Source: an uncultured Candidatus Saccharibacteria bacterium
GTDB lineage: Bacteria; Patescibacteriota; JAQUNI01
Length of the DNA stretch: 64,000 nucleotides
Direction: 5' to 3'
Assembly (NCBI GenBank): GCA_964555185.1
Contig: CAZKRD010000003.1
Span: 19,943-83,942 of the forward strand
This document shows positions 1 through 64,000 of this stretch, piece by piece (within the stretch, counting starts at the first letter, position 1; the number at the start of each line of letters is the position of its first letter). Position numbers and translations under genes: made by a program. The notes under the pieces were generated by a model that was not told the DNA's origin, ran no database searches, and was given only the letters and a program-made list of their open reading frames with translations.

Positions 1-7
1 AATAATA

Positions 8-706
8 TTGGGCGTGAAGCCCAAAAAGCAGGGCAAGATGGAAATAATAGATAAAATTGATAATGGGATTGATCCTGACATTTTAGGGAAGGAAGACCTA
101 GAGCAAATATTGCTAAGCAATATTTCTCCCAAAATTGATATCAATATCCATGTCATTAAAAAATCTAGTAGTAAAAATTGGTATGCGGTTATAGAGGTAC
201 CAAAGGCTTATACTGCGGTACAATCTTTAATAGATTATAGGTATTACAGAAGGAGAAACTTCAAAACGGAGCCCATGACTAATGATGAAATATTAGATGT
301 TATGGGTCGTGCAAAATACCCTGAACTAGATTTAGATTTTTCAACTGCTATTTATTGCAGTCACCCCATTTTAATAATTCATATAGTCAATAAGGGTGAA
401 GTAATATCGTCTGATTTCGGTTTTAATATATTTTACTCTCAGGATGAAGCGGCGGTGGCGTGGCGCTTGCCAAATCAAGAGCAAATACTGGACTTGAGGG
501 GCAATAAAGGAGTTTTTAAATATAGGAGCTATTTAGATCCGAACAAGCCAATTTTGTTTCCAGGGGATAATTATCTCGTTACGACCACCAGCGTATGTGA
601 ATTTAAGTTGAAAGATAAAGAAGTTAAGGTTTCCTATGAGGTTTTTTCGGAAAATCCAATAAGAAAGATGAAGAAGAGATCCTTTTCTCTAAGGGGCAAG
701 GGGTGA
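8..706 (+). CDS. hypothetical protein (may be 5'-truncated by window edge)
   Basis: 232-aa ORF from track, ends TGA; no motif I can recognise by eye. Confidence 0.3.
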   Translation: MGVKPKKQGKMEIIDKIDNGIDPDILGKEDLEQILLSNISPKIDINIHVIKKSSSKNWYAVIEVPKAYTAVQSLIDYRYYRRRNFKTEPMTNDEILDVMGRAKYPELDLDFSTAIYCSHPILIIHIVNKGEVISSDFGFNIFYSQDEAAVAWRLPNQEQILDLRGNKGVFKYRSYLDPNKPILFPGDNYLVTTTSVCEFKLKDKEVKVSYEVFSENPIRKMKKRSFSLRGKG

Positions 707-1133
707 TGATCGCTTCAAACATTACTTGAACATGCGCCTGATTGGCATACACTCAAATGCTTCGTTAAGTCTAAAGTACGATGCGATCAAGAGGACGGTT
801 GCTTTGATTATGATGACCTTGATATGTTGATGACTGTGCAGAGAGACCAGACAAATCCAAGAGTAGGAAAAGTTACTGTGAAAGATCAGTAAGACAAAGG
901 CTATGAATTCAAAGGAGAAATTCACGATAATATTTCTGGAGCAACTTATATAAACTCAACGATCATTCCGGGACAGTTTCTCAAAATTACAAACGATTTT
1001 GACTTTATTCAATTCGCGTCTCCCGGTCCTAATGATATTGAGTACTTCTTGGAGACTGGTAGTTGCGTTGTCGATGACAACCAACAAACGACAATACTAA
1101 AAAAGATAGGCAATAGAGAATTAATTTAAACAT

Positions 1134-1724
1134 ATGCAAGAACAAGCTCAAGAGGAGGTGGAAAAACCGCAAAATGTGACTGCTAATACGCCGGTTACGC
1201 AGCCACAAAAGAAAAAGCACGGTTGTTTATGGGCGCTTCTGGTGGTCATTGGCTTGATTCTGATTATTGGAATTGTTTTGATTGCATCATGTAGTAAAGC
1301 ACTTAAAGAAGCTGAGGAACAGGAACGAGAAGAAATAGAGAAAGAAAAAGTTGTCACAGATACTGAAGCGGAAGGAGAGACTATCGATGAAGAAGCTATA
1401 GAAGTAACGCAAGTGGATATTGAGGAATTTATGGCGGAGTTTGATGATAATCAGTTAGCTGCTGAAGAAAAGTATAAGGATAAATGGGTGCGGATGGAGG
1501 CCAAAATTCGGAATATTAGTGATGACATTTTCGGTACGCCGTTTTTGTCATTAGAACCTGTTGGTAGTGATGAGTTTACGATGACATCGGTTAAATGTAA
1601 TTTTGAGGATGCGGAGCAACTAATGGAAGTTAAAAATGGTGAGATTATTACGGTGCAAGGAAAAGTAAGTAGTCAAGATCTGGGTGTTATTTCATTGCGT
1701 CATTGTGAGATTGTGGGCGAATAA
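1134..1724 (+). CDS. membrane-anchored OB-fold (tRNA_anti-like) protein
   Basis: N-terminal TM helix (LWALLVVIGLILIIGIVLIA), acidic E-rich linker, C-terminal ~100 aa (KWVRMEAKIRNISDD...ITVQGKV) resembling tRNA_anti-like OB-fold proteins. Confidence 0.35.
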   Translation: MQEQAQEEVEKPQNVTANTPVTQPQKKKHGCLWALLVVIGLILIIGIVLIASCSKALKEAEEQEREEIEKEKVVTDTEAEGETIDEEAIEVTQVDIEEFMAEFDDNQLAAEEKYKDKWVRMEAKIRNISDDIFGTPFLSLEPVGSDEFTMTSVKCNFEDAEQLMEVKNGEIITVQGKVSSQDLGVISLRHCEIVGE

Positions 1725-1747
1725 CTTAGAGCTGATATAAAAACTAA

Positions 1748-1798
1748 AGGCCTAAATCAAAAATACTTTTTGTATTTGCGATTTAAGCCTTTTTGTTT
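1748..1798 (+). terminator. hairpin + T-run downstream of 1134..1724
   Basis: aggcctaaatc ... gatttaagcct (11-bp arms, 1 mismatch) followed by ttttTgttt. Confidence 0.4.
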
Positions 1799-2052
1799 AG
1801 ATGATCGCGATAATTGTAAATAAAGTTTTACTAGCTTTTTCTTTTCATATTTCTAAGGCAAACTTTCACAAGCGAGTCCGTCTTTATCGCGGTCTCATTG
1901 GTGAATGTCGCCTTTGCCTAGTTGATTACAATAATTGCAACACTCTTAGCTCGGCTATGGGATGATGCTAGGGCCTATTTAAAGAAATGAAAAAGACGAC
2001 AAGAAAGCTCAATCTGTTGTTAAGTAAAGTTAAAAATACAAAAGCTAATTTA

Positions 2053-2283
2053 TTATCTCGTAGATTCACAGGGCATACAGTACGCACAAGGATCATAGCC
2101 ACGAGCCAATGCCTTCGCTTTTGTTTCAAAGTACACCTTACATTTGATTTCATTTATCTGGCAGTTTTTCTTTTTGTTCTGCAGATCATGAAACTCACGC
2201 TTCCTTTTCGGATCCTTGGGGTTGCAGTTACCCAACCACCTAGCAGAACTAGGCCCGGTTGAGCACTCTACTTTTTTAGCCAT
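2053..2283 (-). CDS. small Cys-rich zinc-binding protein (Ada-like metal-binding motif)
   Basis: 76 aa; C-terminal ...ARGYDPCAYCMPC resembles the GYRPCKRC end of the Ada Zn-binding domain; N-terminal CSTG...C. Confidence 0.3.
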   Translation of the reverse strand: MAKKVECSTGPSSARWLGNCNPKDPKRKREFHDLQNKKKNCQINEIKCKVYFETKAKALARGYDPCAYCMPCESTR

Positions 2284-2310
2284 GGTTTTTTTGTTTATTT
2301 TATTAATTTA

Positions 2311-3429
2311 TTATTCTCTCATCTCTCTTTGAGTTAACTCTTCTTTAACTGACTGAATATTTCCTCCATTCTCTTCAATAATAAAATAATTATAACTTTC
2401 AGAATCCGCAGCTCTATCAAAAATAGCTTCAAATAAGAACTCAAATGCTGGCCCTCTTCCTCTTTCGTTCTCGTATTCTTTTAGTAAATCGTCGAATTCA
2501 GAACTTTGAAGCATTTTCTCACGGATTTGTTCAGTTGAAAGATCAACCTGATCCCAGTAAGCTAATCCTTCTCTGTCTGGTTTGCGTCTAAAGACTGTCC
2601 AATAGAGATGAGCTATCTTCTCAAGACGTTCTGTGTCTTGTTTATCCATAAATTTCTCTTTATATTCTTCGCTATTTAGGAAGTAAAATTTAATTCCTAA
2701 AATATTAGTATTATCTTTCTTCCAATCTTCTAAATTTTTACCATCTATCTCTAGAATACTTCCAAAAAAATCTTGATATAAAGTTTTTAAGGCGTGTTGC
2801 CTGCTATAGCGATCTTCCAAAATGATAATTTTCTTTTCGTATTCATGGCTATTTAAAAAAGCTCGCCTAACATCATCAATAGAATAATCGTTCTGATCAA
2901 CCCAAAAATTTATTTCATCTTCCTCAGCAACTCGGTCAAAAATATCTTGGTATAATGATTCTATTTCTGTTCGTCGTTTATCTTGGGATAAAGAAGCAAT
3001 AATAGGGCCCAAAGAAAAACGACCTGCCTTAACAGATAGAGATTTAAGGCCATCAACTGCCCAGCGCACGGAAGAAACAACTTTGCCCGTTAGCCCAATA
3101 AGATAAGATTCGAAGCGATCAACTTCAGTCGGTGCGGGATTTTCCGGCGTCTTCGGTTGTTCACGAGTTGCTTCCAGTGGCTCATAAGGTTTCGATTCAG
3201 ATATTTCTGGCTCTGGTGGTGGTTCATAGACTGGTTTCGGTTTAGAGTTACAACCTGGATAGTATGGTGCGCATTTTGCTGAAAGTGGTGTACCATCACA
3301 GCAACGGCAACCGCAGACGCCACCATGATGAGAACAGCAACCACTTCTTGCTTCTGTATTTGCTGGCAAGAAAATTATCAAAACAATTGCAATGAGAATA
3401 ACCGGAAAAATTGTCTTAATATTCTTCAT
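2311..3429 (-). CDS. secreted protein with N-terminal Cys cluster and DUF4214-like repeats
   Basis: Start adjusted to MKNIKTIFPVILIAIVLIIFLPANTEA (signal peptide). 8 Cys in SGCCSHHGGVCGCRCCDG. C-terminal half has 4 repeats of the DUF4214 pattern (e.g. IAHLYWTVFRRKPDREGLAYWDQ). Confidence 0.5.
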   Translation of the reverse strand: MKNIKTIFPVILIAIVLIIFLPANTEARSGCCSHHGGVCGCRCCDGTPLSAKCAPYYPGCNSKPKPVYEPPPEPEISESKPYEPLEATREQPKTPENPAPTEVDRFESYLIGLTGKVVSSVRWAVDGLKSLSVKAGRFSLGPIIASLSQDKRRTEIESLYQDIFDRVAEEDEINFWVDQNDYSIDDVRRAFLNSHEYEKKIIILEDRYSRQHALKTLYQDFFGSILEIDGKNLEDWKKDNTNILGIKFYFLNSEEYKEKFMDKQDTERLEKIAHLYWTVFRRKPDREGLAYWDQVDLSTEQIREKMLQSSEFDDLLKEYENERGRGPAFEFLFEAIFDRAADSESYNYFIIEENGGNIQSVKEELTQREMRE

Positions 3430-3433
3430 AATT

Positions 3434-4027
3434 TTAAGGTAAACTTTCACAAGCAAGGCCATCGTTATCATTACCATCTAACCTATGAATGTTCCCAGCT
3501 CCTTGTTGCACACAATAGTTATAGCAGGCCTGAGCGGCGGCGTGAGTTGTGAAATCAGAACAATTATATCTGTTATAACTACAATCACAAACTGCTGTCG
3601 TGGGCGGTGGCGTAGGCTTAGGTGTCACTTTGGGTTGTGCAGTAGGGGTGGGTTCGACAGGTGTCGGTTCTAGTTCTTGTGGTTGAGGCGGTTGTTCTTG
3701 TTTTGGCTCTTGAATCAATGGTTCAACTTTTTGGGTTTGTTCGGTTTTGGGTTGTGTCGTAGGAGCGGGTTCAACAGGTGTCGATTCTGATTCTTCAGGT
3801 TGAGATGGTTCTTCTTGCTCTGGTTCTTGATTTAATGATTCAGCTTCTTGGGTTTGTTCAGTGGCTGATTGTTCCTGTACACCTTCTTGTGGTTGTTCTG
3901 CTTCGGTTGTTCCTGTTTTCGTCTCCTCTATATTGGTTTCTTCTTCTCTAGGGATTTGAGTGGTTTCTGTACAACCAGATAAAATCAACACGCCAACTAA
4001 AATAACAAATAATGTTATTTTTTTCAT
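3434..4027 (-). CDS. lipoprotein with Pro/Glu/Thr-rich tandem repeats and C-terminal Excalibur Ca-binding motif
   Basis: Lipobox LILSGC; ~100-bp tandem DNA repeats encoding EPxPTxQPK units; C-terminal DGNDNDGLACE matches the Excalibur DxDxDGxxCE motif. Confidence 0.6.
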   Translation of the reverse strand: MKKITLFVILVGVLILSGCTETTQIPREEETNIEETKTGTTEAEQPQEGVQEQSATEQTQEAESLNQEPEQEEPSQPEESESTPVEPAPTTQPKTEQTQKVEPLIQEPKQEQPPQPQELEPTPVEPTPTAQPKVTPKPTPPPTTAVCDCSYNRYNCSDFTTHAAAQACYNYCVQQGAGNIHRLDGNDNDGLACESLP

Positions 4028-4036
4028 CTTTTTGAA

Positions 4037-4294
4037 TTATTTTGCAAGCCCATTTCGTCTTAAACAATTTTGATAAGACCTTTCGAAATCATCACTTATT
4101 AAAAACTGTTGTTTGGCGACAAACTCTTTAAAAGTGCCATCGGTCTTAAAACTTCCCCCTACGGTTTCATAGCATTTTTTCCTAATCTGGCTTGGTCGCC
4201 ATTCAAACCAATAAAACCCAAATCCTAGAATGAGAAGCACCAAAACTACTAAGACTGTTTTCCAAATAAAGATTTTTTTGATTTTTTCTCTCAT
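4037..4294 (-). CDS. small single-TM protein (paralog family WFxxRPxQIRKxCY...CLxxxGL)
   Basis: 85 aa; TM helix then conserved motif shared with 5091..5420 and 5429..5683. Confidence 0.4.
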   Translation of the reverse strand: MREKIKKIFIWKTVLVVLVLLILGFGFYWFEWRPSQIRKKCYETVGGSFKTDGTFKEFVAKQQFLISDDFERSYQNCLRRNGLAK

Positions 4295-4302
4295 ATAATT
4301 GT

Positions 4303-4596
4303 TTAATAATGAACACCTGTTCCCTCCTCACCAAAGGTCTCTTCACAAAGGCTAAAACCGCCTTCCCATTTACAATTTTTGCCACATTCCCATCTATCAG
4401 TTAAATTCCCACTTTGAGATTTTATTCCTTCTCCCCACTTAACACATTCTTCGGCAGATTTTAAGTCTGGGCTAATTATATAATTATTACAAGTCAAACA
4501 ACCATTAGGATAATAGAAACCCTGATAATTATCTTTCTTAAAAAGGAAATTATATCCAAAATAAATAAAAGCTATAATTAAAATCAAAATCATCAT
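4303..4596 (-). CDS. small Cys-rich membrane protein
   Basis: 97 aa, N-terminal TM helix, 8 Cys. Confidence 0.3.
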   Translation of the reverse strand: MMILILIIAFIYFGYNFLFKKDNYQGFYYPNGCLTCNNYIISPDLKSAEECVKWGEGIKSQSGNLTDRWECGKNCKWEGGFSLCEETFGEEGTGVHY

Positions 4597-4671
4597 TTTT
4601 ATTGATGAAATAATTCTTGTTTTTGTCTATCGTCTTTTCCTCTATCATATATTTAAAATAAGGCCCATCGC

Positions 4672-5118
4672 CTATTTTTGTTCCTTGTCATGTTTACGCC
4701 TTGCAAAACCACCCACCATTAAAGCAATCGCAATAATAGTCCAAGCCATGGTCGCGCCACTAAAATATACCTGTTGCACTATAATTGTTGAAAACCACCC
4801 AGGTATTGCGAAGACAACCAAAAGCCCAATGCCCCAATAAACCAAGGTTTTACCCGAACGAAGGCCCATTTTGTCTTTGGCTTGTGCATATTCTTTATTT
4901 GATCGGAAAAGCATCCATACAAGCAAGCCTAAACCAACCCACTGGATAATCACAGCGACGATTGTTACTGCTAAAGACCTGCCAAGCAGAAGGAAAAGCA
5001 AACTAGGAATTACAGCAAGCAGGATAAGCCCCAGAACAATATTTTTTCTAACAGTCCATTGTTTCATGATATTAAAATTAGCTTTGTCACTTACTTTAAG
5101 CCGTGCTTCTCCAAGCAT
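4672..5118 (-). CDS. polytopic membrane protein
   Basis: 148 aa with 4 hydrophobic helices. Confidence 0.4.
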   Translation of the reverse strand: MLGEARLKVSDKANFNIMKQWTVRKNIVLGLILLAVIPSLLFLLLGRSLAVTIVAVIIQWVGLGLLVWMLFRSNKEYAQAKDKMGLRSGKTLVYWGIGLLVVFAIPGWFSTIIVQQVYFSGATMAWTIIAIALMVGGFARRKHDKEQK

Positions 5119-5420
5119 TGGTCGAAATAGACTTTAAAATCATCCATGTTATACATTTCTTCTTGCTCAACTGTTTTAGCAAGCTCCTCATCAAATTCCC
5201 CAAACTTTATTCGTATATCCTTCATTTTGTTTATCGCTTTTTCCGAGGCTAGGTCATCACACCTTTGCCTGATTCGTAGGGGGCGATATTCATACCAGTA
5301 AAACCACCCACCAATTACAATCAACAAGAAAACTAAAATCATCCCAACAAGCATAATTTTGGGTTTGATAGACTTCTTTTTTTCATCTGGCATATTTTCG
5401 TCTGCCATATATTTATCCAA
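5091..5420 (-). CDS. small single-TM protein (same paralog family)
   Basis: WFYWYEYRPLRIRQRCD...CLEKHGLK. Confidence 0.4.
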   Translation of the reverse strand: MDKYMADENMPDEKKKSIKPKIMLVGMILVFLLIVIGGWFYWYEYRPLRIRQRCDDLASEKAINKMKDIRIKFGEFDEELAKTVEQEEMYNMDDFKVYFDQCLEKHGLK

Positions 5421-5428
5421 GAGTCTAT

Positions 5429-5683
5429 TTATTCCTTTAGGCCGTGCTCATAAAGGCACGCCTGATAATAAAAGCCGAACATATTTTTTACAAAAGTATT
5501 AACTTCAGAGTCTGCTAATTTAGGTAATTCGACTTCTGTTAGGCCTTTCATTGTGTCGTTAGCTTCAGTATAGCAAGCCTTTCTTATTTGATAAGGTCTA
5601 AATTGAAACCAATAAAACAGGAATCCTAAAACCAGAATGATAACAACGATGTGAACGATCTTCCAAGAGAATATTCTTTTCAT
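5429..5683 (-). CDS. small single-TM protein (same paralog family)
   Basis: FYWFQFRPYQIRKACY...CLYEHGLKE. Confidence 0.4.
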   Translation of the reverse strand: MKRIFSWKIVHIVVIILVLGFLFYWFQFRPYQIRKACYTEANDTMKGLTEVELPKLADSEVNTFVKNMFGFYYQACLYEHGLKE

Positions 5684-6505
5684 ATGTTTAGAAAATATAC
5701 CTTGATTTAAATCACAAAACCTCCCGCCAGATTATGGTCTTGCGACCAACAGACTCTTTCGAGACTGACTTTGTAAAGCAAGTTCCTCTGACGAGAGGCT
5801 CTCTATGCTTTACAAGGCTTTTGATGCCATATCAGTTGAAAACTGACTTAGGCGATTTGATTGTAGGGTCTAACTGGTTAACTCCTCTTACATCAATTAT
5901 TACTTAGCCTTTTATAATCTTATTATACAGCAGAGGCTTATTATCTGTAAATCTTAAAATGAACATTAGCGCCTCGCTCTTGAAGCCAAGGCCTGTTCAA
6001 AATTTCCTTGCGCTCTTACTACTTGAAAGCGACTTACCAATTCGTTCACTGTCCCCCAAAAACAAGTTTTTTACGATAAAGCTGGAAACGAGAATGATTC
6101 CGATGAGTGAAATGCACAGAAGAAACAAGATTATCAGGAATATCAAGAAGATGAGGCAGTATTATTGATTCTTGCATTTTCCGAAGTCTCGGTGTAAGGT
6201 GGTATTAGAGTCGCAAAAAACACAGTTCAAAAAAGGACAATCTGGTAACCCTAAAGGTCGGCCCAAAGGAACTAAGAATTTCTCTACTATTTTTGATGCA
6301 GCTGTCAAACAGATAGCGATAAAGGATAACATCTCTGTAGCACAGATTGCTTTCGTAGTAGTAAAGAAGCTCAAGAGAAAGCAAGAGAGATCATAAAATT
6401 TTTAAGAGAAACACAAAACGAGAACGGCAACAATTAAACAAAAAAGGCGATAAAGAATCAACCTGTAAAAACAGGTAAAAAACAGGTGGGTGGTAGAAAA
6501 GCAAA

Positions 6506-7822
6506 ATGTCTGTTAATAAAAAAGAGAACAATTATTATCCTGAAGTTCCTGATAAATATAAGAAAGAATATATTGACAGATTTGGAGATAATAAAAAGAA
6601 ACCAAAAATCCTAAAAATAGTAGGATTTTTTTGTAAGTTTATAATTTTTGCAATAATTGCAACTGTACTTATTTGGTTTTTTATTAATTCCGAGGATAAT
6701 ACTGACAATACTTTTAATGCAAGAGAATTTCCTCAACTGGAAGAACCAAAGACTATAACATTTGAATGGGGATATAAAGGATCAAAATATTCAATAACAG
6801 ACATTTTTTACAAGACGGTTTACGATTATTACAATTCAGACCTAGATAAAAATTGTTCCCAAAGAGAGATTGAAGAAGAGATTTGTTTTAAAAAGTTCCT
6901 AGAAGAAGCGGAAGAAGACAATACAATTTTAAGGATAGTTTCGGATATTAAAGAAATAGCATCTGAAAACGAATTCAGTAATGATGAGTTAGTAGAAGTA
7001 GTTGTAGCCTTTGTTCAATCGATTCCTTATGATGATGATAAGGCTAGATTAATTACATCACTCCCAGAGTCTTATTATGAAGACGACTATGATGTTAAAT
7101 CTAAAATAGAAAAAACCCTCCCAAGGTATCCATACGAAACCCTATACGATAATACGGGAATTTGTACAGATAAGAGCTTTTTAACAACATCCCTTATAAG
7201 CAAACTAGGCTATGGTGTCGCCTTGTTTGATTTTGATAAAGAAGAGCACATAGCTCTCGCAATAAAGTGTCCAATAGAATATTCTTCCTATGACTCTGGT
7301 TATTGTTTTACAGAAACGACTGAAACAGGATTTAAAATAGGTGAAATACCTCTAATAGATAACAAAACAAATAAGCCGAAAGCCAGAACTACATTGGGCT
7401 CGCATAAGCAAAACAATACAAGAACAGACCTTTTGCCCTTAGAAGGTGTTGAAATATATGAAATAACTGATGGAAATAGTTACCAAGGAGTAATTGAGAT
7501 AGCCAAAACAGAGCAGAAATTACAGAAACTAGAAAAAGAAATCGATAGTTTATATATAGTTATAAACTCGTTAACTAAAGAACTGGAGCAATTAGAAAAA
7601 AATATTACTTATTATGAGCAGCAGGTTGATGAAGCTTATGAAAGGCATCAAATAATCCAAGATTACGCATCGTATGAGGACTATGAACAGGTATATACTG
7701 AATATGAATATGAGGTAAAAAAGTATAAATCTAAAACAGCTTTGGCCAATGATCAAATTGCTAAATATAATAAATTAGTCGACGAATATAACGGTATTAT
7801 AGAATCCTTCTATCCCGAATAG
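6506..7822 (+). CDS. membrane-anchored transglutaminase-like protein with C-terminal coiled coil
   Basis: TM helix near N-terminus; GICTDKSFLTTSLISKLGYGVALF...EEHIALAI resembles the transglutaminase-like Cys/His core; C-terminal heptad-rich region. Confidence 0.4.
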   Translation: MSVNKKENNYYPEVPDKYKKEYIDRFGDNKKKPKILKIVGFFCKFIIFAIIATVLIWFFINSEDNTDNTFNAREFPQLEEPKTITFEWGYKGSKYSITDIFYKTVYDYYNSDLDKNCSQREIEEEICFKKFLEEAEEDNTILRIVSDIKEIASENEFSNDELVEVVVAFVQSIPYDDDKARLITSLPESYYEDDYDVKSKIEKTLPRYPYETLYDNTGICTDKSFLTTSLISKLGYGVALFDFDKEEHIALAIKCPIEYSSYDSGYCFTETTETGFKIGEIPLIDNKTNKPKARTTLGSHKQNNTRTDLLPLEGVEIYEITDGNSYQGVIEIAKTEQKLQKLEKEIDSLYIVINSLTKELEQLEKNITYYEQQVDEAYERHQIIQDYASYEDYEQVYTEYEYEVKKYKSKTALANDQIAKYNKLVDEYNGIIESFYPE

Positions 7823-7973
7823 ATACTATAAAAGGTATGGGGTCAGGTTTTGAATCTTGACCTTTTTTTTATTTCTCCTTCCATCAAGCAAAACAAAAAA
7901 AGAATCTTGCGATTCTTGATTTTTTAATCAAGTTCTGCGAATGGTCTCCAGTAGCTCTTGTTGCTGTCATTTT

Positions 7974-9011
7974 CTACAAATCTTCCTTCATCAACTTAAA
8001 ATTCACCTGGTAGGTGTAAAGAGTAATGTTTTTCAATTCTTTGAGAGCATATTTTAATTTCTTGTCTACTTCCAAAACCACAATTACTCCTTTAACTATT
8101 TTGTCTTTGGCAAGGTTTTCTCGAACCCAAGCAATATAACGCAGTATCTGACCGACAACTGCATCGGAACTTCTGCCCTTTTTTAGCTCGATAACTAAAT
8201 ACTCCTTGCCATCTTTAAATCGAGCTAAAATATCTATTGGACCAACTGGTGTAGCATATTGTTGGCTTACCAAGTCCCCTTCCTCTTCGATCAACTCGTA
8301 TTTCTTACCGAAAGTTGTTTTACTCCAGTTAGCTATTAGAAAATCCTCAAGATGGCTCTCCATGCCAAAATTGACCAAATCTGCAACTCCATGTTCCTCG
8401 GCTTCCTTCTTTATTGCCTCTTCTTCGCTTTGAGAAACACCAAATGGGCTACTTCCGGAAATATTTCCTAAAACACCATCCAGTTGCCACAGGGTTATAT
8501 CGTGCTTATCTGCTAACTCCAACAACACTTGGTTGACCTTCAGATACTTATCAGCAAAGGTATCTCTTGGCAAAAACCTGGGAAATAGATTAAGTTTCTT
8601 TAAAGCCGACTCACTTTTGGTATTCCACACACCGTATTTGGCAGGATAAACGACTAGGAGAATAGGGGTAACAACCGCTCTACCCAATCCCTTGATATTA
8701 TAGCTGCTTCTTTTACTAAACGCCTTCTGTAATCTCTCTTTTATGGGGATATTCTCATCAAGAAGAAGATGCAGAAACTTCTTTAGTGCGTCCATATCAG
8801 AGGTAACTAGATTTCCTTGCCTATGTATTCCCTCCCAGTGAAGGTTGTTTTTTAGGAGTAAAAACGATTTGAAATCTTCTTTTATAAGACCATCGAGGTT
8901 AGCCGGATTAAACAATTGCCCATATTCTCCAACCACCTTTTTCTCTGACGTTACCCACCATGGGTCTTTTGCCCTGTTTTTAACAACTTTCTGAATGATT
9001 TCTTGTTCCAT
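7974..9011 (-). CDS. NucS/DUF91-like PD-(D/E)xK nuclease domain protein
   Basis: C-terminal PIDILARFKDGKEYLVIELKKGRSSDAVVGQILRYIAWV matches the conserved DUF91/NucS nuclease core. Confidence 0.5.
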   Translation of the reverse strand: MEQEIIQKVVKNRAKDPWWVTSEKKVVGEYGQLFNPANLDGLIKEDFKSFLLLKNNLHWEGIHRQGNLVTSDMDALKKFLHLLLDENIPIKERLQKAFSKRSSYNIKGLGRAVVTPILLVVYPAKYGVWNTKSESALKKLNLFPRFLPRDTFADKYLKVNQVLLELADKHDITLWQLDGVLGNISGSSPFGVSQSEEEAIKKEAEEHGVADLVNFGMESHLEDFLIANWSKTTFGKKYELIEEEGDLVSQQYATPVGPIDILARFKDGKEYLVIELKKGRSSDAVVGQILRYIAWVRENLAKDKIVKGVIVVLEVDKKLKYALKELKNITLYTYQVNFKLMKEDL

Positions 9012-9410
9012 AGGTCTATTTTAACAAAATTATAATAATTCTTTACACTGGCAACAAAAATATGATGAATACTAAAGACACAAATCCTCCAAAGCATAAA
9101 CCACGGAAGTATTTAGAAATACTGCGACAACTTGGGAAAAATGGGGTCGGGGTCGACTCTGATTTTTCTTTAGCTTAAACTCAAAAGTTTTACACTTAAA
9201 GTCCGATGTTGCTCCGCATCGTGGATAATGTTAGAACTATTATCCAGCGACAAAATGAGTATATTTACATCCCAGACTTATCTTCACAAGGTCAGATTTA
9301 GTTTATTGATTATTACTCCACCCCACTACTCACTATATATTTTGAATAAAAGGTTCCTGACACCTTTTTTCCCAGGCAAAAATTTCCTCCCCCCAACCCC
9401 CTCCATTTTT

Positions 9411-9448
9411 GCCTGCCTGCTGTTTTGGTAAGGCGAAATTAACAGGCC
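9411..9448. repeat. left 38-bp terminal inverted repeat of RM cassette
   Basis: gcctgcctgctgttttggtaaggcgaaattaacaggcc is the reverse complement of 13099..13136 with one mismatch. Confidence 0.85.
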
Positions 9449-9451
9449 AAA

Positions 9452-10912
9452 TCAATTTTTGAGTATAGTCAGGTCAATATCAATCTGCTTTCCAGCGACC
9501 AAATCGCCAGCAATAGATTCCAGTTTTTGCTTGATTCGTTTGGTTTTCTCGTGAGTCAAAACAACTTCCCGATAAACTTTTGCGATTTGGCCTCTCAGAC
9601 CAGCTGGAAAATTAGGGAATGGTGTATTCAAAAATTGATTTGTCTTGATTTCTTTCATCTTTGACCCTATCGCAAGCCCAGCACAATAAAGTCGCATATA
9701 GTTGCAGTTCATAAAACAAGACATAAATAGTAAATCAGTATCAGGATAACCGGAGACCCTATAAATCCCTTGATTGTGTTGGGCTTTACCATACAGAGCT
9801 ATGTCAAAGAACATTGCGACACCAACATATTCTCCTCGGCCGCCACGCGAAGTTCGATTGACGAGCAACATCGCATTTTTGTTTAGATTGTTCTTTTCGC
9901 AAGTGATACGCTCCTCGTTTCTAAACGCGCCGAAGTCAGTAATATTTGCCGGCGTAACCCAAAAATATTTTAGTTCCTGACTTGTCCCGACCATGCGTTT
10001 TTTAGGCGTGTTCCCACTCTTGATATTTTTTTGATCAATTAGAAAAAATCCTGCTTTGTAATTCCGAACTAAAAAATCAATCTGCTAAAATTCTTTGCTA
10101 TATGTCCTAGTATCTAAACGAATCTCTTTCCCGATTTTGTTGGTAGTTGGATATTCGTACTGAAATTTCTTTGATTTTTGATTTGAGAGTTCCTTTTCAA
10201 TCAACTCATTGATAGTGGCGGATTTGTCTCTGACAAACCTTTCTTGTTTTATGACCGCCGTAACAAGTTTTTCAATATATTTAATTACTTCCTCCTGATT
10301 TTTTTGGTTCGGAAATGGAATTTTACAATCCAAAAAAAGTGTTTTTGCGTGCTTGATCGTGGTGCCTCGTGAGACAAGGAGTAAGAGTTGAATTTTAAAA
10401 AAAACACTTTTCAGCAATCCAAACACATATAGTTTTTGTTTTGTAAGGGGCAACCTGTATATGCCGCCTGAAATCATATGTTGTGGATAATCTTTATCCA
10501 AAATGATAACCTCGCCGACATTCGAATCTTTTGAAATCAAAATATCACCTTTTTTTAATTCATAATTTTTGAAACTCGAGGGTAGAATAGGAACCACACT
10601 TTCGGGCGAGAATGCAGGCAAAAAATAATCCGGCTGTAACCCCTTTGTTCGAATAAACTGAAATGGAGAATTCGATATATAACTCTGCGATCCGACCTCA
10701 ACTCCTTTATCAGTGGATTTGAGCGGACGATCAAGGAGATCGCGCAAATCCACACTATTTCTATTCTCAATTCTTAATCCTTTATATTGAGAAGCGGAAA
10801 GAGAATAGTGCCTGGAAGCTACTTCATTGGAGCGTATTTCAGTTGGTACTTTAATATAGTTCATTTGTCCAAAAAAACATCTTGTAGAGTTTTCTCTTGA
10901 CCTAAACACCAA
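9452..10912 (-). pseudogene. HsdS-like two-TRD specificity subunit interrupted by a single in-frame TAG (10085..10087)
   Basis: ORFs 10085..10912 (TRD1: GDILISKDSNVGEV...IPFPNQKNQEEVIKYIEKL) and 9452..9994 (TRD2: NTPFPNFPAGLRGQIAKVYRE) are in the same frame; the 31 intervening codons are open and separated only by the TAG. Confidence 0.6.
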
Positions 10913-13008
10913 TCCTTGAATTCCTTGACTGTTTGGGTAAATTCTTCATCAAGCAAGGGTTTACCCTCCTCATCTATTTTAACCTCAAATTTATTACTAT
11001 CAATTTTATAGATCGGAACAAAATGTTTAACACGCTTGATGGTTTTTACTTTGTATCCGACTCGCTGAATATCTTTCACAAAAATGTTGTAGCCATTCTC
11101 ATTGAGTTTCTTCAATTCTTTCTCAGATGGCTTGTAGGCAACGATGACCGTTGTATTGACTCCCGTATCGGCAAATACATTTGCAGGAAGATCGAATAAA
11201 GCAACGACTCTCATTTTTGACATAATCCATTTCCTTGCCTTCTCCCATCTATCAATTGATGCTATCGAATTTGAAAGTATAATACCGACTCGGCCGTTTT
11301 CTTTCAAGATACGGTAAGCATTTTCAAAAAACACAAGGCCGAGATCAATCCAATTTCCATTTCTTCCAACGTGCCAAAGCTCATAGAGTTCAATAATCTC
11401 TTTATCTTTTTGAGTTTTTGGTTCAAATTTCCTATCTTCTCCAAACGGCGGATTAGTTAGGACGATATCAAATTTTTTGAGTTCAGTATAGTCGTCCCAC
11501 GCATCCCAATTTCCGGCCTTGTGTTTTGCTGGAATGAGATTTACTAATTTCCCGTCCTTGTCGAATTTGTGAGTGATGGAACCATAGCCCGGCTGGAATT
11601 CTATCTTGGCGTTTCCGTCTCCGTTCAGAAGCATATTTAACTGTGCTAACATGACCATTTGCACGTCGTTATCAATTCCATAAATGTTTTTATCGTCCAT
11701 TTTTCTGTCGGACTTGACATAAGAAATTGACAAGAAATCTCCGCTGCCAACAGTCGGATCGGCTATCGTGTCCAACGCTTTCGGGTGAACTATATCAACA
11801 AGAAAATCAATCAATGGAATTGGTGTCAAAAATTGTCCCTTCTCGGATTTGGTAAAAGCGTTCGCAAAACGATAGAAAATGAGTTGATATAGATCAGTTG
11901 TACTCGATCTGGTAAAGCTGTAATCCTGCAAGTTATGGACTATTGAACCCACGACGGCAACATGTCCCTCGTTTTTCCAGTCAATAATTGAATTGCTCAA
12001 AATCACTTTATATGTACTTACCGCTTGGGCGCACAAATCCCGCATGCGTTTAATAAATGTTTGTATACTTTGGTCGTTGAGCGTCTTGAAATCGCGTTCA
12101 TTTTGTTCGATATAAAATTTGAGACGATGAATATCCCCGTATTCATCGTCTTGAATATAGTATTTCAACAACTCGTTCTTTTTTTCGTCGAAAATTTTGA
12201 GCGCGATAAGTTGAACCAAAATTTCATATCCGCGCTGGTTCAACATGCTTACCTTGTCGAGCGTTCGCAAAATATCGGAAATCGCCTGATTGATTTGAGT
12301 ACTAAAGACTCCGGTGATAACATCAAGATCATTTACGGTTCGTGCAGACCTGTCAATTTCTATATCAATAATGCGCTTTTTGATTTGATCAAAGGACGGA
12401 ATTTTTCGGAATTCATCGGGTAGGTGGAGAGACAATTCTCTTGTTGAACTGTTTTCTCCTTTTAGGTTGTACGATTCATCAAGGCGAATAAACTTGCCAT
12501 GCTTTTTTTGGAATAAAAATAGCCGTTCGGTGTCATAGAGAACGCCAAGACAAAAGTCGCTCTCCGATTCTTTAATGGCTGGTTTAAGTTGTTGATTATA
12601 GACCGTTTCAATATCCTTGCCATCTTCTTTCTTGAATTCAATGACGGCAATGAGATGACTTCTCAACCAATCAAGGTCGGATTGATTCTTTTTTGTAATC
12701 CAATTTTTATATCTATCAAACCAATTCTTATCGTCGAAAATCGCGCCGTCAAATTTGATGGGTGCAGAATTCTTGTTGCCTTTCGGAAAATAAACCTCCG
12801 AGCCGATAAAATCTTTTTGATAAAGTCCTGAATATACCAATCCGTAGAAAAATTGCCATTTGTAATATTCTTCGTTGGGCGTATTTCTTGACCCCTTGAT
12901 TTTGACCTTCTTATTCAACTTAAGATTGACAGGAAGGAAGGCCATGAAGTCTTTTTTTGTCAAATAGAACTTATCAAATTTTTGTTTTGTTTCAAAAAAT
13001 GTCTTCAT
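10861..13008 (-). CDS. type IIB/IIG restriction-modification enzyme (PD-(D/E)xK endonuclease fused to N6-adenine methyltransferase), BcgI-A-like
   Basis: N-terminal FDGAIFDD...IAVIEFKKED (D...ExK); methylase motif I DPTVGSGDFL and motif IV NPPFG; 3' end overlaps the specificity gene. Confidence 0.8.
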   Translation of the reverse strand: MKTFFETKQKFDKFYLTKKDFMAFLPVNLKLNKKVKIKGSRNTPNEEYYKWQFFYGLVYSGLYQKDFIGSEVYFPKGNKNSAPIKFDGAIFDDKNWFDRYKNWITKKNQSDLDWLRSHLIAVIEFKKEDGKDIETVYNQQLKPAIKESESDFCLGVLYDTERLFLFQKKHGKFIRLDESYNLKGENSSTRELSLHLPDEFRKIPSFDQIKKRIIDIEIDRSARTVNDLDVITGVFSTQINQAISDILRTLDKVSMLNQRGYEILVQLIALKIFDEKKNELLKYYIQDDEYGDIHRLKFYIEQNERDFKTLNDQSIQTFIKRMRDLCAQAVSTYKVILSNSIIDWKNEGHVAVVGSIVHNLQDYSFTRSSTTDLYQLIFYRFANAFTKSEKGQFLTPIPLIDFLVDIVHPKALDTIADPTVGSGDFLSISYVKSDRKMDDKNIYGIDNDVQMVMLAQLNMLLNGDGNAKIEFQPGYGSITHKFDKDGKLVNLIPAKHKAGNWDAWDDYTELKKFDIVLTNPPFGEDRKFEPKTQKDKEIIELYELWHVGRNGNWIDLGLVFFENAYRILKENGRVGIILSNSIASIDRWEKARKWIMSKMRVVALFDLPANVFADTGVNTTVIVAYKPSEKELKKLNENGYNIFVKDIQRVGYKVKTIKRVKHFVPIYKIDSNKFEVKIDEEGKPLLDEEFTQTVKEFKDWCLGQEKTLQDVFLDK

Positions 13009-13098
13009 GAAATTTTTATTCCATCAGATTGCTTGATTATACATCATGGTTTCCTTACGTATTTAGTATAGCAAGAATATTAAAAAAAGAACAGAGTG

Positions 13099-13136
13099 GC
13101 CTGTTAATTTCGCCTTGCCAAAACAGCAGGCAGGCA
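13099..13136. repeat. right 38-bp terminal inverted repeat of RM cassette
   Basis: ggcctgttaatttcgccttgccaaaacagcaggcaggc. Confidence 0.85.
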
Positions 13137-13139
13137 GGT

Positions 13140-13366
13140 TGAGATGGCTCTTCTTTCTTTGGCTCTTGACTTAACGATTCAACTTCTTGGGTTTGTTCAG
13201 TGGCTGATTGTTCCTGTACATCTTCTTGTGGTTGTTCTGCTTCGGTTGCTCCTGTTTTCGTCTCCTCTATATTGGTTTCTTCTTCTCTGGGGATTTGAGT
13301 GGTTCCTGTACAACCAGATAAAATAAACAGGCTAACTGAAATAATAAATAATATTATTTTTTTCAT
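13140..13366 (-). pseudogene. truncated duplicate of the 5' end of lipoprotein gene 3434..4027
   Basis: First ~75 codons (MKKIILFIISVSLFILSGCTGTTQIPREEETNIEETKTG...) and the upstream catctttttgaattatt leader are ~90% identical to 3792..4035; reading then continues into the TIR. Confidence 0.55.
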
Positions 13367-13375
13367 CTTTTTGAA

Positions 13376-14221
13376 TTATTTGTTCAGGCATTCTAAATAC
13401 TGCTTGTCAGACAGGGCTTTCGCTTCCTGCTCAGTCTTAACGACCGTTTCTTCCGCCTTGTCCTTGATCGCTTGTAGCAATTCTTCACTGGAGTAAACTG
13501 CGACCATACAAGTATCGTACTCTGATTGTCTAATATCTCGAAGTTGAGAAGGACTAAAAGGAAATCCTTGTAATCTTTCTGGTAATGGTTCGTATGATTT
13601 CTTAGCGCAGTCGCCTTTCGCATCTAATATTTCAAGTTCTTTAGGTTTCAATGTCTTTTCGGCCTCCTCTTGTATGTAATTCATATTGACCTTGAATTTG
13701 TCAAAACTTAACTGGGTTTCAGCCTTACATTTTTCTATCTTTAATTGAGTTTCCTCTTCCTTTCTTTGCTCTTCGGTTAGCCTTTGGGCTTCTTCCGTCG
13801 CTTTTTTCTCTGCTTCTACTTGTCTTTTTGCTTCCTTCTCGGCCTCAGCCTGTTGAGCCGCCAAGACTTGTTGTTGATGTTTTCTTTCTTCTTCTTGTTC
13901 CTTTGCTCTTCTCGCTATTTTTGCTTGGGCTTCTGCCTCTGCTTCTTCCGCTTCCTTTTCTACTCTTACTCTTTCCTCTGTTTGCCTCTGGAGTTCCGCT
14001 TCTTGCCTCTCTTTTTCCAGCTTAGTGATCTCTCGATCAATCAACTGCTTTCCTATTTGCTGTTCAGTTCTGATTTGCTCCTGCTCTGATGATCTTTGCG
14101 TTTTAACATAAGAAGCCAAGACCGAAAAGTTAATAATCAAAAAAAGCGCAACCCCAGCGCAAATATAAGAGAGAATCCTCCAAGGAAATATTTTTTTAAC
14201 GAAATTCCAGATTCGTTTCAT
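13376..14221 (-). CDS. membrane-anchored coiled-coil protein (E/K/Q/A-rich)
   Basis: N-terminal TM helix, ~150-aa charged coiled-coil segment, Cys-containing C-terminal domain. Confidence 0.4.
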   Translation of the reverse strand: MKRIWNFVKKIFPWRILSYICAGVALFLIINFSVLASYVKTQRSSEQEQIRTEQQIGKQLIDREITKLEKERQEAELQRQTEERVRVEKEAEEAEAEAQAKIARRAKEQEEERKHQQQVLAAQQAEAEKEAKRQVEAEKKATEEAQRLTEEQRKEEETQLKIEKCKAETQLSFDKFKVNMNYIQEEAEKTLKPKELEILDAKGDCAKKSYEPLPERLQGFPFSPSQLRDIRQSEYDTCMVAVYSSEELLQAIKDKAEETVVKTEQEAKALSDKQYLECLNK

Positions 14222-14241
14222 CTTTTTAAATATTTTTATAT

Positions 14242-14296
14242 AAAAACGTGGAAAAACGTGGAAAAACGTGGAAAACCATGGAAAATGGTGGAATTG
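14242..14296. repeat. 10-bp tandem repeat array (gaaaaacgtg x3 plus two degenerate units)
   Basis: aaaacgtggaaaaacgtggaaaaacgtggaaaaccatggaaaatggtggaa immediately upstream of the 13376..14221 start. Confidence 0.75.
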
Positions 14297-14797
14297 CAGC
14301 TCCCAAAGGTTGGGATTTAGAGTGAGGGTTGTAGTAAATCGAGATTGAGGTCGAGTAGGTCAGGTGCTTTATGTTGTCCGATTCAATGCTATGTCAAAAA
14401 CCGTTATAGAAGAGGTTATAAAAAATGCGATAGTTAGCATGACAAGAATGGATATATTTTTTCGTTCCTTTATTCTATTTTTATAATTTGTCCTGCCCTG
14501 CCACTCACTATATAATTATAAAACCTGCTTTCATTATAGCAGGTCGCTTTGATTGAAGGAATCAAAGGAGTTCGAATTTGATTCGGGGTAATAAAAAATA
14601 ATCGCGTCGATAAGCGATTTTTTTGTTGGCTCCCTGTATTGGACGCATTTAGAACTATAGATTGGTACAAGATTAAACAAGAATTTAAGCTTATTCAATT
14701 TATACTCAAACGCAATAATGTTTATATAATGCTTTGAAAAAAATCCCATTTGATTTTGACATTTTCCACATTTTATAATAAAATTAAAGTAAGAATT

Positions 14798-14941
14798 ATG
14801 TCAGACGCAAATTTATTAAACCTTATTATTGGAATCATTGGTGGCGTTCTGGGTGTTATAGCAACGCTTTTGGTTTTTTTTATAAAAATTGGCAGAGCTA
14901 TTGAAAAAATAGACAAGCTTGAAGAATGGAAAAAAATGTGA
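14798..14941 (+). CDS. small single-TM protein
   Basis: MSDANLLNLIIGIIGGVLGVIATLLVFFIKIGR...; first + strand gene of the AT-rich module. Confidence 0.3.
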   Translation: MSDANLLNLIIGIIGGVLGVIATLLVFFIKIGRAIEKIDKLEEWKKM

Positions 14942-15338
14942 AACAAAAATCAATGCAATAGAGAAAGAATTAGCCACCTTAAAAGAATTCAAGGCAAATG
15001 CTCAAAAATTCATAGACAAAAGTATCTATGAATCCAGAAGTCCAATAGAGCTTACTGAATTTGGAAAACGATTATTAAAAGAGAGTGACTTTTACAGCAT
15101 ATTTGAAAAACATAAAAATAATCTCGTAAACAAATTAACCCGATTCTCTCCTGCGACAAAATATGATGTCCAAGAAAAATCTAGAGAGCTTATGAACAGC
15201 TTAAATGATTGTGAAGCTTTCAAACCTTTGAAAACTTATGCCTTCAACAATGGAAAGGATTTCGGACAAATATTAAGAGCGGGGGCTATTCCTCTACGAG
15301 ATTATTATTTAAAGAAACATCCTGAAATAACACAATAA
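14919..15338 (+). CDS. hypothetical protein
   Basis: 139-aa ORF co-oriented with its neighbours; no recognisable motif. Confidence 0.35.
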   Translation: MKNGKKCETKINAIEKELATLKEFKANAQKFIDKSIYESRSPIELTEFGKRLLKESDFYSIFEKHKNNLVNKLTRFSPATKYDVQEKSRELMNSLNDCEAFKPLKTYAFNNGKDFGQILRAGAIPLRDYYLKKHPEITQ

Positions 15339-15445
15339 TTTTAATTTTTTAGAGGCTTCGGCTTAACTAAATACACCTTTTTTTCAGGGTGTATTTTACT
15401 AGCATTGCCTTTTAGGTAATCTGGATAGGGGGAAATAAAAAAGTA

Positions 15446-16027
15446 ATGAAAAATGTAAAAAACAACAAGGAAGATGCAAAAATTATAATTGATTATGCAA
15501 AAATAGAATGTGATAATCTAAAAATTCTTTTGCCTATGTTAGATGATATGCTAATAGACAAAACATCTGATAAAAAGATGCCTGAAGGTTTAGATGACTG
15601 GAATTGGAAAATTGCTGAATTTATTGAGTTTAGAACCTCTTATATCGCTGTAGATATTAGTGCAGATGCTGACTTTGAAGCTGGAGAATGGGGTATGCCA
15701 GTAGCAGGTGGTGGAATGGCAACACCTATTGGCGTAGAGGTAAATGACAAAGATAATCTTATGGTTTTAAGACAGGAAATTGATGCTATTTTAAACCATA
15801 CTATAGATAAGATACCAGAATTTATTTCAATGAAAGATAGACCAAAATGGAAATGCAAAAAATGTGGCAGATTCTTAGGAAAAGAGCTTTCATCATTAGA
15901 TGAAATAAAAAAGTTATTAAGAAATTTTAACATCAAAAAATATTGGAAATGCCGTTCTTGCAAAACACCTAATTATTTTGAGTTCAATGGTAATGAAATT
16001 ATTTTTAAATCTGACTTGACTAATTAG
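15446..16027 (+). CDS. hypothetical protein with C-terminal CxxC...CxxC zinc ribbon
   Basis: WKCKKCGRF...WKCRSCKTP. Confidence 0.4.
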   Translation: MKNVKNNKEDAKIIIDYAKIECDNLKILLPMLDDMLIDKTSDKKMPEGLDDWNWKIAEFIEFRTSYIAVDISADADFEAGEWGMPVAGGGMATPIGVEVNDKDNLMVLRQEIDAILNHTIDKIPEFISMKDRPKWKCKKCGRFLGKELSSLDEIKKLLRNFNIKKYWKCRSCKTPNYFEFNGNEIIFKSDLTN

Positions 16028-16043
16028 TGATTATTGCTATAAT
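16016..16043 (+). promoter_or_regulatory. sigma70-like promoter TTGACT-N16-TATAAT
   Basis: ttgact (16016-16021), 16-nt spacer, tataat (16038-16043). Confidence 0.45.
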
Positions 16044-16235
16044 GTACTTAATAAGGTTCGTTGAATTATAAATAATCTTGTTTTGTGGGATGCACATACA
16101 AGAGAATTGTTTCTAATTTATAGGTAATCCACATAGGTGGACTATAGAAGCCAGAACAATGAATAACAGTTTGTTTTGCAAGCTGGTATTTGTTGTTTTG
16201 GCTTTTTCTTTTTTAAAAAACTTTCAACAAACAAA

Positions 16236-16268
16236 CCGGCAGTACACAAACTGCTGGTTTTTTGTTTA
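16236..16268 (+). terminator. rho-independent terminator
   Basis: ccggcag-N8-ctgctgg then TTTTTGTTT. Confidence 0.5.
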
Positions 16269-16429
16269 AAGATGTCTGAAGTAAGTAATGAGAAAAATAA
16301 TAAAAAAAATAGATAACTCAAAAAAAGAATCTGATTTTGAGGCAAGGAAAAACTTGTCCGGTTTTTTCAGTTTGCTTCTGGAAATAGACCAAAGAGTAAG
16401 CCCGCGTTTATATAAAAAGACTAAAAACA

Positions 16430-16690
16430 ATGAAAATAACAGAGATTCAAATAATTCCAATTAAGCCTCAAAACGGTCTTGTGGCCTTTGCCAGCGTAGT
16501 ATTCGATAATTGTCTCTATCTAGGCTCAATAGGCGTTTATTCCCGCCTAGACGGCACAGGATACCGCCTTACCTATCCCATGAAGAAAATAGGCGACAAG
16601 AATATCAATATCTACCACCCCATCAACAGAGAAGCCAGCGAGGCCATTGAAAAAGCAATAATCGCAAAGGCAAGGGAGATATTAAACTAA
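16430..16690 (+). CDS. spoVG: SpoVG family protein
   Basis: MKITEIQIIPIKPQNGLVAFASVVFDNCLYLGSIGVY...NINIYHPINREASEAIEKAI aligns by eye along its length with SpoVG. Confidence 0.75.
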   Translation: MKITEIQIIPIKPQNGLVAFASVVFDNCLYLGSIGVYSRLDGTGYRLTYPMKKIGDKNINIYHPINREASEAIEKAIIAKAREILN

Positions 16691-16874
16691 ACAACCACTA
16701 AAGAAGTAATGAAAATATTAGACACTATTATTTTAACAATGCCTATTAGTTATTATGATATTACCGACCACTCACACTTCATTCCTTCAGTTGAAGGAAT
16801 GTTGGAAAGCCGACGGGCTTATTGCAAATACCAAAAGCTTTTTAGAAAACGATTTGACTTAGATAAAAATAAGT

Positions 16875-17087
16875 ATGAACAAATGTGAAAAACTTTACCA
16901 AAAAGGACTGAAACAAATCAAAGAAGGGACAAGACTTTCTCCCTTAAGGGCTATTCGCTTGAAATGTCTTGATTGTTCTGGTTGGTCAGAAGCAGAGGTA
17001 AGAAAATGCGTTATTCTTGACTGTGCTCTGTATAAGTTTAGATTTGGTAGAAACATGACAGGGAAAAATCCATCAAAACGTAGATAA
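16875..17087 (+). CDS. small Cys-rich protein
   Basis: CLDCSGWSEAEVRKCVILDC. Confidence 0.3.
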   Translation: MNKCEKLYQKGLKQIKEGTRLSPLRAIRLKCLDCSGWSEAEVRKCVILDCALYKFRFGRNMTGKNPSKRR

Positions 17088-17640
17088 AACTATAGACCGA
17101 TAGTCTCCCCTAGATACCCCTCAAACTTACCTCCAAGGGTCTCATCAGAAGGATTAAAGAATTTATATAGCTTTTACAAGGATTTACTAGTAATCTTTTT
17201 ATTTATAAAAATAATTGTGATGAGAGGAGGGGGTGGATCGTTCCATGTCATATCCTGAATACAAAGCAATTCATGACTCTTCCATTAAAAAAGCAAAATT
17301 ATTTTTGAGAATAGAAAATGACTTTTATAGAAAAGAATAAATTTAAAATCAGATTAAGATTTTCTAAAAATAAGTTAAGTGATCAGGCACTTAATAGGGT
17401 TTTTAATTTTATTTTGAACCTGAGTGATTCAGATATTAGCTCCAAAAAATATGAACAAAATAATTGTTCAGAGAAAAATGAGCATTTTCGCTGAAAGTGG
17501 TGTTAGATTTTAAGGGTTGCCATCCAACACCACTTCTAGTAGAAACTAACCCTTTATCAGAAATAATTAGTACATCAATAAGAATAGTGAGCGGTGGTGC
17601 TAATGCCTTCACCGCTTACTATTCCTGTTGAAAAGGCATT

Positions 17641-18078
17641 ATGAGTGAACCAGAAAAGTTGGAAACAATTATAACAAGACGGAAAGAAGGAGAACATACG
17701 CGGGACGACTCGGCGAAGGAATTTTTGCGCAAAAGGGATATTGAGGTGCGTGATCCAGAAAAAGCAAAAAGAAAACAATCAGTAAAGGTGCTAAAATTGC
17801 AATTTGTTGGCATCTACATAAATTTATTGGGACTGCTTAAGGGTAATGAATTAAAAGTTTATTTGTATATGCGGGTTAGACGGCGAATGAAAAGAAGCAC
17901 GATTGCCGATGAGACCGAATTTTTTAAGGATAAAAGTATATCAGCCAAAGAGCTGAATATCTCAACACCAACCCTTCTTAAAGCCATCGTTGGATTGGAG
18001 AAAAAAGGACTAGTGAAAAGGGACGGCAGGACTTCTGGCGGATTTGTAAAATTAAAAGTATTTAGTCAGCCCAAGTAA
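17641..18078 (+). CDS. winged-helix DNA-binding protein (replication-initiator/regulator-like)
   Basis: C-terminal ...ISAKELNISTPTLLKAIVGLEKKGLVKRDG... wHTH pattern; iteron array immediately downstream. Confidence 0.4.
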   Translation: MSEPEKLETIITRRKEGEHTRDDSAKEFLRKRDIEVRDPEKAKRKQSVKVLKLQFVGIYINLLGLLKGNELKVYLYMRVRRRMKRSTIADETEFFKDKSISAKELNISTPTLLKAIVGLEKKGLVKRDGRTSGGFVKLKVFSQPK

Positions 18079-18160
18079 AATTTTTTTACCTAGCAAGTAA
18101 ATTTTTTTTACTTGACAGGTAAAGTTTCTTTACTTGGGTAAGTAAAATTTCTTTACTTGG
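18075..18160. repeat. iteron-like array: four ~21-bp units, each a GTAAA-N6-8-TTTACYTGG palindrome
   Basis: gtaaaatttttttacctag / gtaaattttttttacttgacag / gtaaagtttctttacttgg / gtaagtaaaatttctttacttgg. Confidence 0.65.
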
Positions 18161-18641
18161 CTCAAAGCACAAAATGCCTTCTTCTACGCTTATATTAAAG
18201 GAAAAAATAGAAGCAAGAACGCTCTACATAAAGTAAGGCCACATATATAAAGATATAGATATAAAGATATAGATAGAGAAGTATTAACTTAAAGAAGGGG
18301 AAAGAAAAGAAAACTTCTAAAGAAGTTTGTTTCTTCCCCTCTTCTAACCTATCTTTACTTAACCTATCCTTACCTAACCTTACCTGTGCCGTCCGTGGAC
18401 CGTCCACCTATTCTGCTTGTATTGTTTTTTACATGTTTTGCTAACGCAAAACCGATTAAAAAATCTTTAAAAAATACAAAGAATCTTTTAAATCTTTGTT
18501 GGATATTATCAAAAAGAATCAAAAAATAAAGAGTTTTATGCGCGCTTTATAAAAAGAGAAGTGTCCCATTTATAAAAAAGAGGGCCCACACGAGCCTTAA
18601 AAGGTGATTATAAGGAAGTGTATAACTTAAGTTGACAAAAG

Positions 18642-18857
18642 ATGACAAAGAGGTACAATAATATAAAGAACATAAATAGGATGAATAACAATAAAAAGAA
18701 AATTCAACTTTATACCACCCAAGAAGTAGCTGACATTTTAAGGGTCAGTCGGCGAACTGTGTATAGGCTTATTAAATCTGGAAAATTAAAGGCAGTGATG
18801 ATTGGGCAATGGAGAATTAAAGCAGAGGATTTAGATAAGTTTTTAGATAGTCGTTAA
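18642..18857 (+). CDS. excisionase-family helix-turn-helix DNA-binding protein
   Basis: LYTTQEVADILRVSRRTVYRLIKSGKLKAV is the classic HTH_17/Xis pattern. Confidence 0.65.
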   Translation: MTKRYNNIKNINRMNNNKKKIQLYTTQEVADILRVSRRTVYRLIKSGKLKAVMIGQWRIKAEDLDKFLDSR

Positions 18858-18868
18858 TCTAAATTTAT

Positions 18869-20479
18869 ATGAAGAAAGTCGCTATTTACACAAGAGTTTC
18901 TAGCGAAGAGCAAGTAAATGGTTATAGCCTAGGAGATCAACAAGAGAAGTTGCAGGATTATTGTAAATCCAATGGTTTTCTATTAGAAAAAAGACATATA
19001 TACCGAGAGGAAGGAATTAGTGGCGCAAAAAAGGAAAGGCCTGTTTTAAGCCTGTTATTACAGGCAGCTCAAAATAAGGAGTTTGCCTTAGTTTTAGTTT
19101 ATAAATTAGATCGGTTTTCAAGGAGCCTAAAGAATCTCCTTGAGCTAGTTGCTGATTTAGAGAGAAATGGAATTGGTTTTAAGTCAATTACAGAGACATT
19201 TGATACTTCAACTCCGATGGGCAAGTATATGCTTCAGAATTTAGGGTCCATAGCTGAACTAGAGAGAGAGATGATCAGAGAAAGGACTCTAATGGGACAA
19301 ATCAAGTATCTTAAAGAGGGCAACTGGAAGGGGGGCATTACTCCCTATGGATACGATTACAATAAAGAGACTCACAAACTTGAAATTAATAAAGAAGAGG
19401 CTAAGATTGTTCGGAAAATGTATAAATGGGTTGCAGAAGAAGGTTCAACTTCACATTCAGTCCAAAAGCGACTTAATGATTTAGGGATTTCTACTAAGTA
19501 TGGTAACTTAGGTAAAAAGAAGCAGGTTAATGGTGCGTGCTTTTGGAAGAAAAGGACCGTTGGCAGGATTTTAACTAACGAGATTTATTCGGGTACATTT
19601 ACTTATCGTAAATATAAATATTTGGGGAGGGTTAGAGGAGAAGATAATTTACGTCCCGAGGACGAGTGGATTAAGATTAAAACTCCTAGAATAGTTAGTA
19701 AAAAGATTTTTGATTTGGTCCAGAATCAAATAAATAAAAATAAAAAACACTCACCGAGAAATAGTAAGTATAAATATCTTTTTGCCCACATGATTAAGTG
19801 TGGTTACTGTGAAGGTAGGTATGGGAGTATGTATAGTGCTGAACGCAAAAGAGGTGTAGTTGGACGGAAGAGATATTTTTGTCATAACACCAGAGCGGAT
19901 AATAAACAGGAGAAATGTAAAGCCAAAAGCGTGGCAGAAAAAAGAATTAGTGAGCCCATCTGGAACAAGATAGCAGAGGCGTTGAGTAATCCAGCCATAG
20001 CTTTTGAGCAATTGGAAAAGATACAGAAGAAAGAGAACAACATTGAGGAGGTTCAAGAGAAACAGAGAGAATCAGATAAGCTGATCCTTAAGAACAAAGA
20101 AAAATCCAGACGATTACTGGATTTGTATTTGGGAGGTGGGGTAGATAAGGAGACTTACGAAGAGAAAGTGGGGGAGATAAATAAAGAGGCCGATAGCTTC
20201 AGGCGGGAAAAAGTAAGGTATAATAACCTTTTTATTTCCAAAGAAGAGAAGAAGGCGAGAACACAATCAATTCAGGAGATGTATGGGCGGTTCAAGGACA
20301 ATCTTAAGAAAATCACCTATTCTCAAAAGAGAGAAGTGCTTAAAATGTTGATAGATAAGGTAATTATTAAAGGCGCAAAGATTGATATTTACTGTAATAT
20401 TCCCTATAAATACTCGTTTGAGGGACAGTCAACTCTCCTTCCGTGTCTTTGCCTTCGGGGTCGGGCAGAAATTCATTGA
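18869..20479 (+). CDS. large serine recombinase (integrase)
   Basis: N-terminal AIYTRVSSEEQ catalytic serine motif, recombinase domain, Cys-rich zinc ribbon (CGYCEG...C...C), coiled-coil C-terminus. The last ~15 codons read antisense through the LTD gene. Confidence 0.9.
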   Translation: MKKVAIYTRVSSEEQVNGYSLGDQQEKLQDYCKSNGFLLEKRHIYREEGISGAKKERPVLSLLLQAAQNKEFALVLVYKLDRFSRSLKNLLELVADLERNGIGFKSITETFDTSTPMGKYMLQNLGSIAELEREMIRERTLMGQIKYLKEGNWKGGITPYGYDYNKETHKLEINKEEAKIVRKMYKWVAEEGSTSHSVQKRLNDLGISTKYGNLGKKKQVNGACFWKKRTVGRILTNEIYSGTFTYRKYKYLGRVRGEDNLRPEDEWIKIKTPRIVSKKIFDLVQNQINKNKKHSPRNSKYKYLFAHMIKCGYCEGRYGSMYSAERKRGVVGRKRYFCHNTRADNKQEKCKAKSVAEKRISEPIWNKIAEALSNPAIAFEQLEKIQKKENNIEEVQEKQRESDKLILKNKEKSRRLLDLYLGGGVDKETYEEKVGEINKEADSFRREKVRYNNLFISKEEKKARTQSIQEMYGRFKDNLKKITYSQKREVLKMLIDKVIIKGAKIDIYCNIPYKYSFEGQSTLLPCLCLRGRAEIH

Positions 20480-21935
20480 TCCAGACAGTGCGTGGATATT
20501 CTTGGGCTTCTTTAGGGCTTTGAGCTGAACAAATGTTTTGTTCAGCTGGTGTGGGTTCTAGGCTCCAACACCAATCACCATTCATTTTATTATAAGATTC
20601 AGCTTTGGGGGCTTCTCCATATTCAATCTCATCAATTGCTTGGCCTGAGGGCCAGAGGAGCCTGACCCAATCACCACTGTTGTTTAAGGTGATCTTGGTT
20701 TCGGAATAGGGGAGGCTTAGATACTCCCCTGCTTTAATTTCAGAATCTTCAGGAAAGGTATAGGGCCGTGATCCTTTATCCTCTTCGTCATCTAATTGCC
20801 AATTTTCCAGATCAATTTCATCTGGGCCTGGGTTGTAAAGTTCAATAAATTCTCCTTCCGTGTCCTTACCTTCGGGGTCGGGTAAAAATTCTGAAATCCA
20901 GATATGACGGGGATAGCTGGAAGAATCGTCTTTTTCGTCTTCTGAAATTACATTCTTCTGTCCAGGTGTTAAAGTAGTGCTCCAGGTCCAAGTGTCATCT
21001 TCCTTACGATTGTAGGATTGGTTTTTGGGTACAGGGCCGGAATAACTTACCTCTTCCAAGGTTTCATTATTGTGAATCAAAAAGACTGTGTCACCACTAT
21101 TGTTTAAAAGGAATTTTGAACCGGTGTAAAAGGCAAGGTAAGAATAGGCCGGCATCGTGGTGCCGGGATCAATTGTAAAACTTGAGGCGGTCTTATCTTT
21201 TATTTTCCAAGATGATAAATCAGCGGTTGTGTCTGAATTATTGAAAAGCTCAACAAACTCTCCTTCCTGGTCAGAGCCCTCTGGGTCAGGCAGAAATTCA
21301 TTGATTACAATATAGTTTATAGAGGGGGTGGTATCTTGGGGGTAGGCGGCGCTGTTTTTTTGTTTGGGCGTGCCATAGATTGGGCCACCATTGCTGTCTT
21401 TACCATTTATAACTATTTGATTGTTCGTCGCCCAATTATCAGAGCTTGAAGCTTCTTTTTGGGGGTCAACCCTTTCCATGCTTGTTTTGTCTGTACTGTT
21501 GCCGCTCAACCAGTCGCTGGAATTGTCTATTTCATCGATTGTATTATTTAAGTTGTCTTTTAAGACAAGATGCTCTCCAGAGTTTTCTAGAGCGCCGGTA
21601 TAGATTTTGTTAGCGGGAAGGTCGGAGATTGTGTTATCATCGGTGCGCTCAAGCAGATAATAGCTTTTTGCCGGAATTGTATCAGCAAGAGCAATTGTTG
21701 GCGTACCATCTTTTGCTTCTAGGGTCCAACCAGCAAGGCCTATATCTTGATCAGTGTTATTAAAAAGTTCAATCCACTCATCCGCGGTAGAAGCCCCAGT
21801 TCCCATCCAAGCAATTTCGTTGATTAGGACATCACTAGGTGAGGCGGCATAGGTCCTGAAAACAAAAGATTCTGCCCCCAAGCAGAACAGAAGAAATATA
21901 ATTAGTCCGAGCGGCAATCTATATTGCCTACGCAT
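20367..21935 (-). CDS. secreted lamin-tail-domain (LTD) repeat protein, 3'-truncated
   Basis: Signal peptide; four repeats of INEFLPDPEG(S/K)D.EGEF(V/I)EL(F/Y)N; the fourth stops after ...PDPEGKDTEGE and continues as non-homologous residues from the recombinase region. Confidence 0.65.
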   Translation of the reverse strand: MRRQYRLPLGLIIFLLFCLGAESFVFRTYAASPSDVLINEIAWMGTGASTADEWIELFNNTDQDIGLAGWTLEAKDGTPTIALADTIPAKSYYLLERTDDNTISDLPANKIYTGALENSGEHLVLKDNLNNTIDEIDNSSDWLSGNSTDKTSMERVDPQKEASSSDNWATNNQIVINGKDSNGGPIYGTPKQKNSAAYPQDTTPSINYIVINEFLPDPEGSDQEGEFVELFNNSDTTADLSSWKIKDKTASSFTIDPGTTMPAYSYLAFYTGSKFLLNNSGDTVFLIHNNETLEEVSYSGPVPKNQSYNRKEDDTWTWSTTLTPGQKNVISEDEKDDSSSYPRHIWISEFLPDPEGKDTEGEFIELYNPGPDEIDLENWQLDDEEDKGSRPYTFPEDSEIKAGEYLSLPYSETKITLNNSGDWVRLLWPSGQAIDEIEYGEAPKAESYNKMNGDWCWSLEPTPAEQNICSAQSPKEAQEYPRTVWINEFLPDPEGKDTEGELTVPQTSIYREYYSKYQSLRL

Positions 21936-21954
21936 TTTTATTTCTATTTTTGAT

Positions 21955-22953
21955 TTATTCCTTAAGTCTTTTCTTCAAGTATTCCACTATTTCTACTGGG
22001 CTGGGGTCGGTTTTGTATTCTAGGGCTAGATAGTAGCTGATAAAGTCGCCGTAATAAATTGTGCCGAAGATTTGGGTTAAAAGGCTTCCTTCCACCATTT
22101 TGATCGTGATCACATTGCCGCCTTTTTGGTTGATAATGTCTGCCGTGATTTTCATTCTTTTTAGGATCCGGGGGTGATCTTTACTATTGCGGAGGATGAT
22201 GACAGTGGTAGGGATTCCTTCTTTTTTAAGGTTTGTGAACCCGGCGGTTTCATTGTGATTTAACTCTGGAAAGTAGTTGTGAAAAGCGAGGACCTTTGAG
22301 TTCTCGTTGAATTTGATTTTCCAGATCCGGGCGATTTCGCGGAAGCGTTCGCTGGCATAAACAATGATTAGATTATTTTTGAGCATGCGGGCGATCTTTT
22401 GGGCTGGGGGGAATTGCATCTTGGCTAAAGCTTGAGCTGTTTCTTTAATTTCTTTGGTTTTGTCCGGGACAATGCCGGCCTTGCTCATCGCGGTCAGGAT
22501 TCCAGTGAAATTATAGCCATTGCCGCAGCGGGGCTGGATCCCTTCTTCGGGTAGCTTAATGAAGGGGACATTGTCTTTTTTACACCATTTTGAAAGCTGG
22601 CCGTTGGTGGTGATCCCAACCATTGTGATCTTTTTTTGTTTGCATTCTTGATACACACTCAAGGTTTCTTCGGTGTTGCCGGAAAAGGAGGAGATAAAGA
22701 CCAAACTTTTTTGATCAGCTTCTTGGGGCAGGCTGTAGTTTTGGCAGATATAGATCGGGAGACTGATTTCTCCCTGCAGATAGGTTTCAATGATCGCGGC
22801 AGGGAGAGAAGAGCCGCCCATCCCGGCGATCACCACATTTTTGTATTGTTTCCGGGGCACTTTAACTTTGGCGGTAATCTCTAGGGCTTTGCCGAATTGC
22901 AAGGGGAAGTCATGGAGGACTTTTAGCATGTTGGATTTGTCGATTGAAGGCAT
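21955..22953 (-). CDS. SIS-domain bifunctional phosphoglucose/phosphomannose isomerase family protein
   Basis: VVIAGMGGSSLPAAII, SGNTEETL, PRCGNGY motifs; ~330 aa. Confidence 0.6.
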   Translation of the reverse strand: MPSIDKSNMLKVLHDFPLQFGKALEITAKVKVPRKQYKNVVIAGMGGSSLPAAIIETYLQGEISLPIYICQNYSLPQEADQKSLVFISSFSGNTEETLSVYQECKQKKITMVGITTNGQLSKWCKKDNVPFIKLPEEGIQPRCGNGYNFTGILTAMSKAGIVPDKTKEIKETAQALAKMQFPPAQKIARMLKNNLIIVYASERFREIARIWKIKFNENSKVLAFHNYFPELNHNETAGFTNLKKEGIPTTVIILRNSKDHPRILKRMKITADIINQKGGNVITIKMVEGSLLTQIFGTIYYGDFISYYLALEYKTDPSPVEIVEYLKKRLKE

Positions 22954-22965
22954 AGATTTTGATGA

Positions 22966-23982
22966 TTAGATTAGTTTTTGTTTTGGTTTGATAATATTAA
23001 GATGCTGATAAGCAAGCGGAGTGGCGACTCTGCCTCGCGGGGTCCGCGCGATCAGGCCGCTTTGCAATAAAAACGGTTCATAAACATCCTCAATCGCGTC
23101 TCGCTCTTCAGCCGACGAAGCGGCCAGGGCGCGCAAGCCCACTGGTCCCCCGTTGAATTTTTCAATAATATTTTTGAGAAGCTCGCGGTCAACCTGATCA
23201 AGGCCGAGCGTATCTATTTCCAAGATTTCTAAGGCTCTTTGGGCAACAGAGAGTGTGATTCTGCCCTCTGCCTTTATTTCCGCATAATCCCGCACTCTTT
23301 TTAAAAGCCGGTTAGCAACCCTGGGCGTGCAGCGCGAACAGACGGCGATTTTATCTAAGGCTTTATTTTCTATGTATTTGATATTTAAAAGTCGAGCAGA
23401 ACGTTTGATGATTGCTTTGATTTCGTCGGTCTCATAGTAACGGAGACGGTAGATTGCACCAAAGCGGTCGCGTAAAGGAGAGGAGAGCATTCCGATTTTA
23501 GTGGTCGCGCCGATCAGGGTGAAGCGGTTTAGGGGCAGGCGGATGTTTTTGGCCGCCGGTCCTTTGCCGATAATAATATCTAAAACCTGGTCTTCCATTG
23601 CCGGATAGAGGATTTCTTCGATCTGGCGGGCAAGCCGGTGGCATTCGTCAATAAAAAGGGTGTCGCCGTCTTCTAAATTGGTCAGGATTGAGGCGAGGTC
23701 TCCGGGTCGTTCAATTGCCGGCCCAGAGGTGGTTCTCAAGGAAACTTGAGCTTCGCGGGCGATAATATTAGCAAGCGTGGTTTTGCCTAGGCCCGGCGCG
23801 CCATAGAGGAGGATATGCTCTAGGGGTTCGCCTCTTTTTTTTGCTGCGGCTAAAAAAATCCGCAAACTTTCTTTGATTTTGGCCTGGCCAATGTATTCAT
23901 TCAGGGTCTTTGGCCGCAGGGCCAAATCAAGCTTTTTATCTTCATTTTTTTCTTGAGGAGAAACAGTTGGATTTTGGTCCAT
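22966..23982 (-). CDS. ruvB: Holliday junction DNA helicase RuvB
   Basis: [12 protein letters not shown]...[18 protein letters not shown], sensor and arginine finger regions, ~338 aa. Confidence 0.95.
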
Positions 23983-24059
23983 TTTTGTACTTCAATTGTT
24001 TTATTTTACCATTTTCTTAGTGTATTGACAAGAAAATTCAGCTATGGTAAGATATTTAG

Positions 24060-24365
24060 TTCAAAGTGACCAAGGGTCATCCCGAGGATGAGCGAGGCGA
24101 GGATGAAGGGATCTCGCGGGTATTCCTTAAGGATCCTTGGGACCTTCGATTTATAATTAATGCTTCTTAATCTGTAGGCGGTTTTACGGGGCTATGCTTG
24201 TCAATGGATTTTTTAATGGCGAGTTACCCCTCGCTTAGCGAAGATTTTCGGATGATGATCGTAAATTGAATCTTCATTGGGCGAGGGGGCCAGACTTTCC
24301 TAATCCTTGGAGTTTAGCCTTGCTCTTAAGTAGACTTAGGAGCTTAGCGTCTACAGATTAAGAGG
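24060..24365. ncRNA. candidate structured RNA of unknown class (strand undetermined)
   Basis: ~420-bp ORF-free gap in a compact genome. Nested long-range complementarities: 24070-24078/24132-24140 (9 bp), 24168-24180/24348-24360 (13 bp incl. one G-U), 24227-24234/24281-24288 (8 bp), plus local hairpins. Confidence 0.3.
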
Positions 24366-24425
24366 CATTTATTGTTTTAAAATCTGGGTGGTAATCATCA
24401 AAAACAGAAGGAGGGATGATGTATC

Positions 24426-24848
24426 GTGAAGAAGAAAATGTTCGCTTTTTTGTACTTTTTGCCACTCTTTGTGGTTATTCTCACCACAGTTATTAGATGG
24501 GGGAATCCGGAGAGCTTTAAGGGGGTTTTGGGGCTGCTTTCACCTCTCCTTAACCTCGTGCTTTGCTACTTGCTGCTAAGTTGGAAGATTTTCCGCAAGA
24601 TTTTCTTGCATGAGAGGTTTGTTGTGGGACAAACTTCCCATGCGAAGGCTTATAACAGGATCAAGGACAAGGAGATTCACGTTCATTTGCAAGTGGGTAG
24701 GAAAGTGGTGATTGATCAGAAGGTGTGCGTTAGAGCAACGGTCCCTTCTATAGATAAGCCGTGCATTTTGGTAGCCGTGGTTAATGAAGATGGAGAATCA
24801 ACCAGTCTTCCTTCTGCTGCAACCATTACTATCCTGGGCCCCTGCTAA
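24426..24848 (+). CDS. hypothetical membrane-anchored protein
   Basis: 140 aa, two N-terminal hydrophobic helices; followed by a terminator. Confidence 0.4.
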   Translation: MKKKMFAFLYFLPLFVVILTTVIRWGNPESFKGVLGLLSPLLNLVLCYLLLSWKIFRKIFLHERFVVGQTSHAKAYNRIKDKEIHVHLQVGRKVVIDQKVCVRATVPSIDKPCILVAVVNEDGESTSLPSAATITILGPC

Positions 24849-24884
24849 AGCGGTAGAAATATAAGACCGCTTTTTTATTTTTGG
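24848..24884 (+). terminator. rho-independent terminator
   Basis: aagcggt-N12-accgctt then TTTTTTATTTTT. Confidence 0.5.
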
Positions 24885-25122
24885 AACTTAAATCCCTTGA
24901 TTCCAAACTCCGCATTATTCAGAAAACATTGTCTTTCTTTGCTTTTTGGATTATAATCTACTAATATATTCAGTTAATTTCGTTCTTTCTACTTTTCGCG
25001 GTTGGCATTTCAATGTGGAGGGAGGTTTTTAAAATGTCAAATTTGGAGCTACACTATGATTCGGGTGTTTCGGTAGTTTAATGTTTTCTCGTATGTTCTG
25101 TCAAAGAAAAGGAAGGAGAGGG

Positions 25123-25875
25123 ATGATGGTTAATGAAAAGGCAATAGCACTAGCCCTGAAACAGGGCGAGAGCTTGGCGGCAGCAGATCAGGTTCTGATT
25201 AATCCAAGGCCTGGAGATTTAGTTTCAATGACCACAGCGGCAATAGCAGCAATCCGGAAGCACGCCTGCACACCAGCCCAGGAGGGAGAGGCGCTTATTC
25301 TTTTGGGTCGTAATTTCGTCGGGAGAGAGGCAGTAATCGTAGGATATAAGCCCGAAGAGAGAGATGACGCCTTTAAGCAGGTTCTCGCCGCGCTGGATAG
25401 TTTAGACTTAGAAATCCAGAAAAACGTAGTGGAATCCCTTCTTGCTGATATGCAGTCAGTGAATGGTGGAGACAGTCTGCCTGGTCTTTGGGCAGAGAGG
25501 ATTCGCGAGAAATTAAATCAGGAAAAACCAGCCGGTTCTTTCTTGATCAAACTTGGAGAGCAAATACATCGCTGCGTTTATACGAAGATGGTTGAAAGAG
25601 AGATGGGCAAATTCGGGAACGATTTTGCCCGGGGCCTGGGGTGGATGAGATCATTTTACTGCCAAGTTTCCACAAACCCAGTATTGGCCTGGAAGGCATA
25701 TCTTGAAGATCTAGGTTTAAGGGAAAAGCTGAAAAGCAAAATTGCGGAGCACAGTGATTGGCTTGCGGATCCTGAAGCTTACAAGTTTGAGATCGCAATG
25801 CAGGCAACACTCTTGGCGCTCTGGCCTAATCTCACCATTTTCCGCCCATTAGCCTGTGTTCACCGATCTTACTGA
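25123..25875 (+). CDS. hypothetical protein (upstream half of overlapping pair; higher GC)
   Basis: ORF from track trimmed to MMVNEK; contains ...YCQVSTNPVLAWKAY weakly resembling the transaldolase TTNPSL motif. Confidence 0.35.
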   Translation: MMVNEKAIALALKQGESLAAADQVLINPRPGDLVSMTTAAIAAIRKHACTPAQEGEALILLGRNFVGREAVIVGYKPEERDDAFKQVLAALDSLDLEIQKNVVESLLADMQSVNGGDSLPGLWAERIREKLNQEKPAGSFLIKLGEQIHRCVYTKMVEREMGKFGNDFARGLGWMRSFYCQVSTNPVLAWKAYLEDLGLREKLKSKIAEHSDWLADPEAYKFEIAMQATLLALWPNLTIFRPLACVHRSY

Positions 25876-27085
25876 CTATCAGGTGAGTTTTCAGTTAAGT
25901 CCTCTGATCGCTGGTTCGGTTGAAAAGAGCATTGCGGATGCTGAACGCGCTCGTCAACAGGCCAGAGAATTCTTGATAAAGTATGATCAATTACTGGGTT
26001 TTGGCGATGAAGCCGGGAAAATAGCACCGAATTTGGTTCTGAAAGTTGCTGCCTGCCATCCGGCTGCTCTGGAAATCACCCGTAAGTTGAATAGCCGGGG
26101 ACAGGGCACGAATAACACATTGGTCTATGCAGTAGCCCAAGAGGTTATGCTCTGGATAGAAGCTTTAAAGGGCAAGGCTGCGGCATTAAATACAGGACAT
26201 CCGGTTGTCCGAACCTATATGACCAATATGCCGGGACGGCTGGTTAGTCATCTTCGGGAGCAAGCAGCCGTTAGTATATTTAACTTAGTTGCTAAGTATC
26301 GTTCTGTTAGTCAGGCCATGGATCTTCTGGAGAAGCTTGCAAACGAACTGGGTGTAGATAGGGCAGTTTGGGAAGCTCTCGCACCTAGCGATATTGAGAC
26401 AAAAGTAAGGGTCATTTGCGCCTATAAGTATCTCAAGACCCTTGATCCTGCTGACCAGCCCACTATAATGGAAACGGCAATATTAGCTGGGTATTCGCAA
26501 GAAAGTCTGGAAACTTTAGAGAAGGCCCTGAAAATGGCTGGAACCTTTGTCGCCCAACGGGTTTGGAAAATATTCTTGTCTCCAGGAAATAAGGAGAAAT
26601 GGATAGCCTTTATAGAAAGGGAATACAACCTGAGCCGCGAAAAGGCAGAATGGGTTGTGGACTCGATGGGATATCTCCCTGCGTCCAAACGGACTCCAGA
26701 TGATACTTTGCTCGCACTTGGTGATAATATGATCCACACCGAGTTCCCTAACCATGGTCGGAGCGTTGCAGAGTATGCAGAATTGGCAGGCTTTCAGCTT
26801 GAGGATTATCGGGATTCGATTGCCTCCGAGCCTGAATATCCCTGGCTTACTTTACTGCAAGCGCTTCCTGATTTTTGTCGGGCATATGGTCTCACCCAAG
26901 AGATAAAAGACTTTCTGGTGGCAAGAGTTGGAATCACAGATGTGATGCACTGGGGAACAGAAGGCTTAAAGCCGGAAGAATGGTCAACTTTCGGGTCTGT
27001 GCAGAAAACCGCCTGCGAATTTCAATTTGCCTTTGGCGAGTTTGTGAAGATGTGTCTGGAGATTGCCAGAGAGGCTGCGGGGTAG
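25856..27085 (+). CDS. hypothetical protein with transaldolase/Fsa-like active-site segment
   Basis: LVLKVAACHPAALEITRKLNSRGQGTNNTLVYAVAQ aligns by eye with FsaA [35 protein letters not shown] and TalB ILIKLAST...NCNLTLLFSFAQA. Overlaps the previous ORF by 20 nt in the +1 frame. Confidence 0.4.
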   Translation: MFTDLTDYQVSFQLSPLIAGSVEKSIADAERARQQAREFLIKYDQLLGFGDEAGKIAPNLVLKVAACHPAALEITRKLNSRGQGTNNTLVYAVAQEVMLWIEALKGKAAALNTGHPVVRTYMTNMPGRLVSHLREQAAVSIFNLVAKYRSVSQAMDLLEKLANELGVDRAVWEALAPSDIETKVRVICAYKYLKTLDPADQPTIMETAILAGYSQESLETLEKALKMAGTFVAQRVWKIFLSPGNKEKWIAFIEREYNLSREKAEWVVDSMGYLPASKRTPDDTLLALGDNMIHTEFPNHGRSVAEYAELAGFQLEDYRDSIASEPEYPWLTLLQALPDFCRAYGLTQEIKDFLVARVGITDVMHWGTEGLKPEEWSTFGSVQKTACEFQFAFGEFVKMCLEIAREAAG

Positions 27086-27114
27086 GTTTGTATGGTGATC
27101 TTTGGGAAAGGGAC

Positions 27115-27255
27115 GGGCGACCATAAAGATCGCCCCTACAATCCCTACAGCGGTGTGATGATTTTCCACCGCTTTTTATTTTTAAAGGATTGGGCGACCA
27201 CATGGAGTCGCCCCTACGGGGATGCAACCGGGCGACTATAAAGGTCGCCCCTAGA
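27115..27255. repeat. three REP-like hairpin repeats GGGCGAC-N7-8-GTCGCCCCTA
   Basis: 27115-27139, 27192-27217, 27230-27255, between convergent genes. Confidence 0.75.
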
Positions 27256-29214
27256 TTATTCTTCCTCTTCTTCGTCTGCTTCCTCTTCTGGCGGTTCAGG
27301 AGTTGGTTCTGGTTTGGGCGGAGGCGGCGGTGGTTTTGGTTCTTCTTTTTTTTCTTCTTTTGGAGGGGTGCCTGCACCCACTAAAAAGACCGCTTTCCAA
27401 GGATAGTATTTTGAATAAAAACTGTCTTTTAGGATTTCCTCGCCATCGCGGGTAACCGTGCGGTGGAAGACCGTAGAGATACCTTTGTGGGCGCGTTCAA
27501 TCTGTTTTTTCTGGCCCGCAGGCAGGGTGTTGGTTTCAATCTGGGCTGGCTCGCCAGGTTCAATCCAACCCGAGATATAGACGGGGCCTTTGATTTCAAT
27601 TTTGCGATTGTCATCTGTGCCGTAGAAGTCAAAATAGAGCTTGTTGCCGGAAATTCGGCTCTGAATCAGGATATGGCCGTCGGTATTGTTTTTAAAGCGG
27701 ACATCAGGATGGGGGATATAGATCGTGGCGTCCATGCCGATCGGTTTGTAGTAACTGACCACATATCTATGGGGCTTCCGTTCTAAAATCGGCAGACCAG
27801 AGTAGATTGCCGACCGGAAGATGGTGGTTGAAACCTGGCATAACCCGCCGCCGAACTCTGGAATCGTGCCTTCGGGCTTGATCACCAATTCTGGCTTGTA
27901 ACCGGTCTGGGCGGAAACTTCGCCCAAGGTTTCAATCACGGAGAATTCCTGATCTGGTTTGATTAAGACACCATTGAATCTGCCCGCGCCGATCCGGATG
28001 TTGTGGCGGCGGTTAGCGGGTGATCCGGTAAAATCGGATTCACCCGTGCCAATCAAGGTTGTAATTCCCAGGTCATTGATGTTTTGGTTGCTGACGCTGG
28101 GAACGATTGTTTTGACGACGATTTCGGTTTGTCTTTCCGAGTCGGGAGTGTTATGAGTAAGCGCGGATTCAATCTGTTGAATAGTTGCCTCAAAGTCCAG
28201 TTCCTTCCCGTCCCGTCCGGGTTTAAACAGGGTGACCTTGCTTCCGGCCATTTTAAAGAGAGCGTTAATCGGCTCTTGGGAAAGCTCTGGGGCAATGCTT
28301 TCCAAAAAAGTACTAGTTTCGGCACGATTTAGAGTAAGCTTTAAGATTTTACTTGATTCTTTTCTTCCTAGATAATCAGAGACAGAGAGCGTGAAGTCTC
28401 TCAAAGACAATTTTCTTTCTTTTTTGAGGGGGGCAGGGCCTTTGCTTTTGATTAGATCTTCAGACAATTCAAAATCGATCCAGGAAATAATGGTTTCGGG
28501 ATTGATTGTCCAGTACTTTCCCTCCCAAGTCAGTTTTAAAGATTTGTTGCTTGCTTCTTGGGCAGCGCGGTAGGCCGGGAGGATGCCGATTCGGGTCAAT
28601 TCGGGCGCTTCTGTTTTCAGTCTGACCTCAATTCTGTTTTCGGAAAGACTATCTAAATTTTTTTTTATTTCTGCTTTTAACTTTTCAAAATTGACTTTTT
28701 TCCCTTCTTTTTCCGGGATGATGTAAAAACGGCTGTCTTTTAAAACCAGTTTGGCGGAGACAGGCTCTTCGCGAAGCAGAGAGAGGTTGTCGTGAAGGTA
28801 TTGATCAAGCCTGTCTGGATCCAGAGTATAGCGCATCGGCAGATCTGCTTGTCCCAAGACCAGGAGGATTTGATTTAATGTTCTTTTGGCTATATTTTTT
28901 TCGCGGCCCACATCAAAGGCCTGGTCTAGGGTTTTTTCAAGATCAAATTCAAGCGAGATATCCTCTTTTTTAATGTTCCACTCCCTTTGTTTGTAGAAGA
29001 TTTTAAAACTTTGGTTTTCAAAATAGCTGACCCGACCTTCCAAAATCTTAAAAGCCTGCTCGCGATTTTTTTTGCCTAAATTAAGACCTGCCACTCGGGT
29101 GCCGGGATAGATCCGATTAGCATAAGCTAAGCTAAAGACGGCAACAAGCGGGATGACGAGCAGGATGATCGCGATCAAGGCGAGCAGAATTTTTTTAGGG
29201 ATGGTCATTTTCAA
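27256..29214 (-). CDS. VanW family protein (N-terminal TM, C-terminal Pro/Glu-rich tail)
   Basis: GGGLCQVSTTIFRSAIYSGLPILERKPHRYVVSYYKPIGMDATI matches the VanW core. Confidence 0.75.
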   Translation of the reverse strand: MKMTIPKKILLALIAIILLVIPLVAVFSLAYANRIYPGTRVAGLNLGKKNREQAFKILEGRVSYFENQSFKIFYKQREWNIKKEDISLEFDLEKTLDQAFDVGREKNIAKRTLNQILLVLGQADLPMRYTLDPDRLDQYLHDNLSLLREEPVSAKLVLKDSRFYIIPEKEGKKVNFEKLKAEIKKNLDSLSENRIEVRLKTEAPELTRIGILPAYRAAQEASNKSLKLTWEGKYWTINPETIISWIDFELSEDLIKSKGPAPLKKERKLSLRDFTLSVSDYLGRKESSKILKLTLNRAETSTFLESIAPELSQEPINALFKMAGSKVTLFKPGRDGKELDFEATIQQIESALTHNTPDSERQTEIVVKTIVPSVSNQNINDLGITTLIGTGESDFTGSPANRRHNIRIGAGRFNGVLIKPDQEFSVIETLGEVSAQTGYKPELVIKPEGTIPEFGGGLCQVSTTIFRSAIYSGLPILERKPHRYVVSYYKPIGMDATIYIPHPDVRFKNNTDGHILIQSRISGNKLYFDFYGTDDNRKIEIKGPVYISGWIEPGEPAQIETNTLPAGQKKQIERAHKGISTVFHRTVTRDGEEILKDSFYSKYYPWKAVFLVGAGTPPKEEKKEEPKPPPPPPKPEPTPEPPEEEADEEEEE

Positions 29215-29359
29215 TGTTTTTGTTTAAAACAAAAATTAGAAACCTTCAAATTCCTCCTTATACTATAGCTAAAAAATTCTGTTTTTTCAACCAAAAACCC
29301 CGCAACACAAAGTACAAAGTTCTTCGGGGTTTTTTGGATAGAATTTTATTGAATACGTT

Positions 29360-31933
29360 TTAATCCTCTTCTTCCTCTTTCGGTTCTGGCTCTGGCACTG
29401 GTTCTGGAGAGATTTTGGCTCTCAGGCTTTGAATTTTTTGTTTCACTTGTTCATTATCAGGATTTAATTCTTGCACTTTGCTCATTTGCTCCAAGGCCAG
29501 ATCAAGTTCTCCTAAAGTTTCATAAGCCAAAGCCAGACTGTAGCGGGCGTTAGCGTGATTTGGATTCAAACCAATTACGAGAGTAAAAGCATTGACCGCG
29601 CGGACAAAATCAGGATTTTCTTCAAGATTATTCTGGTTTTCCGACATCGCTTTGTTGTAAGAGAGGCGGCCGACTTCATAGATTACTTCTTGATTTTTTG
29701 GGGCCAGCTGATAACAGATTCCAATTCGCTCTAAAGCTTCTTGGAGTTGATTCTTTTTTTCAAAAATTAGGGCGAGGTAATAATGGGCGGCGAGGTAATC
29801 CGCCTTTAACTCCACTGCCTTTTGAAAGGCTTCTTCGGCTTTGATGTAGCCTTCTTCCTGTTCTGCTCCTTCGGAAAGCCCTGCTTTCAGCATATAGGCG
29901 CGGCCCAGTTTGGCCGCAAAGACGGGGTTGGTTGGCTCGAGCTCCTGCGCTTTTTCATAAGATTTGATTACCCAGTCGTTAGCATCCTGGGAGTAGAGCG
30001 TGGTGTTTTCATAGACCTGGCCCCGCGCTTCCCAGAAGTTGACATTCTGAGGCACAAGATCGGTAGCCTGCTTTGACTGATTGATGCCGTTGGCGATTAA
30101 GAGTTGAATCAGATTGATGTCAGCGGCATCACCTTTGGTTGCTTCTATGTTTGCCTGGGTTAAATAATTTTGAGCTAAGGCTAAATAGTAGATCGGACGG
30201 TGTTGATTTAGTTCCAGGGCGCGGTTAAAGAGACGAGTTGCTTCATTATAGTTTTGTTCGGAAGCTTTTTCTAAAGCCTTTTGGTGATAAGCGTCTGCCA
30301 AGTAGATCCGTCCTAAGTAGCTGAATAGGATGGCGACTGCAGAGAGGGCAGCAACAAAGGTAAAGGAGAGAAGAAGGGCATACTTAGGAGAGGCCTTGAA
30401 AGACAAGGTGAATTTTCTAAATTCATACGGTCGATAGATGCTGATGATAGCCATAATCAAACCCATCGAGAGCCAAAAAAAGGTTTGAAGCGTGGTATTA
30501 GTGGAATTTAAAAATCCGGCAAAGAATAGAGAGGCCCAGCCAGCGATCAAGCCGAGGGCAATGAAGTCAATGCGGGATTCCCGCTTTACTCCTTGTTCTT
30601 CCTCTTCTTCTTCGCCTTCTTTGATTTCTCGGATAGGGATAGATCTGGATTTTAAATCTAACTCATTCTCATCTTTTTTTGGTGTCTCTAATTCTTCTTC
30701 CTCTTTGAATTTTTCAAAGAAAGAGCTCGTTTTTCCAGGACCTCTCTGATTATTAGCGAGCGGCCCTTCTTTAAAAACAGATGGTCTGTTTCGTCCCTTT
30801 TTGATTAAAATTAAACTGGATGAGCCGATGAAGACCAAGACGATTACGGTCAGGGCGAGTACGCCCAATACCCCGGTCGTGGCCAAGGATTCAAAATAGA
30901 CGTTGTTTGCTTTTTCAAACCTTACATTCCAAAGGATGTTGCGGTTAAAACGGGCTGGACGATATTGAGAAAAGTCATAACTAAAGGTTTCGGGCCCAGA
31001 GCCAAAAAGGAAATTAAAGAAGCCGGACCAGACTGTTTTTCGGCTGATCTCCCAAGACAGTTTATTGCTTAAAGATACCTCGCTAGGCAAGTTTCCTTTT
31101 ATCACCGAGGGTATGCCCAAGGTGGCGCCAAAGATCGCGACCAGCAAGAGGATTCCGGGGACAACCAGCCATTTCTTGGCTAAATAGTCTTTACTCTTGG
31201 CAATGCCAAAACCCAAAATTGCAAACATAGCTAGAATTAGTACATACCACCCCACTTTAAAATTGATTATATTCATCAGGACCCAGTTTGCAATAATCAG
31301 AATCAGAACTAATATCCTGAAGATTAACTTCATTCTGGTCTTTAAGAGGAAGGCGACAGCCAGACAGAGGGTAAAGGTCAAAAAGACTGTTAAGCTCATC
31401 AAGCTGCCCACGGGATTGAAGGAATTGATTTTGGTCAGCTCAAAAGGGAGAATGAAAACGTTGAAGATCTGAAGAAGAGTGTAGACAACCAGGAGGGCTG
31501 TTGAAGCAAGGAGAGCTATCCCGAGCCTAATGATTTTTTTGGCGGTGTTTAAGTTGCTGACAACGAGAAAATAGAGGAGAGCATAGAAAACAACCGTGAT
31601 TAATCCTGTTGAACCTTGGCCGTAAGCGCCCAGGATGCTGCTTACTTTATCTTGAGAAAATATTGTGGCGAGGGCATAGATAATCAAGAAAGCAATAATC
31701 GGGATATCAAGCGGCGTGCGCTTGATAATCATTTTTTTGCCTTGAATCCCCTTGGCAAACCAAGCGAGGTAGCCGATCAGGACAGTAGCGAAGAGTAAGA
31801 GTTGCTTTGAGAATTCCAGAACGCGAGGCGTGAAGGGGAGAAAAAAGAGCGGAAGCAAAAAGACTAAAAGAATCAACGACCAAAAAATAACCTGGTCGCA
31901 AGTTAGAGACACTTTCTCTTTGATACTAATCAT
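29360..31933 (-). CDS. polytopic membrane protein (O-antigen ligase/Wzy-like) with C-terminal TPR repeats
   Basis: >10 predicted TM helices in the first ~480 aa, E-rich linker, then TPR-like helical repeats. Confidence 0.45.
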   Translation of the reverse strand: MISIKEKVSLTCDQVIFWSLILLVFLLPLFFLPFTPRVLEFSKQLLLFATVLIGYLAWFAKGIQGKKMIIKRTPLDIPIIAFLIIYALATIFSQDKVSSILGAYGQGSTGLITVVFYALLYFLVVSNLNTAKKIIRLGIALLASTALLVVYTLLQIFNVFILPFELTKINSFNPVGSLMSLTVFLTFTLCLAVAFLLKTRMKLIFRILVLILIIANWVLMNIINFKVGWYVLILAMFAILGFGIAKSKDYLAKKWLVVPGILLLVAIFGATLGIPSVIKGNLPSEVSLSNKLSWEISRKTVWSGFFNFLFGSGPETFSYDFSQYRPARFNRNILWNVRFEKANNVYFESLATTGVLGVLALTVIVLVFIGSSSLILIKKGRNRPSVFKEGPLANNQRGPGKTSSFFEKFKEEEELETPKKDENELDLKSRSIPIREIKEGEEEEEEQGVKRESRIDFIALGLIAGWASLFFAGFLNSTNTTLQTFFWLSMGLIMAIISIYRPYEFRKFTLSFKASPKYALLLSFTFVAALSAVAILFSYLGRIYLADAYHQKALEKASEQNYNEATRLFNRALELNQHRPIYYLALAQNYLTQANIEATKGDAADINLIQLLIANGINQSKQATDLVPQNVNFWEARGQVYENTTLYSQDANDWVIKSYEKAQELEPTNPVFAAKLGRAYMLKAGLSEGAEQEEGYIKAEEAFQKAVELKADYLAAHYYLALIFEKKNQLQEALERIGICYQLAPKNQEVIYEVGRLSYNKAMSENQNNLEENPDFVRAVNAFTLVIGLNPNHANARYSLALAYETLGELDLALEQMSKVQELNPDNEQVKQKIQSLRAKISPEPVPEPEPKEEEED

Positions 31934-31952
31934 GGTTTTTGAATATTATTTT

Positions 31953-32426
31953 TTATTTAGCTTCCACCGCGATCGTTTTTGTTTTTGCTTTTGAGGCCTT
32001 GGGGAGGGTAATGGTCAGGATTCCGTTTGTAAGCTGGGCTTTGATTTTTTCCGTTTCTACGTCCACCGGCAGGATTACAGACCGGGAAAAGGGACCCCAA
32101 TAACATTCCTGATAATAGTAGTCTTCTGGTTTAATCTGGGCGTCATTTTTTCTTGTTCCTTTAATCGTCAACATATCGTTGTTGATTGTTACGTCCAAGT
32201 CTTCGGGTCTAACGCCGGCAATCGTTGATTTGATCACTATATCATTCGGAGTCTGGTAGACGTCAATCGTGAGCTGTCCTTCATAATCCCCGGCAGCTTC
32301 TTCTGTTGCTTGCGGGTTTTCTTTCTTGTCGGGATCAGGGTTCTTGTCTTGAAGTTTTGTCGGCAGGTTTTCAATCGGAGTGTTTTTAGCGCCTGCTAGT
32401 TTTTCTAAGAAATGCTTTTTAGCCAT
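31953..32426 (-). CDS. Hsp20/alpha-crystallin family small heat-shock protein
   Basis: alpha-crystallin domain ...DVTINNDMLTIKGTRK...GILTITLPK. Confidence 0.85.
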   Translation of the reverse strand: MAKKHFLEKLAGAKNTPIENLPTKLQDKNPDPDKKENPQATEEAAGDYEGQLTIDVYQTPNDIVIKSTIAGVRPEDLDVTINNDMLTIKGTRKNDAQIKPEDYYYQECYWGPFSRSVILPVDVETEKIKAQLTNGILTITLPKASKAKTKTIAVEAK

Positions 32427-32484
32427 TTATGTTTTCCTTTCTGCCCGTCTCTATCTTTTATGATAGCAAACAGGCTTTGATTGT

Positions 32485-33240
32485 TTACTGATTATGTTTG
32501 TTGGCTTGCTGTTTCTCAAAGTCGTTTGGGACGCCTTGGCCGTTTCCCGGATTACTTCTCGAAAGCATGCGGGCCCGTCTTCTCTTTAATCCTTTGATCA
32601 GCTGGTTTAGCGTGACAAATCCTCCGATGACGATAATGACCAAGAGGGGAATCGTGACGCTGATCCCGATTGTGATCACAAAGTTATAGGCGCCGTGAAT
32701 GATGATCGCGATCAAGAGGCCGCGGCGGATCAAGCTTTTTTCTCTTTTTGGGTTAAAGCGCGCGCGCCCCAGATAATAGCCGACAATCCCGGAAGCAAAG
32801 GCGTGCATCAAGGTCGCGCTAAAAAAACGCAGGAGGATGATGCTTGGCCCGTTGCCTAAAGTGGCCATCACATTCTCGAGGGAGGCAAAGCCAAGGCCTG
32901 CTACTGTGCCGTAGATGATGCCGTCAAGCCGTTGGTCAAATTCCGGACGTTTATAGACCTTTCGCTTGATGACCAGGTATTTAAGGTATTCTTCAATCGG
33001 CGCGATTACCAGGAAGGTCCCCCAGATGATTTGACTTATGCTTTCATTGAGGGAATAGGGCATAATGTAGTCAACCACAAACTCAAGGAGCGCGGCCGGA
33101 ATCGTGGCCAACATGCCCCAGACAAAGATTTTGAACACGAGGCGCAGAGGCTCTGGTTCTTCTTTGTCTTTCCGCCGGTAAAAGATCAACCAAAAAATAC
33201 CAGGCCCCAGCGCAATCAGCGCGTAGAGGATGATCAGCAT
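32485..33240 (-). CDS. PrsW family intramembrane metalloprotease
   Basis: EExxK (IEEYLK), FxxxE (FASLEN), HxxxxxxxG (HAFASGIVG), HxxxN (HGAYN) motifs in a polytopic membrane protein. Confidence 0.75.
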   Translation of the reverse strand: MLIILYALIALGPGIFWLIFYRRKDKEEPEPLRLVFKIFVWGMLATIPAALLEFVVDYIMPYSLNESISQIIWGTFLVIAPIEEYLKYLVIKRKVYKRPEFDQRLDGIIYGTVAGLGFASLENVMATLGNGPSIILLRFFSATLMHAFASGIVGYYLGRARFNPKREKSLIRRGLLIAIIIHGAYNFVITIGISVTIPLLVIIVIGGFVTLNQLIKGLKRRRARMLSRSNPGNGQGVPNDFEKQQANKHNQ

Positions 33241-33450
33241 AAAATCAGGTCATTATGGATTGTCTTACCTCTCCATTATAGCAGGATTGCCAAGCAAAAA
33301 CAAAAGACGGTGGATAATTTCTTTGGTAAAGAGCACTCTTATATTTAATAACGATTGATTGGGGATAATACTGCAGGGATGATATAATAAAAGGGATTCT
33401 AGTTTTCTTGGTTCTTTGAGATCATAATCATACTGTGAGGGGTGTTTTAG

Positions 33451-35976
33451 ATGAAGAGAAGGTTCAGAGCGGTAGTGATCGTTTTGTTGTTTTTATTGTT
33501 TCTGGGGAATCAGGTTTTGGCCCAAGCACAAGAGGAAGATCCAGAGATTCAGAGAGCGCGGCAGTATATCCGCACCGTTTTTCGGATCACCACGATTTCG
33601 GATAAGGTTTTAAACATTGCCTTAGGGGAGAAATTCAACGGAATCCCTTGGCTCAAGTGGATCGGTTTTCTGATTAGCGGGGATCAGATTTATGAAGAAT
33701 TCTCAATAGGGGATTATTATCGAGGGATTTACCTCGCAATCCAGACCGGGTTCGACAAGATTTTAGTTGAAGCCTTAGAGCTTGTTGGTTTTGGGGGGAT
33801 TGCTAAGACAGCGAGGCTTGCTTTCTCGCCAATTGAAAGGGCTTTATTGGAATTCTATGACAACGCGGTGGCTGTCGCGATTCAAAACCAGATTAGTCTC
33901 TATCTTGAGGCGCGGCGTTTAGGATATTCTCATCAGGAGATTTTAGACCAAGAGGATGGAGACGGAGAGCTGTTTTTCACAGACGATGGTTGGTTGTACA
34001 TTGCTGGTGATTTAACAATCCCTCCCTTTGGCGCTGTCAGGCCGGGACACAACAAGCGGGAAGATGTTTACGATCTTGCTCGTGATGTTTATTTAACGCT
34101 TCAAGCCCAAGTCGTTTATTCAGAAGAAAAAGAGGAGTTGGGCGAGAAATTTTTAGAAAGGGTTTTGGGAGTTAGCCAGGCAATCGGCAGTGCTGATCTT
34201 GCTTTGGTCATTGACCGTTCCGGGAGCATGACTTATCCGATGACGAATTCAGACTCCCGTTCGCGTTTGGCAGTGGCAAAAGTCGCGGCTGAAGCTTTTG
34301 CCGATCTTGTCTGGCCCGAAGATTACTGCGCGGTCGTGGATTTTGCCGGTGATGTTGATGTTCCAGGTCAAGGCTATTTCGAAAGTAGCAATGAAATTAA
34401 AGAGCTGATCAGGGGCATTGAAGTTGGCAGTTGGAATGGGACAGCAATCGGATTGGCTCTCTATGCCTGCTTTAAGGGTTTTAAGACCCTGCCCCATCCC
34501 AATAACCAGTTGATTTTGCTTTTGACCGATGGCGCGAACAACCGAGATCCTGACCCTTTTGAAGTGATTCCCGAGGACAGCTGTCCTGTTTTTACGATCG
34601 GGTTTGGCTCGGGCGAAGAATACAATGAACCGATGCTCCAGGAAATTGCTAAAGTTACAGGCGGGATGTACAAGCACGTGGATTTTGGTTCTCCGGAAGA
34701 GCTTGCTGACTTCTTTGCTTTTATCGGGGGCTTAATGCACGGAGCGAGCACTGCCTTAAAAGAAAGAGGATACATCAATCAAGAACAAACAGTAGAACAC
34801 AGGTTTAGAATCGGAGACGATGTCGGTTTAGCCCAGATCAATCTTAGTTGGGGCGGGAGTACTTTAGGAGCCCAGATTATCGGGCCGGCAGGCGCTTTAA
34901 TCTTGCCAGACAGGAGAGGCGAAGTTTATTTGGGCTTTGACTTGGCAGTCCCCTCCCTTGGTCAATACAGAATTGAAATAAAAGGGGAGAGCGTGAGCCC
35001 GGGCGGTGAACCTTATGTTTTAAGCGTGGCCACGGTCAGTTCGGTGATTGCCAATTTTCATCCTTTCAAGTCTCTTTATGCTTTAGGTGAAGCGATTGAG
35101 ATTAGGATTTCTGCCAAACAAAAAGGGGAGGATTATGTTCTCAAATCCCTTCCCTGCACAGTGGTTTTGTGGATTTGCGATCCTGATGGTCAGGTTTTAG
35201 AAAAAGAGGGGGATCTTTGTCAATATATTCCAGAAATCCCCGGTCCCTATTTGATCCGGGCCGAGATTTCGGGCGTGGATTTAGAGGGCGAGCCCTTTCA
35301 AAGAATTTTGGAAGAGCGGATCTGGGCCGGTTCACGGGAGGCTTTGACCATTAATCCAGATTCTCTGGCGCCGGCGCCAAACTCTGTGATTTATAAGCGG
35401 AAGCCCTGTATTTCTGCTCAAATTTTAGGGCCGAGCTCTAATTTGAATCCAGAAGCTTGGAGTCTGGCGATAGACGGGACAGAGGCAGAATTTGAGTTTA
35501 ACGAGGTTGATCAAATCATATCTTGGGTCCCTTCCAGCTACCTTGCTTTTGGCGAGCACAATGTCATTTTGACCATCGTGGACAGAGAGGGACAGGGCCC
35601 ACCGCCGCTTCATTGGTCTTTTCAGATTGAGTTTAACGAATTAGCGGTTTCCGAGAATATTACAGTAGAAGAAAAAGATGGTTTAGGGGAACAGGTGGAT
35701 TTTAGGGATTTATGGGCAATCAACTTTCCCAACCCCTTTTTTAACGAAACCACATTCGCTGTTTGGCTGGAAAGAAAAGCAGAGATTCAGATCGAGGTGT
35801 TTACTGCAGGCGGTCAGAAGGTGGCTTCTTTTACTTTTTCCGGACAGCCAGGGCATAACAAGATTCCTTGGCAAGCTCAAAACAGCCAAGGAGAAATTCT
35901 GGCCAGCGGCATCTATTTTTATTCTGTCAAGACGCAAGAATCTAGTTTGCAACGAAAGATGTTGATTTTGAAGTAA
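33451..35976 (+). CDS. secreted von Willebrand factor A domain protein with C-terminal sorting-domain-like beta segment
   Basis: Signal peptide; MIDAS LVIDRSGSM ... LLTDGANN; C-terminal ~80 aa resembles T9SS/Por-type C-terminal domains. Confidence 0.6.
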   Translation: MKRRFRAVVIVLLFLLFLGNQVLAQAQEEDPEIQRARQYIRTVFRITTISDKVLNIALGEKFNGIPWLKWIGFLISGDQIYEEFSIGDYYRGIYLAIQTGFDKILVEALELVGFGGIAKTARLAFSPIERALLEFYDNAVAVAIQNQISLYLEARRLGYSHQEILDQEDGDGELFFTDDGWLYIAGDLTIPPFGAVRPGHNKREDVYDLARDVYLTLQAQVVYSEEKEELGEKFLERVLGVSQAIGSADLALVIDRSGSMTYPMTNSDSRSRLAVAKVAAEAFADLVWPEDYCAVVDFAGDVDVPGQGYFESSNEIKELIRGIEVGSWNGTAIGLALYACFKGFKTLPHPNNQLILLLTDGANNRDPDPFEVIPEDSCPVFTIGFGSGEEYNEPMLQEIAKVTGGMYKHVDFGSPEELADFFAFIGGLMHGASTALKERGYINQEQTVEHRFRIGDDVGLAQINLSWGGSTLGAQIIGPAGALILPDRRGEVYLGFDLAVPSLGQYRIEIKGESVSPGGEPYVLSVATVSSVIANFHPFKSLYALGEAIEIRISAKQKGEDYVLKSLPCTVVLWICDPDGQVLEKEGDLCQYIPEIPGPYLIRAEISGVDLEGEPFQRILEERIWAGSREALTINPDSLAPAPNSVIYKRKPCISAQILGPSSNLNPEAWSLAIDGTEAEFEFNEVDQIISWVPSSYLAFGEHNVILTIVDREGQGPPPLHWSFQIEFNELAVSENITVEEKDGLGEQVDFRDLWAINFPNPFFNETTFAVWLERKAEIQIEVFTAGGQKVASFTFSGQPGHNKIPWQAQNSQGEILASGIYFYSVKTQESSLQRKMLILK

Positions 35977-36022
35977 CAGAGGATTATCCTCAATAATCCT
36001 CTTTTTTAGTTTTTCCCATTTC

Positions 36023-36092
36023 CTGTCATTGCGAGCGACCAGAGGGAGCGAAGCCGCCGATACCGGGTGGTCACCCGTAGGGTGACAATCTC
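36023..36092 (+). repeat. 70-bp direct repeat, copy 1
   Basis: ctgtcattgcgagcgaccagagggagcgaagccGccgataccgggtggtcacccgTagggtgacaatctc. Confidence 0.85.
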
Positions 36093-36165
36093 ATAAACAG
36101 CAAGGATAGACCATTTTTTATTTTTTGGAGATTACTTCAGTTCACAGCGGCATTACCATCTTCTA

Positions 36166-36194
36166 TTGACACAGGCGACATTTTATGATACAAT
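36166..36194 (+). promoter_or_regulatory. consensus sigma70-like promoter TTGACA-N17-TACAAT
   Basis: ttgaca 36166-36171, tacaat 36189-36194; ~170-nt structured leader follows (perfect 9-bp inverted repeat gtaacactc/gagtgttac). Confidence 0.5.
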
Positions 36195-36369
36195 ATGGAG
36201 TATTTGAAAAAAGAACTAGATTTGGGCTTAAATAAAGGGAATTTAGGCCTTAATTTAGCCCTTTGGACAATGTTTTTATCAGGCTTTTCATGTATTTTCG
36301 TGCTTATGAAGTAACACTCGCCTGACAGACAGGAAGGAGTGTTACAAAAGAAGGATAAGGAGTCAAAGA

Positions 36370-37206
36370 ATGAAAAAGTTCAGTTTGGTTATGGCGATGG
36401 TCCTGGTAGTTGGTGTGGTTGGTTTTCTGGCTGGCTGTGGCGGTTCGGGTATGGATATAACTGTCCCGGAAGGCGGGACAATTAGTGTTACTCGGAATTC
36501 TGTGCTTGTGCATGTGCCTGCTGGCACACAGCTAAATGTAAGCACAGGAGGACAACAGGTAGCGGCAAAGTCCAGGGTAGCGGCAAAGTCCGAGAGTGAG
36601 AGAAAGGCGACCCAGACCGAAGTCAGGCAACCCGAAACGTGGGTGGCCGAGGAAGCTGGTTATTATTATGCCAGCAGTACGAAAATGTCGAGTACTCGCG
36701 ACTTCGCTCTGACCGAAGCTCGCCGGATGGCTGTGTCGAGCTTATTCGGTAAGCTCCCGGCAAACGTTGACCGGAAGGACCTTCCGGGCGACGCGGTTGA
36801 AAAGGTAGATGAGGCCGTGTCTATGTCCGGTAGTTTTTACCGGGCAACGGTCAAGGTTCGTGTCTCTAAGGCTCTTGTAGACAAGGTCATCGCGGCGAAG
36901 AAGGGCCCTCAAGTCGAGTTAATTGAACTCGATAAGGACATCTATACCGATCAGGACCGTCGGTACTACTATGTTGATGGTTTTGAAACATCGAGCAACC
37001 AGCAGTTTGCCCTTGACGGCGCTGCTCACGACGCGAGGATCCGCCTTGCACGCTACTTCAACGATAGACTGAACATTATCATTGAAGTCAGCGAGATAGG
37101 GGGACAGGTTGTGAGTCAGGGGGCCAAGAGAAACGACAGCGGTCGTTATGAAGGGACCGTTAGAATAAAGATTCCCCGTGCTGGTCTTCGAACGACGCAA
37201 GACTGA
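36370..37206 (+). CDS. lipoprotein, higher GC than surroundings
   Basis: Lipobox FLAGCGG; 278 aa. Confidence 0.5.
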   Translation: MKKFSLVMAMVLVVGVVGFLAGCGGSGMDITVPEGGTISVTRNSVLVHVPAGTQLNVSTGGQQVAAKSRVAAKSESERKATQTEVRQPETWVAEEAGYYYASSTKMSSTRDFALTEARRMAVSSLFGKLPANVDRKDLPGDAVEKVDEAVSMSGSFYRATVKVRVSKALVDKVIAAKKGPQVELIELDKDIYTDQDRRYYYVDGFETSSNQQFALDGAAHDARIRLARYFNDRLNIIIEVSEIGGQVVSQGAKRNDSGRYEGTVRIKIPRAGLRTTQD

Positions 37207-37226
37207 CTAGACAGAAGTCTAGTCCA

Positions 37227-37262
37227 GGGACGAGAGCAATTAACTCGTCCCTATTTTTTTTA
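37227..37262 (+). terminator. rho-independent terminator
   Basis: gggacgag-N9-ctcgtccc then TATTTTTTTT. Confidence 0.65.
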
Positions 37263-37265
37263 TTT

Positions 37266-37335
37266 CTGTCATTGCGAGCGACCAGAGGGAGCGAAGCCAC
37301 CGATACCGGGTGGTCACCCGCAGGGTGACAATCTC
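37266..37335 (+). repeat. 70-bp direct repeat, copy 2
   Basis: 68/70 identical to 36023..36092. Confidence 0.85.
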
Positions 37336-37430
37336 GTGAAAGTCTTATTTGACTCTTAGGAATGGGATTGCTTTGTCGACGCTAATGCGTCTCCTCGCAA
37401 TGACGTTTTGTATTTTTAGGACAAAATAAA

Positions 37431-37460
37431 AAAGCCAAGATAAACTTGGCGAAAGATCAC
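37431..37460 (-). terminator. rho-independent terminator for 37465..38361
   Basis: minus strand GCCAAG-TTTATC-TTGGC then TTTTTTATTTTGT. Confidence 0.5.
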
Positions 37461-37464
37461 TACA

Positions 37465-38361
37465 TCACACATAAAGTTTAATGGGCAACTCGTTGATCAT
37501 CCTCCTAATGGTTTTAAGATCGGCCGTGGCATGTTCTGCCCCAGGAAGCGGCTCAAGATCAATAGGCACTTGAATCTTCAGCATCCGTAACCTCAAGAGC
37601 AGCTCTTTGAAATCAATTTCTTCCATTGAATCTATTCCTTCTGTTTGAGCTAGAGGAATAGTTTCTGCTTCGAGGCCCACTCGCCGCGCGTTCTTAAGGT
37701 GAATTGCTTTTACGATAGGCCAGTGAACCTTAAGCTCTTTGTCAAGAAAAGAAGCCAGTGACATCCTTTCTGTTTTTAAATGGTTTAAGGTGTGGATACT
37801 GTAAAGATAATTGCCAAGATCCCACAGGCAGCCGAGGCGATCATCTTTTAGTATTTCACAGAGGCGAGCTACATCCGACAGGGTCTCACATCCAGTCGCG
37901 GCCTCGTTCTCCACAGCTAACACAAAATTAGGAGGGAGTATCTCTAAGGCTCGTTTGAGGTGGTCCACCAATCCACTTTTGGCCATATACGGGATGTCGA
38001 GCTGGCGCCTGCCCGCGAAAGCGCGGATCACATTTGTGCCGAAGATTATGGCGCACTCAATGAGTTTCGGGAGTTTCTTGAAATGTTCTTCTACTTGAGT
38101 TGGATCATCAAGTTCGCATTTCAGAAAACAAGAAGCAAGGAGGCTTACTTTTTTTTCGGCATCATTGAGTATACTTGCTTCCTTTTTTACTCGTTCGAGT
38201 GGAATGTCCCATATATCCTCGCCATCAATTTTTCTGATTTCTACTTGCTTGATTTCCTGTCTTTGAGCCCAGGGCAGAAATGTTGCTGCATTCGGAGCAA
38301 CTTTGTCCATTATAATCCCAACAGAAAACTGATCAGGCATCTGCTTTCCTCCTCCTTCCAA
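37465..38361 (-). CDS. sugar phosphate isomerase/epimerase (xylose-isomerase-like TIM barrel) family protein
   Basis: IRAFAG, AVENE, WDLGN motifs. Confidence 0.55.
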   Translation of the reverse strand: MEGGGKQMPDQFSVGIIMDKVAPNAATFLPWAQRQEIKQVEIRKIDGEDIWDIPLERVKKEASILNDAEKKVSLLASCFLKCELDDPTQVEEHFKKLPKLIECAIIFGTNVIRAFAGRRQLDIPYMAKSGLVDHLKRALEILPPNFVLAVENEAATGCETLSDVARLCEILKDDRLGCLWDLGNYLYSIHTLNHLKTERMSLASFLDKELKVHWPIVKAIHLKNARRVGLEAETIPLAQTEGIDSMEEIDFKELLLRLRMLKIQVPIDLEPLPGAEHATADLKTIRRMINELPIKLYV

Positions 38362-38420
38362 AAAAGTTTTCTGTGACGCCTAGGCTGTGCCTGAAGCGCC
38401 ACAGAAGTTACCGACAGCCT

Positions 38421-39662
38421 TTAGAGAACTTCGGATCCCTTGCCCTGCTGGATCAGCGGGATATAGGTTTCCAGTTCTTCCAGCACACTGGCGTCGGTCA
38501 GGTCGAGTGCCTTTCCCTTCTCGTGGGACATATATCCAGCCATGATCAACCTGACGATCTCACGTCCATACCTGAAATTAAGCAGAGCGTCTTTGCCTTG
38601 CTCAAAGGCGGCAATGGCGTCTCTCCATTCAGCCGCGTATCCATACAGATCAGGCTCATTGGGTTGCATGGTAAGAGCACCGCGCGTCGCCTGTGCCTTT
38701 TCTAGGGCGAGTTCGCCGTCTACAATGGATTCAGCCGCGATGTCGCTGATAAATATGCCAGCAGGCGATTCCAGGGAGTTGATCGTGTATGAATACCCGG
38801 GGCCAAAAGCTTCCATCAGAAGTCTCAACCCGGGAGCGTCATACATCCATGAATTCGTAGCTTGAGCTACGCTTCGGACACCAGTGTCAGGGTCTTTGAA
38901 TTCGGCTGTAACCAGCGCGTAGTCTTCTGCTGGAGTTGTGGCATAATCCACGCCACGGTTGCGAAGTTGGCTGACCCACGGCTCTTTGCCCCACTTGAGC
39001 AGTGTCATGGTACCATTGATGGAAACGGGTTCCAGATGATCAGGTGGCTTGCCAGTAGGGGTTAACATATACATGCCAACGGCAATACTGTGACAGCCCA
39101 TATCGCACCAGACACCACCACCCTGTTTTTTTGGGTCCCAGAACCACGCTTCGTGCGGCCCGCCGTGTTCTTCTGCTGATCGGGTTAGGTGCACAGCGCC
39201 TATAGATTGCTCCACTGACTGAAGCTGGAGTCGGGCGTTTTGAACTGCGGGCATGTGGATCTGATTCTCAAAATACGCTGTGGAGACACCCACTGATTTG
39301 ACCAATTCAGCCAGACCCACCATCCTATTAGCTTCAGCCATGTTTCGAGCCAGCGGTTTTTCACAGATGATCCCCTTGATTTTTGCACCTCTCTCCTCGA
39401 TTGCGCGGATAATTTTACGCAGGACTTCAAGGCGAACAAAGTTAGGGATAAACATACAGACTACATCCACCTTTTGGCAGAGCTCCTCCACGCTTCTATA
39501 AACCTTAGTATCACCCAACCCGGCTTCGCGTGCTCTTTGAGCGAGTTCTTCTGCCCCATCCAGGGCATAAACACCAGCTAATTCCACGCCGCGAACCGAT
39601 TCCAAAGCCTTCCGGTGGAACTCCGCAACAAAACCAGCTCCGATCATTCCAATCTGTAACAT
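38421..39662 (-). CDS. Gfo/Idh/MocA family NAD(P)-dependent oxidoreductase
   Basis: N-terminal Rossmann motif MLQIGMIGAGFVAEFH, EKP motif (ICEKPLA), ~410 aa. Confidence 0.8.
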   Translation of the reverse strand: MLQIGMIGAGFVAEFHRKALESVRGVELAGVYALDGAEELAQRAREAGLGDTKVYRSVEELCQKVDVVCMFIPNFVRLEVLRKIIRAIEERGAKIKGIICEKPLARNMAEANRMVGLAELVKSVGVSTAYFENQIHMPAVQNARLQLQSVEQSIGAVHLTRSAEEHGGPHEAWFWDPKKQGGGVWCDMGCHSIAVGMYMLTPTGKPPDHLEPVSINGTMTLLKWGKEPWVSQLRNRGVDYATTPAEDYALVTAEFKDPDTGVRSVAQATNSWMYDAPGLRLLMEAFGPGYSYTINSLESPAGIFISDIAAESIVDGELALEKAQATRGALTMQPNEPDLYGYAAEWRDAIAAFEQGKDALLNFRYGREIVRLIMAGYMSHEKGKALDLTDASVLEELETYIPLIQQGKGSEVL

Positions 39663-39871
39663 AATTATTCTCCTTTTCTTGTTTGTGGTTTGAAACTAAA
39701 CACATTGCCTAGCTTAAAACGTTCCTCCTTTCGTTTTGGGACTGACATTTTTACTAATTAGTTGTGATAATGAGCCAAGAAGATAGAATAGCAAAAATTG
39801 TAGGTTTGTCAATTTTTCAAACTAAAAAACAGAGCAAGCCCTCCGTTATAATATTTAAATCTTGTTTCTAG

Positions 39872-39943
39872 CAGCCCCAAGGGGAATCGAACCCCTGTTT
39901 TTAGGATGAAAACCTAATGTCCTAACCACTAGACGATGGGGCC
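39872..39943 (-). tRNA. tRNA-Glu (anticodon UUC)
   Basis: Cloverleaf folded by hand: acceptor GGCCCCA/UGGGGCU, D arm GUCU-AGUGGUUAG-GGAC, anticodon stem UUAGG/CCUAA with loop UUUUCAU, T arm AGGGG-UUCGAUU-CCCCU; CCA not encoded. Confidence 0.85.
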
Positions 39944-40175
39944 AAAGTTAGTTTAAAATTCAAAGTTAAAAATTAAAAGTTATAGTGCGAGCATAGCATA
40001 TTGAAGGGGATTTTTCAATGAGGCGGATAATGGGTATAATGAATTAGTTGGCTTATTTTTTATTTTTTATTTAAGAAATTTTTCCAGTACCTATTCAGTA
40101 GAAAATAAGAAATGACCTGCCTGCTGGCGAGGCAGGAAAATCGACAAAAAATTCAAAATAAGAAATAATAAATTT

Positions 40176-41195
40176 ATGTTAATCCTTGGCATTGAAACAT
40201 CCTGTGATGAAACGGCGGCGGCAATCGTCAAAGACGGCAATCAAATTCTCTCTAACATTGTTTCTTCGCAGGTCAAACTCCATGCGCCGCACGGCGGAGT
40301 GGTGCCGGAATTGGCTTCCCGGGCGCATATTGAGAGGATCATTCCGGTTATTGATCAGGCGACCCGTAAAGCGCGAATAAAGCCGCGGGACTTAGATTGT
40401 ATTGCCGTAACTTGCGGTCCGGGTTTGATTCCGGCCTTAATGATTGGCGTGGATACGGCGCGCGCCTTGTCTTTTGCTTGGCAAAAGCCAATTATTGGGG
40501 TAAATCATATTGAGGGACACGTTCGCTCCGCTCAAATTCAAAATTCAAAATTCAAAATTCAAAAAATAAGATTTCCGGCGGTTTGCCTGACTGTTTCCGG
40601 CGGTCACACGAAATTGATTTTGGTTAAAGGTTGGGAAGATTATAAGATAATTGGCGAGACCCTGGATGATGCCTGCGGGGAGGCCTTTGATAAGGTGGCC
40701 AAGCTTTTGGCTTTAGGTTATCCCGGCGGGCCGATTGTTGAAAAGATGGCTTTGCAAGGGAATCCCAAAGCTTTTGATTTCCCCAGACCGATTTTACATC
40801 AAGCTAATTTTGATTTCAGCTTTTCAGGACTCAAGACCGCTGTTTTATATCAAGTTAGAAAAATAAACGAGAAGAAATTGAACAAATACGATGTTTGCGC
40901 TTCTTTTCAAGCAGCTGCTTTTGATGTTTTGGTTAACAAGACCTTGAAAGCAAGCAGGAAGTACAAGATAAAATCAATTATTTTAACCGGCGGCGTGGCT
41001 GCGAATGAAGCTTTGCAAAATTTATTTAGGCAATCACTGGCAGCTACTGGTTACAAACTATTGATTACAAAGTTTCCTACAGACAACGCGGCAATGATCG
41101 CGGCCGCGGCCTATCCCCGCGCGATCAAAAAAGACTACGATGATTGGCGCAGTCTTCAGGCAGACGCGAACCTTAAATTAAACTCTAAAGCTTGA
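40176..41195 (+). CDS. tsaD: tRNA N6-adenosine threonylcarbamoyltransferase TsaD
   Basis: MLILGIETSCDETAAAIV..., HIEGH metal site, VSGGHT, GVAAN. Confidence 0.9.
   Translation: MLILGIETSCDETAAAIVKDGNQILSNIVSSQVKLHAPHGGVVPELASRAHIERIIPVIDQATRKARIKPRDLDCIAVTCGPGLIPALMIGVDTARALSFAWQKPIIGVNHIEGHVRSAQIQNSKFKIQKIRFPAVCLTVSGGHTKLILVKGWEDYKIIGETLDDACGEAFDKVAKLLALGYPGGPIVEKMALQGNPKAFDFPRPILHQANFDFSFSGLKTAVLYQVRKINEKKLNKYDVCASFQAAAFDVLVNKTLKASRKYKIKSIILTGGVAANEALQNLFRQSLAATGYKLLITKFPTDNAAMIAAAAYPRAIKKDYDDWRSLQADANLKLNSKA
40534..40561 (+). repeat. perfect heptanucleotide repeat (aaattca)x4 inside tsaD
   Basis: encodes QIQNSKFKIQK between HIEGH and VSGGHT. Confidence 0.9.
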
Positions 41196-41263
41196 ATGTT
41201 CTTCTCGCTCGCCGCGAGGCGAGTGTTTAGAATTTGTCATTTGTCATTGGGAATTTACCTACC

Positions 41264-42931
41264 CTAGGTTATTCTTTTCAACTCTGCCAAGGTAGTCTTG
41301 CCGGCAATCACTTTAGAAAGGCCGTCTTGAATCAGGGTGATCATTCCCTCTGACAAGGCTTGATCCCAGATCTGTTGAGGGGTATTGCGCTGGGCGATTA
41401 AGTTGCGGATTTTTTTGGAGATATTCATTACCTCAAAGATGCCGATTCGTCCTTTGTAGCCCATGCTTTGGCAATCAGGACAACCCTTTGGCTGATAGAG
41501 GGTTAAGTTTTCCGGCACTGGGAATTTATTCCGGATCACTTTTTTCATTTTTTCAATAACCTCTGGCGAAGCTTTTTCTGCTTGGCGGCATTTAGAACAT
41601 AAAAGCCGAACCAGTTTTTGGTTAATCAAAAGGTTAAGCACGTCAGCCAGGTTTTGAGGGTCAGCGCCCATGTTTTCGAGTTGAGTAATGATTTCGGGCG
41701 TGGAGCCGGCATGGAGAGTAGAGAGGACAATATGGCCAGTGGTGGCGGCGCGGATCGTGATTTCGGCGGTTTCAGGATCGCGGATTTCACCAATCATGAT
41801 CACGTCCGGGTCCTGGCGCAAGACTCCCCTTAAGCCTTTGGCAAAACCCAAACCCTTTTTTTCATTGATCTGAATTTGGGAGATCCCAGGCAGGCGGTAT
41901 TCAATCGGGTCTTCCAAGGTCATAATTTTGATCTGAGGGCTTTTTTTGTAGTTTAGGAAAGCGTAGAGGGTGGTGGTTTTGCCTGAACCAGTGGCGCCGG
42001 TTAGGAGCACCATGCCTGATGGTTTTTCCAGATTATTTTTTACGATTTTTAGTTCTTTTTCTTTGATCCCTAGGTTTTGGATATTCAGAAGGTAGTCGCG
42101 TTCTAATCCTAAGAGCCGGAGAGTGATCGCTTCTCCATAATTAGTGGGCAGGGTCGAGACCCGGATATCCATTTCTATGTGGTTATGCCGAATCGTGAAA
42201 CGGCCGTCTTGCGGTGTTTGGGTGATATTCAGTTTGAGTCCGGCTACAAGTTTTAAACGGGAAAGAATGCGGGGATAGACCTTGGCGGAGAAAGAAACTA
42301 CCTCTTGCATTATCCCGTCAATCCTGAAGCGGAGGATGATTTCTTCCTTTTTGGGCTCTAGGTGGAGATCACTGGCGCGGGTCTTAATCGCATGGGCGAC
42401 CAGGGCAAGAATAATTTCTTTTATCGGTTTGTTGATGATGCTGGTGCCAAGCTTGGGCCAGGTTTTAATTTCAGAGCCCGCTTTTTCAATCAACTCTTTG
42501 CTTATTTTGATTTCCTCCTCTCTTTTTTTCTTTTTGGATTCAAATTTTACGGTCAGAGGATAGAGAAAAATGCCGTGTTCAAAACTTGCTTCTGACATTA
42601 AATAAACAATGCATCTATCAAAATTCTTTTTTAAGTCTTTGATAGTTTTTTGGGCTCGTTGGTTATGGGGGTCATTAATCGCCACTCTTACTGTATTTTT
42701 CTCTCGGTGAAAGCAGATAATTTGCCCTTCTTGTGCTTTTTGTTTGGGGATTAAGGTCAGAGTGTCGTACTCAATGCTTAGTTTCTGTAGATTGATGTAG
42801 GGTGTTTGGGAGTCTTCGGCTAGATTTTTGATCCTTTTTTCTTCAAAGCTGATGCTTTTTTCCTCGATGGTTTGAAATAGTTCGGCCACATCCCTATCCT
42901 TTGCTTGTTGATTGTTTTGATTTTTGGACAT
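41264..42931 (-). CDS. type IV pilus assembly / type II secretion ATPase (PilB/GspE family)
   Basis: N-terminal T2SSE_N-like region, Walker A LLTGATGSGKTT, Asp/His boxes, C-terminal CxxC...CxxC. Confidence 0.85.
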   Translation of the reverse strand: MSKNQNNQQAKDRDVAELFQTIEEKSISFEEKRIKNLAEDSQTPYINLQKLSIEYDTLTLIPKQKAQEGQIICFHREKNTVRVAINDPHNQRAQKTIKDLKKNFDRCIVYLMSEASFEHGIFLYPLTVKFESKKKKREEEIKISKELIEKAGSEIKTWPKLGTSIINKPIKEIILALVAHAIKTRASDLHLEPKKEEIILRFRIDGIMQEVVSFSAKVYPRILSRLKLVAGLKLNITQTPQDGRFTIRHNHIEMDIRVSTLPTNYGEAITLRLLGLERDYLLNIQNLGIKEKELKIVKNNLEKPSGMVLLTGATGSGKTTTLYAFLNYKKSPQIKIMTLEDPIEYRLPGISQIQINEKKGLGFAKGLRGVLRQDPDVIMIGEIRDPETAEITIRAATTGHIVLSTLHAGSTPEIITQLENMGADPQNLADVLNLLINQKLVRLLCSKCRQAEKASPEVIEKMKKVIRNKFPVPENLTLYQPKGCPDCQSMGYKGRIGIFEVMNISKKIRNLIAQRNTPQQIWDQALSEGMITLIQDGLSKVIAGKTTLAELKRIT

Positions 42932-43036
42932 TTATTTTCTCAAATGAAATTTGTTGTTTCTGATTGCATATTGATTGTACTATTTTTTGATAAAAATAAA
43001 AAGACCTTTTGGAAAACCAAAGGAGTCTTCTTGGGT

Positions 43037-44209
43037 TTAGGCGGGGATGAATTCTTCCAGTATTTCTAGTACCTCTTGTTCCAGTTCGGTGAGGGTTCCC
43101 TGCTTTGTGCTTAGCAGAATCAAATCATCCTGCGTTTTTTCTTCTTTAAATCCGTAAGCGGCCAACTTTTCTTTGAGGGATTGCAAATCAATATTTTTAT
43201 TCAGCTTCTTAATTTCGAGGTAAATGAGGCTGGGCTTTTTTTCGGCAAGCAGAAAGATGATATCTGCTTTGATCGTGTTGTTTTTTAATTCATTGATAAT
43301 CCGTTCAATGTCTTGAATTGTGCTTTCTGATTTTTCAAAATCCGCCTGGGAGAGTAAGGACCAGACAAGTTTTTGGTTTAAGTTGGTCTTAAGGCGAGCC
43401 AAGGTCCTGCCCCAGAGATGGAGGTTTGAGAGGGAGCGGGTTTTATAGAGGTTTTGGATAATGAGCTCTCTTTCGGCACCCAGCTCTATCAGCTTGGCCG
43501 CGGCGATGAATGTTTGGGGCGTGGTTTTAAGATTTTGGAAGTTGTTGGTTTTACTGATGATGCCGGTTAAAAGACAAGTGGCGATGTCCTCGGAAATAAT
43601 TTCAGGATCAAGGCTCTTTAGGAAGGAAAAAAGGATTTCCGCGGTTGCCGAGGCGGTTATTTTTACAAGATTGATTTCACCAAAATTTTCATTACTTGAA
43701 TGGCAATCAATATTAATCAGAGGAGACTCATAGAAGAGTTCGGCGTTTTCTTGGTAGAGCAGATTGAGGTTTTCTAAGGTAGGCGTGTTTAAGACCACAA
43801 TTAGGTCGTATTTGGATTTTCCCTTTTTGATTTTGACATCGTGAGGCTCAAAATGACCCCTTTTGGGTGTAATGTGAATATTCAATTTGTCTTTTTTGAT
43901 GTTGTATTTGAATTGGCCAACCTTGGCGTGACTGATATCCAGGGAGATGATAAAGTCTTTGGCTCCTTTGAGATTGGTTTGGATTTTTGAAAACCCGGGC
44001 AGAAATTCTAGATTTTTTGAGGAGGACCCGAGTTTAGCAACCGGTGTGGTTGTTTTGTCGAGTTTCTTAAGGGCAAGATGGAAAGCTAAAAGACTGGCAA
44101 GAGAATCTATGTCCTCGGAGCCGTCAGTGACCAACAGCGCTTCCTTGCTTTGTTTGATAATTTTTTTGATTTGTTCTTCCGGGGTCAACTCCATTTTATT
44201 TTGGCGCAA
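43037..44209 (-). CDS. DHH-superfamily (NrnA-like) phosphoesterase homolog, catalytic motifs degenerate
   Basis: DGSEDIDSLAS (motif I-like), DCHSSNE in place of DHH, LLTGIISKTNNF; no clear GGGH. Confidence 0.45.
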   Translation of the reverse strand: MRQNKMELTPEEQIKKIIKQSKEALLVTDGSEDIDSLASLLAFHLALKKLDKTTTPVAKLGSSSKNLEFLPGFSKIQTNLKGAKDFIISLDISHAKVGQFKYNIKKDKLNIHITPKRGHFEPHDVKIKKGKSKYDLIVVLNTPTLENLNLLYQENAELFYESPLINIDCHSSNENFGEINLVKITASATAEILFSFLKSLDPEIISEDIATCLLTGIISKTNNFQNLKTTPQTFIAAAKLIELGAERELIIQNLYKTRSLSNLHLWGRTLARLKTNLNQKLVWSLLSQADFEKSESTIQDIERIINELKNNTIKADIIFLLAEKKPSLIYLEIKKLNKNIDLQSLKEKLAAYGFKEEKTQDDLILLSTKQGTLTELEQEVLEILEEFIPA

Positions 44210-44346
44210 TTTTAGATTATCAGTTTAATCTATCTTATCTTGCTTGTAGTGTCAATGTGTGGATAACGATTTAGTTTAAAGTTTAAGGTTCAAAGTGTAA
44301 AGTTATTGCTATATTGTTGAGTTTTGGATAAGATAGTAATGAAACA

Positions 44347-45135
44347 ATGGATATCATTCAGTCAATAATTTTAGGGATTGTGCAGGGAGCAACTGAGTTC
44401 ATCCCGGTTTCAAGTTCAGGACATTTGGTTTTGACCCGGGAATTTTTAGGTTGGGAGGATCCGGGGATTTCTTTTGATATTGCCCTGCATTGCGGCACGC
44501 TTTTTGCCCTGCTTTTTTATTTCCGAGAGCTCTGGCAAAGGATATTCAAAAAAGGCATAGGGGTTTTCCGTAAACGTTTGTTCTGGGGGATTATACTTGC
44601 TACATTACCAGTTGCCATTTTGGGTTATCTGGGACAGAGCTTTGTTATTAAGTATTTCCGCTCAAGTGTTCCTGTAGGAGTCTTCTTGATCATTGTCGGC
44701 ATCATCTTTATTCTGACTGAAAAACTATATTCTCGCCGGGAAGCTGCTAAAAGCAAAGGTGTTTTATCTTTTACAGACTATATTTTGATCGGGATTGCTC
44801 AAAGCTTAGCTTTAATCCCCGGGGTATCCCGTTCAGGGATGACAATTGCAGCTGGTATGAGTCTTAAAATGAGCCGCTGCGAGTCAGCAGAGTTTGCTTT
44901 CTTGCTTGCGATTCCTGCTATTTTTGGTGCGGCAGTTTATGATTTTTTAACAAATTATCAGGCTTTGAGTATTAATTTTTTGCAGACAACCCTTGGTTTC
45001 TGCGTGGCTTTGATTTTCGGTTACCTCAGTCTCCGTTTTTTAATCAATTATTTAAAAAAGCATAGCTTGAATGTTTTTGCCTATTATCTTTTTGCTTTAG
45101 GTACTATTATTATTATTTTGAGGCTACTATGGTAA
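44347..45135 (+). CDS. uppP: undecaprenyl-diphosphatase
   Basis: GATEFIPVSSSGHL and PGVSRSG motifs, 8 TM helices. Confidence 0.9.
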   Translation: MDIIQSIILGIVQGATEFIPVSSSGHLVLTREFLGWEDPGISFDIALHCGTLFALLFYFRELWQRIFKKGIGVFRKRLFWGIILATLPVAILGYLGQSFVIKYFRSSVPVGVFLIIVGIIFILTEKLYSRREAAKSKGVLSFTDYILIGIAQSLALIPGVSRSGMTIAAGMSLKMSRCESAEFAFLLAIPAIFGAAVYDFLTNYQALSINFLQTTLGFCVALIFGYLSLRFLINYLKKHSLNVFAYYLFALGTIIIILRLLW

Positions 45136-45572
45136 GTCAAACAGAACTTATTTCCAATTCAAACTTAAAAACCAAAGAAATAGGCAAGCTCTTTGGTCAG
45201 AGCCTCAAAGAAGGAGTGATCATTTCTTTAGTCGGGGATTTAGGCGGGGGCAAGACAACCTTTGTTCAGGGTTTAGGTATGGGTTTGGGAATCAGAGAGC
45301 GGATTACAAGCCCCAGCTTTGTCTTAATGAAGAGATACAAAGTGAACGCTCGAGAACCAATAAAATATCTCTGCCATATTGATTGTTATCGTTTAGAAAA
45401 AGCTCAAGATATTTTGGGAATAGGTTATCGGGAAATTATCAAAGAAAAGGATGCAGTGATAGTGATTGAATGGGCAAATCGAATTAAAAAATACTTGCCC
45501 AAAAAAAGAATTAAGATCAATTTTGAATTTATTGATCAGAATCAGAGAAAGATTCTTATTGCACCTTGTTAA
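45129..45572 (+). CDS. tsaE: tRNA threonylcarbamoyladenosine biosynthesis protein TsaE
   Basis: Walker A GDLGGGKTTF, SPSF motif. Confidence 0.8.
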   Translation: MVSQTELISNSNLKTKEIGKLFGQSLKEGVIISLVGDLGGGKTTFVQGLGMGLGIRERITSPSFVLMKRYKVNAREPIKYLCHIDCYRLEKAQDILGIGYREIIKEKDAVIVIEWANRIKKYLPKKRIKINFEFIDQNQRKILIAPC

Positions 45573-45970
45573 ACTCTAAACTACAAGTTAAATGGGAGGA
45601 GAAGCGGATGAGCAAAGAACGACAGAAAATTCCGGACTATTTTGGTATTATTAGTGGTTTTCGGCAAATGCTTATTCTTATGGGACTGATTATTTCCTAT
45701 TATTGCTTGGAATGGATATTGGGGCCGATAGCAGGAGAAATAGCTTTGCTTTGCGTTGCTTTTGGCTTTTTTTTCATTTTTCGGAAATCGAAGAAGTGGA
45801 TTCTAAAAGCTAATAAATCGGTTCAAGGAGAAGGTGATCAGGGAAGGAGAATACCTTTAAAGATCCTCAGATGGTTTAGATGGTTTTTTCTTATTGTGGC
45901 CATAGCACTTTTAGCTGGTGCTATTGTTTATGGCTATAGACATAACTTCTTTCTGAATTCAGGGCTATGA
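45566..45970 (+). CDS. hypothetical membrane protein
   Basis: two pairs of TM helices. Confidence 0.3.
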   Translation: MLNSKLQVKWEEKRMSKERQKIPDYFGIISGFRQMLILMGLIISYYCLEWILGPIAGEIALLCVAFGFFFIFRKSKKWILKANKSVQGEGDQGRRIPLKILRWFRWFFLIVAIALLAGAIVYGYRHNFFLNSGL

Positions 45971-46036
45971 GGGAGGGATAGCCTTTTTTTATTTTAAAAA
46001 ATCTTGATAAAATGCTATGATACAAAAAGAAAGGAT

Positions 46037-48814
46037 ATGCCTAAAAGTAATAAGAAAACATTAGTTTTAATTGATGCCAATGCCCTGATTCACCGCGGGT
46101 TTCATGCCTTGCCTGTCACAATGGCAACGAAAAAGGGTGAGATTGTGAACGCGGTTTATGGGTTTGCTTTGGTTTTCTTGAATGTTTTGGAGCGGTTAAA
46201 GCCGGATTATATTGCGGCTTGTTTTGATTTGGCCGCGCCTACTTTTCGACATAAGGCATCAGAAGCATATAAGGCAAAGAGAGTTAGGGGAGCAGACGAA
46301 CTCTATGCCCAGATCCCGCGGGTTAAAGAGCTTTTGCGTGCTTTTAATATTCCGATTTTTGAAAAGAAAGGCTATGAGGCAGATGATTTAATCGGTACTT
46401 TAGCTAAAGAAAGCACGCGCAAGAGAAACATCAAAAGTATCATTGTGACCGGAGATTTAGACGCCCTGCAGCTTGTCAGCCCCAAGACCCGGGTCTATAC
46501 TCTGCGCAAAGGAGTGAAGGATACAGTAACTTATGATTCGAAGATGGTTCTTAAGCGCTATGGCCTTAAGCCGCTCCAGCTTCCGGATTTCAAGGGTCTA
46601 GCCGGTGATGCTTCGGATAATATTCCTGGTGTTTACAAAGTAGGAGAGAAAACAGCGGCGCGGTTATTACAAGCTTTTGGCAGTTTGGAAAAATTGTATC
46701 AGTTTTTAGCAAAACACAAAAAGGAAGACAGGGTTAAGTACAAGGACTTAGAAATTAAGGGCAAGCTCTTAGAGAATTTAAGGAAGTACAAAAAAGATGC
46801 TTTCCTCTCTAAAAAACTAGGCACGATTGTGCTTGACGTGCCCGTTAAACTTGAGCTAGGTAAGTGCTTGCTTGCTGATTTTGATCGCAATAAGGTTATA
46901 AAATTGTTCCGTGAGCTGGAGTTCCAGAGTTTGATCAATAAGTTGCCGGAAAGCAAGCAGGGTAAGAGCTCCAAATTTTCTCTCAAGGCAGCAAAGTCGG
47001 GAGATTACACATTGATTCAGACAAACGAGAAGTTGAATAATTTAATTGTTCAACTCAAGAAAGCAAAAAAAGGATTTTCTCTTGATACAGAAACAACCAA
47101 TAAAAAGCCGATGGAGGCTTCTTTGGTCGGCATCTCCCTGAGTTTGCGAAAGGGGCAGGCCTTTTACATTCCAATCCGTTATCAGGATCGCGAGATAAAA
47201 TACGATGGCAAGAGCGCCTTAGAGCTTTTAAGACCAATCTTAGAAAATCAGGATTTGCCCAAAATAGGGCATAATATTAAATATGACTATATTGTTTTAG
47301 CCCAGGCAGGAGTGAAATTGGCGGGTATTTATTTTGATACGATGCTTGCTTCTTATCTGCTGTCACCAGGATCCAGAGCGCATTCTTTGGATGCTTTAAG
47401 TTTTACCCTTTTAGGATATGAAAAGATTAAGATCGAGGAGCTCATTGGTAAGGGCAAAAAACAAATTACGATGAATTTAGTTAGTTTGCCCCAAGTTTCT
47501 CAATATGCCTGCGAAGACGCGGATATGTGTTTAAGACTTGTGCCGATTTTGCTTCAGAAGCTTCAGAATGAGAAGCTTCTGAAGCTATTCTCTGAAGTGG
47601 AGATGCCTTTAGTTCCGATCTTGGGAGAGATGGAGATGAACGGAGTGAAGATTGATAAAGGCCATTTGAAGGGCTTGGACTTTGAGGTTTCGGTTAAAAT
47701 TAGAGCTCTAGAAAAAAGAATTTACAACCAGGCAGGCCAGGAGTTTAACATTAATTCTACTTTAGAGTTAAAGGATATTCTTTTTGATAAATTAAACCTG
47801 CCAACGGTCGGGATCAAGAGGACAAAGACCGGTTATTCCACTGCCGCTTCTGAACTTGCGAAATTAAGGGAAATGCATCCGATTATTGATTTAATTTCCC
47901 AGTATCGGGAACTCTCCAAACTAAAATCAACCTATATTAGCGCCTTGCCTCGTTTGATTAACCCCAAGACCGGCAGGGTCCACACCAGTTTTAATCAGAC
48001 AGTTACAGCGACCGGCCGTCTTTCTTCTTCCAAGCCTAATTTGCAGAACATTCCAATTAGGACAAAAGTTGGCAATCAGATCCGCGGGGCTTTTGTGCCG
48101 AAGCCAGGATACAAGCTGGTCGCTATAGATTACTCCCAGATTGATTTGCGGGTGGTTGCCCACCTATCCGAGGATTCGCAGTTGATTAAGGCGTTTTTGG
48201 ATGACCAGGACATTCACGCTTCAACCGCAGCCAATATTTACGGGGTTAATCTTGAGGATGTTACCCCCAGGATGCGGAGAGTGGCCAAGACAGTGAATTT
48301 TGGTTTGATCTATGGCATGGGCGCTTTTGGTTTGGCCCAGAATTTAAAGATCAGCCGCGAGGAAGCCGAAGTGTTTATTGAGAATTACTTAGAAAAATAT
48401 CCGGCTCTGGAGGACTATGTTCAAAAGATTCTCCGTTTTGCCAAAAAACACGGATTTGTCAAGACCCTGCTTGGCCGCAAGCGCCTGCTCCCGGAGATTA
48501 ATTCTTCTCAAGCTCAAATCGTTGCTTCGGCGGAGAGAATGGCGATTAATATGCCAGCGCAAGGGATGACCGCCGACATTATGAAATTAGCAATGATTCA
48601 AGTAGATAAAAGATTAGAGAAAGATAAAGATGAATGCCGGATGCTTTTACAGGTGCATGACGACTTGCTTTTTGAGATTAAGAAAGAAAAAGTTCGTTTT
48701 TGGATCAAGAAGCTCAAAAAGATTATGGAAGGAGTTTACAAATTGCGAGTGCCTTTGAAGGTAGAAGTTTCCACAGGAAAGAACTGGGAAAAAATGAGAG
48801 AGTTCAAGGTTTGA
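46037..48814 (+). CDS. polA: DNA polymerase I
   Basis: 5'-3' exonuclease, 3'-5' exonuclease-like and polymerase domains (RRVAKTVNFGLIYG, QVHDDLLFE). ATG at 46037 with AAAGGA SD preferred over the upstream TTG. Confidence 0.95.
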   Translation: MPKSNKKTLVLIDANALIHRGFHALPVTMATKKGEIVNAVYGFALVFLNVLERLKPDYIAACFDLAAPTFRHKASEAYKAKRVRGADELYAQIPRVKELLRAFNIPIFEKKGYEADDLIGTLAKESTRKRNIKSIIVTGDLDALQLVSPKTRVYTLRKGVKDTVTYDSKMVLKRYGLKPLQLPDFKGLAGDASDNIPGVYKVGEKTAARLLQAFGSLEKLYQFLAKHKKEDRVKYKDLEIKGKLLENLRKYKKDAFLSKKLGTIVLDVPVKLELGKCLLADFDRNKVIKLFRELEFQSLINKLPESKQGKSSKFSLKAAKSGDYTLIQTNEKLNNLIVQLKKAKKGFSLDTETTNKKPMEASLVGISLSLRKGQAFYIPIRYQDREIKYDGKSALELLRPILENQDLPKIGHNIKYDYIVLAQAGVKLAGIYFDTMLASYLLSPGSRAHSLDALSFTLLGYEKIKIEELIGKGKKQITMNLVSLPQVSQYACEDADMCLRLVPILLQKLQNEKLLKLFSEVEMPLVPILGEMEMNGVKIDKGHLKGLDFEVSVKIRALEKRIYNQAGQEFNINSTLELKDILFDKLNLPTVGIKRTKTGYSTAASELAKLREMHPIIDLISQYRELSKLKSTYISALPRLINPKTGRVHTSFNQTVTATGRLSSSKPNLQNIPIRTKVGNQIRGAFVPKPGYKLVAIDYSQIDLRVVAHLSEDSQLIKAFLDDQDIHASTAANIYGVNLEDVTPRMRRVAKTVNFGLIYGMGAFGLAQNLKISREEAEVFIENYLEKYPALEDYVQKILRFAKKHGFVKTLLGRKRLLPEINSSQAQIVASAERMAINMPAQGMTADIMKLAMIQVDKRLEKDKDECRMLLQVHDDLLFEIKKEKVRFWIKKLKKIMEGVYKLRVPLKVEVSTGKNWEKMREFKV

Positions 48815-48881
48815 AATTTTTTTATTAAAAAACTTATGGGGCCCCCAGCTCGAAACGAAGTTTTTGCGGGGTTCACCGTTT

Positions 48882-49826
48882 ATGATACTTTTTTTATACG
48901 GCGAAGACACCTTCCGCTCACGGGAAAAGCTAAGACGGATCAGGAAGAAATTTAGAGAGTCTGATCAACAGAGTTTAAATCTTGCAGTTTTTGGGGAGGA
49001 GTTGGATTTTGCCAAGTTTAGAGAAGCGGTAAGTCAGGCTGCTTTTTTGGCGAAAGCGCGTTTGGTTATTGTGGAGAGTGTTTTTGGGAATAAGAAAGAA
49101 ACCCAACGCAGGATCGTTGAATTTTTAAAAAAAGGCAAGGTTCCAGATTCAACGATTCTTGTTTTTTGGGAAAGAGGTGTGCCGGATCAACGGAGCCTCC
49201 TGTTTAAAACTCTGGTCAATTTGACAAAAAGTGAAGAGTTTAAGGCGCTTTCTCCTTGGCAGCTTGAGAGGTGGGTCAGAGAGGAGGTCAAAAAGAGAGA
49301 AGGTGTGATTTCCTCCGAGGCGACCCGCGAGTTGATTGTGAGAACAGGGAACGACCTGGCCCGAATCAGCAATGAAATTGACAAGCTCTTGGGTTACGCG
49401 GGCCGCGGCAGTATAGGGTTAGAGGCGGTTCGAGAACTGGTGAAGGCAAAGCTTGAGACCGATATTTTTAAATTGGTTGATGCCTTGTCTCGAAAGGATC
49501 GTAACCAGGCCTTGAAATTCATTCAGGATCAGATAGCCTCTGGCGCGGAAGAGCTTTATCTTTTGGCAATGATTGTTTATGCTTTTCGGAATCTGATTTT
49601 GGTTTCTGATTTGAAAAACAAGGGTTTCAGTCAGAATGCGATTGTTCGCGAATCCGGGCTTCACCCTTTTGTCGTTAAAAAGACTTTATCTTTCTCCCCC
49701 GGGTTTCAATTGTCGGATCTAAAAAAAATCTACTTAAAACTCCTCGACTTGGATACGAAAATAAAAACCGGCGTTCTTTCCGCCGATTTCGCGCTTTCAA
49801 TGCTGGTTTTTGGCGTGACCGGTTAA
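48882..49826 (+). CDS. holA: DNA polymerase III subunit delta
   Basis: MILFLYGEDTF... typical HolA N-terminus; ~315 aa. Confidence 0.7.
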   Translation: MILFLYGEDTFRSREKLRRIRKKFRESDQQSLNLAVFGEELDFAKFREAVSQAAFLAKARLVIVESVFGNKKETQRRIVEFLKKGKVPDSTILVFWERGVPDQRSLLFKTLVNLTKSEEFKALSPWQLERWVREEVKKREGVISSEATRELIVRTGNDLARISNEIDKLLGYAGRGSIGLEAVRELVKAKLETDIFKLVDALSRKDRNQALKFIQDQIASGAEELYLLAMIVYAFRNLILVSDLKNKGFSQNAIVRESGLHPFVVKKTLSFSPGFQLSDLKKIYLKLLDLDTKIKTGVLSADFALSMLVFGVTG

Positions 49827-49827
49827 A

Positions 49828-50094
49828 TTATTTGATTTTGTTGTAAGCACGGGTCAGCCGCGATTTTTTGCGGTCTCTTGTGTTTTTTTTAATCACTCTT
49901 GCTTTTGCTGCCTTATCTAAGCTTTTTACTGCTTTAGCTAACATTTCTTTCGTTTTTTCCGGGCTTTTTTGGGCGGCAATAAGCTTGCGCGTATTTTTGA
50001 TAACCTTCTTCAGATTATTTTTTAATGCGCGATTCTTGATTTGACGCTTCTTTGATTTTCTTAAATATTTTTTAGCTGCAGCTTTATTGGGCAT
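49828..50094 (-). CDS. rpsT: 30S ribosomal protein S20
   Basis: MPNKAAAKKYLRKSKKRQIKN..., 88 aa, basic. Confidence 0.9.
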   Translation of the reverse strand: MPNKAAAKKYLRKSKKRQIKNRALKNNLKKVIKNTRKLIAAQKSPEKTKEMLAKAVKSLDKAAKARVIKKNTRDRKKSRLTRAYNKIK

Positions 50095-50172
50095 TTTTGT
50101 GTATAAATTTTTAATTTTTAATTCTTAATTTTGGAAATTCTTTAGTGCTTTCATAATTTAGCACAATCCTTC

Positions 50173-52146
50173 TTATTTATCAATATCTGCTCTAATTCTA
50201 TTAATCTGGTCTCTTAACCTCGCTGCTTTTTCAAACTCCAGATTTTGGGCGGCAAGAAGCATCTGGTTTTCCAGATTTTTAATTAAAAACAGGAGCTCAG
50301 CTTGAGGAATTTTTTTAAGATCCAAGACAGGTCTTTCCCCCTTTTTGATTTGCCTAACTGGCAGGAAGTCTTTGATTCGTTTTTTGATCCCGCGGGGAGT
50401 GATTTTATGTTTTTTATTGTAGGTAAGTTGGATTTTCCGGCGGCGGGAAACTTCTTTGATTGCCCGGCGCATTGAGAGGGTTTTGCTGTCCGCGTACATA
50501 ATCACTCGGCCTTCAATGTGGCGGGCGGCTCGGCCCATGTTTTGAATCAACGCGGTTTCTGAACGCAAAAAACCTTCTTTGTCCGCGTCCAAGATTGCGA
50601 CCAAAGAGACTTCGGGCAAATCTAAACCCTCGCGCAGAAGATTGATTCCGACCACAATGTCAAAGATCCCTTGGCGGAGTTTTTTCAAGATATCCAGTCG
50701 CTCTAGAGTGTCAATTTCTGAATGGAGATAATGGACTGCGCGTCCGGCATCTTTTAGATATTGAGCGAGTTCTTCCGCCATTCTTTTAGTCAGGGTGGTG
50801 ACCAAGACCCGCTGTTTTTTCTTGATTCTTTTTTGAATTTCGTTCAAAAGATTATCAATTTGGTTTTTAGTGGGGCGGACTTCAATTTCAGGGTCAGGAA
50901 GGCCAGTCGGCCGGATCAGCTGTTGGACAACAGCCTGTGATTTCTGAAATTCATAGGGGCCGGGAGTAGCCGAAGTCAAGATTGCTTGATTAATTTTTTT
51001 TTCAAATTCAGGGAATCGCAAGGGCCGGTTATCAAGCGCTGATGGCAGACGAAAGCCAAAGTCAATCAATCTCTCTTTGCGCGAACGGTCGCCAAAATAC
51101 ATCCCGCGGATTTGAGGAATGGTCATATGCGACTCGTCAACAAAGAGCAGGAATTTTTTAGGAAAGAAATCAATTAAGGTTGAGGGCGGCTCACCGGGGA
51201 GGCGATTGTCTAAATAGCGGGAATAGTTCTCAATCCCTGTGCAGTAGCCGACTTCTTTGATCATCTCGAGGTCATAACGAGTCCGTTGCTCAATCCGTTC
51301 CTGTTCAAGGGGCTTATTTAGCTCTTTAAAATATCTGATCCGTTTTTTTAGTTCTTGATTTACTTTAGCAAAAAAGTTCTCCATGCCCAAAACAGGCGTG
51401 ATCCAATGGCGGGCCGGAAAGATCTCAATCTCTTTTAACTTCTGAAGCGGCTTGCCGCTTAGACGATCCACCCAGGAAATTTTTTCGATTAGAGAGCCAA
51501 AGAATTCAACCCGGACAATCCGGGTGTCTTCGGAAGCCGGATTGATCTCCAAAGTGTCGCCGCGGACCCGAAAAGTGCCGCGATGAAAGTCAATATCATT
51601 GCGAGAATATCGGATTCGAATTAGTTCGCGCAGGAGATCATTGCGCCGCATCTTAAGGTTGAGTTTGAGAGTTACGGCCTGGTTTTTGTATTCTTTGGGT
51701 GAACCCAAACCATAGATGCAGGAAACCGAGGCAACAATAATTACATCGGACCGGGAGAGCAGGGCCGAAGTCGCGGCGTGCCGTAACTTATCAATCTCTT
51801 CATTGATTTGAGTTTCTTTTTTAATGTAGGTGTCGGTTTGGGGGATGTAGGCTTCGGGCTGGTAGTAGTCATAATAGGAAACAAAATAATGGACTGCCGC
51901 ATCCGGGAAAAACTCTTGAAATTCCGAGGCCAATTGCGCGGCCAATGTTTTATTGTGGGAGATGACGAGCGTGGGCAGGCCAGTCTTCTCTATAATATTG
52001 GCCATGGTAAAAGTTTTGCCGCTGCCCGTGACTCCGAGCAGGGTTTGTTGTTTTAATCCTTTCTTTAAGCCGGCCGCCAGTTTCGCGATCGCCTGTGGCT
52101 GATCACCGGTTGGCCTGTAAGAAGATTTTAATTTGAATATTGACAT
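50173..52146 (-). CDS. uvrB: excinuclease ABC subunit B
   Basis: Walker A GVTGSGKTFT, helicase motifs, C-terminal UVR domain ELEFEKAARLRDQI. Confidence 0.95.
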   Translation of the reverse strand: MSIFKLKSSYRPTGDQPQAIAKLAAGLKKGLKQQTLLGVTGSGKTFTMANIIEKTGLPTLVISHNKTLAAQLASEFQEFFPDAAVHYFVSYYDYYQPEAYIPQTDTYIKKETQINEEIDKLRHAATSALLSRSDVIIVASVSCIYGLGSPKEYKNQAVTLKLNLKMRRNDLLRELIRIRYSRNDIDFHRGTFRVRGDTLEINPASEDTRIVRVEFFGSLIEKISWVDRLSGKPLQKLKEIEIFPARHWITPVLGMENFFAKVNQELKKRIRYFKELNKPLEQERIEQRTRYDLEMIKEVGYCTGIENYSRYLDNRLPGEPPSTLIDFFPKKFLLFVDESHMTIPQIRGMYFGDRSRKERLIDFGFRLPSALDNRPLRFPEFEKKINQAILTSATPGPYEFQKSQAVVQQLIRPTGLPDPEIEVRPTKNQIDNLLNEIQKRIKKKQRVLVTTLTKRMAEELAQYLKDAGRAVHYLHSEIDTLERLDILKKLRQGIFDIVVGINLLREGLDLPEVSLVAILDADKEGFLRSETALIQNMGRAARHIEGRVIMYADSKTLSMRRAIKEVSRRRKIQLTYNKKHKITPRGIKKRIKDFLPVRQIKKGERPVLDLKKIPQAELLFLIKNLENQMLLAAQNLEFEKAARLRDQINRIRADIDK

Positions 52147-52364
52147 AGACAGGTTAGGTATAATATGCTTTAATTCTTGATATGGCCCTTTTATTCTAGC
52201 ATATAATTACTTGGGAATTTCCACAACAGCAGAGGAGGACAAGACTAAATAGACTTACTTGTTGAAGGTAGGTTTTTTTATTGCTTGAACCAGTTTTTTG
52301 GGTTAGAATTAACATAACGCCATATCCAAAATTCATTATTCAAGATTCATCATTCAAATCTATG

Positions 52365-52922
52365 CTTTCTTATTTAAAGGGCAAAATTAAAATCAAAACA
52401 GATCAATTTATTGTTTTAGAGGTTCATGGTATTGGCTATAAGGTTTTTGTGCCCCAAAATGTGGCAGAGAATCTCAATCAAGAAGGCGAAGAACAAGAGC
52501 TTTACATTTATCAATATGTTGCAGAAGACCGACAGGAGCTTTATGGCTTTCATCGTTTTTCGGATTTAGAATTCTTTGAGCTTTTGATTTCAGTATCGGG
52601 TATCGGGCCTAAATCTGCTTTGGGTGTGATGGCAATTGCTTCCACCAAAACTCTTCGCCAGGCAATTGTTTCTGAAGATACCAGTGTTTTTACTAAGGTT
52701 TCGGGGGTGGGTCAAAAAACCGCGGAAAGAGTCATTTTGGAGCTTAAAAATAAGCTTCCGGACGTGATTGGTTACCGGGTGAGCACTGAAAGCGGCGAGG
52801 CGATTGATGCCTTGGTCGAACTCGGTTATCCGCAGAAGCAGGCGCGGGAGGTCTTGGCTAAAGCGCCTAGTAACCTCACTTTGCTTGGCGAAAAGATTAA
52901 ATGGGCTTTAAGGAATCTTTAG
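52365..52922 (+). CDS. ruvA: Holliday junction branch migration protein RuvA
   Basis: MLSYLKGKI...GIGYKVFVP, HhH motifs (ISVSGIGPKSA, VSGVGQKTAERV), C-terminal domain III. Confidence 0.9.
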   Translation, partial: LSYLKGKIKIKTDQFIVLEVHGIGYKVFVPQNVAENLNQEGEEQELYIYQYVAEDRQELYGFHRFSDLEFFELLISVSGIGPKSALGVMAIASTKTLRQAIVSEDTSVFTKVSGVGQKTAERVILELKNKLPDVIGYRVSTESGEAIDALVELGYPQKQAREVLAKAPSNLTLLGEKIKWALRNL

Positions 52923-52928
52923 AAATAG

Positions 52929-54002
52929 ATGAGTTTGATTCTCATAAACAGTGAAAAACGCCTGAACAATTTTATTGTTCAGTCTGGCCGAAGCAATTTC
53001 CTCCAATCTTGGGAGTGGGGTGAATTTCAAATGGGTTTAGGTAGAAAAATTTGGCGAATTGGCACAGTAAGGAAAAGAAAACTGATTGCTTCGGCATTAA
53101 TTATCAAAAAGACTCTGCCTTTGGGCAGGTGTTATTTGTATTGTCCCCGCGGCCCGGCAATGAATTTCCAATTTCCCCGCCTACGCCAAAGGCGGACGAG
53201 CGGACAGGCAATTTCCCCGCCTACGCCAAAGGCGGACGAGCAGGCAGGCAATTTCCAAAAAGTGTGGAACGCGTTCTTGTCTAAGATAAGGGAAATTGGC
53301 AGAGAGGAGAAGGCGGTTTTTTTCCGTTTTGACTTCCCGGACGCGAGACTGCCAATTAAACCTAGTGGAGATTTTGTTCGAGCGCCGATTGATGTTCAGC
53401 CTCGGCACACTTTGATTGTAAATCTCCAAAAGGATCAGAATGATCTTTTGCAGGAGATGAAACCCAAAACACGTTATAATATCCGGCTTGCCAAACGCAA
53501 GGGCGTGCGCGTAAGACAGGGTTTAAAACCTAGGGATTTAAACAAGTTTTTAGAACTAATAGAGACAACTGCGAAGAGAGATAAATTCAGGGCGCATCCC
53601 GCTGATTACTATCGCAGGATGGTTGAAGTGTTGGGCAAAGGGGGATTATTGCGAATATTTTCGGCTGATTATCAAGGCAAGACTATTGCCGCGAATTTAA
53701 TCCTCTTTTTTGGCAGATCGGCAACCTATTTGCACGGAGGGTCGGATAATCAGCATCGTAATGTGATGGCTCCCCATCTTTTGCAATGGGAGCAGATTTT
53801 AGAAGCTAAAAGGAGAGGTTGTCTTGAGTATGATTTTTGGGGAATCACAGCGCCTGCGGCGCAATTTCCAAAATGGGAAGGCATAACTCGTTTTAAAAAG
53901 GGATTTGGCGGCGAAGAGGTGGGTTATGCGGGGACCTACGATTTAGTGCTTAATCCTTTATGGTGTAGAATGTACAAAATTTTTCACAAGAAACATAGAT
54001 GA
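52929..54002 (+). CDS. FemAB-family peptidoglycan interpeptide-bridge aminoacyltransferase
   Basis: FLQSWEWGEF...LYCPRGP...HLLQWEQILEAKRRGCLEYDFWGI. Confidence 0.75.
   Translation: MSLILINSEKRLNNFIVQSGRSNFLQSWEWGEFQMGLGRKIWRIGTVRKRKLIASALIIKKTLPLGRCYLYCPRGPAMNFQFPRLRQRRTSGQAISPPTPKADEQAGNFQKVWNAFLSKIREIGREEKAVFFRFDFPDARLPIKPSGDFVRAPIDVQPRHTLIVNLQKDQNDLLQEMKPKTRYNIRLAKRKGVRVRQGLKPRDLNKFLELIETTAKRDKFRAHPADYYRRMVEVLGKGGLLRIFSADYQGKTIAANLILFFGRSATYLHGGSDNQHRNVMAPHLLQWEQILEAKRRGCLEYDFWGITAPAAQFPKWEGITRFKKGFGGEEVGYAGTYDLVLNPLWCRMYKIFHKKHR
53163..53256 (+). repeat. aatttcc + 2 x 40-bp tandem repeat + aatttcc inside the femAB-family CDS
   Basis: aatttccccgcctacgccaaaggcggacgagc(g/a)g(a/g)caggc x2; 87 bp in total, in-frame. 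Confidence 0.85.
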
Positions 54003-55276
54003 AAGAACTGATTAAAAAATTTATTCCCAAATCCTGCCTGCTTTTTTATCATAAAATATTGGCCCTCCTCGCGGCCTGGCTTTATCGTTCCCCCTCACGC
54101 AAGTTGAAGGTGATTGGGGTTACTGGCACAAACGGCAAGACAACGGTTTGCCATCTGATTCGGGATGTCTTAGAGACAGCAGGCTTTAAAGTCGGCATGA
54201 CTACTTCAATTTCATTCTGTGACGGAGAAAAAATATGGGAGAACAATACCAAACAGGGGATGCCAGGCCGTTTTCGTTTACGCAAGCTTTTGCGCGAGAT
54301 GCTTCGGAATAAATGTGATTATGCGATTATTGAAACCACTTCTGAAGGGATCAAACAATTTCGGCATTACAAGATTGATTATAATCTGGCTGTGTTTACT
54401 AATCTCACTCGCGACCACATTGAAGCGCATGGCTCTTTTTTAAAGTATCGCATGGCAAAGGAGAAGTTATTTGAAGTGGTGAGCAAGAGAGAGGATGGGA
54501 TTGCAGTGGTTAATCTTGATGATCAAAATGCGAAATATTTTTTGCAACCCAAGGCCTTCCGTGTTTATGGATACACCTTGAGAAGAGCTAAGGCCCGAAC
54601 TCCTTTGACTTTGCTCTCTGCTGATTTAGTTAAATTGCACGCGGAAGGTTCAATCTTTTCAATTCAGGGCGTGAATTATTCCTTGGCTGTGCCGGGTCAG
54701 TATAATATCTCTAATGCCTTAGCCGCGTTTTGTGTCGGTTTATCTCAAGGGATTGTCCGGGAAAAGTTAGGACAAGCTTTAACTAATTATTCGGGCATTC
54801 CTGGCCGCATGGAAGAGATTAAGAATAAAAAAGGGATCCGGATTTTCGTGGACTATGCTCATACAGAGGACGCATTGGAGAATGTATACCAAACCTTGCA
54901 GAGGATCCCCCATCAAAAAATGATTGCTGTTTTGGGCGCAACCGGCGGCGGCCGGGATAAAAAAAAGCGGCCGATTTTAGGCCGGTTGGCGGCAGAGTAT
55001 GCTGACTTGGTGATTATTACTAATGAGGATCCTTACGAGGAGGATCCAGAGAAGATTATTGCGGCAGTTTTCGCTGGAGTTTTAGCAGGCGGAAAGCAGG
55101 AGAATAAAAATTGTTGGCGCGTTTCAGCCCGGGCGGAGGCAATCAGACTGGCGGTTAAAAAAGCCGGATCAGGAGATGTTGTTATTATCACGGGCAAGGG
55201 ATCTGAAAAAGTAATGGCGGTTCGCGATGGACTTGTTCCTTGGGATGATCGGGAGGAAGTGAAGAGAAACTTGTAG
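53999..55276 (+). CDS. Mur ligase family protein (MurE/MurT-like)
   Basis: P-loop IGVTGTNGKTT, Mur ligase middle and C-terminal domains; adjacent to femAB. Confidence 0.7.
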   Translation: MKELIKKFIPKSCLLFYHKILALLAAWLYRSPSRKLKVIGVTGTNGKTTVCHLIRDVLETAGFKVGMTTSISFCDGEKIWENNTKQGMPGRFRLRKLLREMLRNKCDYAIIETTSEGIKQFRHYKIDYNLAVFTNLTRDHIEAHGSFLKYRMAKEKLFEVVSKREDGIAVVNLDDQNAKYFLQPKAFRVYGYTLRRAKARTPLTLLSADLVKLHAEGSIFSIQGVNYSLAVPGQYNISNALAAFCVGLSQGIVREKLGQALTNYSGIPGRMEEIKNKKGIRIFVDYAHTEDALENVYQTLQRIPHQKMIAVLGATGGGRDKKKRPILGRLAAEYADLVIITNEDPYEEDPEKIIAAVFAGVLAGGKQENKNCWRVSARAEAIRLAVKKAGSGDVVIITGKGSEKVMAVRDGLVPWDDREEVKRNL

Positions 55277-55282
55277 AAATTT

Positions 55283-55485
55283 CCAATTCCCAATTATCAA
55301 TTTCCAGATAATTTCCAATGACCAATTTCTGAATATTTTTATTCGCCTCCGCAGCCACTAAGGGTGAACCTCGCTATAGGCGGGAAAACCATGGGCGCAC
55401 GTCCATGGAGCTTCATTTGGATTTTAGTTTGGAAATTGAGCATTGAGCATTGATTGGAAATTGGAAATTGCAGAATTGGAAATTC
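55283..55485. repeat. inverted arrays of AATTTCC / GGAAATT units flanking a GC-rich hairpin core
   Basis: Left arm aatttccaattcccaattatcaatttccagataatttccaatgaccaatttc; right arm ggaaattgagcattgagcattgattggaaattggaaattgcagaattggaaattc; core contains ccatgggcgcacgtccatgg. Confidence 0.5.
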
Positions 55486-55490
55486 AGGCA

Positions 55491-55922
55491 CTAAGGCAGC
55501 ACCCAATACAATAAAACTGTAAGCGCTCCTCCCAAGACAGCGCCCAAGACAACCTCCAGGGGTGTATGGCCAATATGTTCCTTTTGGTCGGCAAGGCCGT
55601 TTTTGAGGCCGTTGGGCAGTTGTTTGGTCAATTGGTTGATCGCTTTGGCATGGTTGTCCAAAGATTTTCTGATTCCCAGGGCATCGCGGAGGATTAAGAT
55701 TGTAAAGACCATAGCGATACCAAAGGCTACAGTGAAAATCCCTTCGTAAAGCCCGACCAAGATGAGCACAGACAAGGAGAAGGCGGTATGGGTGCTGGGG
55801 ATGCCGCCATAATCAAAGAGGAGGCTGAAGCTTCCTTTCTTGCCTTTGGCAATTTTAATCGCGAATTTGAGAATTTGGACAAGAAGGCCTACAGTCAAGG
55901 GGATAATAACGATTTTATACAT
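55491..55922 (-). CDS. divergent PAP2 family membrane protein
   Basis: GGIPSTHTA and HIGHTPLEV motifs. Confidence 0.65.
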   Translation of the reverse strand: MYKIVIIPLTVGLLVQILKFAIKIAKGKKGSFSLLFDYGGIPSTHTAFSLSVLILVGLYEGIFTVAFGIAMVFTILILRDALGIRKSLDNHAKAINQLTKQLPNGLKNGLADQKEHIGHTPLEVVLGAVLGGALTVLLYWVLP

Positions 55923-55976
55923 AATTGAGTTTATTTGTTATCTATATTATAGTAGATAAACAATAAGTTAGCAATT

Positions 55977-56405
55977 ATGTTTTTATTGATTGATACTTCT
56001 CAAAGAGAACAGATCAGGATTGCGCTTGTTAGACAGGGGCAGGAAATTTTAGACGAGCAGGTTCTGAAAATAAAGCAGGCTCATTCGGAAAAATTACTGC
56101 CTTTAATCGAAAAGATATTAGTCAGAAATAAATTAGCGCTCAAAAGACTTAAAGGCCTTTACGTGGCCAGGGGCCCAGGCTCTTTTACCGGCGTGCGCGT
56201 GGGCGTGGCCACTGCTAATGCCCTAGCTTATGCTTTGAATATTCCAGTCAAAGGAGTGAAATGCAAAGAGGGGACAGATTTTGTAAAGCTGGCCTTTCAG
56301 GGACCCAGAGGAGATAAATTTTTAGGAAGCACAATTCCTTATTACAGCGAAGCAGGAACTCCCAACACGAAAGCCGGCAACGGTATAAGTTGGAGCATCC
56401 CCTAA
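55977..56405 (+). CDS. tsaB: tRNA threonylcarbamoyladenosine biosynthesis protein TsaB (short form)
   Basis: MFLLIDTSQ...ARGPGSFTGVRVGVATANALAYALNIPV. Confidence 0.8.
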   Translation: MFLLIDTSQREQIRIALVRQGQEILDEQVLKIKQAHSEKLLPLIEKILVRNKLALKRLKGLYVARGPGSFTGVRVGVATANALAYALNIPVKGVKCKEGTDFVKLAFQGPRGDKFLGSTIPYYSEAGTPNTKAGNGISWSIP

Positions 56406-56713
56406 CTTTAGTTATAGTCATGGGGACTTGAACAACCACTGAAAAAGATGAGATACATAGGTAACACCTTGACAGTAATTCTAGCTATGTTACACTAGAG
56501 TTATGGAAAATATATTGAGGCAAGACTGATAGTCTTTTGTCTTAAGAGGCTCGTTTTTGGTTGATCCAAAAGGAGATTTGTTTTATTTACTTTTTGTTTT
56601 TGAATTTTGCTTTTAAATAAAATTTTCGCCCTTCTAGGTTATATCTTATTGAATTAAAAGGGTGGCTAGAAATTTTCCCTATTTGCGAATTTTTTTCAAT
56701 TTTTAAATAGGAT

Positions 56714-59700
56714 TTGAAATTTATGGGAATCTCTAAACCGGTCAAAAAAAAGTCTTCCCAAGGATCTAATCGGGTGAATAGATTCTCCCCTCGCAGATAT
56801 TTTTCTAAAAAACAGGAAGTGATCAAGCAGCCTAATTTGATTGAGATTCAAATTCATTCTTACGATTGGTTTATCAAAGAGGGTTTGAGGGAGTTGTTTG
56901 ATGAGATTTCACCGATTTGCGATTATTCCAGCAAAGAGCTGGAATTATATTTCAAAAAGTATTATTTGGATGAACCTAAATACGATGAATTTACCGCCAA
57001 GGTGAGGAACACTACTTTTGAGGCCCCATTGCGCTGTCAGGTTGAATTGAGAAATAAAAAAACTAAAGAAATTAAAGAGCAAGAAATTTACCTCGGGGAT
57101 TTTCCGTTAATGACACCACGAGGTACTTTTGTTATTAACGGAGTGGAAAGAGTAGTGGTTTCTCAATTGATCCGTTCGCCGGGCGTGTTCTTTACGGCTG
57201 AAAATAATCAGGGCCGTAAATTGTTTGGTGCTAAGGTAATTCCCAACCGAGGGGCTTGGCTTGAGTTTGAAACCGACAAACAGGGAGTGATTAATGTTAA
57301 AATTGATCGCAAGCGAAAAGTTCCAGTTACCGCGCTTTTACGCGCTTTTGGTTATGCGGATAACAAACAGCTTAGAGATTTATTTGACGATGTTGATGCC
57401 AACCCTGATCTCTCTTACATCAAGGTGACGATCAAAAAAGACCACTCCAGCAACCAAGACGAGGGCTTGAAAGAAGTCTATAAAAGGATTAGGCCAGGGG
57501 ATTTGGCCACGGCTGATAATGCCCGCTCTTTGATTTACGCTATGTTTTTTAATTTTGATCGTTATGATTTTGGCAAAGTAGGTCGCTTTAAAATGAATAA
57601 AAGATTAGGGCTCAAAGTTCCGATGAACAAAAAGGGCCGTGTTTTACAACAAGAGGATTTGGTGGCTATCGTGCGCGAGATCATTCGACTGAACAATATC
57701 CAAGGCGAGCCGGATGATATTGACCACTTGGGCAATAGAAGAGTGCGGGCAGTAGGCGAACTGATTCAAAATAGATTCAGGGTGGGTTTGGCGCGCATGG
57801 AAAGGATCGTCCATGACCGGATGAGTACTCTGGATTTAACAGCGATCGCTCCCTCTCAATTGATCAATGCTCGACCAGTGATTGCAGCTGTCCGGGAATT
57901 TTTTATGTCTTCACAGCTCTCCCAATTTATGGACCAGACCAATCCTTTAGCTGAACTTGCTCATAAAAGGAGGTTGTCGGCAATGGGACCAGGCGGCCTG
58001 CATCGCAAGCGCGCAGGATTTGATGTCCGTGACGTCCATCGTTCACACTATGGTCGGATCTGCCCGATTGCTACTCCTGAAGGTCCTAACATCGGCCTGG
58101 TCGGACACCTTGCTAATTTCGCCTGTTTGAATGAATATGGCTTTATTGAGACTCCTTACCGCAAGGTGATCCACAAGGTTCCGAATCAGCCGGCGAAAAC
58201 ACGGGGTGAGATTGCGCGCGGCAATTACAAAAACAGAAGAGGAAAAATAATCGTAGGTGATAACGAGGAGATTAGCCCCATAGCGGCCTCTAAACTTGCC
58301 AAGGAAAAATTGAAAGAGATTACAGTGAAGCCCAGGGTGAGCAAGGAGATTGTTTACCTTGATGCTTTTGAAGAGGAGAGAATAATTACAGTACCCGCCA
58401 CAGTAAAATTAGACGAAAAAGGTCATTTTTTGGAAGAACATATTCGCTGCCGCGTCCACGGGGAACCCACGATTCGTTCTTCGGAAAAGGCGGACTATGT
58501 GGATGTGTCCCCGCGTCAGATCATCAGCCTGGCCACGTCCTTGATTCCTTTTTTGGAACATGATGACGCGAGTAGGGCTCTGATGGGCAGTAATATGCAG
58601 CGTCAAGCCGTGTCTTGTATTGTACCCGAAGCACCTTTGGTCGGTACAGGAGCGGAGAAGGCGGCCGCTTTGTATTCGGGCCAGGCAGTAGTCGCGGAGA
58701 AGGCGGGCAAGGTGATTAAAGTATCTTCAAATCAGATTCAACTCTTGGCTTTAGATGGCGAGATTTTAAAATATAATCTTCTCAAATTTGCGCGTTCCAA
58801 TGCTTCTACCTGTATGAATCAGCGCCCTCTTGTTGCAAAGGGTCAGCGAGTGAAAAAGGGCGACATTATTGCCGATGGTGCTTCCACCCACGAGGGAGAG
58901 TTGGCGCTGGGACAGAATTTACTAGTAGCTTTTATGGCCTGGGAAGGTGGTAATTTTGAGGACGCGATTTTGATTTCAGACCGGGTAGTCCAAACCGATC
59001 GTTACTCTTCTATTCATGTTGAGGATTTCTCTATGGATATGCGCGACACAAAGCTGGGGCCAGAAATGGTGACTCGGGATATCCCCAATGTAGGGGAAGA
59101 GCGCCTTAAAGATCTTGATGAAGAAGGAATTGTTCGGATTGGCGCCGACGTATCTTCGGGTGATATTTTAGTGGGCAAAGTAACCCTTAAAGGAGAAAGC
59201 GATTTAACCGCAGAGGAGAAGCTGCTCCGTGCTATTTTTGGAGAGGAAGCCCGCGATGTAAAGGACACCTCTCTTTATCTGCAGCACGGTGAGCACGGCA
59301 AGGTGGTTGATGTGAAGATATTTTCTCGCGAACAAGGCGACAAGTTGCCCACTGGCGTGATTAAGACGATCCAAGTGAGCGTGGCTAATTTGCGAAAGAT
59401 TCAGGTTGGCGACAAGATGGCCGGCCGGCACGGTAATAAAGGGGTCATTTCCCGAATTGTTCCCCAGGAAGATATGCCGTTTTTGAAAGATGGGACACCG
59501 ATGGACATTGTCCTTTCCCCCTTAGGCGTGGTTTCCAGAATGAATATTGGTCAAATCTTGGAGACCCACTTGGGTTGGGCAGCCAAAAGGCTAGGATACA
59601 AAGCGGCTAGTCCCGCTCTCAATGGGGTTAGTGAGGAAACTATCCGCGGCGAGCTTAAAGATGCGGGCCTGCCAGAAGACGGCAAGGTTGTTCTTTACGA

Positions 59701-60112
59701 TGGTCGCAGAGGTTTGCCTTTTAATGAGAAGGTTACAGTTGGTATTATTTATATGATGAAGTTGAATCATTTGGTGGAGGATAAAATGCACCAACGTTCA
59801 ATCGGCCCTTATTCTCTGGTTACCCAGCAACCCTTGGGAGGCAAGGCCCAGTTTGGAGGTCAGCGTTTTGGCGAGATGGAAGTTTGGGCTCTGGAGGCTT
59901 ATGGTGCGGCTCATACCTTGCAGGAAATGTTGACAATAAAATCTGATGACGTTTTAGGCCGTTCAAAAACTTACGAGTCTATTATTAAAGGAGAGGAAAT
60001 CTTGAAGCCCCATGTGCCAGAATCATTTAATGTCTTAGTTAAAGAATTGAAGGGGCTTTGTTTGGACGTGGAGTTAGTAGGGCAAGAACAGAAGCTAAAT
60101 CGTAAGAGTTAA
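56714..60112 (+). CDS. rpoB: DNA-directed RNA polymerase subunit beta
   Basis: conserved beta-subunit blocks throughout ([24 protein letters not shown]-like, [14 protein letters not shown]); 1132 aa. Confidence 0.97.
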
Positions 60113-60181
60113 AAATTATATCTACCCGCCTCATTTAAGATTTGGTTTTAGCTTTTAGGTTTTAGCTTTTAACTTTTTTCA

Positions 60182-60736
60182 ATGTATCTTCCCACGACTC
60201 ATGCCGCCCTTGGTGTTTTAGGAGCTGTTCTTGCAAGAGCAGGTTCAGAGTATGTTTTGGATTATAAGATTGTGATTTGGGGGATGGTTTTTGGAGTACT
60301 GCCGGATCTTGATTACATCTATTACCTCATCCGTTGCGGGATCAGGCCGGTCGAATACAGCCATGAACACAGACAGGCGGTCACCCATAGTTTTTTTCCT
60401 CATCTGGCAGTAAGTACGATTTTATTCTTTGTCTGGGGGAGACCCGAAGCCCTGGTGTATTTGTTCGCTGTCTTAAGCCATCTAGTTTTAGACAGTGTAC
60501 ATCCGCCATGGGGGATTCGTTGGCTTTGGCCTGCCTCTGGAAATTTCTACAGCATAGGTTTTCGTTCTGGTTTTACAGCAATAGGCAAAAAAGAACTGGA
60601 TAGATTTGTTAAGACAAGGGCGGATCGGGGCTGGGTCAGACGTTTTGTTAGATTAAATAATCCTTATTTCATCTTTGAGGCTTTAATTTTTTTAAGTTTC
60701 GTGAGTTTTCTTATTTACTTCTGTTTTTATTTATGA
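60182..60736 (+). CDS. DUF457-like membrane-bound metal-dependent hydrolase (YdjM-like)
   Basis: H...LPDLDY...HR..THSFF...H pattern in a polytopic membrane protein. Confidence 0.45.
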   Translation: MYLPTTHAALGVLGAVLARAGSEYVLDYKIVIWGMVFGVLPDLDYIYYLIRCGIRPVEYSHEHRQAVTHSFFPHLAVSTILFFVWGRPEALVYLFAVLSHLVLDSVHPPWGIRWLWPASGNFYSIGFRSGFTAIGKKELDRFVKTRADRGWVRRFVRLNNPYFIFEALIFLSFVSFLIYFCFYL

Positions 60737-63700
60737 ATTCATTTAAAGCAATCAAATTAAAACTTGCTTCTCCGGAAGAAATTTTGTCTTGGTCGCATGG
60801 TGAAGTGACCCGCCCGGAAACAATCAACTACCGCACGGGTAAACCCGAGAAAGACGGCCTTTTTTGCGAGAAAATATTCGGGCCGACAAAGGATTGGGAG
60901 TGTTATTGCGGTAAATATAAGCGGATACGTTACAAGGGAATTATTTGTGATAAGTGTGGCGTGGAGGTTACCCGTTCCATTGTCCGTCGCGAGAGGATGG
61001 GAAATATTTCTTTGGCCACGCCTGTTTCTCATATTTGGTTTTTGAGGGGGGTTCCTTCCAAGATTGGACTTCTTTTGAACCTGGGCGTTCAGAGTTTGGA
61101 AAAAGTGATCTACTTTGCTAACTACATTATCACTAAGGTTAATAAGGGGGCAAAGGAGGAGGTGAAACAGAGAATCGAGAAGGAATTCCAGGATAAGCAA
61201 CGGGCGATTAACAAAACACACAAAGAGACAGTTAACTTAATTAAACAGAGGAAAGGCAAGGCCTTATCCAAAATAAAGAGTACAACTAAACGTAAAGGAA
61301 TTCTAGACAAGTTTGATCGTAAAGTGATTAAAGCGCATCAACAAAAAGAGAAAGATCAGGAAAGACTTTCTCGCGCTCATGTTTTGGCCCAGAAGGAGCT
61401 TGCGGAGATCAAGCGGCTGGCTGTGATTTCCGAACTATTGTATCGAAATTTTTCCCTAAAATATGGAGAGGTCTTTGAGGCGAGCATCGGCGCAGGGGCA
61501 ATTCGTCAGATTTTGGCCAAGATAGACCTAGGGAGGTTGAGCAAAAAATTAAGCCAAGAACTGCAGAATGCTTCTTCCACAGAAAAGAAACGGCTGAAGA
61601 AAAGAGTTTCTTTGGTTCAGGGCCTTCTGGTTGCTAAGATTCGTCCCGAATGGATGGTGTTAACAGAGCTTCCCATAATTCCCCCAGATCTTCGGCCAAT
61701 GGTTCAATTAGACGGCGGTCGTTTTGCCGCGTCTGATCTTAATGATCTTTATCGTCGGATCATCAATCGCAATAATCGATTAAGAAGACTACAGGAATTG
61801 AACGCTCCAGAAGTCATTCAACGTAACGAAAAAAGGATGCTTCAGGAAGCGGTGGACTCTCTGATTGATAATGAGGCGCGGCGCGGCCGGGCAGCTTCCA
61901 CAACGACTGGCCAGAGGCGAACCTTAAGGTCAGTGGCTGATATGCTTAAAGGCAAGCAGGGTCGATTTCGTCAGAATCTTTTGGGCAAAAGGGTGGACTA
62001 CTCTGGGCGGAGTGTAATCGTGGTCGGTCCAAAATTAAAACTGCATCAATGCGGCATTCCAAAGAAAATGGCCTTGGAGCTTTTTAAACCTTTTGTGATT
62101 TCGAGATTAATTCAAGAGGAATATGCCCATAATGTACGTTCCGCAGGCAAGCTCTTAGAAGCCGCCACCGCCGAAGTTTGGGATATCTTAGAGGACGTGA
62201 TTAAAGATCAGTATGTGCTTTTAAACAGGGCCCCGACCCTCCACCGTTTGAGCATCCAGGCTTTCAGGCCGGTTCTGATCGAGGGGAAGGCGATTCAGAT
62301 TCATCCTATGGTTTGCGCCGCCTTTAACGCGGATTTTGATGGTGATCAGATGGCGGTTCATGTCCCCTTAACAGATATGGCCCGGAGAGAAGCAGAGAAA
62401 ATAATGCTTTCCTCGCGGAATCTTTTGAAGCCAGCCACAGGCGAGCCAATTACTACAGCCTCAAAGGCGATCGTTTTAGGCTGTTACTATATGACCCGTT
62501 TGCGCAAAAAAGATCAGACTAAGATTAGGATTTTTTCGGATTCTAATGAAGCACTTTTGGCGTATGAGCTTCATGACATAGATATCCAGGGGCTGATCGA
62601 GGTCAGGGTTGGTTCGAGCAAGAGAATTAAGACTTGTGTGGGAAGGATTATTTTTAATCAGATTCTCCCCCACTCGTTACGTTTCCAGAATAAGGTGATG
62701 GATAAGAAGGAGCTCAAAGATTTAATTCATCTTTGTTTAAAAAAGCATGGTCGCAAGCGGGCCGTTAAATTGATTGATGACATTAAAGATATTGGATTTG
62801 AATACCTGACTCGCTCTGGACTTTCTTGGGGGATGGCTGATCTGGTAACCCCTTCCCAAAAAGAGGAGTTATTGGCGCAGGCGGATACTCAAGTAAGTCA
62901 GATCTACAGACAGTTTAAGGAAGGGCTTTTGACTGATGAAGAACGTTATGCAAAGGTTTTAGAGATTTGGACCAAGACTAAGGATTTGATTACCAAGTTT
63001 GCAACCAAAACCATAGATCAACACGGACCGCTTTATTCTATGCTCATCTCGGGAGCGAGAGGGAGCTGGAGCCAAGCGTCTCAACTTGTTGGGATGAAGG
63101 GTCTGGTCGCCAACCCAGCTGGCAAAACAATTGAGTTGCCAGTCAGGGATAGTTTTAAAGAAGGGTTTTCTGTTTTAGAGTACTTTATTTCCACGCATGG
63201 AACGAGGAAAGGAATGTCCGACACGGCCCTTCGGACCGCCACCGCCGGTTATTTGACCAGGAGGCTGGTGGACGTCTGCCAGGAAGTAGTAATCAAAGAA
63301 AAGGACTGCAAAGACAAGACAGGGATTCTGATTACGCGCGAGGAAACCGAGGAGATGGGGGAAACGATTGCTGGTCGAGTAACGGGACGCACTTCTTTAA
63401 CCTCCCTTTCTGATCTCAAAACAGGTGGGATTGTGGTCAAGAAGGGAGATTTGATCAATGAAGAGCAGGCCCTCAAAATAGCTAAGATAGACCCAGACGA
63501 ATTCCGAATCCGTTCCTCTCTGACCTGTAAAACTCCTAAGGGGATTTGTCAGAGATGTTATGGTTGGGATTTAGGACATAATAGATTGGTTCGATTAGGC
63601 GAGGCAGTAGGCATCATCGCCGCTCAATCTATCGGTGAGCCTGGCACTCAACTCACGATGCGTACTTTCCACACAGGAGGAGTAGCAGAGGGAGATATTA

Positions 63701-64000
63701 TTCAGGGTCTGCCTCGGGTAGAGGAGCTTTTTGAGTGCCGAGCTGTAAAAAAGCCGGCGATCATGGCAGAGGTCGGCGGCATTGTTGACGTTGAAGAAAC
63801 AGGGGACAAGAAAATTTTGAGAATATTCCCTCAAGATGTTATTGTCGATCGTTATCAGATCAAAGGCAAAAAAGTACAAATTGAAACCGGGGATCATGTC
63901 GAGGCCAAAGAGGTTTTAGCGGTATCTAACCAGTCACCCCACAAAGGACGTAAGATTAAAGCCAAGGCGGCAGGGTCGGTCCGGATCGAGGGGGAGGTGT
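60733..64000 (+). CDS. rpoC: DNA-directed RNA polymerase subunit beta' (3' end beyond window)
   Basis: MNSFKAIKLKLASPEEILSWSHGEVTRPETINYRTGKPEKDGLFCEKIFGP..., Zn finger CYCGKY...CDKCG, NADFDGDQM catalytic motif; ATG overlaps the previous stop. Confidence 0.95.
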   Translation, partial: MNSFKAIKLKLASPEEILSWSHGEVTRPETINYRTGKPEKDGLFCEKIFGPTKDWECYCGKYKRIRYKGIICDKCGVEVTRSIVRRERMGNISLATPVSHIWFLRGVPSKIGLLLNLGVQSLEKVIYFANYIITKVNKGAKEEVKQRIEKEFQDKQRAINKTHKETVNLIKQRKGKALSKIKSTTKRKGILDKFDRKVIKAHQQKEKDQERLSRAHVLAQKELAEIKRLAVISELLYRNFSLKYGEVFEASIGAGAIRQILAKIDLGRLSKKLSQELQNASSTEKKRLKKRVSLVQGLLVAKIRPEWMVLTELPIIPPDLRPMVQLDGGRFAASDLNDLYRRIINRNNRLRRLQELNAPEVIQRNEKRMLQEAVDSLIDNEARRGRAASTTTGQRRTLRSVADMLKGKQGRFRQNLLGKRVDYSGRSVIVVGPKLKLHQCGIPKKMALELFKPFVISRLIQEEYAHNVRSAGKLLEAATAEVWDILEDVIKDQYVLLNRAPTLHRLSIQAFRPVLIEGKAIQIHPMVCAAFNADFDGDQMAVHVPLTDMARREAEKIMLSSRNLLKPATGEPITTASKAIVLGCYYMTRLRKKDQTKIRIFSDSNEALLAYELHDIDIQGLIEVRVGSSKRIKTCVGRIIFNQILPHSLRFQNKVMDKKELKDLIHLCLKKHGRKRAVKLIDDIKDIGFEYLTRSGLSWGMADLVTPSQKEELLAQADTQVSQIYRQFKEGLLTDEERYAKVLEIWTKTKDLITKFATKTIDQHGPLYSMLISGARGSWSQASQLVGMKGLVANPAGKTIELPVRDSFKEGFSVLEYFISTHGTRKGMSDTALRTATAGYLTRRLVDVCQEVVIKEKDCKDKTGILITREETEEMGETIAGRVTGRTSLTSLSDLKTGGIVVKKGDLINEEQALKIAKIDPDEFRIRSSLTCKTPKGICQRCYGWDLGHNRLVRLGEAVGIIAAQSIGEPGTQLTMRTFHTGGVAEGDIIQGLPRVEELFECRAVKKPAIMAEVGGIVDVEETGDKKILRIFPQDVIVDRYQIKGKKVQIETGDHVEAKEVLAVSNQSPHKGRKIKAKAAGSVRIEGEV

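What the first reader, a model, noticed from the sequence alone, without database searches (positions are those of the whole stretch)
9411..13136. Type IIB restriction-modification cassette precisely bracketed by 38-bp terminal inverted repeats
The two 38-mers (9411-9448 and 13099-13136) are reverse complements with one mismatch. They enclose exactly the RM methylase-endonuclease gene and the specificity gene(s) and nothing else. No transposase or recombinase lies between them, so this looks like a non-autonomous, TIR-bounded (MITE-like) mobilisable RM module rather than a classical transposon. The left TIR is translated as ...ACLLFW at the end of a short ORF and the right one forms the new C-terminus of a truncated lipoprotein duplicate, so insertion created chimeric reading frames.
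Basis: seen in the sequence. Interest (0 to 1): 0.8.

Follow-up and report, generated by a model that had tools for sequence, protein, structure and literature searches.

The report
Restriction-modification operon bracketed by inverted repeats
A bacterial DNA-defence operon in a tiny-genome (CPR) bacterium is framed by a unique, near-perfect 40-base inverted repeat, a "transposon-like" layout already described for such operons, but nothing here shows that it moves or has other copies.

Summary
A 40-nt inverted repeat (IR; 9410-9449 / 13097-13136, one mismatch) is the only strong IR in the 64-kb window. It encloses a BcgI/BsaXI-like Type IIB RM gene, its S gene and an 84-nt leader.

For mobility: the outer edge of the right arm is exactly where a duplicated lipoprotein-gene 5' fragment stops matching its full-length paralogue and the orthologue in a syntenic relative (L015). 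L015 lacks the cassette.

Against mobility:
- There is no target-site duplication.
- The left flank is not the rest of the lipoprotein gene.
- No transposase lies in the window.
- Neither half of the repeat has an exact match in the collections scanned (outer half: GTDB genomes, JGI metagenomes, IMG/VR; inner half: JGI, IMG/VR).
- About nine related RM loci have no such repeats.

The cassette sits at one end of a ~9.1-kb strain-specific insertion flanked by 247-nt direct repeats, inside a hypervariable defence island. The S gene carries an amber stop.

Best reading (about 0.45): a relic of a transposon-like, IR-flanked RM unit, as catalogued by Furuta et al. 2010. The main rival is duplication associated with inversion. 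It is a new member of a known kind, of moderate-low interest.

The parts
9410..9449 (.). Left arm of the 40-nt inverted repeat (TGCCTGCCTGCTGTTTTGGTAAGGCGAAATTAACAGGCCA). Its inner end is 2 nt from the S stop codon.
13097..13136 (.). Right arm of the inverted repeat (one mismatch, C for T at arm position 20). Its outer end is the breakpoint of the lipoprotein-gene homology.
10861..13008 (-). RM fusion gene, 715 aa. It has an N-terminal PD-(D/E)xK-like motif (D87, D92 ... E124-x-K126, invariant in 21 homologues) and a gamma-type N6-adenine methyltransferase domain (NPPF 519-522). It is BcgI/BsaXI-like (Type IIB) and intact.
9452..10864 (-). Specificity (S) gene with two target-recognition domains. 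It is one reading frame, collinear with 465-486-aa homologues, and interrupted by an in-frame TAG at 10085-10087. Its ATG overlaps the RM stop codon (ATGA).
13013..13096 (-). 84-nt leader inside the repeat-bounded unit, not homologous to the leaders of related operons. It contains an extended -10-like TGTATAAT at 13043-13036. The promoter assignment is read from the sequence and is an inference.
13137..13381 (-). Duplicated ribosome-binding site plus 5' 230 nt of a lipoprotein gene (copy A1). BLAST reports the match as 13135-13381, which includes the two bases shared with the repeat. It is 93% identical to 3796-4042 and 87% to the orthologue in L015. Homology ends at the edge of the repeat.
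13055..13366 (-). Chimeric 103-aa ORF: 76 residues of lipoprotein signal peptide and N-terminus, then 27 residues read from the right arm and inner sequence.
3434..4042 (-). Full-length lipoprotein paralogue (197 aa) with the second copy (A2, 3796-4042) of the 247-nt direct repeat. It is 91.5% identical to the single gene in relative L015.
4043..13134 (.). About 9.1 kb present here but absent from syntenic relative L015, flanked by the 247-nt direct repeats. It holds three or four small ORFs, a copy of the LTD-300 upstream segment (6039-6181), a transglutaminase-like gene, a PDC-S02 nuclease gene, a 398-nt spacer and the repeat-bounded RM unit.
9012..9409 (.). Left flank of unknown origin (398 nt, no gene called). 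It has no similarity to the lipoprotein gene, to L015, to homologous nuclease loci, or to the phage and plasmid collections.
9373..9415 (.). Perfect 11-bp hairpin (CAGGCAAAAAT / ATTTTTGCCTG, 21-nt C-rich loop) that straddles the outer edge of the left arm. Z-score -4.4.
7974..9011 (-). Neighbouring NucS_C / PD-(D/E)xK nuclease gene, matching PADLOC candidate defence family PDC-S02 (E 4e-55). It is context, not inside the repeats.

Best explanation
The segment 9410-13136 is a self-contained Type IIB (BcgI/BsaXI-like) restriction-modification operon. It has a candidate promoter of its own and is framed by a unique 40-bp terminal inverted repeat. It is therefore one more example of the 'transposon-like RM unit flanked by inverted repeats' described by Furuta et al. 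2010, and is formally comparable to a mobile insertion cassette.

Inferred history:
- The repeat-bounded unit was joined at its right terminus to the interior of a lipoprotein gene, after codon 76.
- That junction now lies at one end of a ~9.1-kb block of defence genes. The block is absent from a syntenic relative and is flanked by 247-bp direct repeats of the lipoprotein 5' region. This is the 'insertion with long target duplication' pattern, and is also what Campbell-type integration of a circle through that homology would give.
- The left terminus was then separated from the other half of the target by deletion or rearrangement, or the joining was never a canonical cut-and-paste event. Either would explain why there is no target-site duplication.

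The unit is probably immobile and decaying now, because the S gene has an amber stop and no transposase is in sight.

Shown: the repeat, its uniqueness, the gene content, the right-junction breakpoint, the absence of the block from the relative, and the long direct repeats. Inferred: that the repeats were recombination termini, and the order of events.
For: - The 40-nt, 39/40 IR has sharp edges and is the only strong IR in 64 kb.
- It starts TG and ends CA, like many DDE-transposon ends. This is read from the sequence and is weak evidence.
- The repeats lie just outside the operon that is conserved in relatives. DNA homology to five related operons covers at most 9451-13012.
- The homology of A1 to its paralogue A2 and to the L015 orthologue stops at ...CAACCTG, where the repeat begins.
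- Syntenic relative L015 has the 281-aa-gene homologue directly followed by one intact 197-aa lipoprotein gene and no RM cassette.
- No recombinase or transposase gene lies inside the unit, or anywhere in the 9.1-kb block according to the called-gene tables.
- There is published precedent. Of 98 RM systems, 24 were flanked by IRs. IRs unique to the unit were reported for the X. oryzae case, and one example is a BcgI-like IIG+S unit with 26-bp IRs (PMC2853133).
Against: - No 4-12-bp target-site duplication was found, even with +/-3 nt slack.
- The left flank is unrelated to the lipoprotein gene.
- The repeat occurs only at these two places in about 66 kb of the genome.
- The outer half has no exact match in GTDB species genomes, JGI metagenomes or IMG/VR. 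The inner half has none in JGI metagenomes or IMG/VR.
- It has no similarity to anything in the plasmid or phage collections.
- No transposase lies in the window.
- About nine other loci of this RM family lack flanking repeats.
- No identical cassette was seen in a second genomic context.
- An 11-bp hairpin straddles the left junction. This hints that the left arm may be native to its flank rather than an element terminus.
Confidence: 0.45

Rival explanations
1. Duplication associated with inversion (DDAI). The RM operon was inverted in place by a replicative or staggered-break event. That event copied about 40 bp from one breakpoint to the other in inverted orientation. On this reading the repeats are a scar of a rearrangement and not the termini of a mobile element.
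For: - No target-site duplication, and a left flank unrelated to the right-hand target. Both are expected for DDAI.
- The 11-bp hairpin spanning the boundary between the left flank and the left arm suggests that this arm is native sequence contiguous with its flank.
- The locus is visibly rearranged: two pairs of long direct repeats and mosaic gene order relative to L015.
- The repeat is unique, as a local duplication would be.
- DDAI is documented in H. pylori and other bacteria. It is cited as Furuta et al. 2011 in PMC4671568 and PMC8963470.
Against: - It still needs an earlier event that joined the lipoprotein fragment to the RM operon.
- The arms hug the operon very tightly (2 nt from the stop codon, 84 nt from the start). 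That is expected for a packaged cassette but would be fortuitous for random inversion breakpoints.
- No genome with the opposite orientation or a single copy of the 40-mer was found.
Confidence: 0.2
2. The RM operon landed in the middle of a pre-existing host palindrome or short MITE (two 40-bp arms back to back). The arms would then be host or MITE sequence split by the insertion, and not part of the RM unit itself.
For: - The arms are nearly identical and sharply bounded.
- Related RM operons have no such arms, so the repeats were acquired separately from the operon.
Against: - The orthologous lipoprotein gene in L015 and the paralogue have no palindrome at the breakpoint.
- No solo or paired copy of either half was found in the collections scanned or elsewhere in the window.
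Confidence: 0.1
3. Programmed inversion. The two arms are sites for a site-specific recombinase, for example the large serine recombinase at 18869-20479, which flips the RM cassette as a phase-variation switch.
For: - Identical sites in inverted orientation flank a defence operon.
- A large serine recombinase lies 5.7 kb away.
- Phase-variable RM systems are common (general knowledge).
Against: - Contigs assembled independently from several sequencing runs all show the same orientation and run through both arms without breaking.
- The operon has a promoter-like element inside the invertible part, so flipping would not switch it off (inference).
- The recombinase is conserved at the same position (88% identity) in L015, which has no cassette.
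- The 40-mer has no internal dyad symmetry of the kind recombinase core sites have (read from the sequence; predicts no notable structure for the single-stranded arm).
- About nine related RM-family loci have no flanking repeats.
Confidence: 0.07

Closest known systems
Transposon-like RM units flanked by inverted repeats (Furuta, Abe and Kobayashi 2010, NAR 38:2428; PMC2853133)
   Same: - RM genes with no transposase or integrase inside.
- Bracketed by imperfect IRs of 26-65 bp. The paper reports IRs unique to the unit for the X. oryzae case.
- One published case (N. gonorrhoeae) is also a BcgI-like RM plus S-subunit unit.
- The authors likewise could not say whether a transposase acts in trans.
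   Different: - The two best published cases have an 8-bp target-site duplication and a clean empty site in a sister genome.
- Here there is no target-site duplication, and only the right junction can be matched to an uninterrupted target.
- The host here is a Patescibacteria/CPR genome.
Insertion with long target duplication of RM genes (Nobusato et al. 2000, cited as ref. 37 in PMC2853133; Furuta et al. 2010)
   Same: - An R+M-containing insert shorter than 20 kb, without mobility genes.
- Flanked by direct repeats longer than 30 bp (247 bp here).
- A related genome carries a single copy of the repeat and no insert.
   Different: - The repeats here are 93% identical rather than near-identical.
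- The insert is a 9.1-kb mosaic of several defence genes, not just the RM genes.
- The comparison genome is a relative (about 83-97% nt identity in the conserved flanking genes), not a strain of the same species.
Mobile insertion cassettes (MICs) and MITEs, i.e. non-autonomous IS derivatives (e.g. MIC231; concept cited in PMC4337579, PMC6199540)
   Same: Terminal inverted repeats flank passenger genes, with no transposase inside.
   Different: MICs and MITEs share their ends with a resident IS or transposon, are usually multicopy, and have target-site duplications. None of these three features was found here.
[quoted passage not shown] 2011, as cited in PMC4671568 and PMC8963470)
   Same: - An inverted duplicate of a short local sequence at the two ends of a segment.
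- No target-site duplication.
- A rearrangement-rich locus.
   Different: No ancestral arrangement with the opposite orientation is available to show that an inversion happened.
BcgI/BsaXI-type Type IIB restriction-modification enzymes
   Same: - A fused nuclease-methyltransferase subunit plus a separate S subunit with two target-recognition domains.
- The best sequence hits among solved structures include RM.BsaXI, and the best fold hit is BsaXI (8w0p).
   Different: - The RM subunit is 715 aa, against 916 aa for BsaXI.
- Sequence identity in the fold alignment is only about 19%.
- The S gene carries an amber stop.
- Double-sided cleavage is untested.

Membership tests
Transposon-like RM unit flanked by IRs (Furuta 2010) | RM genes bracketed by inverted repeats, with no mobility gene inside | tested here: met
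   40-nt IR, 39/40. Only the RM and S genes lie inside.
Transposon-like RM unit flanked by IRs (Furuta 2010) | Repeats unique to the unit (not a high-copy genomic repeat) | tested here: met
   Two copies only in the window, with 3 mismatches allowed. The outer half has 0 exact hits in GTDB genomes, JGI metagenomes and IMG/VR; the inner half has 0 in JGI metagenomes and IMG/VR. The rest of the 707-kb scaffold could not be scanned.
Transposon-like RM unit flanked by IRs (Furuta 2010) | Short target-site duplication, and an empty site in a related genome | tested here: not met
   No 4-12-bp direct repeat at the ends. L015 gives an uninterrupted target for the right junction only. The left flank is unrelated.
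MIC / MITE-like non-autonomous element | Ends shared with a resident IS or transposon whose transposase acts in trans | tested here: inconclusive
   No transposase in the 64-kb window (and the gene tables). No similarity of the ends to plasmid or phage records.
MIC / MITE-like non-autonomous element | Multiple copies, or the same ends around other cargo | tested here: not met
Insertion with long target duplication | Insert shorter than 20 kb containing R and M, flanked by direct repeats longer than 30 bp, with a single copy at the uninterrupted site of a related genome and no mobility gene in the insert | tested here: met
   The 247-nt repeats 13135-13381 / 3796-4042 are 93% identical. L015 has one copy and no insert. 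The gene table shows no integrase or transposase in 4043-13134.
Type IIB (BcgI/BsaXI-like) RM system | Single polypeptide with a PD-(D/E)xK nuclease and an N6-adenine methyltransferase | tested here: met
   N6_Mtase and Eco57I Pfam hits. D87/D92...E124-x-K126 and NPPF are invariant in 21 homologues. The top fold hit is BsaXI 8w0p_A, E 1e-13, over about the full length, but the model is only moderate (pLDDT 62.7).
Type IIB (BcgI/BsaXI-like) RM system | Separate S subunit with two target-recognition domains | tested here: met
   Collinear with 465-486-aa S proteins of homologous loci, 67% identity. It is interrupted by a TAG at 10085-10087.
Type IIB (BcgI/BsaXI-like) RM system | Cleaves on both sides of the recognition site | not testable with these tools
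   Needs a biochemical assay.
Invertible (phase-variable) DNA segment | Both orientations present in a population | tested here: not met
   All independent contigs (ENA scaffold; Logan contigs L002 and L003, the latter seen in 5 runs) have one orientation and pass through both arms. This is a weak test, because rare variants would be missed.
Invertible (phase-variable) DNA segment | A dedicated recombinase linked to the switch | tested here: not met
   The only recombinase is 5.7 kb away, and it is conserved at the same place in L015, which lacks the cassette.
DNA duplication associated with inversion | Segment inverted relative to the ancestral order, with one arm native to its flank | tested here: inconclusive
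   No relative carries this cassette at this locus. The hairpin across the left junction is only suggestive.

The most novel reading that the evidence does not exclude
The 40-bp ends are the functional termini of a non-autonomous DNA transposon that carries a whole Type IIB RM operon in a CPR bacterium. It would be mobilised either by an unrecognised transposase elsewhere in the genome or, more radically, by the RM enzyme itself, since Type IIB enzymes cut on both sides of a site and could release the cassette if each arm holds a site. That would be a defence system that moves as its own minimal transposon, in a lineage where insertion sequences are thought to be scarce.
Probability: 0.08. Interest if true: 0.7.

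Novelty: new member of a known kind. Interest (0 to 1): 0.3.

Why it matters
How RM systems spread without obvious mobility genes is still unsettled. IR-flanked RM units have been known since 2010, but no mechanism has been shown for them. This case adds an example from Patescibacteria/CPR and a breakpoint-level view of how a defence island was assembled: an IR-bounded operon, a 247-bp target duplication and mosaic neighbours. On its own it does not make the mechanism testable, because there is only one copy, no target-site duplication and no second context.

Tried and rejected
- **Assembly artefact:** rejected. Both junctions recur in independent Logan assemblies.
- **Other copies:** none found.
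  - Exact scans of the outer 25 specified bases in GTDB genomes, IMG/VR and JGI metagenomes gave no hit.
  - Exact scans of the inner 22 specified bases in JGI metagenomes and IMG/VR gave no hit.
  - Three-mismatch searches of both halves in the window found only the two arms.
  - BLAST against all fetched loci found nothing further.
- **Known RNA:** no Rfam hit in 8800-13600.
- **Known IS ends, plasmid or phage similarity:** only chance-level hits for the arm, and none for the left flank.
- **Target-site duplication:** none of 4-12 bp, with +/-3 nt slack.
- **IRs as a general feature of this RM family:** rejected. About nine loci at 57-83% protein identity have only weak AT-rich IRs.
- **Link to the large serine recombinase:** rejected. 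It is conserved in the cassette-free relative, and the recombinase fragment next to the L007 homologue is unrelated.
- **Contig breaks at 9339/9357 as a structural polymorphism:** not supported. They are compatible with nearby SNP bubbles, and the arms share no 31-mer because the mismatch sits at arm position 20.
- **Defining the left junction from homologues of the neighbouring nuclease:** failed. The closest is 81% identical and sits in another context, and DNA homology stops at 9013.
- **Divergence clock:** one mismatch in 40 against 17 in 247 for the direct repeats is not significantly different (P = 0.23), so it says nothing about age or selection.
- **TAG recoding:** rejected. TAG ends 4 of 18 long conserved ORFs.


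Full report
**1. The observation.** The window holds a 40-nt inverted repeat (IR), 9410-9449 (TGCCTGCCTGCTGTTTTGGTAAGGCGAAATTAACAGGCCA) and 13097-13136. The arms are 39/40 complementary, with the mismatch at arm position 20.
- No shuffle of the window produced a match.
- In 20 shuffled windows the longest IR with at most one mismatch within 6 kb was 14-18 nt, against 40 here.
- In the whole window no other IR exceeds 88% complementarity, and the others are AT-rich.
- Each half, searched with 3 mismatches allowed, occurs only at these two places.
- The same sequence, with both junctions, is present in independently assembled contigs from other sequencing runs (L002, L003). It is therefore not an assembly artefact.

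**2. What lies between the arms.** Everything is on the minus strand.
- *RM gene (10861-13008, 715 aa).* It matches N6_Mtase and Eco57I. It belongs to a very large, well-conserved family: 1974 hits at E<=1e-10, with the top 120 at 61-83% identity, and the few that carry names are mostly from Patescibacteria or Microgenomates. In 21 homologues D87, D92, E124 and K126 are invariant. These form a PD-(D/E)xK-type pattern. The NPPF methyltransferase motif at 519-522 is also invariant.
- *Relation to known enzymes.* The best solved relatives by sequence are a Type I M protein and RM.BsaXI. A moderate AlphaFold model (pLDDT 62.7) has BsaXI, a Type IIB enzyme, as its top fold match over nearly the full length.
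- *S gene.* It starts at 10864, with its ATG overlapping the RM stop codon, and is collinear with the 465-486-aa single S proteins of related loci down to 9455. It has one in-frame TAG at 10085-10087, where homologues have K or R. TAG is a genuine stop in this organism. The two 'specificity genes' are therefore one gene with an amber mutation.
- *Leader.* The 84 nt between the RM start codon and the right arm contain an extended -10-like TGTATAAT at 13043-13036. This is read from the sequence, and the promoter assignment is an inference.
- *Summary.* No recombinase or transposase lies inside. 'Type IIB RM cassette and nothing else' is correct.

**3. Where the repeats sit relative to the conserved operon.** DNA of five related operons (72-73% identity for L007-L010 and L018-L020, 67% for L011/L012) aligns to the window over 9451-13012 at most, that is from the S stop codon to 4 nt upstream of the RM start codon. 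The arms lie immediately outside this range. None of about nine related loci with flanks (L007-L012, L018-L020, L027, L029) has a comparable flanking repeat. The repeats are therefore not a property of the RM family. They were acquired in this lineage.

**4. The right junction is a true breakpoint.**
- Positions 13135-13381 are a 93%-identical copy of 3796-4042. That stretch is the ribosome-binding site and first 230 nt of a 197-aa lipoprotein gene at 3434-4027.
- A three-way alignment with the orthologue in relative L015 shows that all three sequences agree up to ...CCATCTCAACCTG. The paralogue and orthologue then continue AAGAAT..., while the truncated copy continues CCTGCCTGCTG..., which is the repeat.
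- Only the dinucleotide TG is shared, so the outer end of the right arm coincides with a recombination junction.

**5. The left junction cannot be matched to anything.**
- The 398 nt between the left arm and the next gene (9012-9409) have no called gene.
- They show no similarity to the lipoprotein gene, to L015, to loci carrying homologues of the neighbouring nuclease, or to the phage and plasmid collections.
- There is no 4-12-bp direct repeat at the two ends, even with +/-3 nt slack.
- A perfect 11-bp hairpin (9373-9383 / 9405-9415) straddles the outer edge of the left arm, with a z-score of -4.4. This is unexplained. It hints that this arm may be contiguous native sequence.

**6. Wider context.**
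- *Source.* The window comes from a 707-kb metagenomic scaffold. The rest of the window is housekeeping chromosome (polA, uvrB, ruvA, rpoB, murE and others) with no transposase.
- *The relative.* L015 is a JGI contig with about 83-97% nucleotide identity in the conserved flanking genes (VanW-like gene, ruvB/pgi, LTD gene). It has the order ruvB-pgi-LTD-large serine recombinase-HTH-...-239-aa protein-one intact lipoprotein gene-three small ORFs-LTD-300-hicBA-yebC-ruvC.
- *The insertion.* In the window genome the homologue of the 239-aa gene (281 aa, 13376-14221) is followed by the truncated lipoprotein copy. Next comes about 9.1 kb absent from L015. In descending coordinates this block holds:
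  - the IR-bounded RM unit;
  - the 398-nt spacer;
  - a NucS_C nuclease gene matching PADLOC candidate defence family PDC-S02;
  - a transglutaminase-like gene;
  - a 143-nt copy of the LTD-300 upstream region (6039-6181);
  - small ORFs.

  Only after this block comes the full lipoprotein gene.
- *Classification of the block.* It meets the published criteria for 'insertion with long target duplication'. It is also what Campbell-type integration of a circle through the lipoprotein homology would give.
- *Timing.* The two lipoprotein copies resemble each other more than L015 in the upstream 20 nt, so the duplication post-dates the split from L015.
- *The recombinase.* The serine recombinase is 88% identical and in the same position in L015, so it is not tied to the cassette.

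**7. Search for other copies.**
- Exact scans with the outer 25 specified bases found nothing in GTDB species genomes, JGI metagenomes or IMG/VR.
- Exact scans with the inner 22 specified bases found nothing in JGI metagenomes or IMG/VR.
- No protein identical to the RM protein occurs in a second genomic context.
- These scans need exact matches, and the remaining ~640 kb of the scaffold could not be read. Diverged copies or copies elsewhere in this genome are therefore not excluded.

**8. Explanations.**
- *Best (about 0.45).* The arms are the termini of a transposon-like RM unit of the type catalogued by Furuta et al. 2010 (PMC2853133). In that study 24 of 98 RM systems were IR-flanked. The repeats were reported as unique to the unit in the X. 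oryzae case, and one example is a BcgI-like RM+S unit with 26-bp repeats. Here, one terminus still abuts the interior of a target gene. The other half of the target and any target-site duplication have been lost to later rearrangement in a recombination-prone defence island.
- *Main rival (about 0.2).* Duplication associated with inversion would give inverted copies of a local 40-mer at the ends of a flipped segment, with no target-site duplication (concept cited in PMC4671568 and PMC8963470).
- *Lesser rival (about 0.1).* Insertion into a pre-existing palindrome or MITE.
- *Lesser rival (about 0.07).* A programmed inversion switch. This is disfavoured for four reasons:
  - contigs from several runs show one orientation and pass through both arms;
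  - a promoter-like element lies inside the segment;
  - the only recombinase is conserved in the cassette-free relative;
  - related RM loci lack repeats.

**9. Comparison with what is known, and verdict.**
- The layout works like, and can be filed with, the IR-flanked RM units of Furuta et al. 2010. It does not meet the target-duplication criterion of their two best-documented cases.
- It fails or cannot be tested on the features that define MICs and MITEs, namely shared IS ends, multiple copies and target duplication.
- The finding is a new member of a known kind. Its modest added interest comes from its CPR host and from the breakpoint-level picture of how the defence island was assembled.
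- Interest is 0.3. The most novel reading still open, a cassette mobilised in trans or by its own Type IIB enzyme, has a probability of about 0.08.

Noticed in passing
window 10085-10087 (within S gene 9452-10864, minus strand): A single in-frame TAG splits the S gene into 259-aa and 180-aa ORFs, between the two target-recognition domains. Homologues have K or R at this position. TAG is a real stop here, and the mutation is present in all assemblies. The RM system is either inactivated or uses half-S subunits.
   Followed up: yes
window 7974-9011 (minus strand): A NucS_C / PD-(D/E)xK protein matches PADLOC candidate defence family PDC-S02 (E 4e-55). It has more than 2500 homologues, mostly in Microgenomates-type CPR bacteria. 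In L025 its homologue follows an AAA_21 ATPase gene instead of an RM operon.
   Followed up: partly
window 1-20480 and beyond the window start (L013, L026): The whole stretch between ruvB-pgi-LTD and yebC-ruvC is a variable island, about 24 kb here against about 10 kb in relative L015. It begins with a large serine recombinase plus an HTH_17 gene. It holds the RM unit, PDC-S02, SLFN_AlbA_2 and a HicB antitoxin-like gene (its HicA partner is called in L015 only). The 3' end of the recombinase gene overlaps the convergent LTD gene (20367-21935) by 112 nt, which suggests an old attachment junction.
   Followed up: partly
window 6039-6181 versus L013 19261-19402 (just outside the window start): A second pair of direct repeats (143 nt, 86% identity) copies the upstream region and first codons of the LTD-300 gene. 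Together with the lipoprotein repeats this gives an A1...B1...A2...B2 order, suggesting that a whole locus frame was duplicated or imported.
   Followed up: partly
window 9328-9339 and 14503-14514 (plus strand): The 12-mer ACTCACTATATA occurs twice (0.13 expected), both times in intergenic DNA of the island, within a ~22-nt similar context. It resembles the core of T7-type promoters. Logan contigs from several runs break right next to the first copy (9339/9357).
   Followed up: partly
window 9373-9415: A perfect 11-bp hairpin with a 21-nt C-rich loop (G-rich on the minus strand: GGAGGGGGTTGGGGGGAGGAA) spans the outer edge of the left arm. Z-score -4.4.
   Followed up: partly
window 14242-14291: Four tandem copies of a 10-nt unit (AAAAACGTGG, the last two degenerate) lie just upstream of the 281-aa coiled-coil gene. 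They could be a regulator-binding array.
   Followed up: no
window 12117-12156: An 18-pair hairpin lies inside the RM coding sequence. The scan scored it as terminator-like on both strands.
   Followed up: no
window 24155-24180 / 24348-24373: A 26-nt inverted repeat (88% complementary, 167 nt apart) lies upstream of ruvB. It is the second-best IR in the window.
   Followed up: no
window 3629-3862: The full-length lipoprotein gene contains an internal 117-nt tandem duplication (81% identity) that encodes a Pro/Glu/Gln/Thr-rich linker.
   Followed up: no
L007 9565-10894: In the closest RM homologue locus (83% aa identity), a fragmented large serine recombinase gene lies convergent to the S gene, 17 nt after it. 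It is unrelated in sequence to the window's recombinase.
   Followed up: partly

Follow-up and report, generated by a model that had tools for sequence, protein, structure and literature searches.

An R-M module with an interrupted specificity gene

The window, that is, the whole 64-kb stretch of DNA analyzed here, carries rpoB, polA, uvrB, and ruvA and is therefore chromosomal. On its minus strand lies a two-gene restriction-modification (R-M) module. The RM gene (10861 to 13008) is intact and encodes a 715-aa protein with a predicted N-terminal PD-(D/E)xK nuclease domain, a helical linker, and a gamma-class N6-adenine methyltransferase (NPPF at residues 519-522). The S gene, for the specificity subunit, follows it. 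Direct translation gives a single frame over positions 10912 to 9452, whose sole internal stop is a TAG at 10087-10085 and whose terminal stop is a TGA at 9454-9452. The preliminary description had rightly reported a specificity gene split by a single in-frame amber codon at this site; the strand is here made explicit as minus.

The S gene almost certainly starts at ATG 10864, so that the first reading frame (10085 to 10864, minus strand) yields a product of 259 aa, which matches the Pfam model Methylase_S (9e-09). This choice follows from the overlap of the ATG with the RM stop codon, from the start used in the public gene call (P0013), and from the match to the N-termini of the homologues. 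The TGA of RM and the ATG of S overlap as ATGA at 10861-10864, an arrangement pointing to translational coupling of the two genes; the identical 4-nt overlap is present in a homologous module (L005). The TTG at 10912, which serves as start in a mechanically compiled ORF list and gives 275 aa, is probably not the S start, and the 275-aa ORF described at first is to be replaced by one of 259 aa. Read through the TAG, the frame encodes 470 aa rather than the roughly 486 aa initially proposed. Exactly this length is found in three of the ten closest protein homologues (P0002, P0004, and P0010), all ten being 464-478 aa long.

Domain limits were taken from a structural model of P0002, a protein co-linear with the 470-aa frame (pLDDT 90.4), in which the first target-recognition domain (TRD1) spans residues 1-185, the central helix CR1 190-229, TRD2 begins at about 241, and CR2 spans 421-456. 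This model matches two-TRD S subunits in the PDB, and S.BsaXI is among the top matches of both the S profile and the model. According to these limits, the first S frame encodes TRD1 (about 1-185), the CR1 helix, and about 30 residues leading into TRD2. As the stop falls 30 residues past the end of CR1, both TRD1 and CR1 are complete in the 259-aa product. The amber codon (TAG, or CTA on the plus strand) is codon 260 and lies inside a helix (257-267) at the start of TRD2. Beyond it the frame continues (9452 to 10084, minus strand) for 210 sense codons followed by the TGA, encoding the rest of TRD2 and CR2 and containing a 180-aa ORF that begins at ATG 9994.

Between the TAG and this ATG we counted 30 sense codons, where 31 had been given, and a reading of the frame found no in-frame ATG, GTG, or TTG in that interval. 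The 180-aa ORF lacks about the first 50 residues of TRD2, including the family-invariant Y269, G284, T286, P287, and R290. The earlier assignment of one TRD to each ORF thus holds for the first, which has all of TRD1 and CR1, and fails for the second. That a read-through product would contain two TRDs is borne out by both the homologue alignment and the P0002 model. The post-stop ORF is matched at 60-179 by an NCBIfam MAD5-type S profile, and a PDB profile match to 1yf2 spans residues 275-464 of the read-through protein. A search for a promoter-like site or a terminator serving the second ORF returned nothing above shuffled expectation.

The same allele is present elsewhere in public data. The exact 259-aa protein (P0013) and the following 180-aa ORF are called on four public contigs, corresponding to a 706,972-bp ENA scaffold and to the Logan assemblies of SRR8482191, SRR8482198, and SRR8482192. 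These four assemblies (L001-L004) are 100% identical to the window across 3.0-3.8 kb, TAG included, and one of the Logan contigs is present in five samples. At the assembly level, the truncated allele is fixed in every sample carrying the contig. Conversely, eight sense-codon versions of the 470-aa protein gave no exact match among about 15 billion public proteins. Protein searches found no intact near-identical allele, the nearest relative besides the truncated protein itself being 72% identical.

The module is bracketed exactly by a 40-nt inverted repeat, 39 of the 40 positions being complementary, of which two copies occur in the window and none is expected by chance. The left arm (9410 to 9449, plus strand) lies immediately 3' of the S stop. 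The right arm (13097 to 13136, minus strand) is on the 5' side of RM and falls within the 3'-terminal part of an ORF of 103 aa (13055-13366, minus strand), whose product looks secreted. The peptide ACLLFW is encoded there and also, in the opposite direction, by the left arm. The repeat has no visible target-site duplication. Repeats of this kind are absent from the homologous loci, and an exact-pattern scan of the JGI metagenomes gave no match. The arms may reflect the way in which the cassette came to be inserted, or the way in which it can flip. At the border between a region of low GC content (33-39%, 1-20 kb), which holds the R-M module, and the remainder of the window (41-49%) sits a large serine recombinase of 538 aa (Resolvase, Recombinase, and Zn ribbon domains; 18863-20479, plus strand). 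This suggests that the module is part of an integrated mobile island. Just downstream of the module and outside the inverted repeat, a 345-aa protein (7974-9011, minus strand) has a NucS_C / PD-(D/E)xK C-terminal domain and matches the PADLOC candidate defence family PDC-S02 (E = 3.8e-55), placing a second defence-type gene next to the module.

Type of the system and relatives of its S subunit

The RM protein matches the Pfam models N6_Mtase (2e-30) and Eco57I (2e-18) and has about 240 extra N-terminal residues beside its methylase part. Within them, D87, E124, and K126 show no variation across 37 homologues and are placed on adjacent strands (83-91 and 119-125) of a confidently modeled N-terminal alpha/beta domain. 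The best PDB match of the AF2 model (pLDDT 81.8) is RM.BsaXI (8w2p_A, E = 2e-17, 692 columns), which ranks above Type I HsdM proteins, whose matches span the methylase part only. Motif, topology, and whole-chain match together form the pattern of a PD-(D/E)xK nuclease domain, which we predict for this N-terminus.

No HsdR-like gene lies beside the module. None accompanies two homologous modules either (L005 and L008), in which the same pair of 715-aa and ~465-aa proteins is found in unrelated neighborhoods. Among the scanned long ORFs of the 64-kb window there is no HsdR, the only ResIII/helicase protein being UvrB. Against the hsdM model TIGR00497, RM scores 40.8 bits, for a cut-off of 242.75. 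The fusion of a nuclease to an N6-adenine methyltransferase, the position of RM.BsaXI as the closest structure, and the lack of HsdR in the window lead us to conclude that the module is, in its predicted architecture, Type IIB-like (BcgI/BsaXI-like) with two genes, RM and S. A classical Type I system composed of HsdR, HsdM, and HsdS was rejected: no HsdR is found nearby, and a 715-aa nuclease-bearing protein stands in the place of a nuclease-free HsdM of about 500 aa. The HsdS-like, Type I context in which the gene had first been placed is therefore abandoned. The module is found in many phyla, including CPR lineages, and in archaea. This widespread pair of 715 and about 470 aa, usually annotated as "type I M/S", is thereby seen to have a Type IIB-like architecture, a recognition that is mildly new.

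The read-through sequence matches 840 proteins and has end-to-end alignments to over 800 single-chain S proteins (best E = 1.8e-226). Of the best 120 among these 840 matches, about 117 are single chains of 445-516 aa spanning both halves, and the query coverage of the best 120 is mostly about 90% or more (lowest 80%). At the genome level, 450-510 aa are encoded at 70 of the 75 species-representative loci in which the frame ends inside the locus. In an alignment of 102 sequences, the column of the stop is occupied in the 101 homologues mainly by lysine (74), glutamine (12), and arginine (10), with glutamine in the two closest. The homologue codons at this site are AAA, AAG, CAG, and CAA, among others. 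Most likely, a single substitution, CAG to TAG or AAG to TAG, made the stop. A CPR genome, from a member of Daviesbacteria at 70% identity, has one continuous S ORF with a sense codon at the site; the closest homologues show a leaning toward the CPR, which is no more than suggestive. Members of the family are single chains of the form TRD1-CR1-TRD2-CR2, and the window encodes only TRD1-CR1 as one chain. Because the relatives are single-chain proteins with a sense residue (K, Q, or R) at the stop column, we conclude that this gene is not naturally split.

Other interrupted or partial S sequences were encountered in the family. In a Phocaeicola sp. MAG (L025, about 72-1550), a lone in-frame TAG at about codon 311 is followed by an intact downstream frame. 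In Pasteurella langaaensis (L075, 5001-5805), S is cut after residue 268 and unrelated sequence follows near the contig end. A further candidate truncated allele (P0020/L089) was discarded, its gap being a run of N in a scaffold. The closest N-terminal relative (75% identity), from the Candidatus Uhrbacteria MAG PFWS01, is divided between the end of one contig (L017) and the start of another (L072). The first stops at residue ~258 and the second starts at ~289, on either side of the same 30-codon stretch that divides the two ORFs of the window. The shared position may be due to chance, or this may be a junction at which assemblies break because of strain variants or TRD swaps. For many homologues (L034, L039, L042, L043, L050, L055, L060, L063, L064, L069, L070, L073, L075, L080, L084, and L087), only residues ~2-270/324 (TRD1 and CR1) fall within the best-matching segment, though most of these ORFs are full length. 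This pattern of sequence matches suggests that TRD2 has been exchanged among family members at the central junction, where the stop of the window falls.

Neither RM nor the downstream half of S shows decay at the positions that the family conserves. The C-terminal half of S, downstream of the stop, keeps 17/17 invariant and 42/45 of the at least 90%-conserved positions, as do the intact homologues P0001 and P0002. RM differs at 4/308 highly conserved positions, within the range of 2-21 found in 11 intact homologues under the same test. There is thus no excess of changes at conserved positions in RM or in the C-terminal half. By these sequence comparisons, and at their resolution, either the mutation is young or parts of the module are still under selection.

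Readings of the interrupted S gene

The stop itself we regard as shown to be real. The explanation that we consider best, and to which we give about even credence, is that it arose by a nonsense mutation that became fixed only recently in the S gene of a BcgI/BsaXI-like module, which would be freshly silenced. In systems of this type, two RM fusions assemble on one S subunit, as (RM)2S. Each TRD of S recognizes one half of a bipartite site. Neither cutting nor methylation proceeds without S, in BcgI/BsaXI-type systems as in those of Type I. By analogy, the same dependence would apply here. With a stop at codon 260, translation would cover TRD1 and CR1 but go little further, S with both TRDs would no longer be made, and the original specificity would be lost. 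The net result would be an r- m- module, silenced and only just entering pseudogene decay. As the loss of S removes cutting and methylation together, it would be a safe route to losing an R-M system. We infer the loss of activity from the truncation, and the recency of the mutation from a RM gene and a downstream half without decay. The sporadic disruption of S in other members of the family (L025 and L075) supports inactivation. However, the undecayed RM gene and the 210 post-stop codons fit a very recent event and continued use equally well, and, with the allele fixed and no intact near-identical allele among about 15 billion proteins, there is no direct sign of a fresh loss. Also against inactivation, the truncation leaves a complete TRD1-CR1, a type of half-subunit that is active in the literature cases found (EcoR124I delta50, EcoDXXI deltaC, NgoAV, and BsaXI TRD1-CR1). 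The preliminary description, which had proposed nonsense inactivation of the system, was right that one S gene is broken by one amber codon and had overlooked the option of an active half-subunit.

This option is a serious one, which we hold tentatively. By analogy with the cases just cited, the 259-aa TRD1-CR1 protein would homodimerize via its central helix and recruit two RM proteins, and the module would recognize, methylate, and cut an interrupted palindrome with a TRD1 half-site on either side; the part of S beyond the stop would be dispensable and not yet decayed. In favor of this option, the product has a complete TRD1 and CR1, RM is undamaged throughout, and all samples with the contig carry the truncated allele. 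A precedent exists in the same architecture, since BsaXI TRD1-CR1 with RM cuts at AC N5 GT. Type I precedents are also available: EcoR124I delta50 and EcoDXXI deltaC recognize palindromes as homodimeric half-S subunits, and in NgoAV, whose HsdS is naturally truncated, methylation at GCA N8 TGC occurs in strains carrying a premature stop in HsdS. CR1 and CR2 have no sequence similarity in the S of the window. We considered this dissimilarity as an objection to a homodimeric half-S and dropped it because CR1 and CR2 of BsaXI are equally dissimilar and its half-S works. Three points speak against a half-subunit in use. A half-size S is not a regular form in the family, 70 of 75 loci being full length and the few short ones being cut at scattered positions. 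A sudden new specificity leaves self sites unmethylated. Finally, if the half-subunit were of long standing, the C-terminal half would be expected to show decay; in NgoAV, the downstream part is degenerate.

We consider it improbable that a complete S is still made, whether by amber read-through, by a suppressor tRNA from another part of the genome or from a TAG-recoded phage, or by the reassembly of separately translated halves. The perfect preservation of the 210 downstream codons would be explained in this way. Moreover, co-expressed N- and C-terminal fragments of EcoDXXI S regenerate wild-type activity, and in the Phocaeicola MAG, too, S has a lone in-frame TAG and stays open beyond it. 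However, TAG works as a stop for housekeeping genes in this DNA. It terminates 9 of the 43 ORFs of at least 150 codons in the window, and treating it as sense lengthens ORFs less than treating TGA or TAA so. For the TAG-ended genes of a T2SSE ATPase, RuvA, and a Mur ligase, the stop coincides or nearly coincides with the end of the Pfam model. The stop-codon census and these domain ends led us to reject a genome-wide reassignment of TAG. No suppressor tRNA with a CUA anticodon is encoded within the 64-kb window, where the sole tRNA is a tRNA-Glu, and the suppressible site envisaged at first finds no support. Separate translation of the second half is countered by the position of the first in-frame start after the stop (ATG 9994), which deletes the five invariant TRD2 residues, and by the absence of a promoter-like signal above chance; in BsaXI, TRD2-CR2 alone is not even expressible.

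A special form of this idea treats the amber codon as a conditional switch: the two-TRD S, and restriction with it, would appear only in the presence of a suppressor tRNA, for example from an infecting TAG-recoded phage. Such tRNAs are carried by TAG-recoded phages, which have hosts among the Bacteroidota. The module would then be silent until such a phage arrives. The hints are thin, consisting of the preserved downstream half and of the lone TAG with an intact frame in L025, and we find this switch hardly believable.

Phase variation, which had also been raised for this site, is suggested by nothing in S. The break is an in-frame substitution and does not fall in a repeat tract; the 40-nt inverted repeat is external to RM and S alike. 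Likewise, a tblastn search of the window for a shufflon or spare TRD cassettes found no other TRD copy.

A sequencing or assembly artefact hiding a sense codon is very unlikely. A difference of one base would suffice to create the stop. Nevertheless, three separately assembled runs and the scaffold reproduce the TAG, which makes a one-off assembly error unlikely; the four assemblies are identical across the site, one contig recurs in five samples, and none of the eight sense-codon 470-aa versions occurs in the 15-billion-protein collection. The possible sequencing error mentioned in the preliminary description has accordingly lost most of its weight.

Equally hard to credit is that the S function is naturally carried by two separate genes in this lineage: public annotation pipelines do call two ORFs, but the closest relatives, CPR included, have one continuous ORF with a sense codon, the second ORF has neither a conserved start of its own nor the conserved TRD2 residues, and the lengths of the homologues led us to reject a natural split. 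The check proposed earlier, namely whether homologous S subunits are naturally divided at this point, thus finds them uninterrupted in both protein and genome-locus comparisons. The two ORFs that annotation reports, a 259-aa "S subunit" and a hypothetical protein of 180 aa, are best treated as parts of a single interrupted gene.

Freshly silenced, the module would be an R-M system captured at the moment its specificity subunit is cut. There is nothing unusual in a defence module of this kind being turned off or given a new target by a premature stop in S, and neither a null nor an active half-S would change the current understanding of R-M evolution. Both nonsense-interrupted S genes and functional half-S subunits are already known, and a natural example in a Type IIB-like module is mildly new.

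Comparison with known systems

Among the NCBIfam/PADLOC HMMs, the best-scoring are those of MADS, with mad2 for RM (5.7e-32) and mad5 for an intact S homologue (1.5e-21). Membership in MADS was nevertheless rejected: the scores are 131.7 versus 720 bits for MAD2 and 55.9 versus 400 bits for MAD5, and the other mad genes are absent here and in the homologous loci.

Three further sets of systems resemble the module or its interrupted S gene. In EcoDXXI deltaC and EcoR124I delta50, the truncation falls after the central conserved region, as in the window. These are, however, laboratory mutants of Type IC systems with similar conserved helices, whereas CR1 and CR2 are dissimilar here. NgoAV, a Type IC system of Neisseria gonorrhoeae, offers a natural S broken after the first TRD and the central helix, and its first ORF alone gives the symmetric specificity GCA N8 TGC. 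It differs in being a true Type I system with HsdR, in which a frameshift in a phase-variable poly-G tract interrupts S and the sequence downstream has degenerated. In the window, the break is a point nonsense mutation outside any repeat tract, and the downstream part is pristine.

BsaXI, a Type IIB enzyme (PDB 8w0p/8w2p), shares with the module the organization in two genes, one for a fusion of nuclease and methyltransferase, the other for an S subunit with two TRDs. Identity is only 14-19%, and RM is 715 aa long here versus 916 aa in BsaXI. The label Type IIB describes the architecture of the module, as distinct from Type IIB cleavage, which occurs at fixed distances to either side of a bipartite site. 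The engineered TRD1-CR1 of BsaXI corresponds to the 259-aa product, with the difference that the truncation results here from a natural nonsense mutation and in BsaXI from an engineered deletion. If its half-subunit is active, the module would be a natural Type IIB counterpart both of NgoAV and of the engineered BsaXI TRD1-CR1.

Follow-up and report, generated by a model that had tools for sequence, protein, structure and literature searches.

Several described systems resemble, in one respect or another, the locus analyzed here. The phiRv1 element of Mycobacterium tuberculosis is a small element with a large serine recombinase (LSR) that resides in the repeated REP13E12 sequence and has an Xis-type recombination directionality factor. 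SCC islands occur as composites that contain several directly oriented att-type sites. The LSR elements skin (SpoIVCA), SPbeta (SprA), the Listeria comK prophages and the fdxN element (XisF) rebuild a host gene on excision. Among archaeal viruses and plasmids, the SSV1-type "suicidal" integrases have attP within the integrase gene, an arrangement that a review terms exclusive to archaea (PMC8371274).

Knowledge of mobile elements in Patescibacteria (CPR) is still sparse. In the 64,000-nucleotide stretch of Patescibacteria DNA analyzed here (the window), the best explanation for the DNA up to position 20435 is, with high probability, a composite island of 20,821 bp (~20.8 kb) that an LSR placed into a gene for a surface protein with lamin tail domains (LTDs), on a chromosome represented by a genome scaffold of ~0.7 Mb. 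Judged from the DNA itself, the island can be delimited to the base pair and its insertion ascribed to the LSR. Its features are collected in Table 1.

Table 1. Features of the island and its target gene, in window coordinates (negative positions lie beyond the left window edge)
Feature	Position	Strand	Remarks
In-window part of island	1..20435		remaining 386 bp beyond left window edge
Schlafen/AlbA_2 protein gene	from -163; left-end cargo block 8..1724	+	annotation
Membrane OB-fold protein, superinfection-exclusion-like	1134-1724	+	left-end cargo
Excalibur-domain lipoprotein gene	3434..4027	-	DNA 91.5% identical to copy in L009 element
Internal solo copy (d)	6042..6166	+	TC + P arm GTTCACTGTCCCCC + 41-codon recombinase tail
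PD-(D/E)xK nuclease	7974-9011	-	predicted defence cargo, Pfam
Specificity-subunit ORFs, two	9452-9994, 10085-10912	-	predicted defence cargo, Pfam
N6-adenine methyltransferase, 715 aa	10861-13008	-	predicted defence cargo, Pfam
Excalibur lipoprotein gene, truncated second copy	13055-13366		
TM peptide	14798-14941	+	backbone
139-aa ORF	14919-15338	+	backbone
Zn-ribbon 193-aa ORF (CxxC...CxxC)	15446-16027	+	backbone
SpoVG	16430-16690	+	Pfam E 1.8e-11
59-aa ORF	16709-16888	+	backbone
Cys-rich 70-aa ORF	16875-17087	+	backbone
145-aa HTH-like (putative winged-helix) orphan	17641..18078	+	weak matches only
Four 22-bp repeats	18072..18161		each with internal palindrome AAGTAAA-5 nt-TTTACTT; directly after 145-aa ORF
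Excisionase-family HTH (HTH_17) protein	18681..18857, longer ORF from 18642	+	Pfam 1.2e-20, TIGR01764 1.7e-16
LSR, integrated form, 536 aa	18869..20479	+	Pfam, NCBIfam, PDB matches
attR, right junction	20400..20470	+	P' arm GAGGGACAGTCAAC (20420-20433), TC (20434-20435), B arm
LTD domain unit D3	20431..20852		direct repeat D3' across island, L006 8060-8481; period 417 bp
LTD gene 5' part	20436..21935	-	signal-peptide-like N-terminus, domains D1-D2-D3

The length of the island follows from the position of the displaced LTD 3' fragment, which sits 386 bp beyond the left window edge on the parent contig (L006 7585-8487, minus strand). An earlier, sequence-only reading had described an LSR-driven integrative element at about 14300-20435, had noted that the LTD 3' portion was missing near 14300, and had suggested a search for the displaced fragment and for an empty site in related genomes. 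The LSR domains, the att junctions and the break in the LTD gene at 20434-20435 bear out the element and its right end, and tblastn finds the 3' fragment nowhere in the window; the ~6-kb extent proved too short, with the left junction 386 bp outside the window. The idea of a ~6-kb element, with the remaining low-GC DNA unrelated to it, draws on the co-oriented backbone that makes up the 14.3-20.4 kb block and on a related element in the relative L009 that has a similar backbone in just 8.2 kb. However, an att-like sequence, a P arm and an LTD fragment are all absent near 14300; P arms occur only at 6044 within the window and at -385, -2331 and -3289 beyond it, and the LTD frame is restored only from -387. 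Reconstruction of the junctions refutes the short element, which we regard as scarcely credible.

Base composition agrees with the longer island. Its GC content is 36.1%, compared with 42.9% and 44.3% in the flanks, and the low-GC block (0.31-0.40) extends from window position 1 to ~20400, with values of 0.41-0.50 to the right. The AT-richness ascribed to the region is thus real and ends in a GC break against the flanks, but low GC is present already from the first position of the window. Because it is unbroken from there, 14300 is neither a compositional nor a structural boundary, and the stretch 14300-20435 is simply the rightward-transcribed backbone module of a larger island.

Both junctions are hybrids in which one P-type and one B-type arm surround the crossover dinucleotide GA (TC on the plus strand of the window), located on the left at -387/-386 (L006 8480-8481). 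Joining the inner ends rebuilds attP as a near-perfect (imperfect) palindrome, GGGACAGTGAAC-GA-GTTGACTGTCCC, whose P and P' arms are equal at 11/12 symmetric positions. Joining the outer flanks rebuilds attB as part of an in-frame 798-aa LTD protein with an LPQTG end and membrane anchor, and -387 is the sole flank from which the frame is restored. A single TC is left after reconstruction, and the sites combine the features of serine-integrase sites: inverted arms, a 2-bp crossover, hybrid attL and attR, and no target duplication. The B arm of attR is the antisense of LTD ...PDPEGKDTEGE, and the succession of P' arm, TC and LTD antisense recurs in L009, L012, L010 and L015. Within the target, which encodes a secreted, LPQTG-anchored multi-LTD protein, the crossover falls at the border of two LTDs (...PDPEGKDTEGE|F(T/I)E(I/L)YN...). 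In the minus-strand ORF (20367-21935), resemblance to its internal repeats stops after ...KDTEGE, at 20434-20435 within the recombinase 3' end, and the frame then runs through 21 alien codons down to 20367.

The data are short-read metagenome assemblies, and the gene concerned is repeat-rich. D3 and D3' are identical over 362 bp in the ENA scaffold, a stretch longer than a short read, and all Logan contigs stop on entering this repeat. A circular episome mis-joined through the repeat could produce such a scaffold, although several observations make this highly improbable. The junctions pair a P arm with LTD sequence and LTD sequence with a P' arm, as integration predicts, and a circular form would have to contain attL and attR in place of attP; the independent contig L096 joins attL to D3', then D4 and hicB, and its D3' differs from D3 at 28/422 positions, i.e., it is a distinct copy; and the integrated relatives L009 and L012 have no such repeat.

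Comparison with relatives supports integration of the island into a once intact gene. In the search for an empty site that the sequence-only reading had proposed, a related genome (L014) shows the one expected for a mobile integrative element. At the same locus, with RuvB-PGI-LTD synteny kept, PrsW-HSP20-VanW-TAL-RuvB-PGI precedes an LTD gene that is intact (663 aa) and ends in LPQTG. The element of L009 (8,191 bp) lies in the same LTD gene, one domain boundary earlier, and has a recombinase 88% identical to the LSR and almost wholly different cargo. In another metagenome (L097), a D4-type boundary is occupied by a related left end. Recombinases 42-56% identical in other Patescibacteria adjoin the motif ..(G/N)E|(F/W)(I/V)E(L/I)..., and database LSR homologues diverge exactly past ...GQ(S/T)T into antisense-LTD peptides. 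Since the LSR clade (42-88% identity) adjoins LTD motifs in several Patescibacteria, LTD targeting is a property of the family, for which attL, attR, attP and attB are now given to the base pair.

Divergence of the LSR between the island and L009 is close to that of the flanking core DNA (79-93% identity), so the insertion could be old and partly inherited vertically. Taken further, the island might be a fixed, immobile relic whose insertion is ancestral to the clade and whose LSR and att sites no longer work. Such a history would fit the presence nearby of several decayed solo left ends, as well as the failure to find an excised form: the attP pattern had 0 matches in JGI metagenomes and IMG/VR, a 15-billion-protein collection contained no exact copy of the excised-form LSR or of the restored LTD protein, and no excised circle or restored attB of the strain was found among metagenome and viral contigs or in that collection. 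Nevertheless, the LSR ORF remains intact, as do its conserved residues and the two att arms, the island and the L009 element differ in insertion point and nearly all cargo, an LTD-intact relative exists, and a related left end occupies another boundary elsewhere. We therefore consider a relic unlikely and prefer an LSR-placed integrative element.

The LSR has the domain order of serine integrases, with Resolvase (3.3e-40) followed by Recombinase (1.1e-20) and zinc-ribbon/coiled-coil domains (Zn_ribbon_recom, 1.2e-07), and IYTRVSSEEQ and other LSR residues are invariant in a 13-sequence alignment. Its best curated matches are CcrB and CcrC, both far under their cut-offs, and it also resembles XisF and SprA. 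The 3' end of the LSR ORF contains attP, and the crossover lies in the Thr codon that follows ...FEGQS. Codons past ...FEGQST (from 20435) are host-derived (LLPCLCLRGRAEIH), whereas the excised-form ORF reads on for 42 codons through the island's left end and is predicted to encode 563 aa, the tail being RSLSPKNKFFTIKFETRMISMSEMHRKNRIIRNIKKMRQYY. On integration the LSR gene therefore gives up its final 42 codons, which encode a basic tail, and gains 14 from the host; the displaced tail remains at the far (attL) end, and the integrated ORF retains all three conserved domains, with catalytic and DNA-binding domains intact. The tail ORF is open in 5/5 copies, with R/K and I/L substitutions and 6/8/18 variable sites by codon position, a bias toward the third position, and the excised-form ORF of L012 continues, in frame, into DUF5655.

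This arrangement shares with SSV1-type integrases an att site in the recombinase ORF, a 3' fragment stranded at the opposite end, and left-over fragments that record earlier integrations. SSV1-type integrases, however, are tyrosine recombinases inactivated by splitting, and the island LSR falls outside that suicidal class: it is a bacterial serine recombinase that loses a 42-aa tail, while the L012 LSR loses a ~160-aa domain containing DUF5655. A bacterial serine recombinase gene that spans its own attachment site is thereby documented, an arrangement that the review reserves for the tyrosine integrases of archaea (PMC8371274).

The excisionase-family HTH protein encoded next to the LSR, near a sigma-70-like TTGACA-16-TACAAT (18632-18659), is a candidate recombination directionality factor for attL x attR, and its gene is kept beside the recombinase in L009, L012 and L002. 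Together with the LSR, it would rejoin attL and attR and so rebuild the full-length LSR and LTD genes at once. The island thus resembles skin, SPbeta, comK and fdxN in that an LSR element lies within a coding sequence that precise excision would restore, but it shows no sign of developmental control of excision, its host gene encodes a surface LTD protein and its hosts are Patescibacteria. It is possible that the LSR tail acts as a sensor of the integration state and the insertion as an on/off switch of the LTD protein. The basic-tailed LSR (with DUF5655 in relatives) would then exist on the excised circle only and the host-tailed form in the chromosome, and the tail swap may change how stable the enzyme is or tilt it toward either integration or excision; reversible insertion would decide whether the LTD protein is anchored through LPQTG or truncated and released. 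We consider this joint reading rather unlikely; if true, it would amount to a serine-recombinase version of the partitioned integrases of archaea, coupled to an on/off switch of an adhesin.

The cargo is predicted to consist mostly of defence genes, along with small secreted or membrane proteins. In the cluster at 7974..13008, PADLOC reports PDC-S02 (E 3.8e-55), mad2 (E 5.7e-32) and mad5/Specificity_I, and the NCBIfam MAD2 match is under its cut-off. Instead of a plasmid-like or cryptic island, the locus might be taken for a phage satellite or a small temperate phage, in that the LSR resembles a PHROG integrase, the Xis-like protein an excisionase, and one cargo protein a superinfection-exclusion protein. 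It is very unlikely, given that PHROGs and Pfam searches of all ORFs found no capsid, portal, terminase or tail families and that IMG/VR holds no relatives of the element. Relaxase, coupling protein and type IV secretion genes are likewise absent among the Pfam matches of the island, in which small orphan ORFs are unassigned. The island therefore appears to be an integrative element that is neither a prophage nor conjugative, and it illustrates how defence genes may travel between these reduced genomes with neither phage nor conjugation genes.

Like phiRv1, the island lacks a full virion gene set, pairs its LSR with an excisionase-family HTH protein, and has its attB in a sequence that is multi-copy per genome, so that alternative sites are usable in both. 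It differs in its target, a conserved coding motif of LTDs that occurs several times per gene and per genome, in having attP within the LSR ORF, and in its defence cargo. The predicted 50-bp sites add a multi-site-targeting family to the serine-integrase toolbox.

Solo copies consisting of a P arm and a recombinase tail are found at three further places, one of them copy (d) within the window, and from these copies we infer that two related elements make up the island. Copy (d) marks where a 14.4-kb inner element (6042-20435) begins on the left, and the 6.4 kb to its left is a remnant of a second, related element. The inner element probably inserted at a non-LTD pseudo-site within the older element, after which one copy would have been lost by homologous recombination between the two right-hand parts. 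In being a non-conjugative, composite island in a gene end with an LSR nearest CcrB/CcrC, the locus resembles SCCmec and other SCC islands (CcrAB/CcrC). In contrast to SCCmec, its target is not rlmH, it has one recombinase, it does not regenerate a usable attB, and its internal site joins a P arm to non-target DNA.

As the sequence-only reading stated, all called genes from 14798 to 20479 are on the plus strand, with SpoVG, the Zn-ribbon and Cys-rich proteins, the Xis-like HTH protein and the 536-aa recombinase all present. Its term "replicon-like" fits the four 22-bp repeats, whose layout is kept in L009, less so the HTH-like orphan, which matches no recognized Rep-family initiator or helicase/primase. 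Sub-threshold matches of this 145-aa protein are to TrmB (E 0.0026) and a PHROG rep-initiator (E 0.0058); the homologue search gave nothing informative, with a single close homologue (86% identical) and three remote matches (E 1e-5 to 4e-4) that cover residues ~101-144 only, and the structure model is poor. The protein is 32% identical to a 149-aa ORF of L009, where four TGGCACACCT repeats stand in the equivalent place, so the order of gene and four repeats (~22 bp spacing) is conserved while the repeat sequences differ. As in iterons, direct repeats ~22 bp apart adjoin an AT-rich stretch, which here contains short repeats (18243-18385). The protein probably binds the adjoining repeats, which may represent an origin or an operator within the backbone, and a replicon formed by the winged-helix protein and its four repeats is plausible but unproven. 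In L010 and L012, genes for a DnaG-type zinc ribbon or AAA_25 protein occupy the place of the 145-aa protein.

The island is a large serine recombinase (LSR) integration system that is standard in mechanism, and its limits can now be placed precisely. The parent record is ENA ERZ23486238 (BAEC19-1_SAMN10404973_METAG-scaffold_1; 706,972 bp), in which the window begins at position 426121, and 8.9 kb of the DNA to the left of the window was fetched from it (L006; window coordinate = L006 coordinate - 8867). The crossover dinucleotide, TC on the + strand, lies at window 20434-20435 on the right and at window -387/-386 on the left, which gives an island of 20,821 bp. The sequence-only reading had proposed an AT-rich element at 14300-20435 whose right end truncates a gene of lamin tail domain (LTD) repeats. 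Its core idea stands: the likeness of the LTD gene to its own repeats ends after ...PDPEGKDTEGE, at the right crossover, and the compositional break is real (36.1% GC in the island vs 42.9% and 44.3% in the flanks). The extent was incorrect, however, since the left junction is outside the window and the low-GC block runs from window position 1 to ~20400. The displaced 3' part of the LTD gene, which that reading expected elsewhere in this genome, has no match within the window by tblastn and was found on the parent contig. Beyond it are hicB, yebC and ruvC, and the opposite flank of the island is LTD5'-PGI-ruvB.

Features of the island and its flanks (L006, parent-contig DNA to the left of the window)
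Feature	Position	Strand	Remarks
Copy (a) of TC + P arm + tail	L006 5576
Copy (b) of TC + P arm + tail	L006 6534
Displaced LTD 3' part	L006 7585-8487	-	300-aa ORF, just beyond the window
Copy (c) of TC + P arm + tail	L006 8480		LTD junction
Excalibur lipoprotein gene, complete	window 3434-4027
Tandem repeat in complete Excalibur gene	window 3629-3859		117 bp, two copies; also in L009
Small membrane-protein genes	window 5683-4037	-
LOOT RNA (Rfam RF03000)	window 5734-5854	-	full-length; 56.6 bits vs gathering score 46.4
Copy (d) of TC + P arm + tail	window 6042		joined to non-LTD DNA
Excalibur lipoprotein gene, truncated	window 13055-13366
281-aa gene	window 13376-14221	-
Tandem 10-bp unit AAAAACGTGG	window 14242-14293		five copies
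SpoVG	window 16430-16690	+	Pfam, NCBIfam
Four 22-bp repeats	window 18072-18161		directly after 145-aa HTH-like ORF
Excisionase-family HTH protein (Xis-like)	window 18642/18681-18857	+	58 aa; Pfam, NCBIfam
LSR, 536 aa	window 18869-20479	+	Resolvase, Recombinase, Zn_ribbon_recom domains (Pfam, NCBIfam)
Convergent LTD gene	window 20367-21935	-	three LTD stretches by Pfam

On the LTD sense strand, where the crossover reads GA, one junction is GGAAGGA-GA-GTTGACTGTCCCTCAAAC and the other is TTTTTGGGGGACAGTGAAC-GA-ATTTACTGAAATC. Joining the outer halves restores ...EGE|FTEIYNPGPDEID... with the reading frame kept, and joining the inner halves yields GGGGGACAGTGAAC-GA-GTTGACTGTCCCTC. Written with TC, the reconstructed attP is CTCGTTTGAGGGACAGTCAAC-TC-GTTCACTGTCCCCCAAAAACAAG and the reconstructed attB is GGGATTGTAGATTTCAGTAAAT-TC-TCCTTCCGTGTCTTTGCCTTCGGGG. 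The 12-nt arms of attP (P and P') match each other in inverted orientation at 11 of 12 positions, the form expected of an LSR attP, and the arm motif is confined to the island junctions and three more sites, with 0.07-0.35 matches expected by chance. The restored LTD protein is 798 aa long. Its N-terminus is signal-peptide-like, and the LPQTG, hydrophobic stretch and basic tail at its C-terminus read by inspection as a sorting signal; an N-terminal LTD-like unit, seen by eye, precedes the three stretches matched by Pfam.

A copy of one LTD domain unit, D3, flanks the island on either side as a 417-bp repeat (L006 8060-8481 vs window 20431-20852; 97.9% identical). A target duplication is ruled out as its origin, since serine recombinases create none. 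Alternatively, the repeat might have been duplicated in assembly, and a mis-join was considered because D3 and its counterpart D3' share a 362-bp identical stretch, mismatches in the scaffold being confined to the 28 nt next to the crossovers. In L096 (SDBT01380786.1), a contig assembled independently, the attL junction is that of the scaffold, and attL is joined via D3' to D4 and hicB; L096 departs from the scaffold at 19 positions, all within D3'. Thus, D3 and D3' are distinct tandem domains that are about 93% identical, which rules out an assembly duplicate and means that the pre-insertion LTD gene of this lineage had one domain more than those of two related loci, L009 and L014. The identical D3/D3' interior in the ENA scaffold is either the product of gene conversion or a consensus artefact.

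The attP site is located within the recombinase gene. Crossover takes place in the codon for Thr in ...FEGQST, and the last 14 residues of the integrated ORF (LLPCLCLRGRAEIH) are encoded by the host; read through the reconstructed attP, the protein continues as RSLSPKNKFFTIKFETRMISMSEMHRKNRIIRNIKKMRQYY to a total of 563 aa. Since integration leaves the catalytic and DNA-binding domains whole, the integrated enzyme should remain active. A review limits attachment sites located in the integrase gene to the archaeal 'suicidal' integrases, which are tyrosine recombinases (PMC8371274). Conservation among the left ends is highest in the 125 bp for the tail, whose frame is open in all five copies (this genome has four, L009 one); the copies differ mainly by R/K and I/L exchanges. 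The 32 variable sites are distributed 6/8/18 by codon position, a modest signal given that the five copies are not independent, and the tail may have a regulatory role. In the related locus L012, the excised-form ORF runs in frame into a DUF5655-containing ORF to give 681 aa, and uninterrupted LSRs of about 700 aa are present in the database, P0017 among them. When the long C-terminal extensions of P0016, P0017 and P0023 were compared with the L012 tail, nothing emerged beyond a weak 51-aa similarity with P0017 (E 0.002 pairwise).

Among named relatives, those closest to the window proteins belong to Patescibacteria, Parcubacteria and Moraniibacteriota MAGs. An intact LTD homologue and empty site, by which the sequence-only reading proposed to check the insertion, were found in L014 (Logan SRR14699983), where the synteny is that of the present locus (PrsW-HSP20-VanW-TAL-RuvB-PGI) and the LTD gene that follows is uninterrupted, with 663 codons and an LPQTG end. 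In L009 (JGI Ga0366832_1000366; LSR 88% identical, core DNA 79-93% identical), an 8,191-bp element occupies the arrangement ruvC-yebC-hicA-hicB-LTD3' / element / LTD5'-PGI-ruvB; its arms and TC crossover are like those of the island, but nearly all of its cargo is different and it is inserted one LTD domain earlier. A tRNA gene is present near its left end (L009 3904-3975, +; Rfam tRNA, 57.5 bits), and about 2.8 kb of the window (24378-27169), a strain-variable segment to the right of ruvB, is missing from the otherwise collinear L009.

More distant elements also adjoin LTD motifs. The element of L012 (LSR 56%), which spans about 8.6 kb and encodes an AAA_25 ATPase as well as an MT-A70/MunI restriction-modification pair, has both junctions in an LTD gene, and those of L010/L011 (LSR 53%), L015 (Moraniibacteriota; LSR 47%) and L016 (Parcubacteria; LSR 42%) adjoin ...SDTKNE, ...GIDTGNE and E|WVELYN, respectively, the gene orientation being opposite in L016, whose left junction was not located within 10 kb. 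A scan with left-end sequence revealed a further relative, L097, inserted at a D4-type boundary (EFIEIQNRG...); an IMG/VR search with the recombinase returned no relatives. In the database homologues P0002-P0013, conservation stops at ...GQ(S/T)T and unrelated short tails follow (e.g., LLPCLCLRG, LLLCLSLLD, HFLCRCLQD). The LSR tails are antisense of LTD motifs in the five loci that were read as DNA (the window, L009, L010, L012 and L015), and those of the other homologues are probably so as well because they are similarly Cys/Leu-rich. Judged from the junctions across relatives, targeting of the (G/N)E|(F/W) codon junction of the LTD motif is a family trait, with more than one motif copy used in nature. 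In L016, a perfect-looking palindrome at 2360-2395, AAGGGACAATTGTTTGTCCCTT, resembles a complete attP of this LSR family; it is 7.6 kb upstream of the recombinase gene in this Parcubacteria locus.

The island appears to be composite. The unit of TC, P arm and tail occurs four times in one orientation, and the P' arm occurs once, at attR. The 14.4 kb from copy (d) to attR contain the defence cluster and backbone, and the 6.4 kb from (c) to (d) are without a recombinase. The Excalibur lipoprotein gene is found in both parts, and in L009 it directly adjoins a homologue of the 281-aa gene. The simplest history would be that one element inserted at a pseudo-site inside a resident relative and that one copy was then lost through homologous recombination between the common right-hand parts. 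Recombination of attP with attL or attR was rejected as the source of the internal P arm, the left flank of which is neither a P' arm nor LTD-like. The truncated Excalibur copy is 9 kb from the complete one.

Copies (a) and (b) are in a 1.67-kb insertion relative to L009 (L006 5378-7046; window -3489 to -1821) that extends from yebC to a hicA remnant. These solo copies are 98.5% identical over P arm and tail, and each is followed by one ORF (for a 145-aa WG-repeat protein and a 72-aa ORF) and a common terminator-like stretch, TTTTTTTATTCCCACAATCCCAGCAAAAC, in a cassette-like layout. A left end with the tail and WG-repeat gene is also present in L097, inserted in an LTD gene, and the diverged genome L100 contains an orthologue of site (a). 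Sites (a) and (b) are probably left-end relics of other family members.

All genes called in the backbone (14798-20479) are on the + strand, as had been noted from the sequence, and SpoVG, the Xis-like protein and the 536-aa recombinase are each borne out by Pfam or NCBIfam. Each of the four 22-bp repeats is a 7-bp inverted repeat, a symmetry that would fit binding by a dimer, of the kind seen at lambda-type origins or at operators. The L009 counterpart of the adjacent HTH-like protein is 32% identical and likewise has four repeats immediately after it, spaced by about 22 bp and different in sequence (TGGCACACCT), which argues that the pairing of protein and site is real. Matches of the protein to HTH families, and to a single replication-initiator PHROG, are below threshold, and primase- or helicase-like genes are at its position in relatives. 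No informative homologue was found: a word-indexed search gave only one that is 86% identical, and phmmer, run on 1.84 billion representatives, added three matches that are weak and partial. Its AlphaFold single-sequence model (pLDDT 42.7) was unusable. An origin has a little under an even chance of being the function of the pair, a role as operator or regulator is a reasonable possibility at about one in three, and some other function is rather unlikely. The tandem 10-bp repeats separate the 281-aa gene from the rightward backbone, which is oriented divergently from it, and no counterpart was seen in L009.

The cargo includes a 715-aa N6-adenine methyltransferase (PADLOC mad2, 5.7e-32; type I/II methyltransferase models), two specificity-subunit ORFs, a PD-(D/E)xK nuclease (PDC-S02, 3.8e-55), a membrane OB-fold protein that resembles superinfection-exclusion proteins, a Schlafen/AlbA_2 protein, DUF4214, transglutaminase-like and DUF5681 proteins, and several small membrane proteins. 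Virion, packaging, relaxase and secretion genes were not found in the island. The LOOT RNA match is upstream of small membrane-protein genes, immediately to the left of the P arm inside the island.

The intact LSR, symmetric att arms, empty site, and the differences in insertion point and cargo between close genomes favor recent or continuing mobility. Scans for the attP pattern in JGI metagenomes and IMG/VR gave no matches, and exact look-up in the protein collection found neither the predicted excised-form recombinases (three tail variants and that of L009) nor the restored LTD proteins of 659, 653 and 798 aa. The absence of the excised form is weak negative evidence because contigs in such collections break in repeats.

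The island resembles phiRv1, which reportedly combines a repeated target with an Xis-type partner, as well as composite SCC islands, which are non-conjugative and have several att-type sites and Ccr-like enzymes, and the gene-interrupting elements skin and SPbeta; its likeness to SSV1-type elements is limited to the att site inside the recombinase gene. It differs in its host group, in targeting a conserved LTD coding motif of which one gene has several copies, and in the tail exchange that integration causes. Our literature search turned up neither an account of LTD-targeting CPR recombinases nor a paper on this LTD-targeted, tail-exchanging integration system. Elsewhere in the window, two stretches (42000-46500 and 56000-57500) have a GC content of 0.36-0.40 vs 0.42-0.50 in the core and may be other islands.

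Follow-up and report, generated by a model that had tools for sequence, protein, structure and literature searches.

The window analysed here, a 64,000-nt stretch drawn from a 706,972-bp metagenomic scaffold, begins inside a low-GC genomic island (1-20430 of the window) that was delimited by GC contrast, a split LTD-repeat gene and a direct repeat. The GC content is 0.31-0.40 from position 1 to about 20430, whereas it is 0.41-0.50 to the right; the island starts about 385 bp to the left of the window and has its right boundary at about 20430. It is inserted in the LTD-repeat gene, a truncated part of which abuts the recombinase of the island, with the other part located on L244, the stretch of the scaffold to the left. 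A direct repeat of 422 bp, 97.9% identical between its copies, stands at both ends of the insert (8060-8481 of L244 and 20431-20852 of the window) and, together with the two gene parts, therefore defines an island of about 20.8 kb.

At its right end the element encodes a large serine recombinase of 536 aa (18869-20479, + strand) with Resolvase, Recombinase and Zn_ribbon_recom domains, whose last ~16 codons extend into the target-gene repeat. It is preceded by an excisionase-family HTH_17 protein (18642-18857, + strand; Pfam HTH_17 1.2e-20, TIGR01764 3e-16). A strong sigma-70-type promoter, TTGACA-16-TACAAT (18632-18659, + strand, 11 of 12 matches), serves this xis-int pair and is separate from the iterons described below; since it overlaps the first ATG of xis, translation of the latter probably starts at the ATG at 18681. 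The three recombinase domains at the island end, the disrupted target gene and the compositional contrast are those of a serine-recombinase integrative element, and the element is an integrated mobile island. All genes between 14919 and 20479 lie on the + strand. The cargo includes mad2/mad5-like methyltransferase and specificity subunits, a PDC-S02 candidate nuclease and an AlbA_2 protein, in addition to membrane proteins and lipoproteins. The initial annotation had proposed an integrated plasmid or phage-plasmid, a description that does not fit an island with defence-type cargo whose ORFs and Pfam annotations include neither a helicase, primase or loader nor genes for conjugation or virions. 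A GC-skew switch within the island, at about 14.3 kb, tracks gene orientation and not the iterons.

Upstream of xis-int, the ORF list gives a 145-aa ORF on the + strand (17641-18078), after which come four tandem 22-bp iterons (18072-18161) recovered by TRF, a repeat search and pattern scans. TRF reports a 22-bp period with 4.0 copies over 18072-18161, a score of 108 and the consensus CAAGTAAAATTTCTTTACTTGG, and the repeat search gives start-to-start spacings of 22, 22 and 23 bp, which bears out the earlier description of four evenly spaced palindromic units right after this ORF. Each unit is a 21-bp palindrome, CAAGTAAA-N5-TTTACTTG, with a 15-bp core GTAAA-N5-TTTAC (18075-18089, 18097-18111, 18119-18133 and 18142-18156); the spacer of six to eight nucleotides first assigned to the units has to be corrected to five in all of them. 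The GTAAA and TTTAC cores stand 10 bp apart, that is, one helical turn, and the units follow one another at about two turns. Unit 1 overlaps the stop codon of the ORF (TAA, 18076-18078), and the array, beginning at the stop codon, lies 3' of the initiator-like gene without being embedded in it. A 19-bp iteron pattern allowed up to two mismatches matched only the four array sites in the 64 kb, where 0.74 matches were expected, and the core with up to one mismatch occurs nowhere else in the island. No DnaA box with up to one mismatch was found within 17000-19000.

The 5' leader of the gene harbors a hairpin with 22-bp arms (17575-17631, + strand), detected both as an inverted repeat and by RNA folding (-36.2 kcal/mol, z -6.1). 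Its loop, AAUGCCUU, is complementary to AAGGCAUU, which abuts the start codon of the 145-aa gene, and for this reason the hairpin may control translation. On the other side of the array, a stability scan and TRF point to an AT-rich tract, 18244-18283, as a candidate DNA-unwinding element: of all 40-mers in 16000-20500 it has the lowest stability (-37.5 kcal/mol, where the island averages -49.0, sd 3.9), and it coincides with a 14-bp direct repeat (18245-18275, 2.2 copies, 100% identity by TRF). An imperfect hairpin follows at about 18293-18345 (+ strand), which folds modestly above shuffled sequences (RNA z -2.35, DNA z -1.9) and could either serve the 145-aa gene as a terminator or be a palindrome that flanks an origin. 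Next come three direct repeats of 15 and 10 bp (18344-18385, TRF), which contain the iteron half-site-like CTTTACTT and CCTTACCT; repeat family D1/D4 ties 18345-18360 to the iterons at 81%. Speculatively, this resemblance may mark the repeats as a second set of binding sites beyond the AT-rich tract. The downstream AT-rich tract, direct repeats and hairpin of the initial annotation are thus all present, with a z of only -1.9 to -2.35 for the hairpin. An Rfam search over 14000-21000 gave nothing credible.

The 145-aa protein consists of a charged N-terminal extension of about 65 aa and a winged helix at residues 69-140. The winged-helix call made earlier is right, with weak support from Pfam, where TrmB (18 bits) and MarR (15.6 bits) both stay under the cut-off and similarity to GntR is weak. 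There is no Pfam match to HTH_36 (PF13730) or Phage_rep_O (PF04492) at E values up to 1, and Pfam, NCBIfam and PADLOC yielded nothing for this protein beyond sub-threshold generic wHTH matches. Its matches in PHROG are weak (E 0.006-0.07), all of them to the N-terminal parts of replication initiators, and belong to five initiator families of the O-like, DnaD-like and 'replication initiation protein' types. The protein is a near-orphan: a word-indexed homolog search retrieved a single homolog, P0002, 86% identical and encoded on a 1.1-kb Logan contig (L001). An exhaustive HMMER search of 1.84 billion representatives returned generic wHTH-repeat proteins and no specific relative, 50,697 phage records contained no tblastn match, and a sequence search of the PDB gave nothing meaningful. 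A single-sequence AF2 model was uninformative (pLDDT 43) and was left unused. A 145-aa ORF in L244 (5868-6305) was considered as a second copy of the gene and rejected, being an unrelated repeat protein.

Using two adjacent GTAAA-N5-TTTAC cores, 7-8 nt apart, as a search pattern, we recovered over 120 viral contigs from IMG/VR, most of them with 3-5 tandem units spaced mostly by 22-24 bp and located beside an AT-rich tract. At about 70 loci the array lies within a gene of a single family that encodes proteins of 230-300 aa, at codons ~92-145, between the N-terminal winged-helix domain and the AT-rich tract, as it does in lambda. Two libraries identify these array-bearing genes as replication initiators: they match HTH_36, Phage_rep_O and RepA_N plus DnaB_2 in Pfam, and PHROGs 678, 270, 186, 428 and 8102, the very families that the 145-aa protein touches weakly. 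Among 53 non-redundant intragenic arrays, the 60 bp downstream are 76% AT compared with 63% upstream, the downstream side being the more AT-rich in 51 of the 53. A scan of genome contigs with the two-unit pattern was too permissive, the matches listed being mostly two-unit arrays of Bacteroidales. The same architecture as in the iteron-core initiator genes is seen in gp53 of Flavobacterium phage FCV-1, which is annotated as 'hypothetical'.

A custom HMM was built from 56 array-bearing initiators, chosen by their DNA motif and not by likeness to the 145-aa protein. This model matches the 145-aa ORF with an E value of 9.3e-10, aligning residues 69-140 with model positions 30-98 (wHTH), and the ORF is its top match among the 1065 six-frame ORFs of the window; hhalign of the initiator HMM against the protein gives a probability of 97.2% and an E value of 3.5e-11. 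These profile comparisons show homology between the protein and the winged-helix domain with which lambda-O-like, HTH_36 and DnaD-like phage initiators bind their origins. In the HMM check against Rep families that had been proposed earlier, homology to initiator winged helices emerged with the custom model; neither Rep_3 nor any other plasmid Rep family appears among the Pfam matches. The C-terminal half of the HMM (positions above 150) finds no match in the six-frame translation of the window. The ORF ends at residue 145, and the protein lacks the C-terminal domain with which O-like and DnaD-like initiators recruit the helicase. It is thus not a complete initiator, and no DnaA boxes flank its sites.

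The array of the island agrees with the phage arrays in its core, unit number (3-5) and period (mostly 22-24 bp), with a candidate AT-rich tract to one side, and by this likeness its four palindromic units are iterons of the type found inside those phage initiator genes. Two differences are seen. The AT-rich tract of the island lies 83 bp from the last iteron, whereas it directly adjoins the array in phages, and the asymmetric array centre of the island reads TTT on the sense strand, inverted relative to the AAA or AAT of the phage arrays, a strand bias that may reflect coding only. Considering the homology and the shared core, form, number and spacing, 'initiator-type protein, iterons and AT-rich tract' was a fair description of this locus.

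Stand-alone N-domain genes also exist in phage contigs. In L112, L123, L260 and L250/L066, genes for proteins of 104-150 aa are followed by iterons, which begin 0-95 nt from the stop codon, and then by an AT-rich tract, the same succession of short N-domain protein, iterons at the stop and AT-rich tract that is found in the island. L112 and L123 are IMG/VR contigs with N-domain proteins of 133 aa and 104 aa, respectively, the latter beside a cI-like repressor. In L250/L066 the stop codon falls within an iteron, as in the island, and a tyrosine integrase is adjacent. L260 (JGI Ga0307928_10006985) is a phage fragment with a 115-aa gene and an AAA_22 ATPase two genes upstream of it; its sites begin 7 nt past the stop codon and have the extended AAGTAAA...TTTACTT arms in common with the island. 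The occurrence of stand-alone N-domains with iterons in phage contigs implies that replicating phages make use of the split form. Two DnaA boxes stand beside the iterons in each of L112 and L123, compared with at least one in only 4 of 92 other arrays, which suggests that split origins borrow the host DnaA for helicase loading; the island array, in contrast, has none. The split loci are further distinguished from the island by being phage-like and by encoding proteins that clearly pass the HTH_36 or PHROG thresholds, unlike the 145-aa protein, and the island and these loci share no partner proteins.

To assess conservation we relied on the L001 homolog. The 145-aa gene and that of P0002 are 14% diverged and have the same length and the same stop, with a dN/dS of 0.22 at a dS of 0.32. 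Relative to L001, 24.5 of 94.5 synonymous sites are changed, whereas the iterons show 5 differences in 79 positions (Fisher p about 9e-4) and the 5' leader 4 in 72 (Fisher p about 6e-4); every GTAAA and TTTAC core is intact. Three substitutions in the stem of the leader hairpin keep pairing only via G-U or G-T, on the + strand. Judged from these substitution counts, both gene and sites are under purifying selection. The homology to L001 starts at the leader hairpin (17575-17631) and the sequence upstream of it differs, so that the hairpin moves together with the gene and the iterons as one unit.

Taken as a whole, we lean, by somewhat better than an even chance, towards the module being a lambda-O-type origin recognition system in split form, serving to mark the replication start of the island once it is excised. 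The 145-aa protein would bind the four palindromes as dimers, which, since the units are spaced by about two turns, would sit roughly on one face of the DNA; four bound dimers could build an O-some-like wrapped complex. With less certainty, the adjacent xis and serine integrase would excise the island of ~20.8 kb, after which the complex may mark the origin and help to open the AT-rich tract at 18244-18283. Helicase would have to be loaded by a separately encoded or host partner, given that the usual C-terminal recruiting domain is absent, perhaps through the 65-aa N-terminal extension, and translation of the 145-aa protein is probably restrained by the conserved hairpin in its 5' leader. An origin-type module beside xis-int is typical of the replication modules of islands. 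The distance of 83 bp to the AT-rich tract, the lack of a DnaA box and the inverted array centre speak against the origin reading. So do the missing C-terminal initiator domain, an island devoid of helicase, primase and loader genes, the failure of Pfam HTH_36 and Phage_rep_O to match the protein, and the lack of any sign that the island is excised or amplified. Replication of the excised island is nevertheless the best reading of the locus, with self-copying of the island as a candidate, still unproven, function.

The search for a circular form that the initial annotation had recommended turned up neither a circular-junction nor an empty-site contig, and no excised or amplified form of the island was seen among the contigs. 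L003, a 7.2-kb Logan contig that ends 14 bp past the integrase, was considered as an excised or circular form and discarded because its break lies inside the 422-bp repeat. Contigs that come from the host side and stop in the LTD gene are also interrupted within that repeat; since all the breaks fall inside it, they are uninformative on circular forms.

Several other explanations were weighed against the split origin. The island could carry an origin decoy or dominant-negative device, in which the stand-alone domain occupies the GTAAA-type origins of incoming phages and the array titrates their initiators, so that phage replication is blocked. The missing recruiting domain, DnaA boxes and replisome genes suit such a device, as do the purifying selection that acts on gene and sites nonetheless, the remaining defence cargo of the island (methyltransferase and specificity subunits, PDC-S02 nuclease, AlbA_2) and the great frequency of the same iteron core in phages. 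To our knowledge, no natural chromosomal origin-decoy system of this kind has been established. The resistance conferred by lactococcal Per ('phage-encoded resistance') is reportedly an effect of multicopy plasmids. The same is true of the laboratory precedent for a decoy, in which rep-lambda phages are inhibited by lambda iterons carried together with oop on multicopy plasmids (PMC3349717), whereas a single chromosomal array of four sites would be a weak sink. In addition, there is no known phage of this host, the split forms of genuine phage contigs must be able to support replication there, and the location adjoining xis-int suits an island replicon. We therefore regard a decoy of this sort as possible but rather unlikely, and we would give about the same modest chance to the broader proposal of a stripped-down phage origin that acts either as a decoy against GTAAA-type phages or as a satellite origin fired by the full-length initiator of a helper phage. 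Less probable still is an exapted repressor or roadblock, a winged-helix protein derived from an initiator, with four dimers and the hairpin stopping read-through of the upstream operon into xis-int and the island thereby kept integrated. The + strand operon at 14919-20479, the strong promoter that xis-int has of its own downstream, the hairpin after the array and the weak similarity of the protein to MarR, TrmB and GntR could be explained in this way. The sites, however, do not coincide with a promoter, P(xis) being 470 bp further downstream and the gene of the protein itself lying upstream of them, and no further site exists in the island even at one mismatch; the geometry of the array is origin-like and not operator-like, and the hairpin is only marginally above shuffles. 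For a MarR/TrmB repressor, moreover, the HMM scores remain below cut-off and there are no operator sites that overlap a promoter.

A decaying replication remnant of a prophage or plasmid, that is, an O-like gene truncated at the iterons and without function, would account for the stop codon inside the first iteron, for the absent C-terminal domain, for an island devoid of virion and replisome genes and for the near-orphan status of the protein. The conservation of gene, iterons and leader relative to L001 makes a dead remnant unlikely, and we consider it improbable: at a dN/dS of 0.22 the 14%-diverged homolog retains length and stop in a different upstream context, synonymous sites have changed more than the iterons and the 5' hairpin have, and no frame-shifted trace of a C-terminal domain is found downstream. 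The least probable reading, to which we give very little credence, is a plasmid-type partition site composed of a centromere-binding protein and centromere repeats. Tandem repeats accompanied by a small DNA-binding protein would agree with it, as in ParR-parC and TubR-tubC, where a small DNA-binding protein acts on tandem repeats. The island ORF lists and Pfam annotations contain no motor NTPase (ParA, ParM or TubZ), however, and the protein and its sites have their homologues in initiator/origin pairs; the partition function assigned to the module by the initial annotation is therefore not retained.

Returning to the split-origin reading, the closest known systems are lambda O with ori-lambda and the Phage_rep_O, HTH_36 and DnaD-like initiators, all of which have an N-terminal origin-binding wHTH domain in common with the 145-aa protein. 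Lambda-type origins also resemble the island in their four tandem dyad-symmetric sites with roughly two-turn spacing and in the AT-rich tract on one side with a palindrome beyond, and the GTAAA-N5-TTTAC core of the island is identical in ~70 phage initiator genes. The island departs from this type in that its protein ends at the first iteron and the origin comes after the gene instead of within it, in the lack of a C-terminal domain recruiting P, DnaB or a loader, in the additional 65-aa N-terminal extension, in the AT-rich tract 83 bp off, in an array inverted relative to the gene, and in being a serine-integrase island and not a phage. Iteron plasmids of the Rep_3/RepA type (pPS10, F, R6K, RK2) likewise combine a winged-helix initiator, about four 22-bp repeats and an AT-rich region, and their initiator dimers bind inverted repeats. 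Their iterons, in contrast, are direct repeats bound by monomers of proteins with two WH domains, usually with DnaA boxes, whereas the island has one WH domain, palindromic sites, no DnaA box and no Rep match.

A replication-type module that adjoins integration/excision genes is shared with the pri-rep-ori of SaPI/PICI elements and with serine-recombinase SCC, whose initiators, unlike anything encoded in the island, are helicases or primases. SaPI iterons lie on either side of an AT-rich region. Per and the inhibition of lambda by oop and iterons (PMC3349717) resemble the island in that iterons are present but no full replicon is, and in that phages with the same type of origin may attack the cell; the lambda effect (PMC3349717) differs from the island in being a laboratory, plasmid-borne one. 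The type of system is thus well known, and the module of the island is novel in combining its split, minimal form with a serine-integrase island.

These results make a 145-aa protein that has no significant match in curated families recognisable as a putative origin-recognition module, which prompts the question of how a module with neither the usual C-terminal domain nor DnaA boxes would recruit a helicase, and they reveal one iteron core common to diverse phage initiator genes, in fused and in split forms. The GTAAA-N5-TTTAC pattern offers a means of origin annotation in uncultured phages and islands, and these by-products, the shared core and a simple way of finding origins, may outweigh the locus itself in usefulness. 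If functional, the module would represent a serine-integrase island that replicates, or hinders phage replication, with a minimal initiator, in a bacterium that is known from metagenomes only.

The low-GC island, which starts about 385 bp left of the window inside an LTD-repeat gene, is flanked on both sides by a 422-bp direct repeat of 97.9% identity (positions 8060-8481 of L244, the scaffold sequence to the left, and window 20431-20852). Each flanking copy corresponds to a single LTD-domain repeat in the target gene, the remaining repeats of which are only 73-78% similar; this sequence arrangement suggests that the island inserted where two repeats meet and that a duplication took place recently. 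Short-read assemblies break at the flanking repeat. A segment of around 125 bp starting ttcactgtcccccaaaaacaa occurs in three copies (L244 5578-5702, 6536-6662 and 8482-8610), the last of which, at about -385 to -257 in window coordinates, forms the island's extreme left end. Every copy encodes a basic peptide of about 24 residues, M(L/I)SMSEMH..IIRNIKKMRQY, and these segments may represent either a small gene present in several copies or att-arm remnants that earlier insertions left behind. At the right end, the serine recombinase ORF (window 18869-20479) crosses the island boundary and continues for approximately 49 bp within the LTD repeat, and therefore its last 16 or so residues would be different in an excised circle. 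In the excisionase-like ORF, the first ATG (18642) is overlapped by a strong TTGACA-16-TACAAT promoter (window 18632-18681 region); translation probably begins instead at the ATG at 18681, so that the protein would be about 58 aa long.

The island cargo (window 7974-13008 and L244 8704-9573) resembles a defence set: a mad2-like N6-methyltransferase of 715 aa (5.7e-32), two specificity-subunit fragments of mad5-like or type I S kind, a candidate nuclease matching PDC-S02 with a NucS_C fold (3.8e-55) and an AlbA_2/Schlafen-like protein. A 247-bp internal repeat of 93% identity (window 3796-4042 and 13135-13381), at which Logan assemblies also break, spans the N-terminal coding parts of two lipoprotein genes whose products are acidic and rich in Pro, Thr and Gln.

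Just upstream of the gene for the 145-aa winged-helix protein lies a very stable hairpin (z -6.1; window 17575-17631), whose loop AAUGCCUU is complementary to AAGGCAUU, the latter abutting the start codon. The 86%-identical homolog carries three substitutions in this hairpin, and at these positions pairing is kept only via G-U or G-T on the + strand; the element may serve in translational control or as a single-strand signal. Beyond the gene, three direct repeats (window 18344-18385) contain CTTTACTT and CCTTACCT, which are like iteron half-sites. These repeats and the palindromic iterons lie on opposite sides of the AT-rich tract, a layout that recalls origins with binding sites flanking the unwinding element on both sides.

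Two IMG/VR contigs (L112 1090-1240 and L123 about 1620-1790, minus strand) have split phage origins, in which a short stand-alone N-domain gene precedes the iterons. In each, two DnaA-box sequences (TTATCCACA or TGTCCACA) adjoin the iterons, whereas at least one DnaA box is found in only 4 of the 92 other arrays, a hint that host DnaA is needed by initiators without a C-terminal domain.

An unannotated origin and initiator of a cultured phage are probably represented by gp53 of Flavobacterium phage FCV-1 (NC_041845.1 36207-36857), annotated as 'hypothetical protein'. Its architecture is that of the iteron-bearing phage initiator genes but its iteron specificity differs, with three GTGCAG-N3-CTGCAC units followed by aataatataattaataataatat; a helicase gene lies two genes downstream.

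Among IMG/VR and JGI loci (L005-L123 and L250-L277), the GTAAA-N5-TTTAC core, frequently as GTAAAG-N3-CTTTAC, forms 3-5 tandem units with a 22-24 bp period within the linker of about 70 initiator genes (for example L007 1384-1462, L047 7449-7509 and L067 11757-11861). These genes are O-like, HTH_36 or DnaD-like, belonging to several PHROG families, and an AT-rich tract coding for Asn comes after the arrays. Tandem GTAAA-N5-TTTAC is thus a simple search pattern for finding phage origins.
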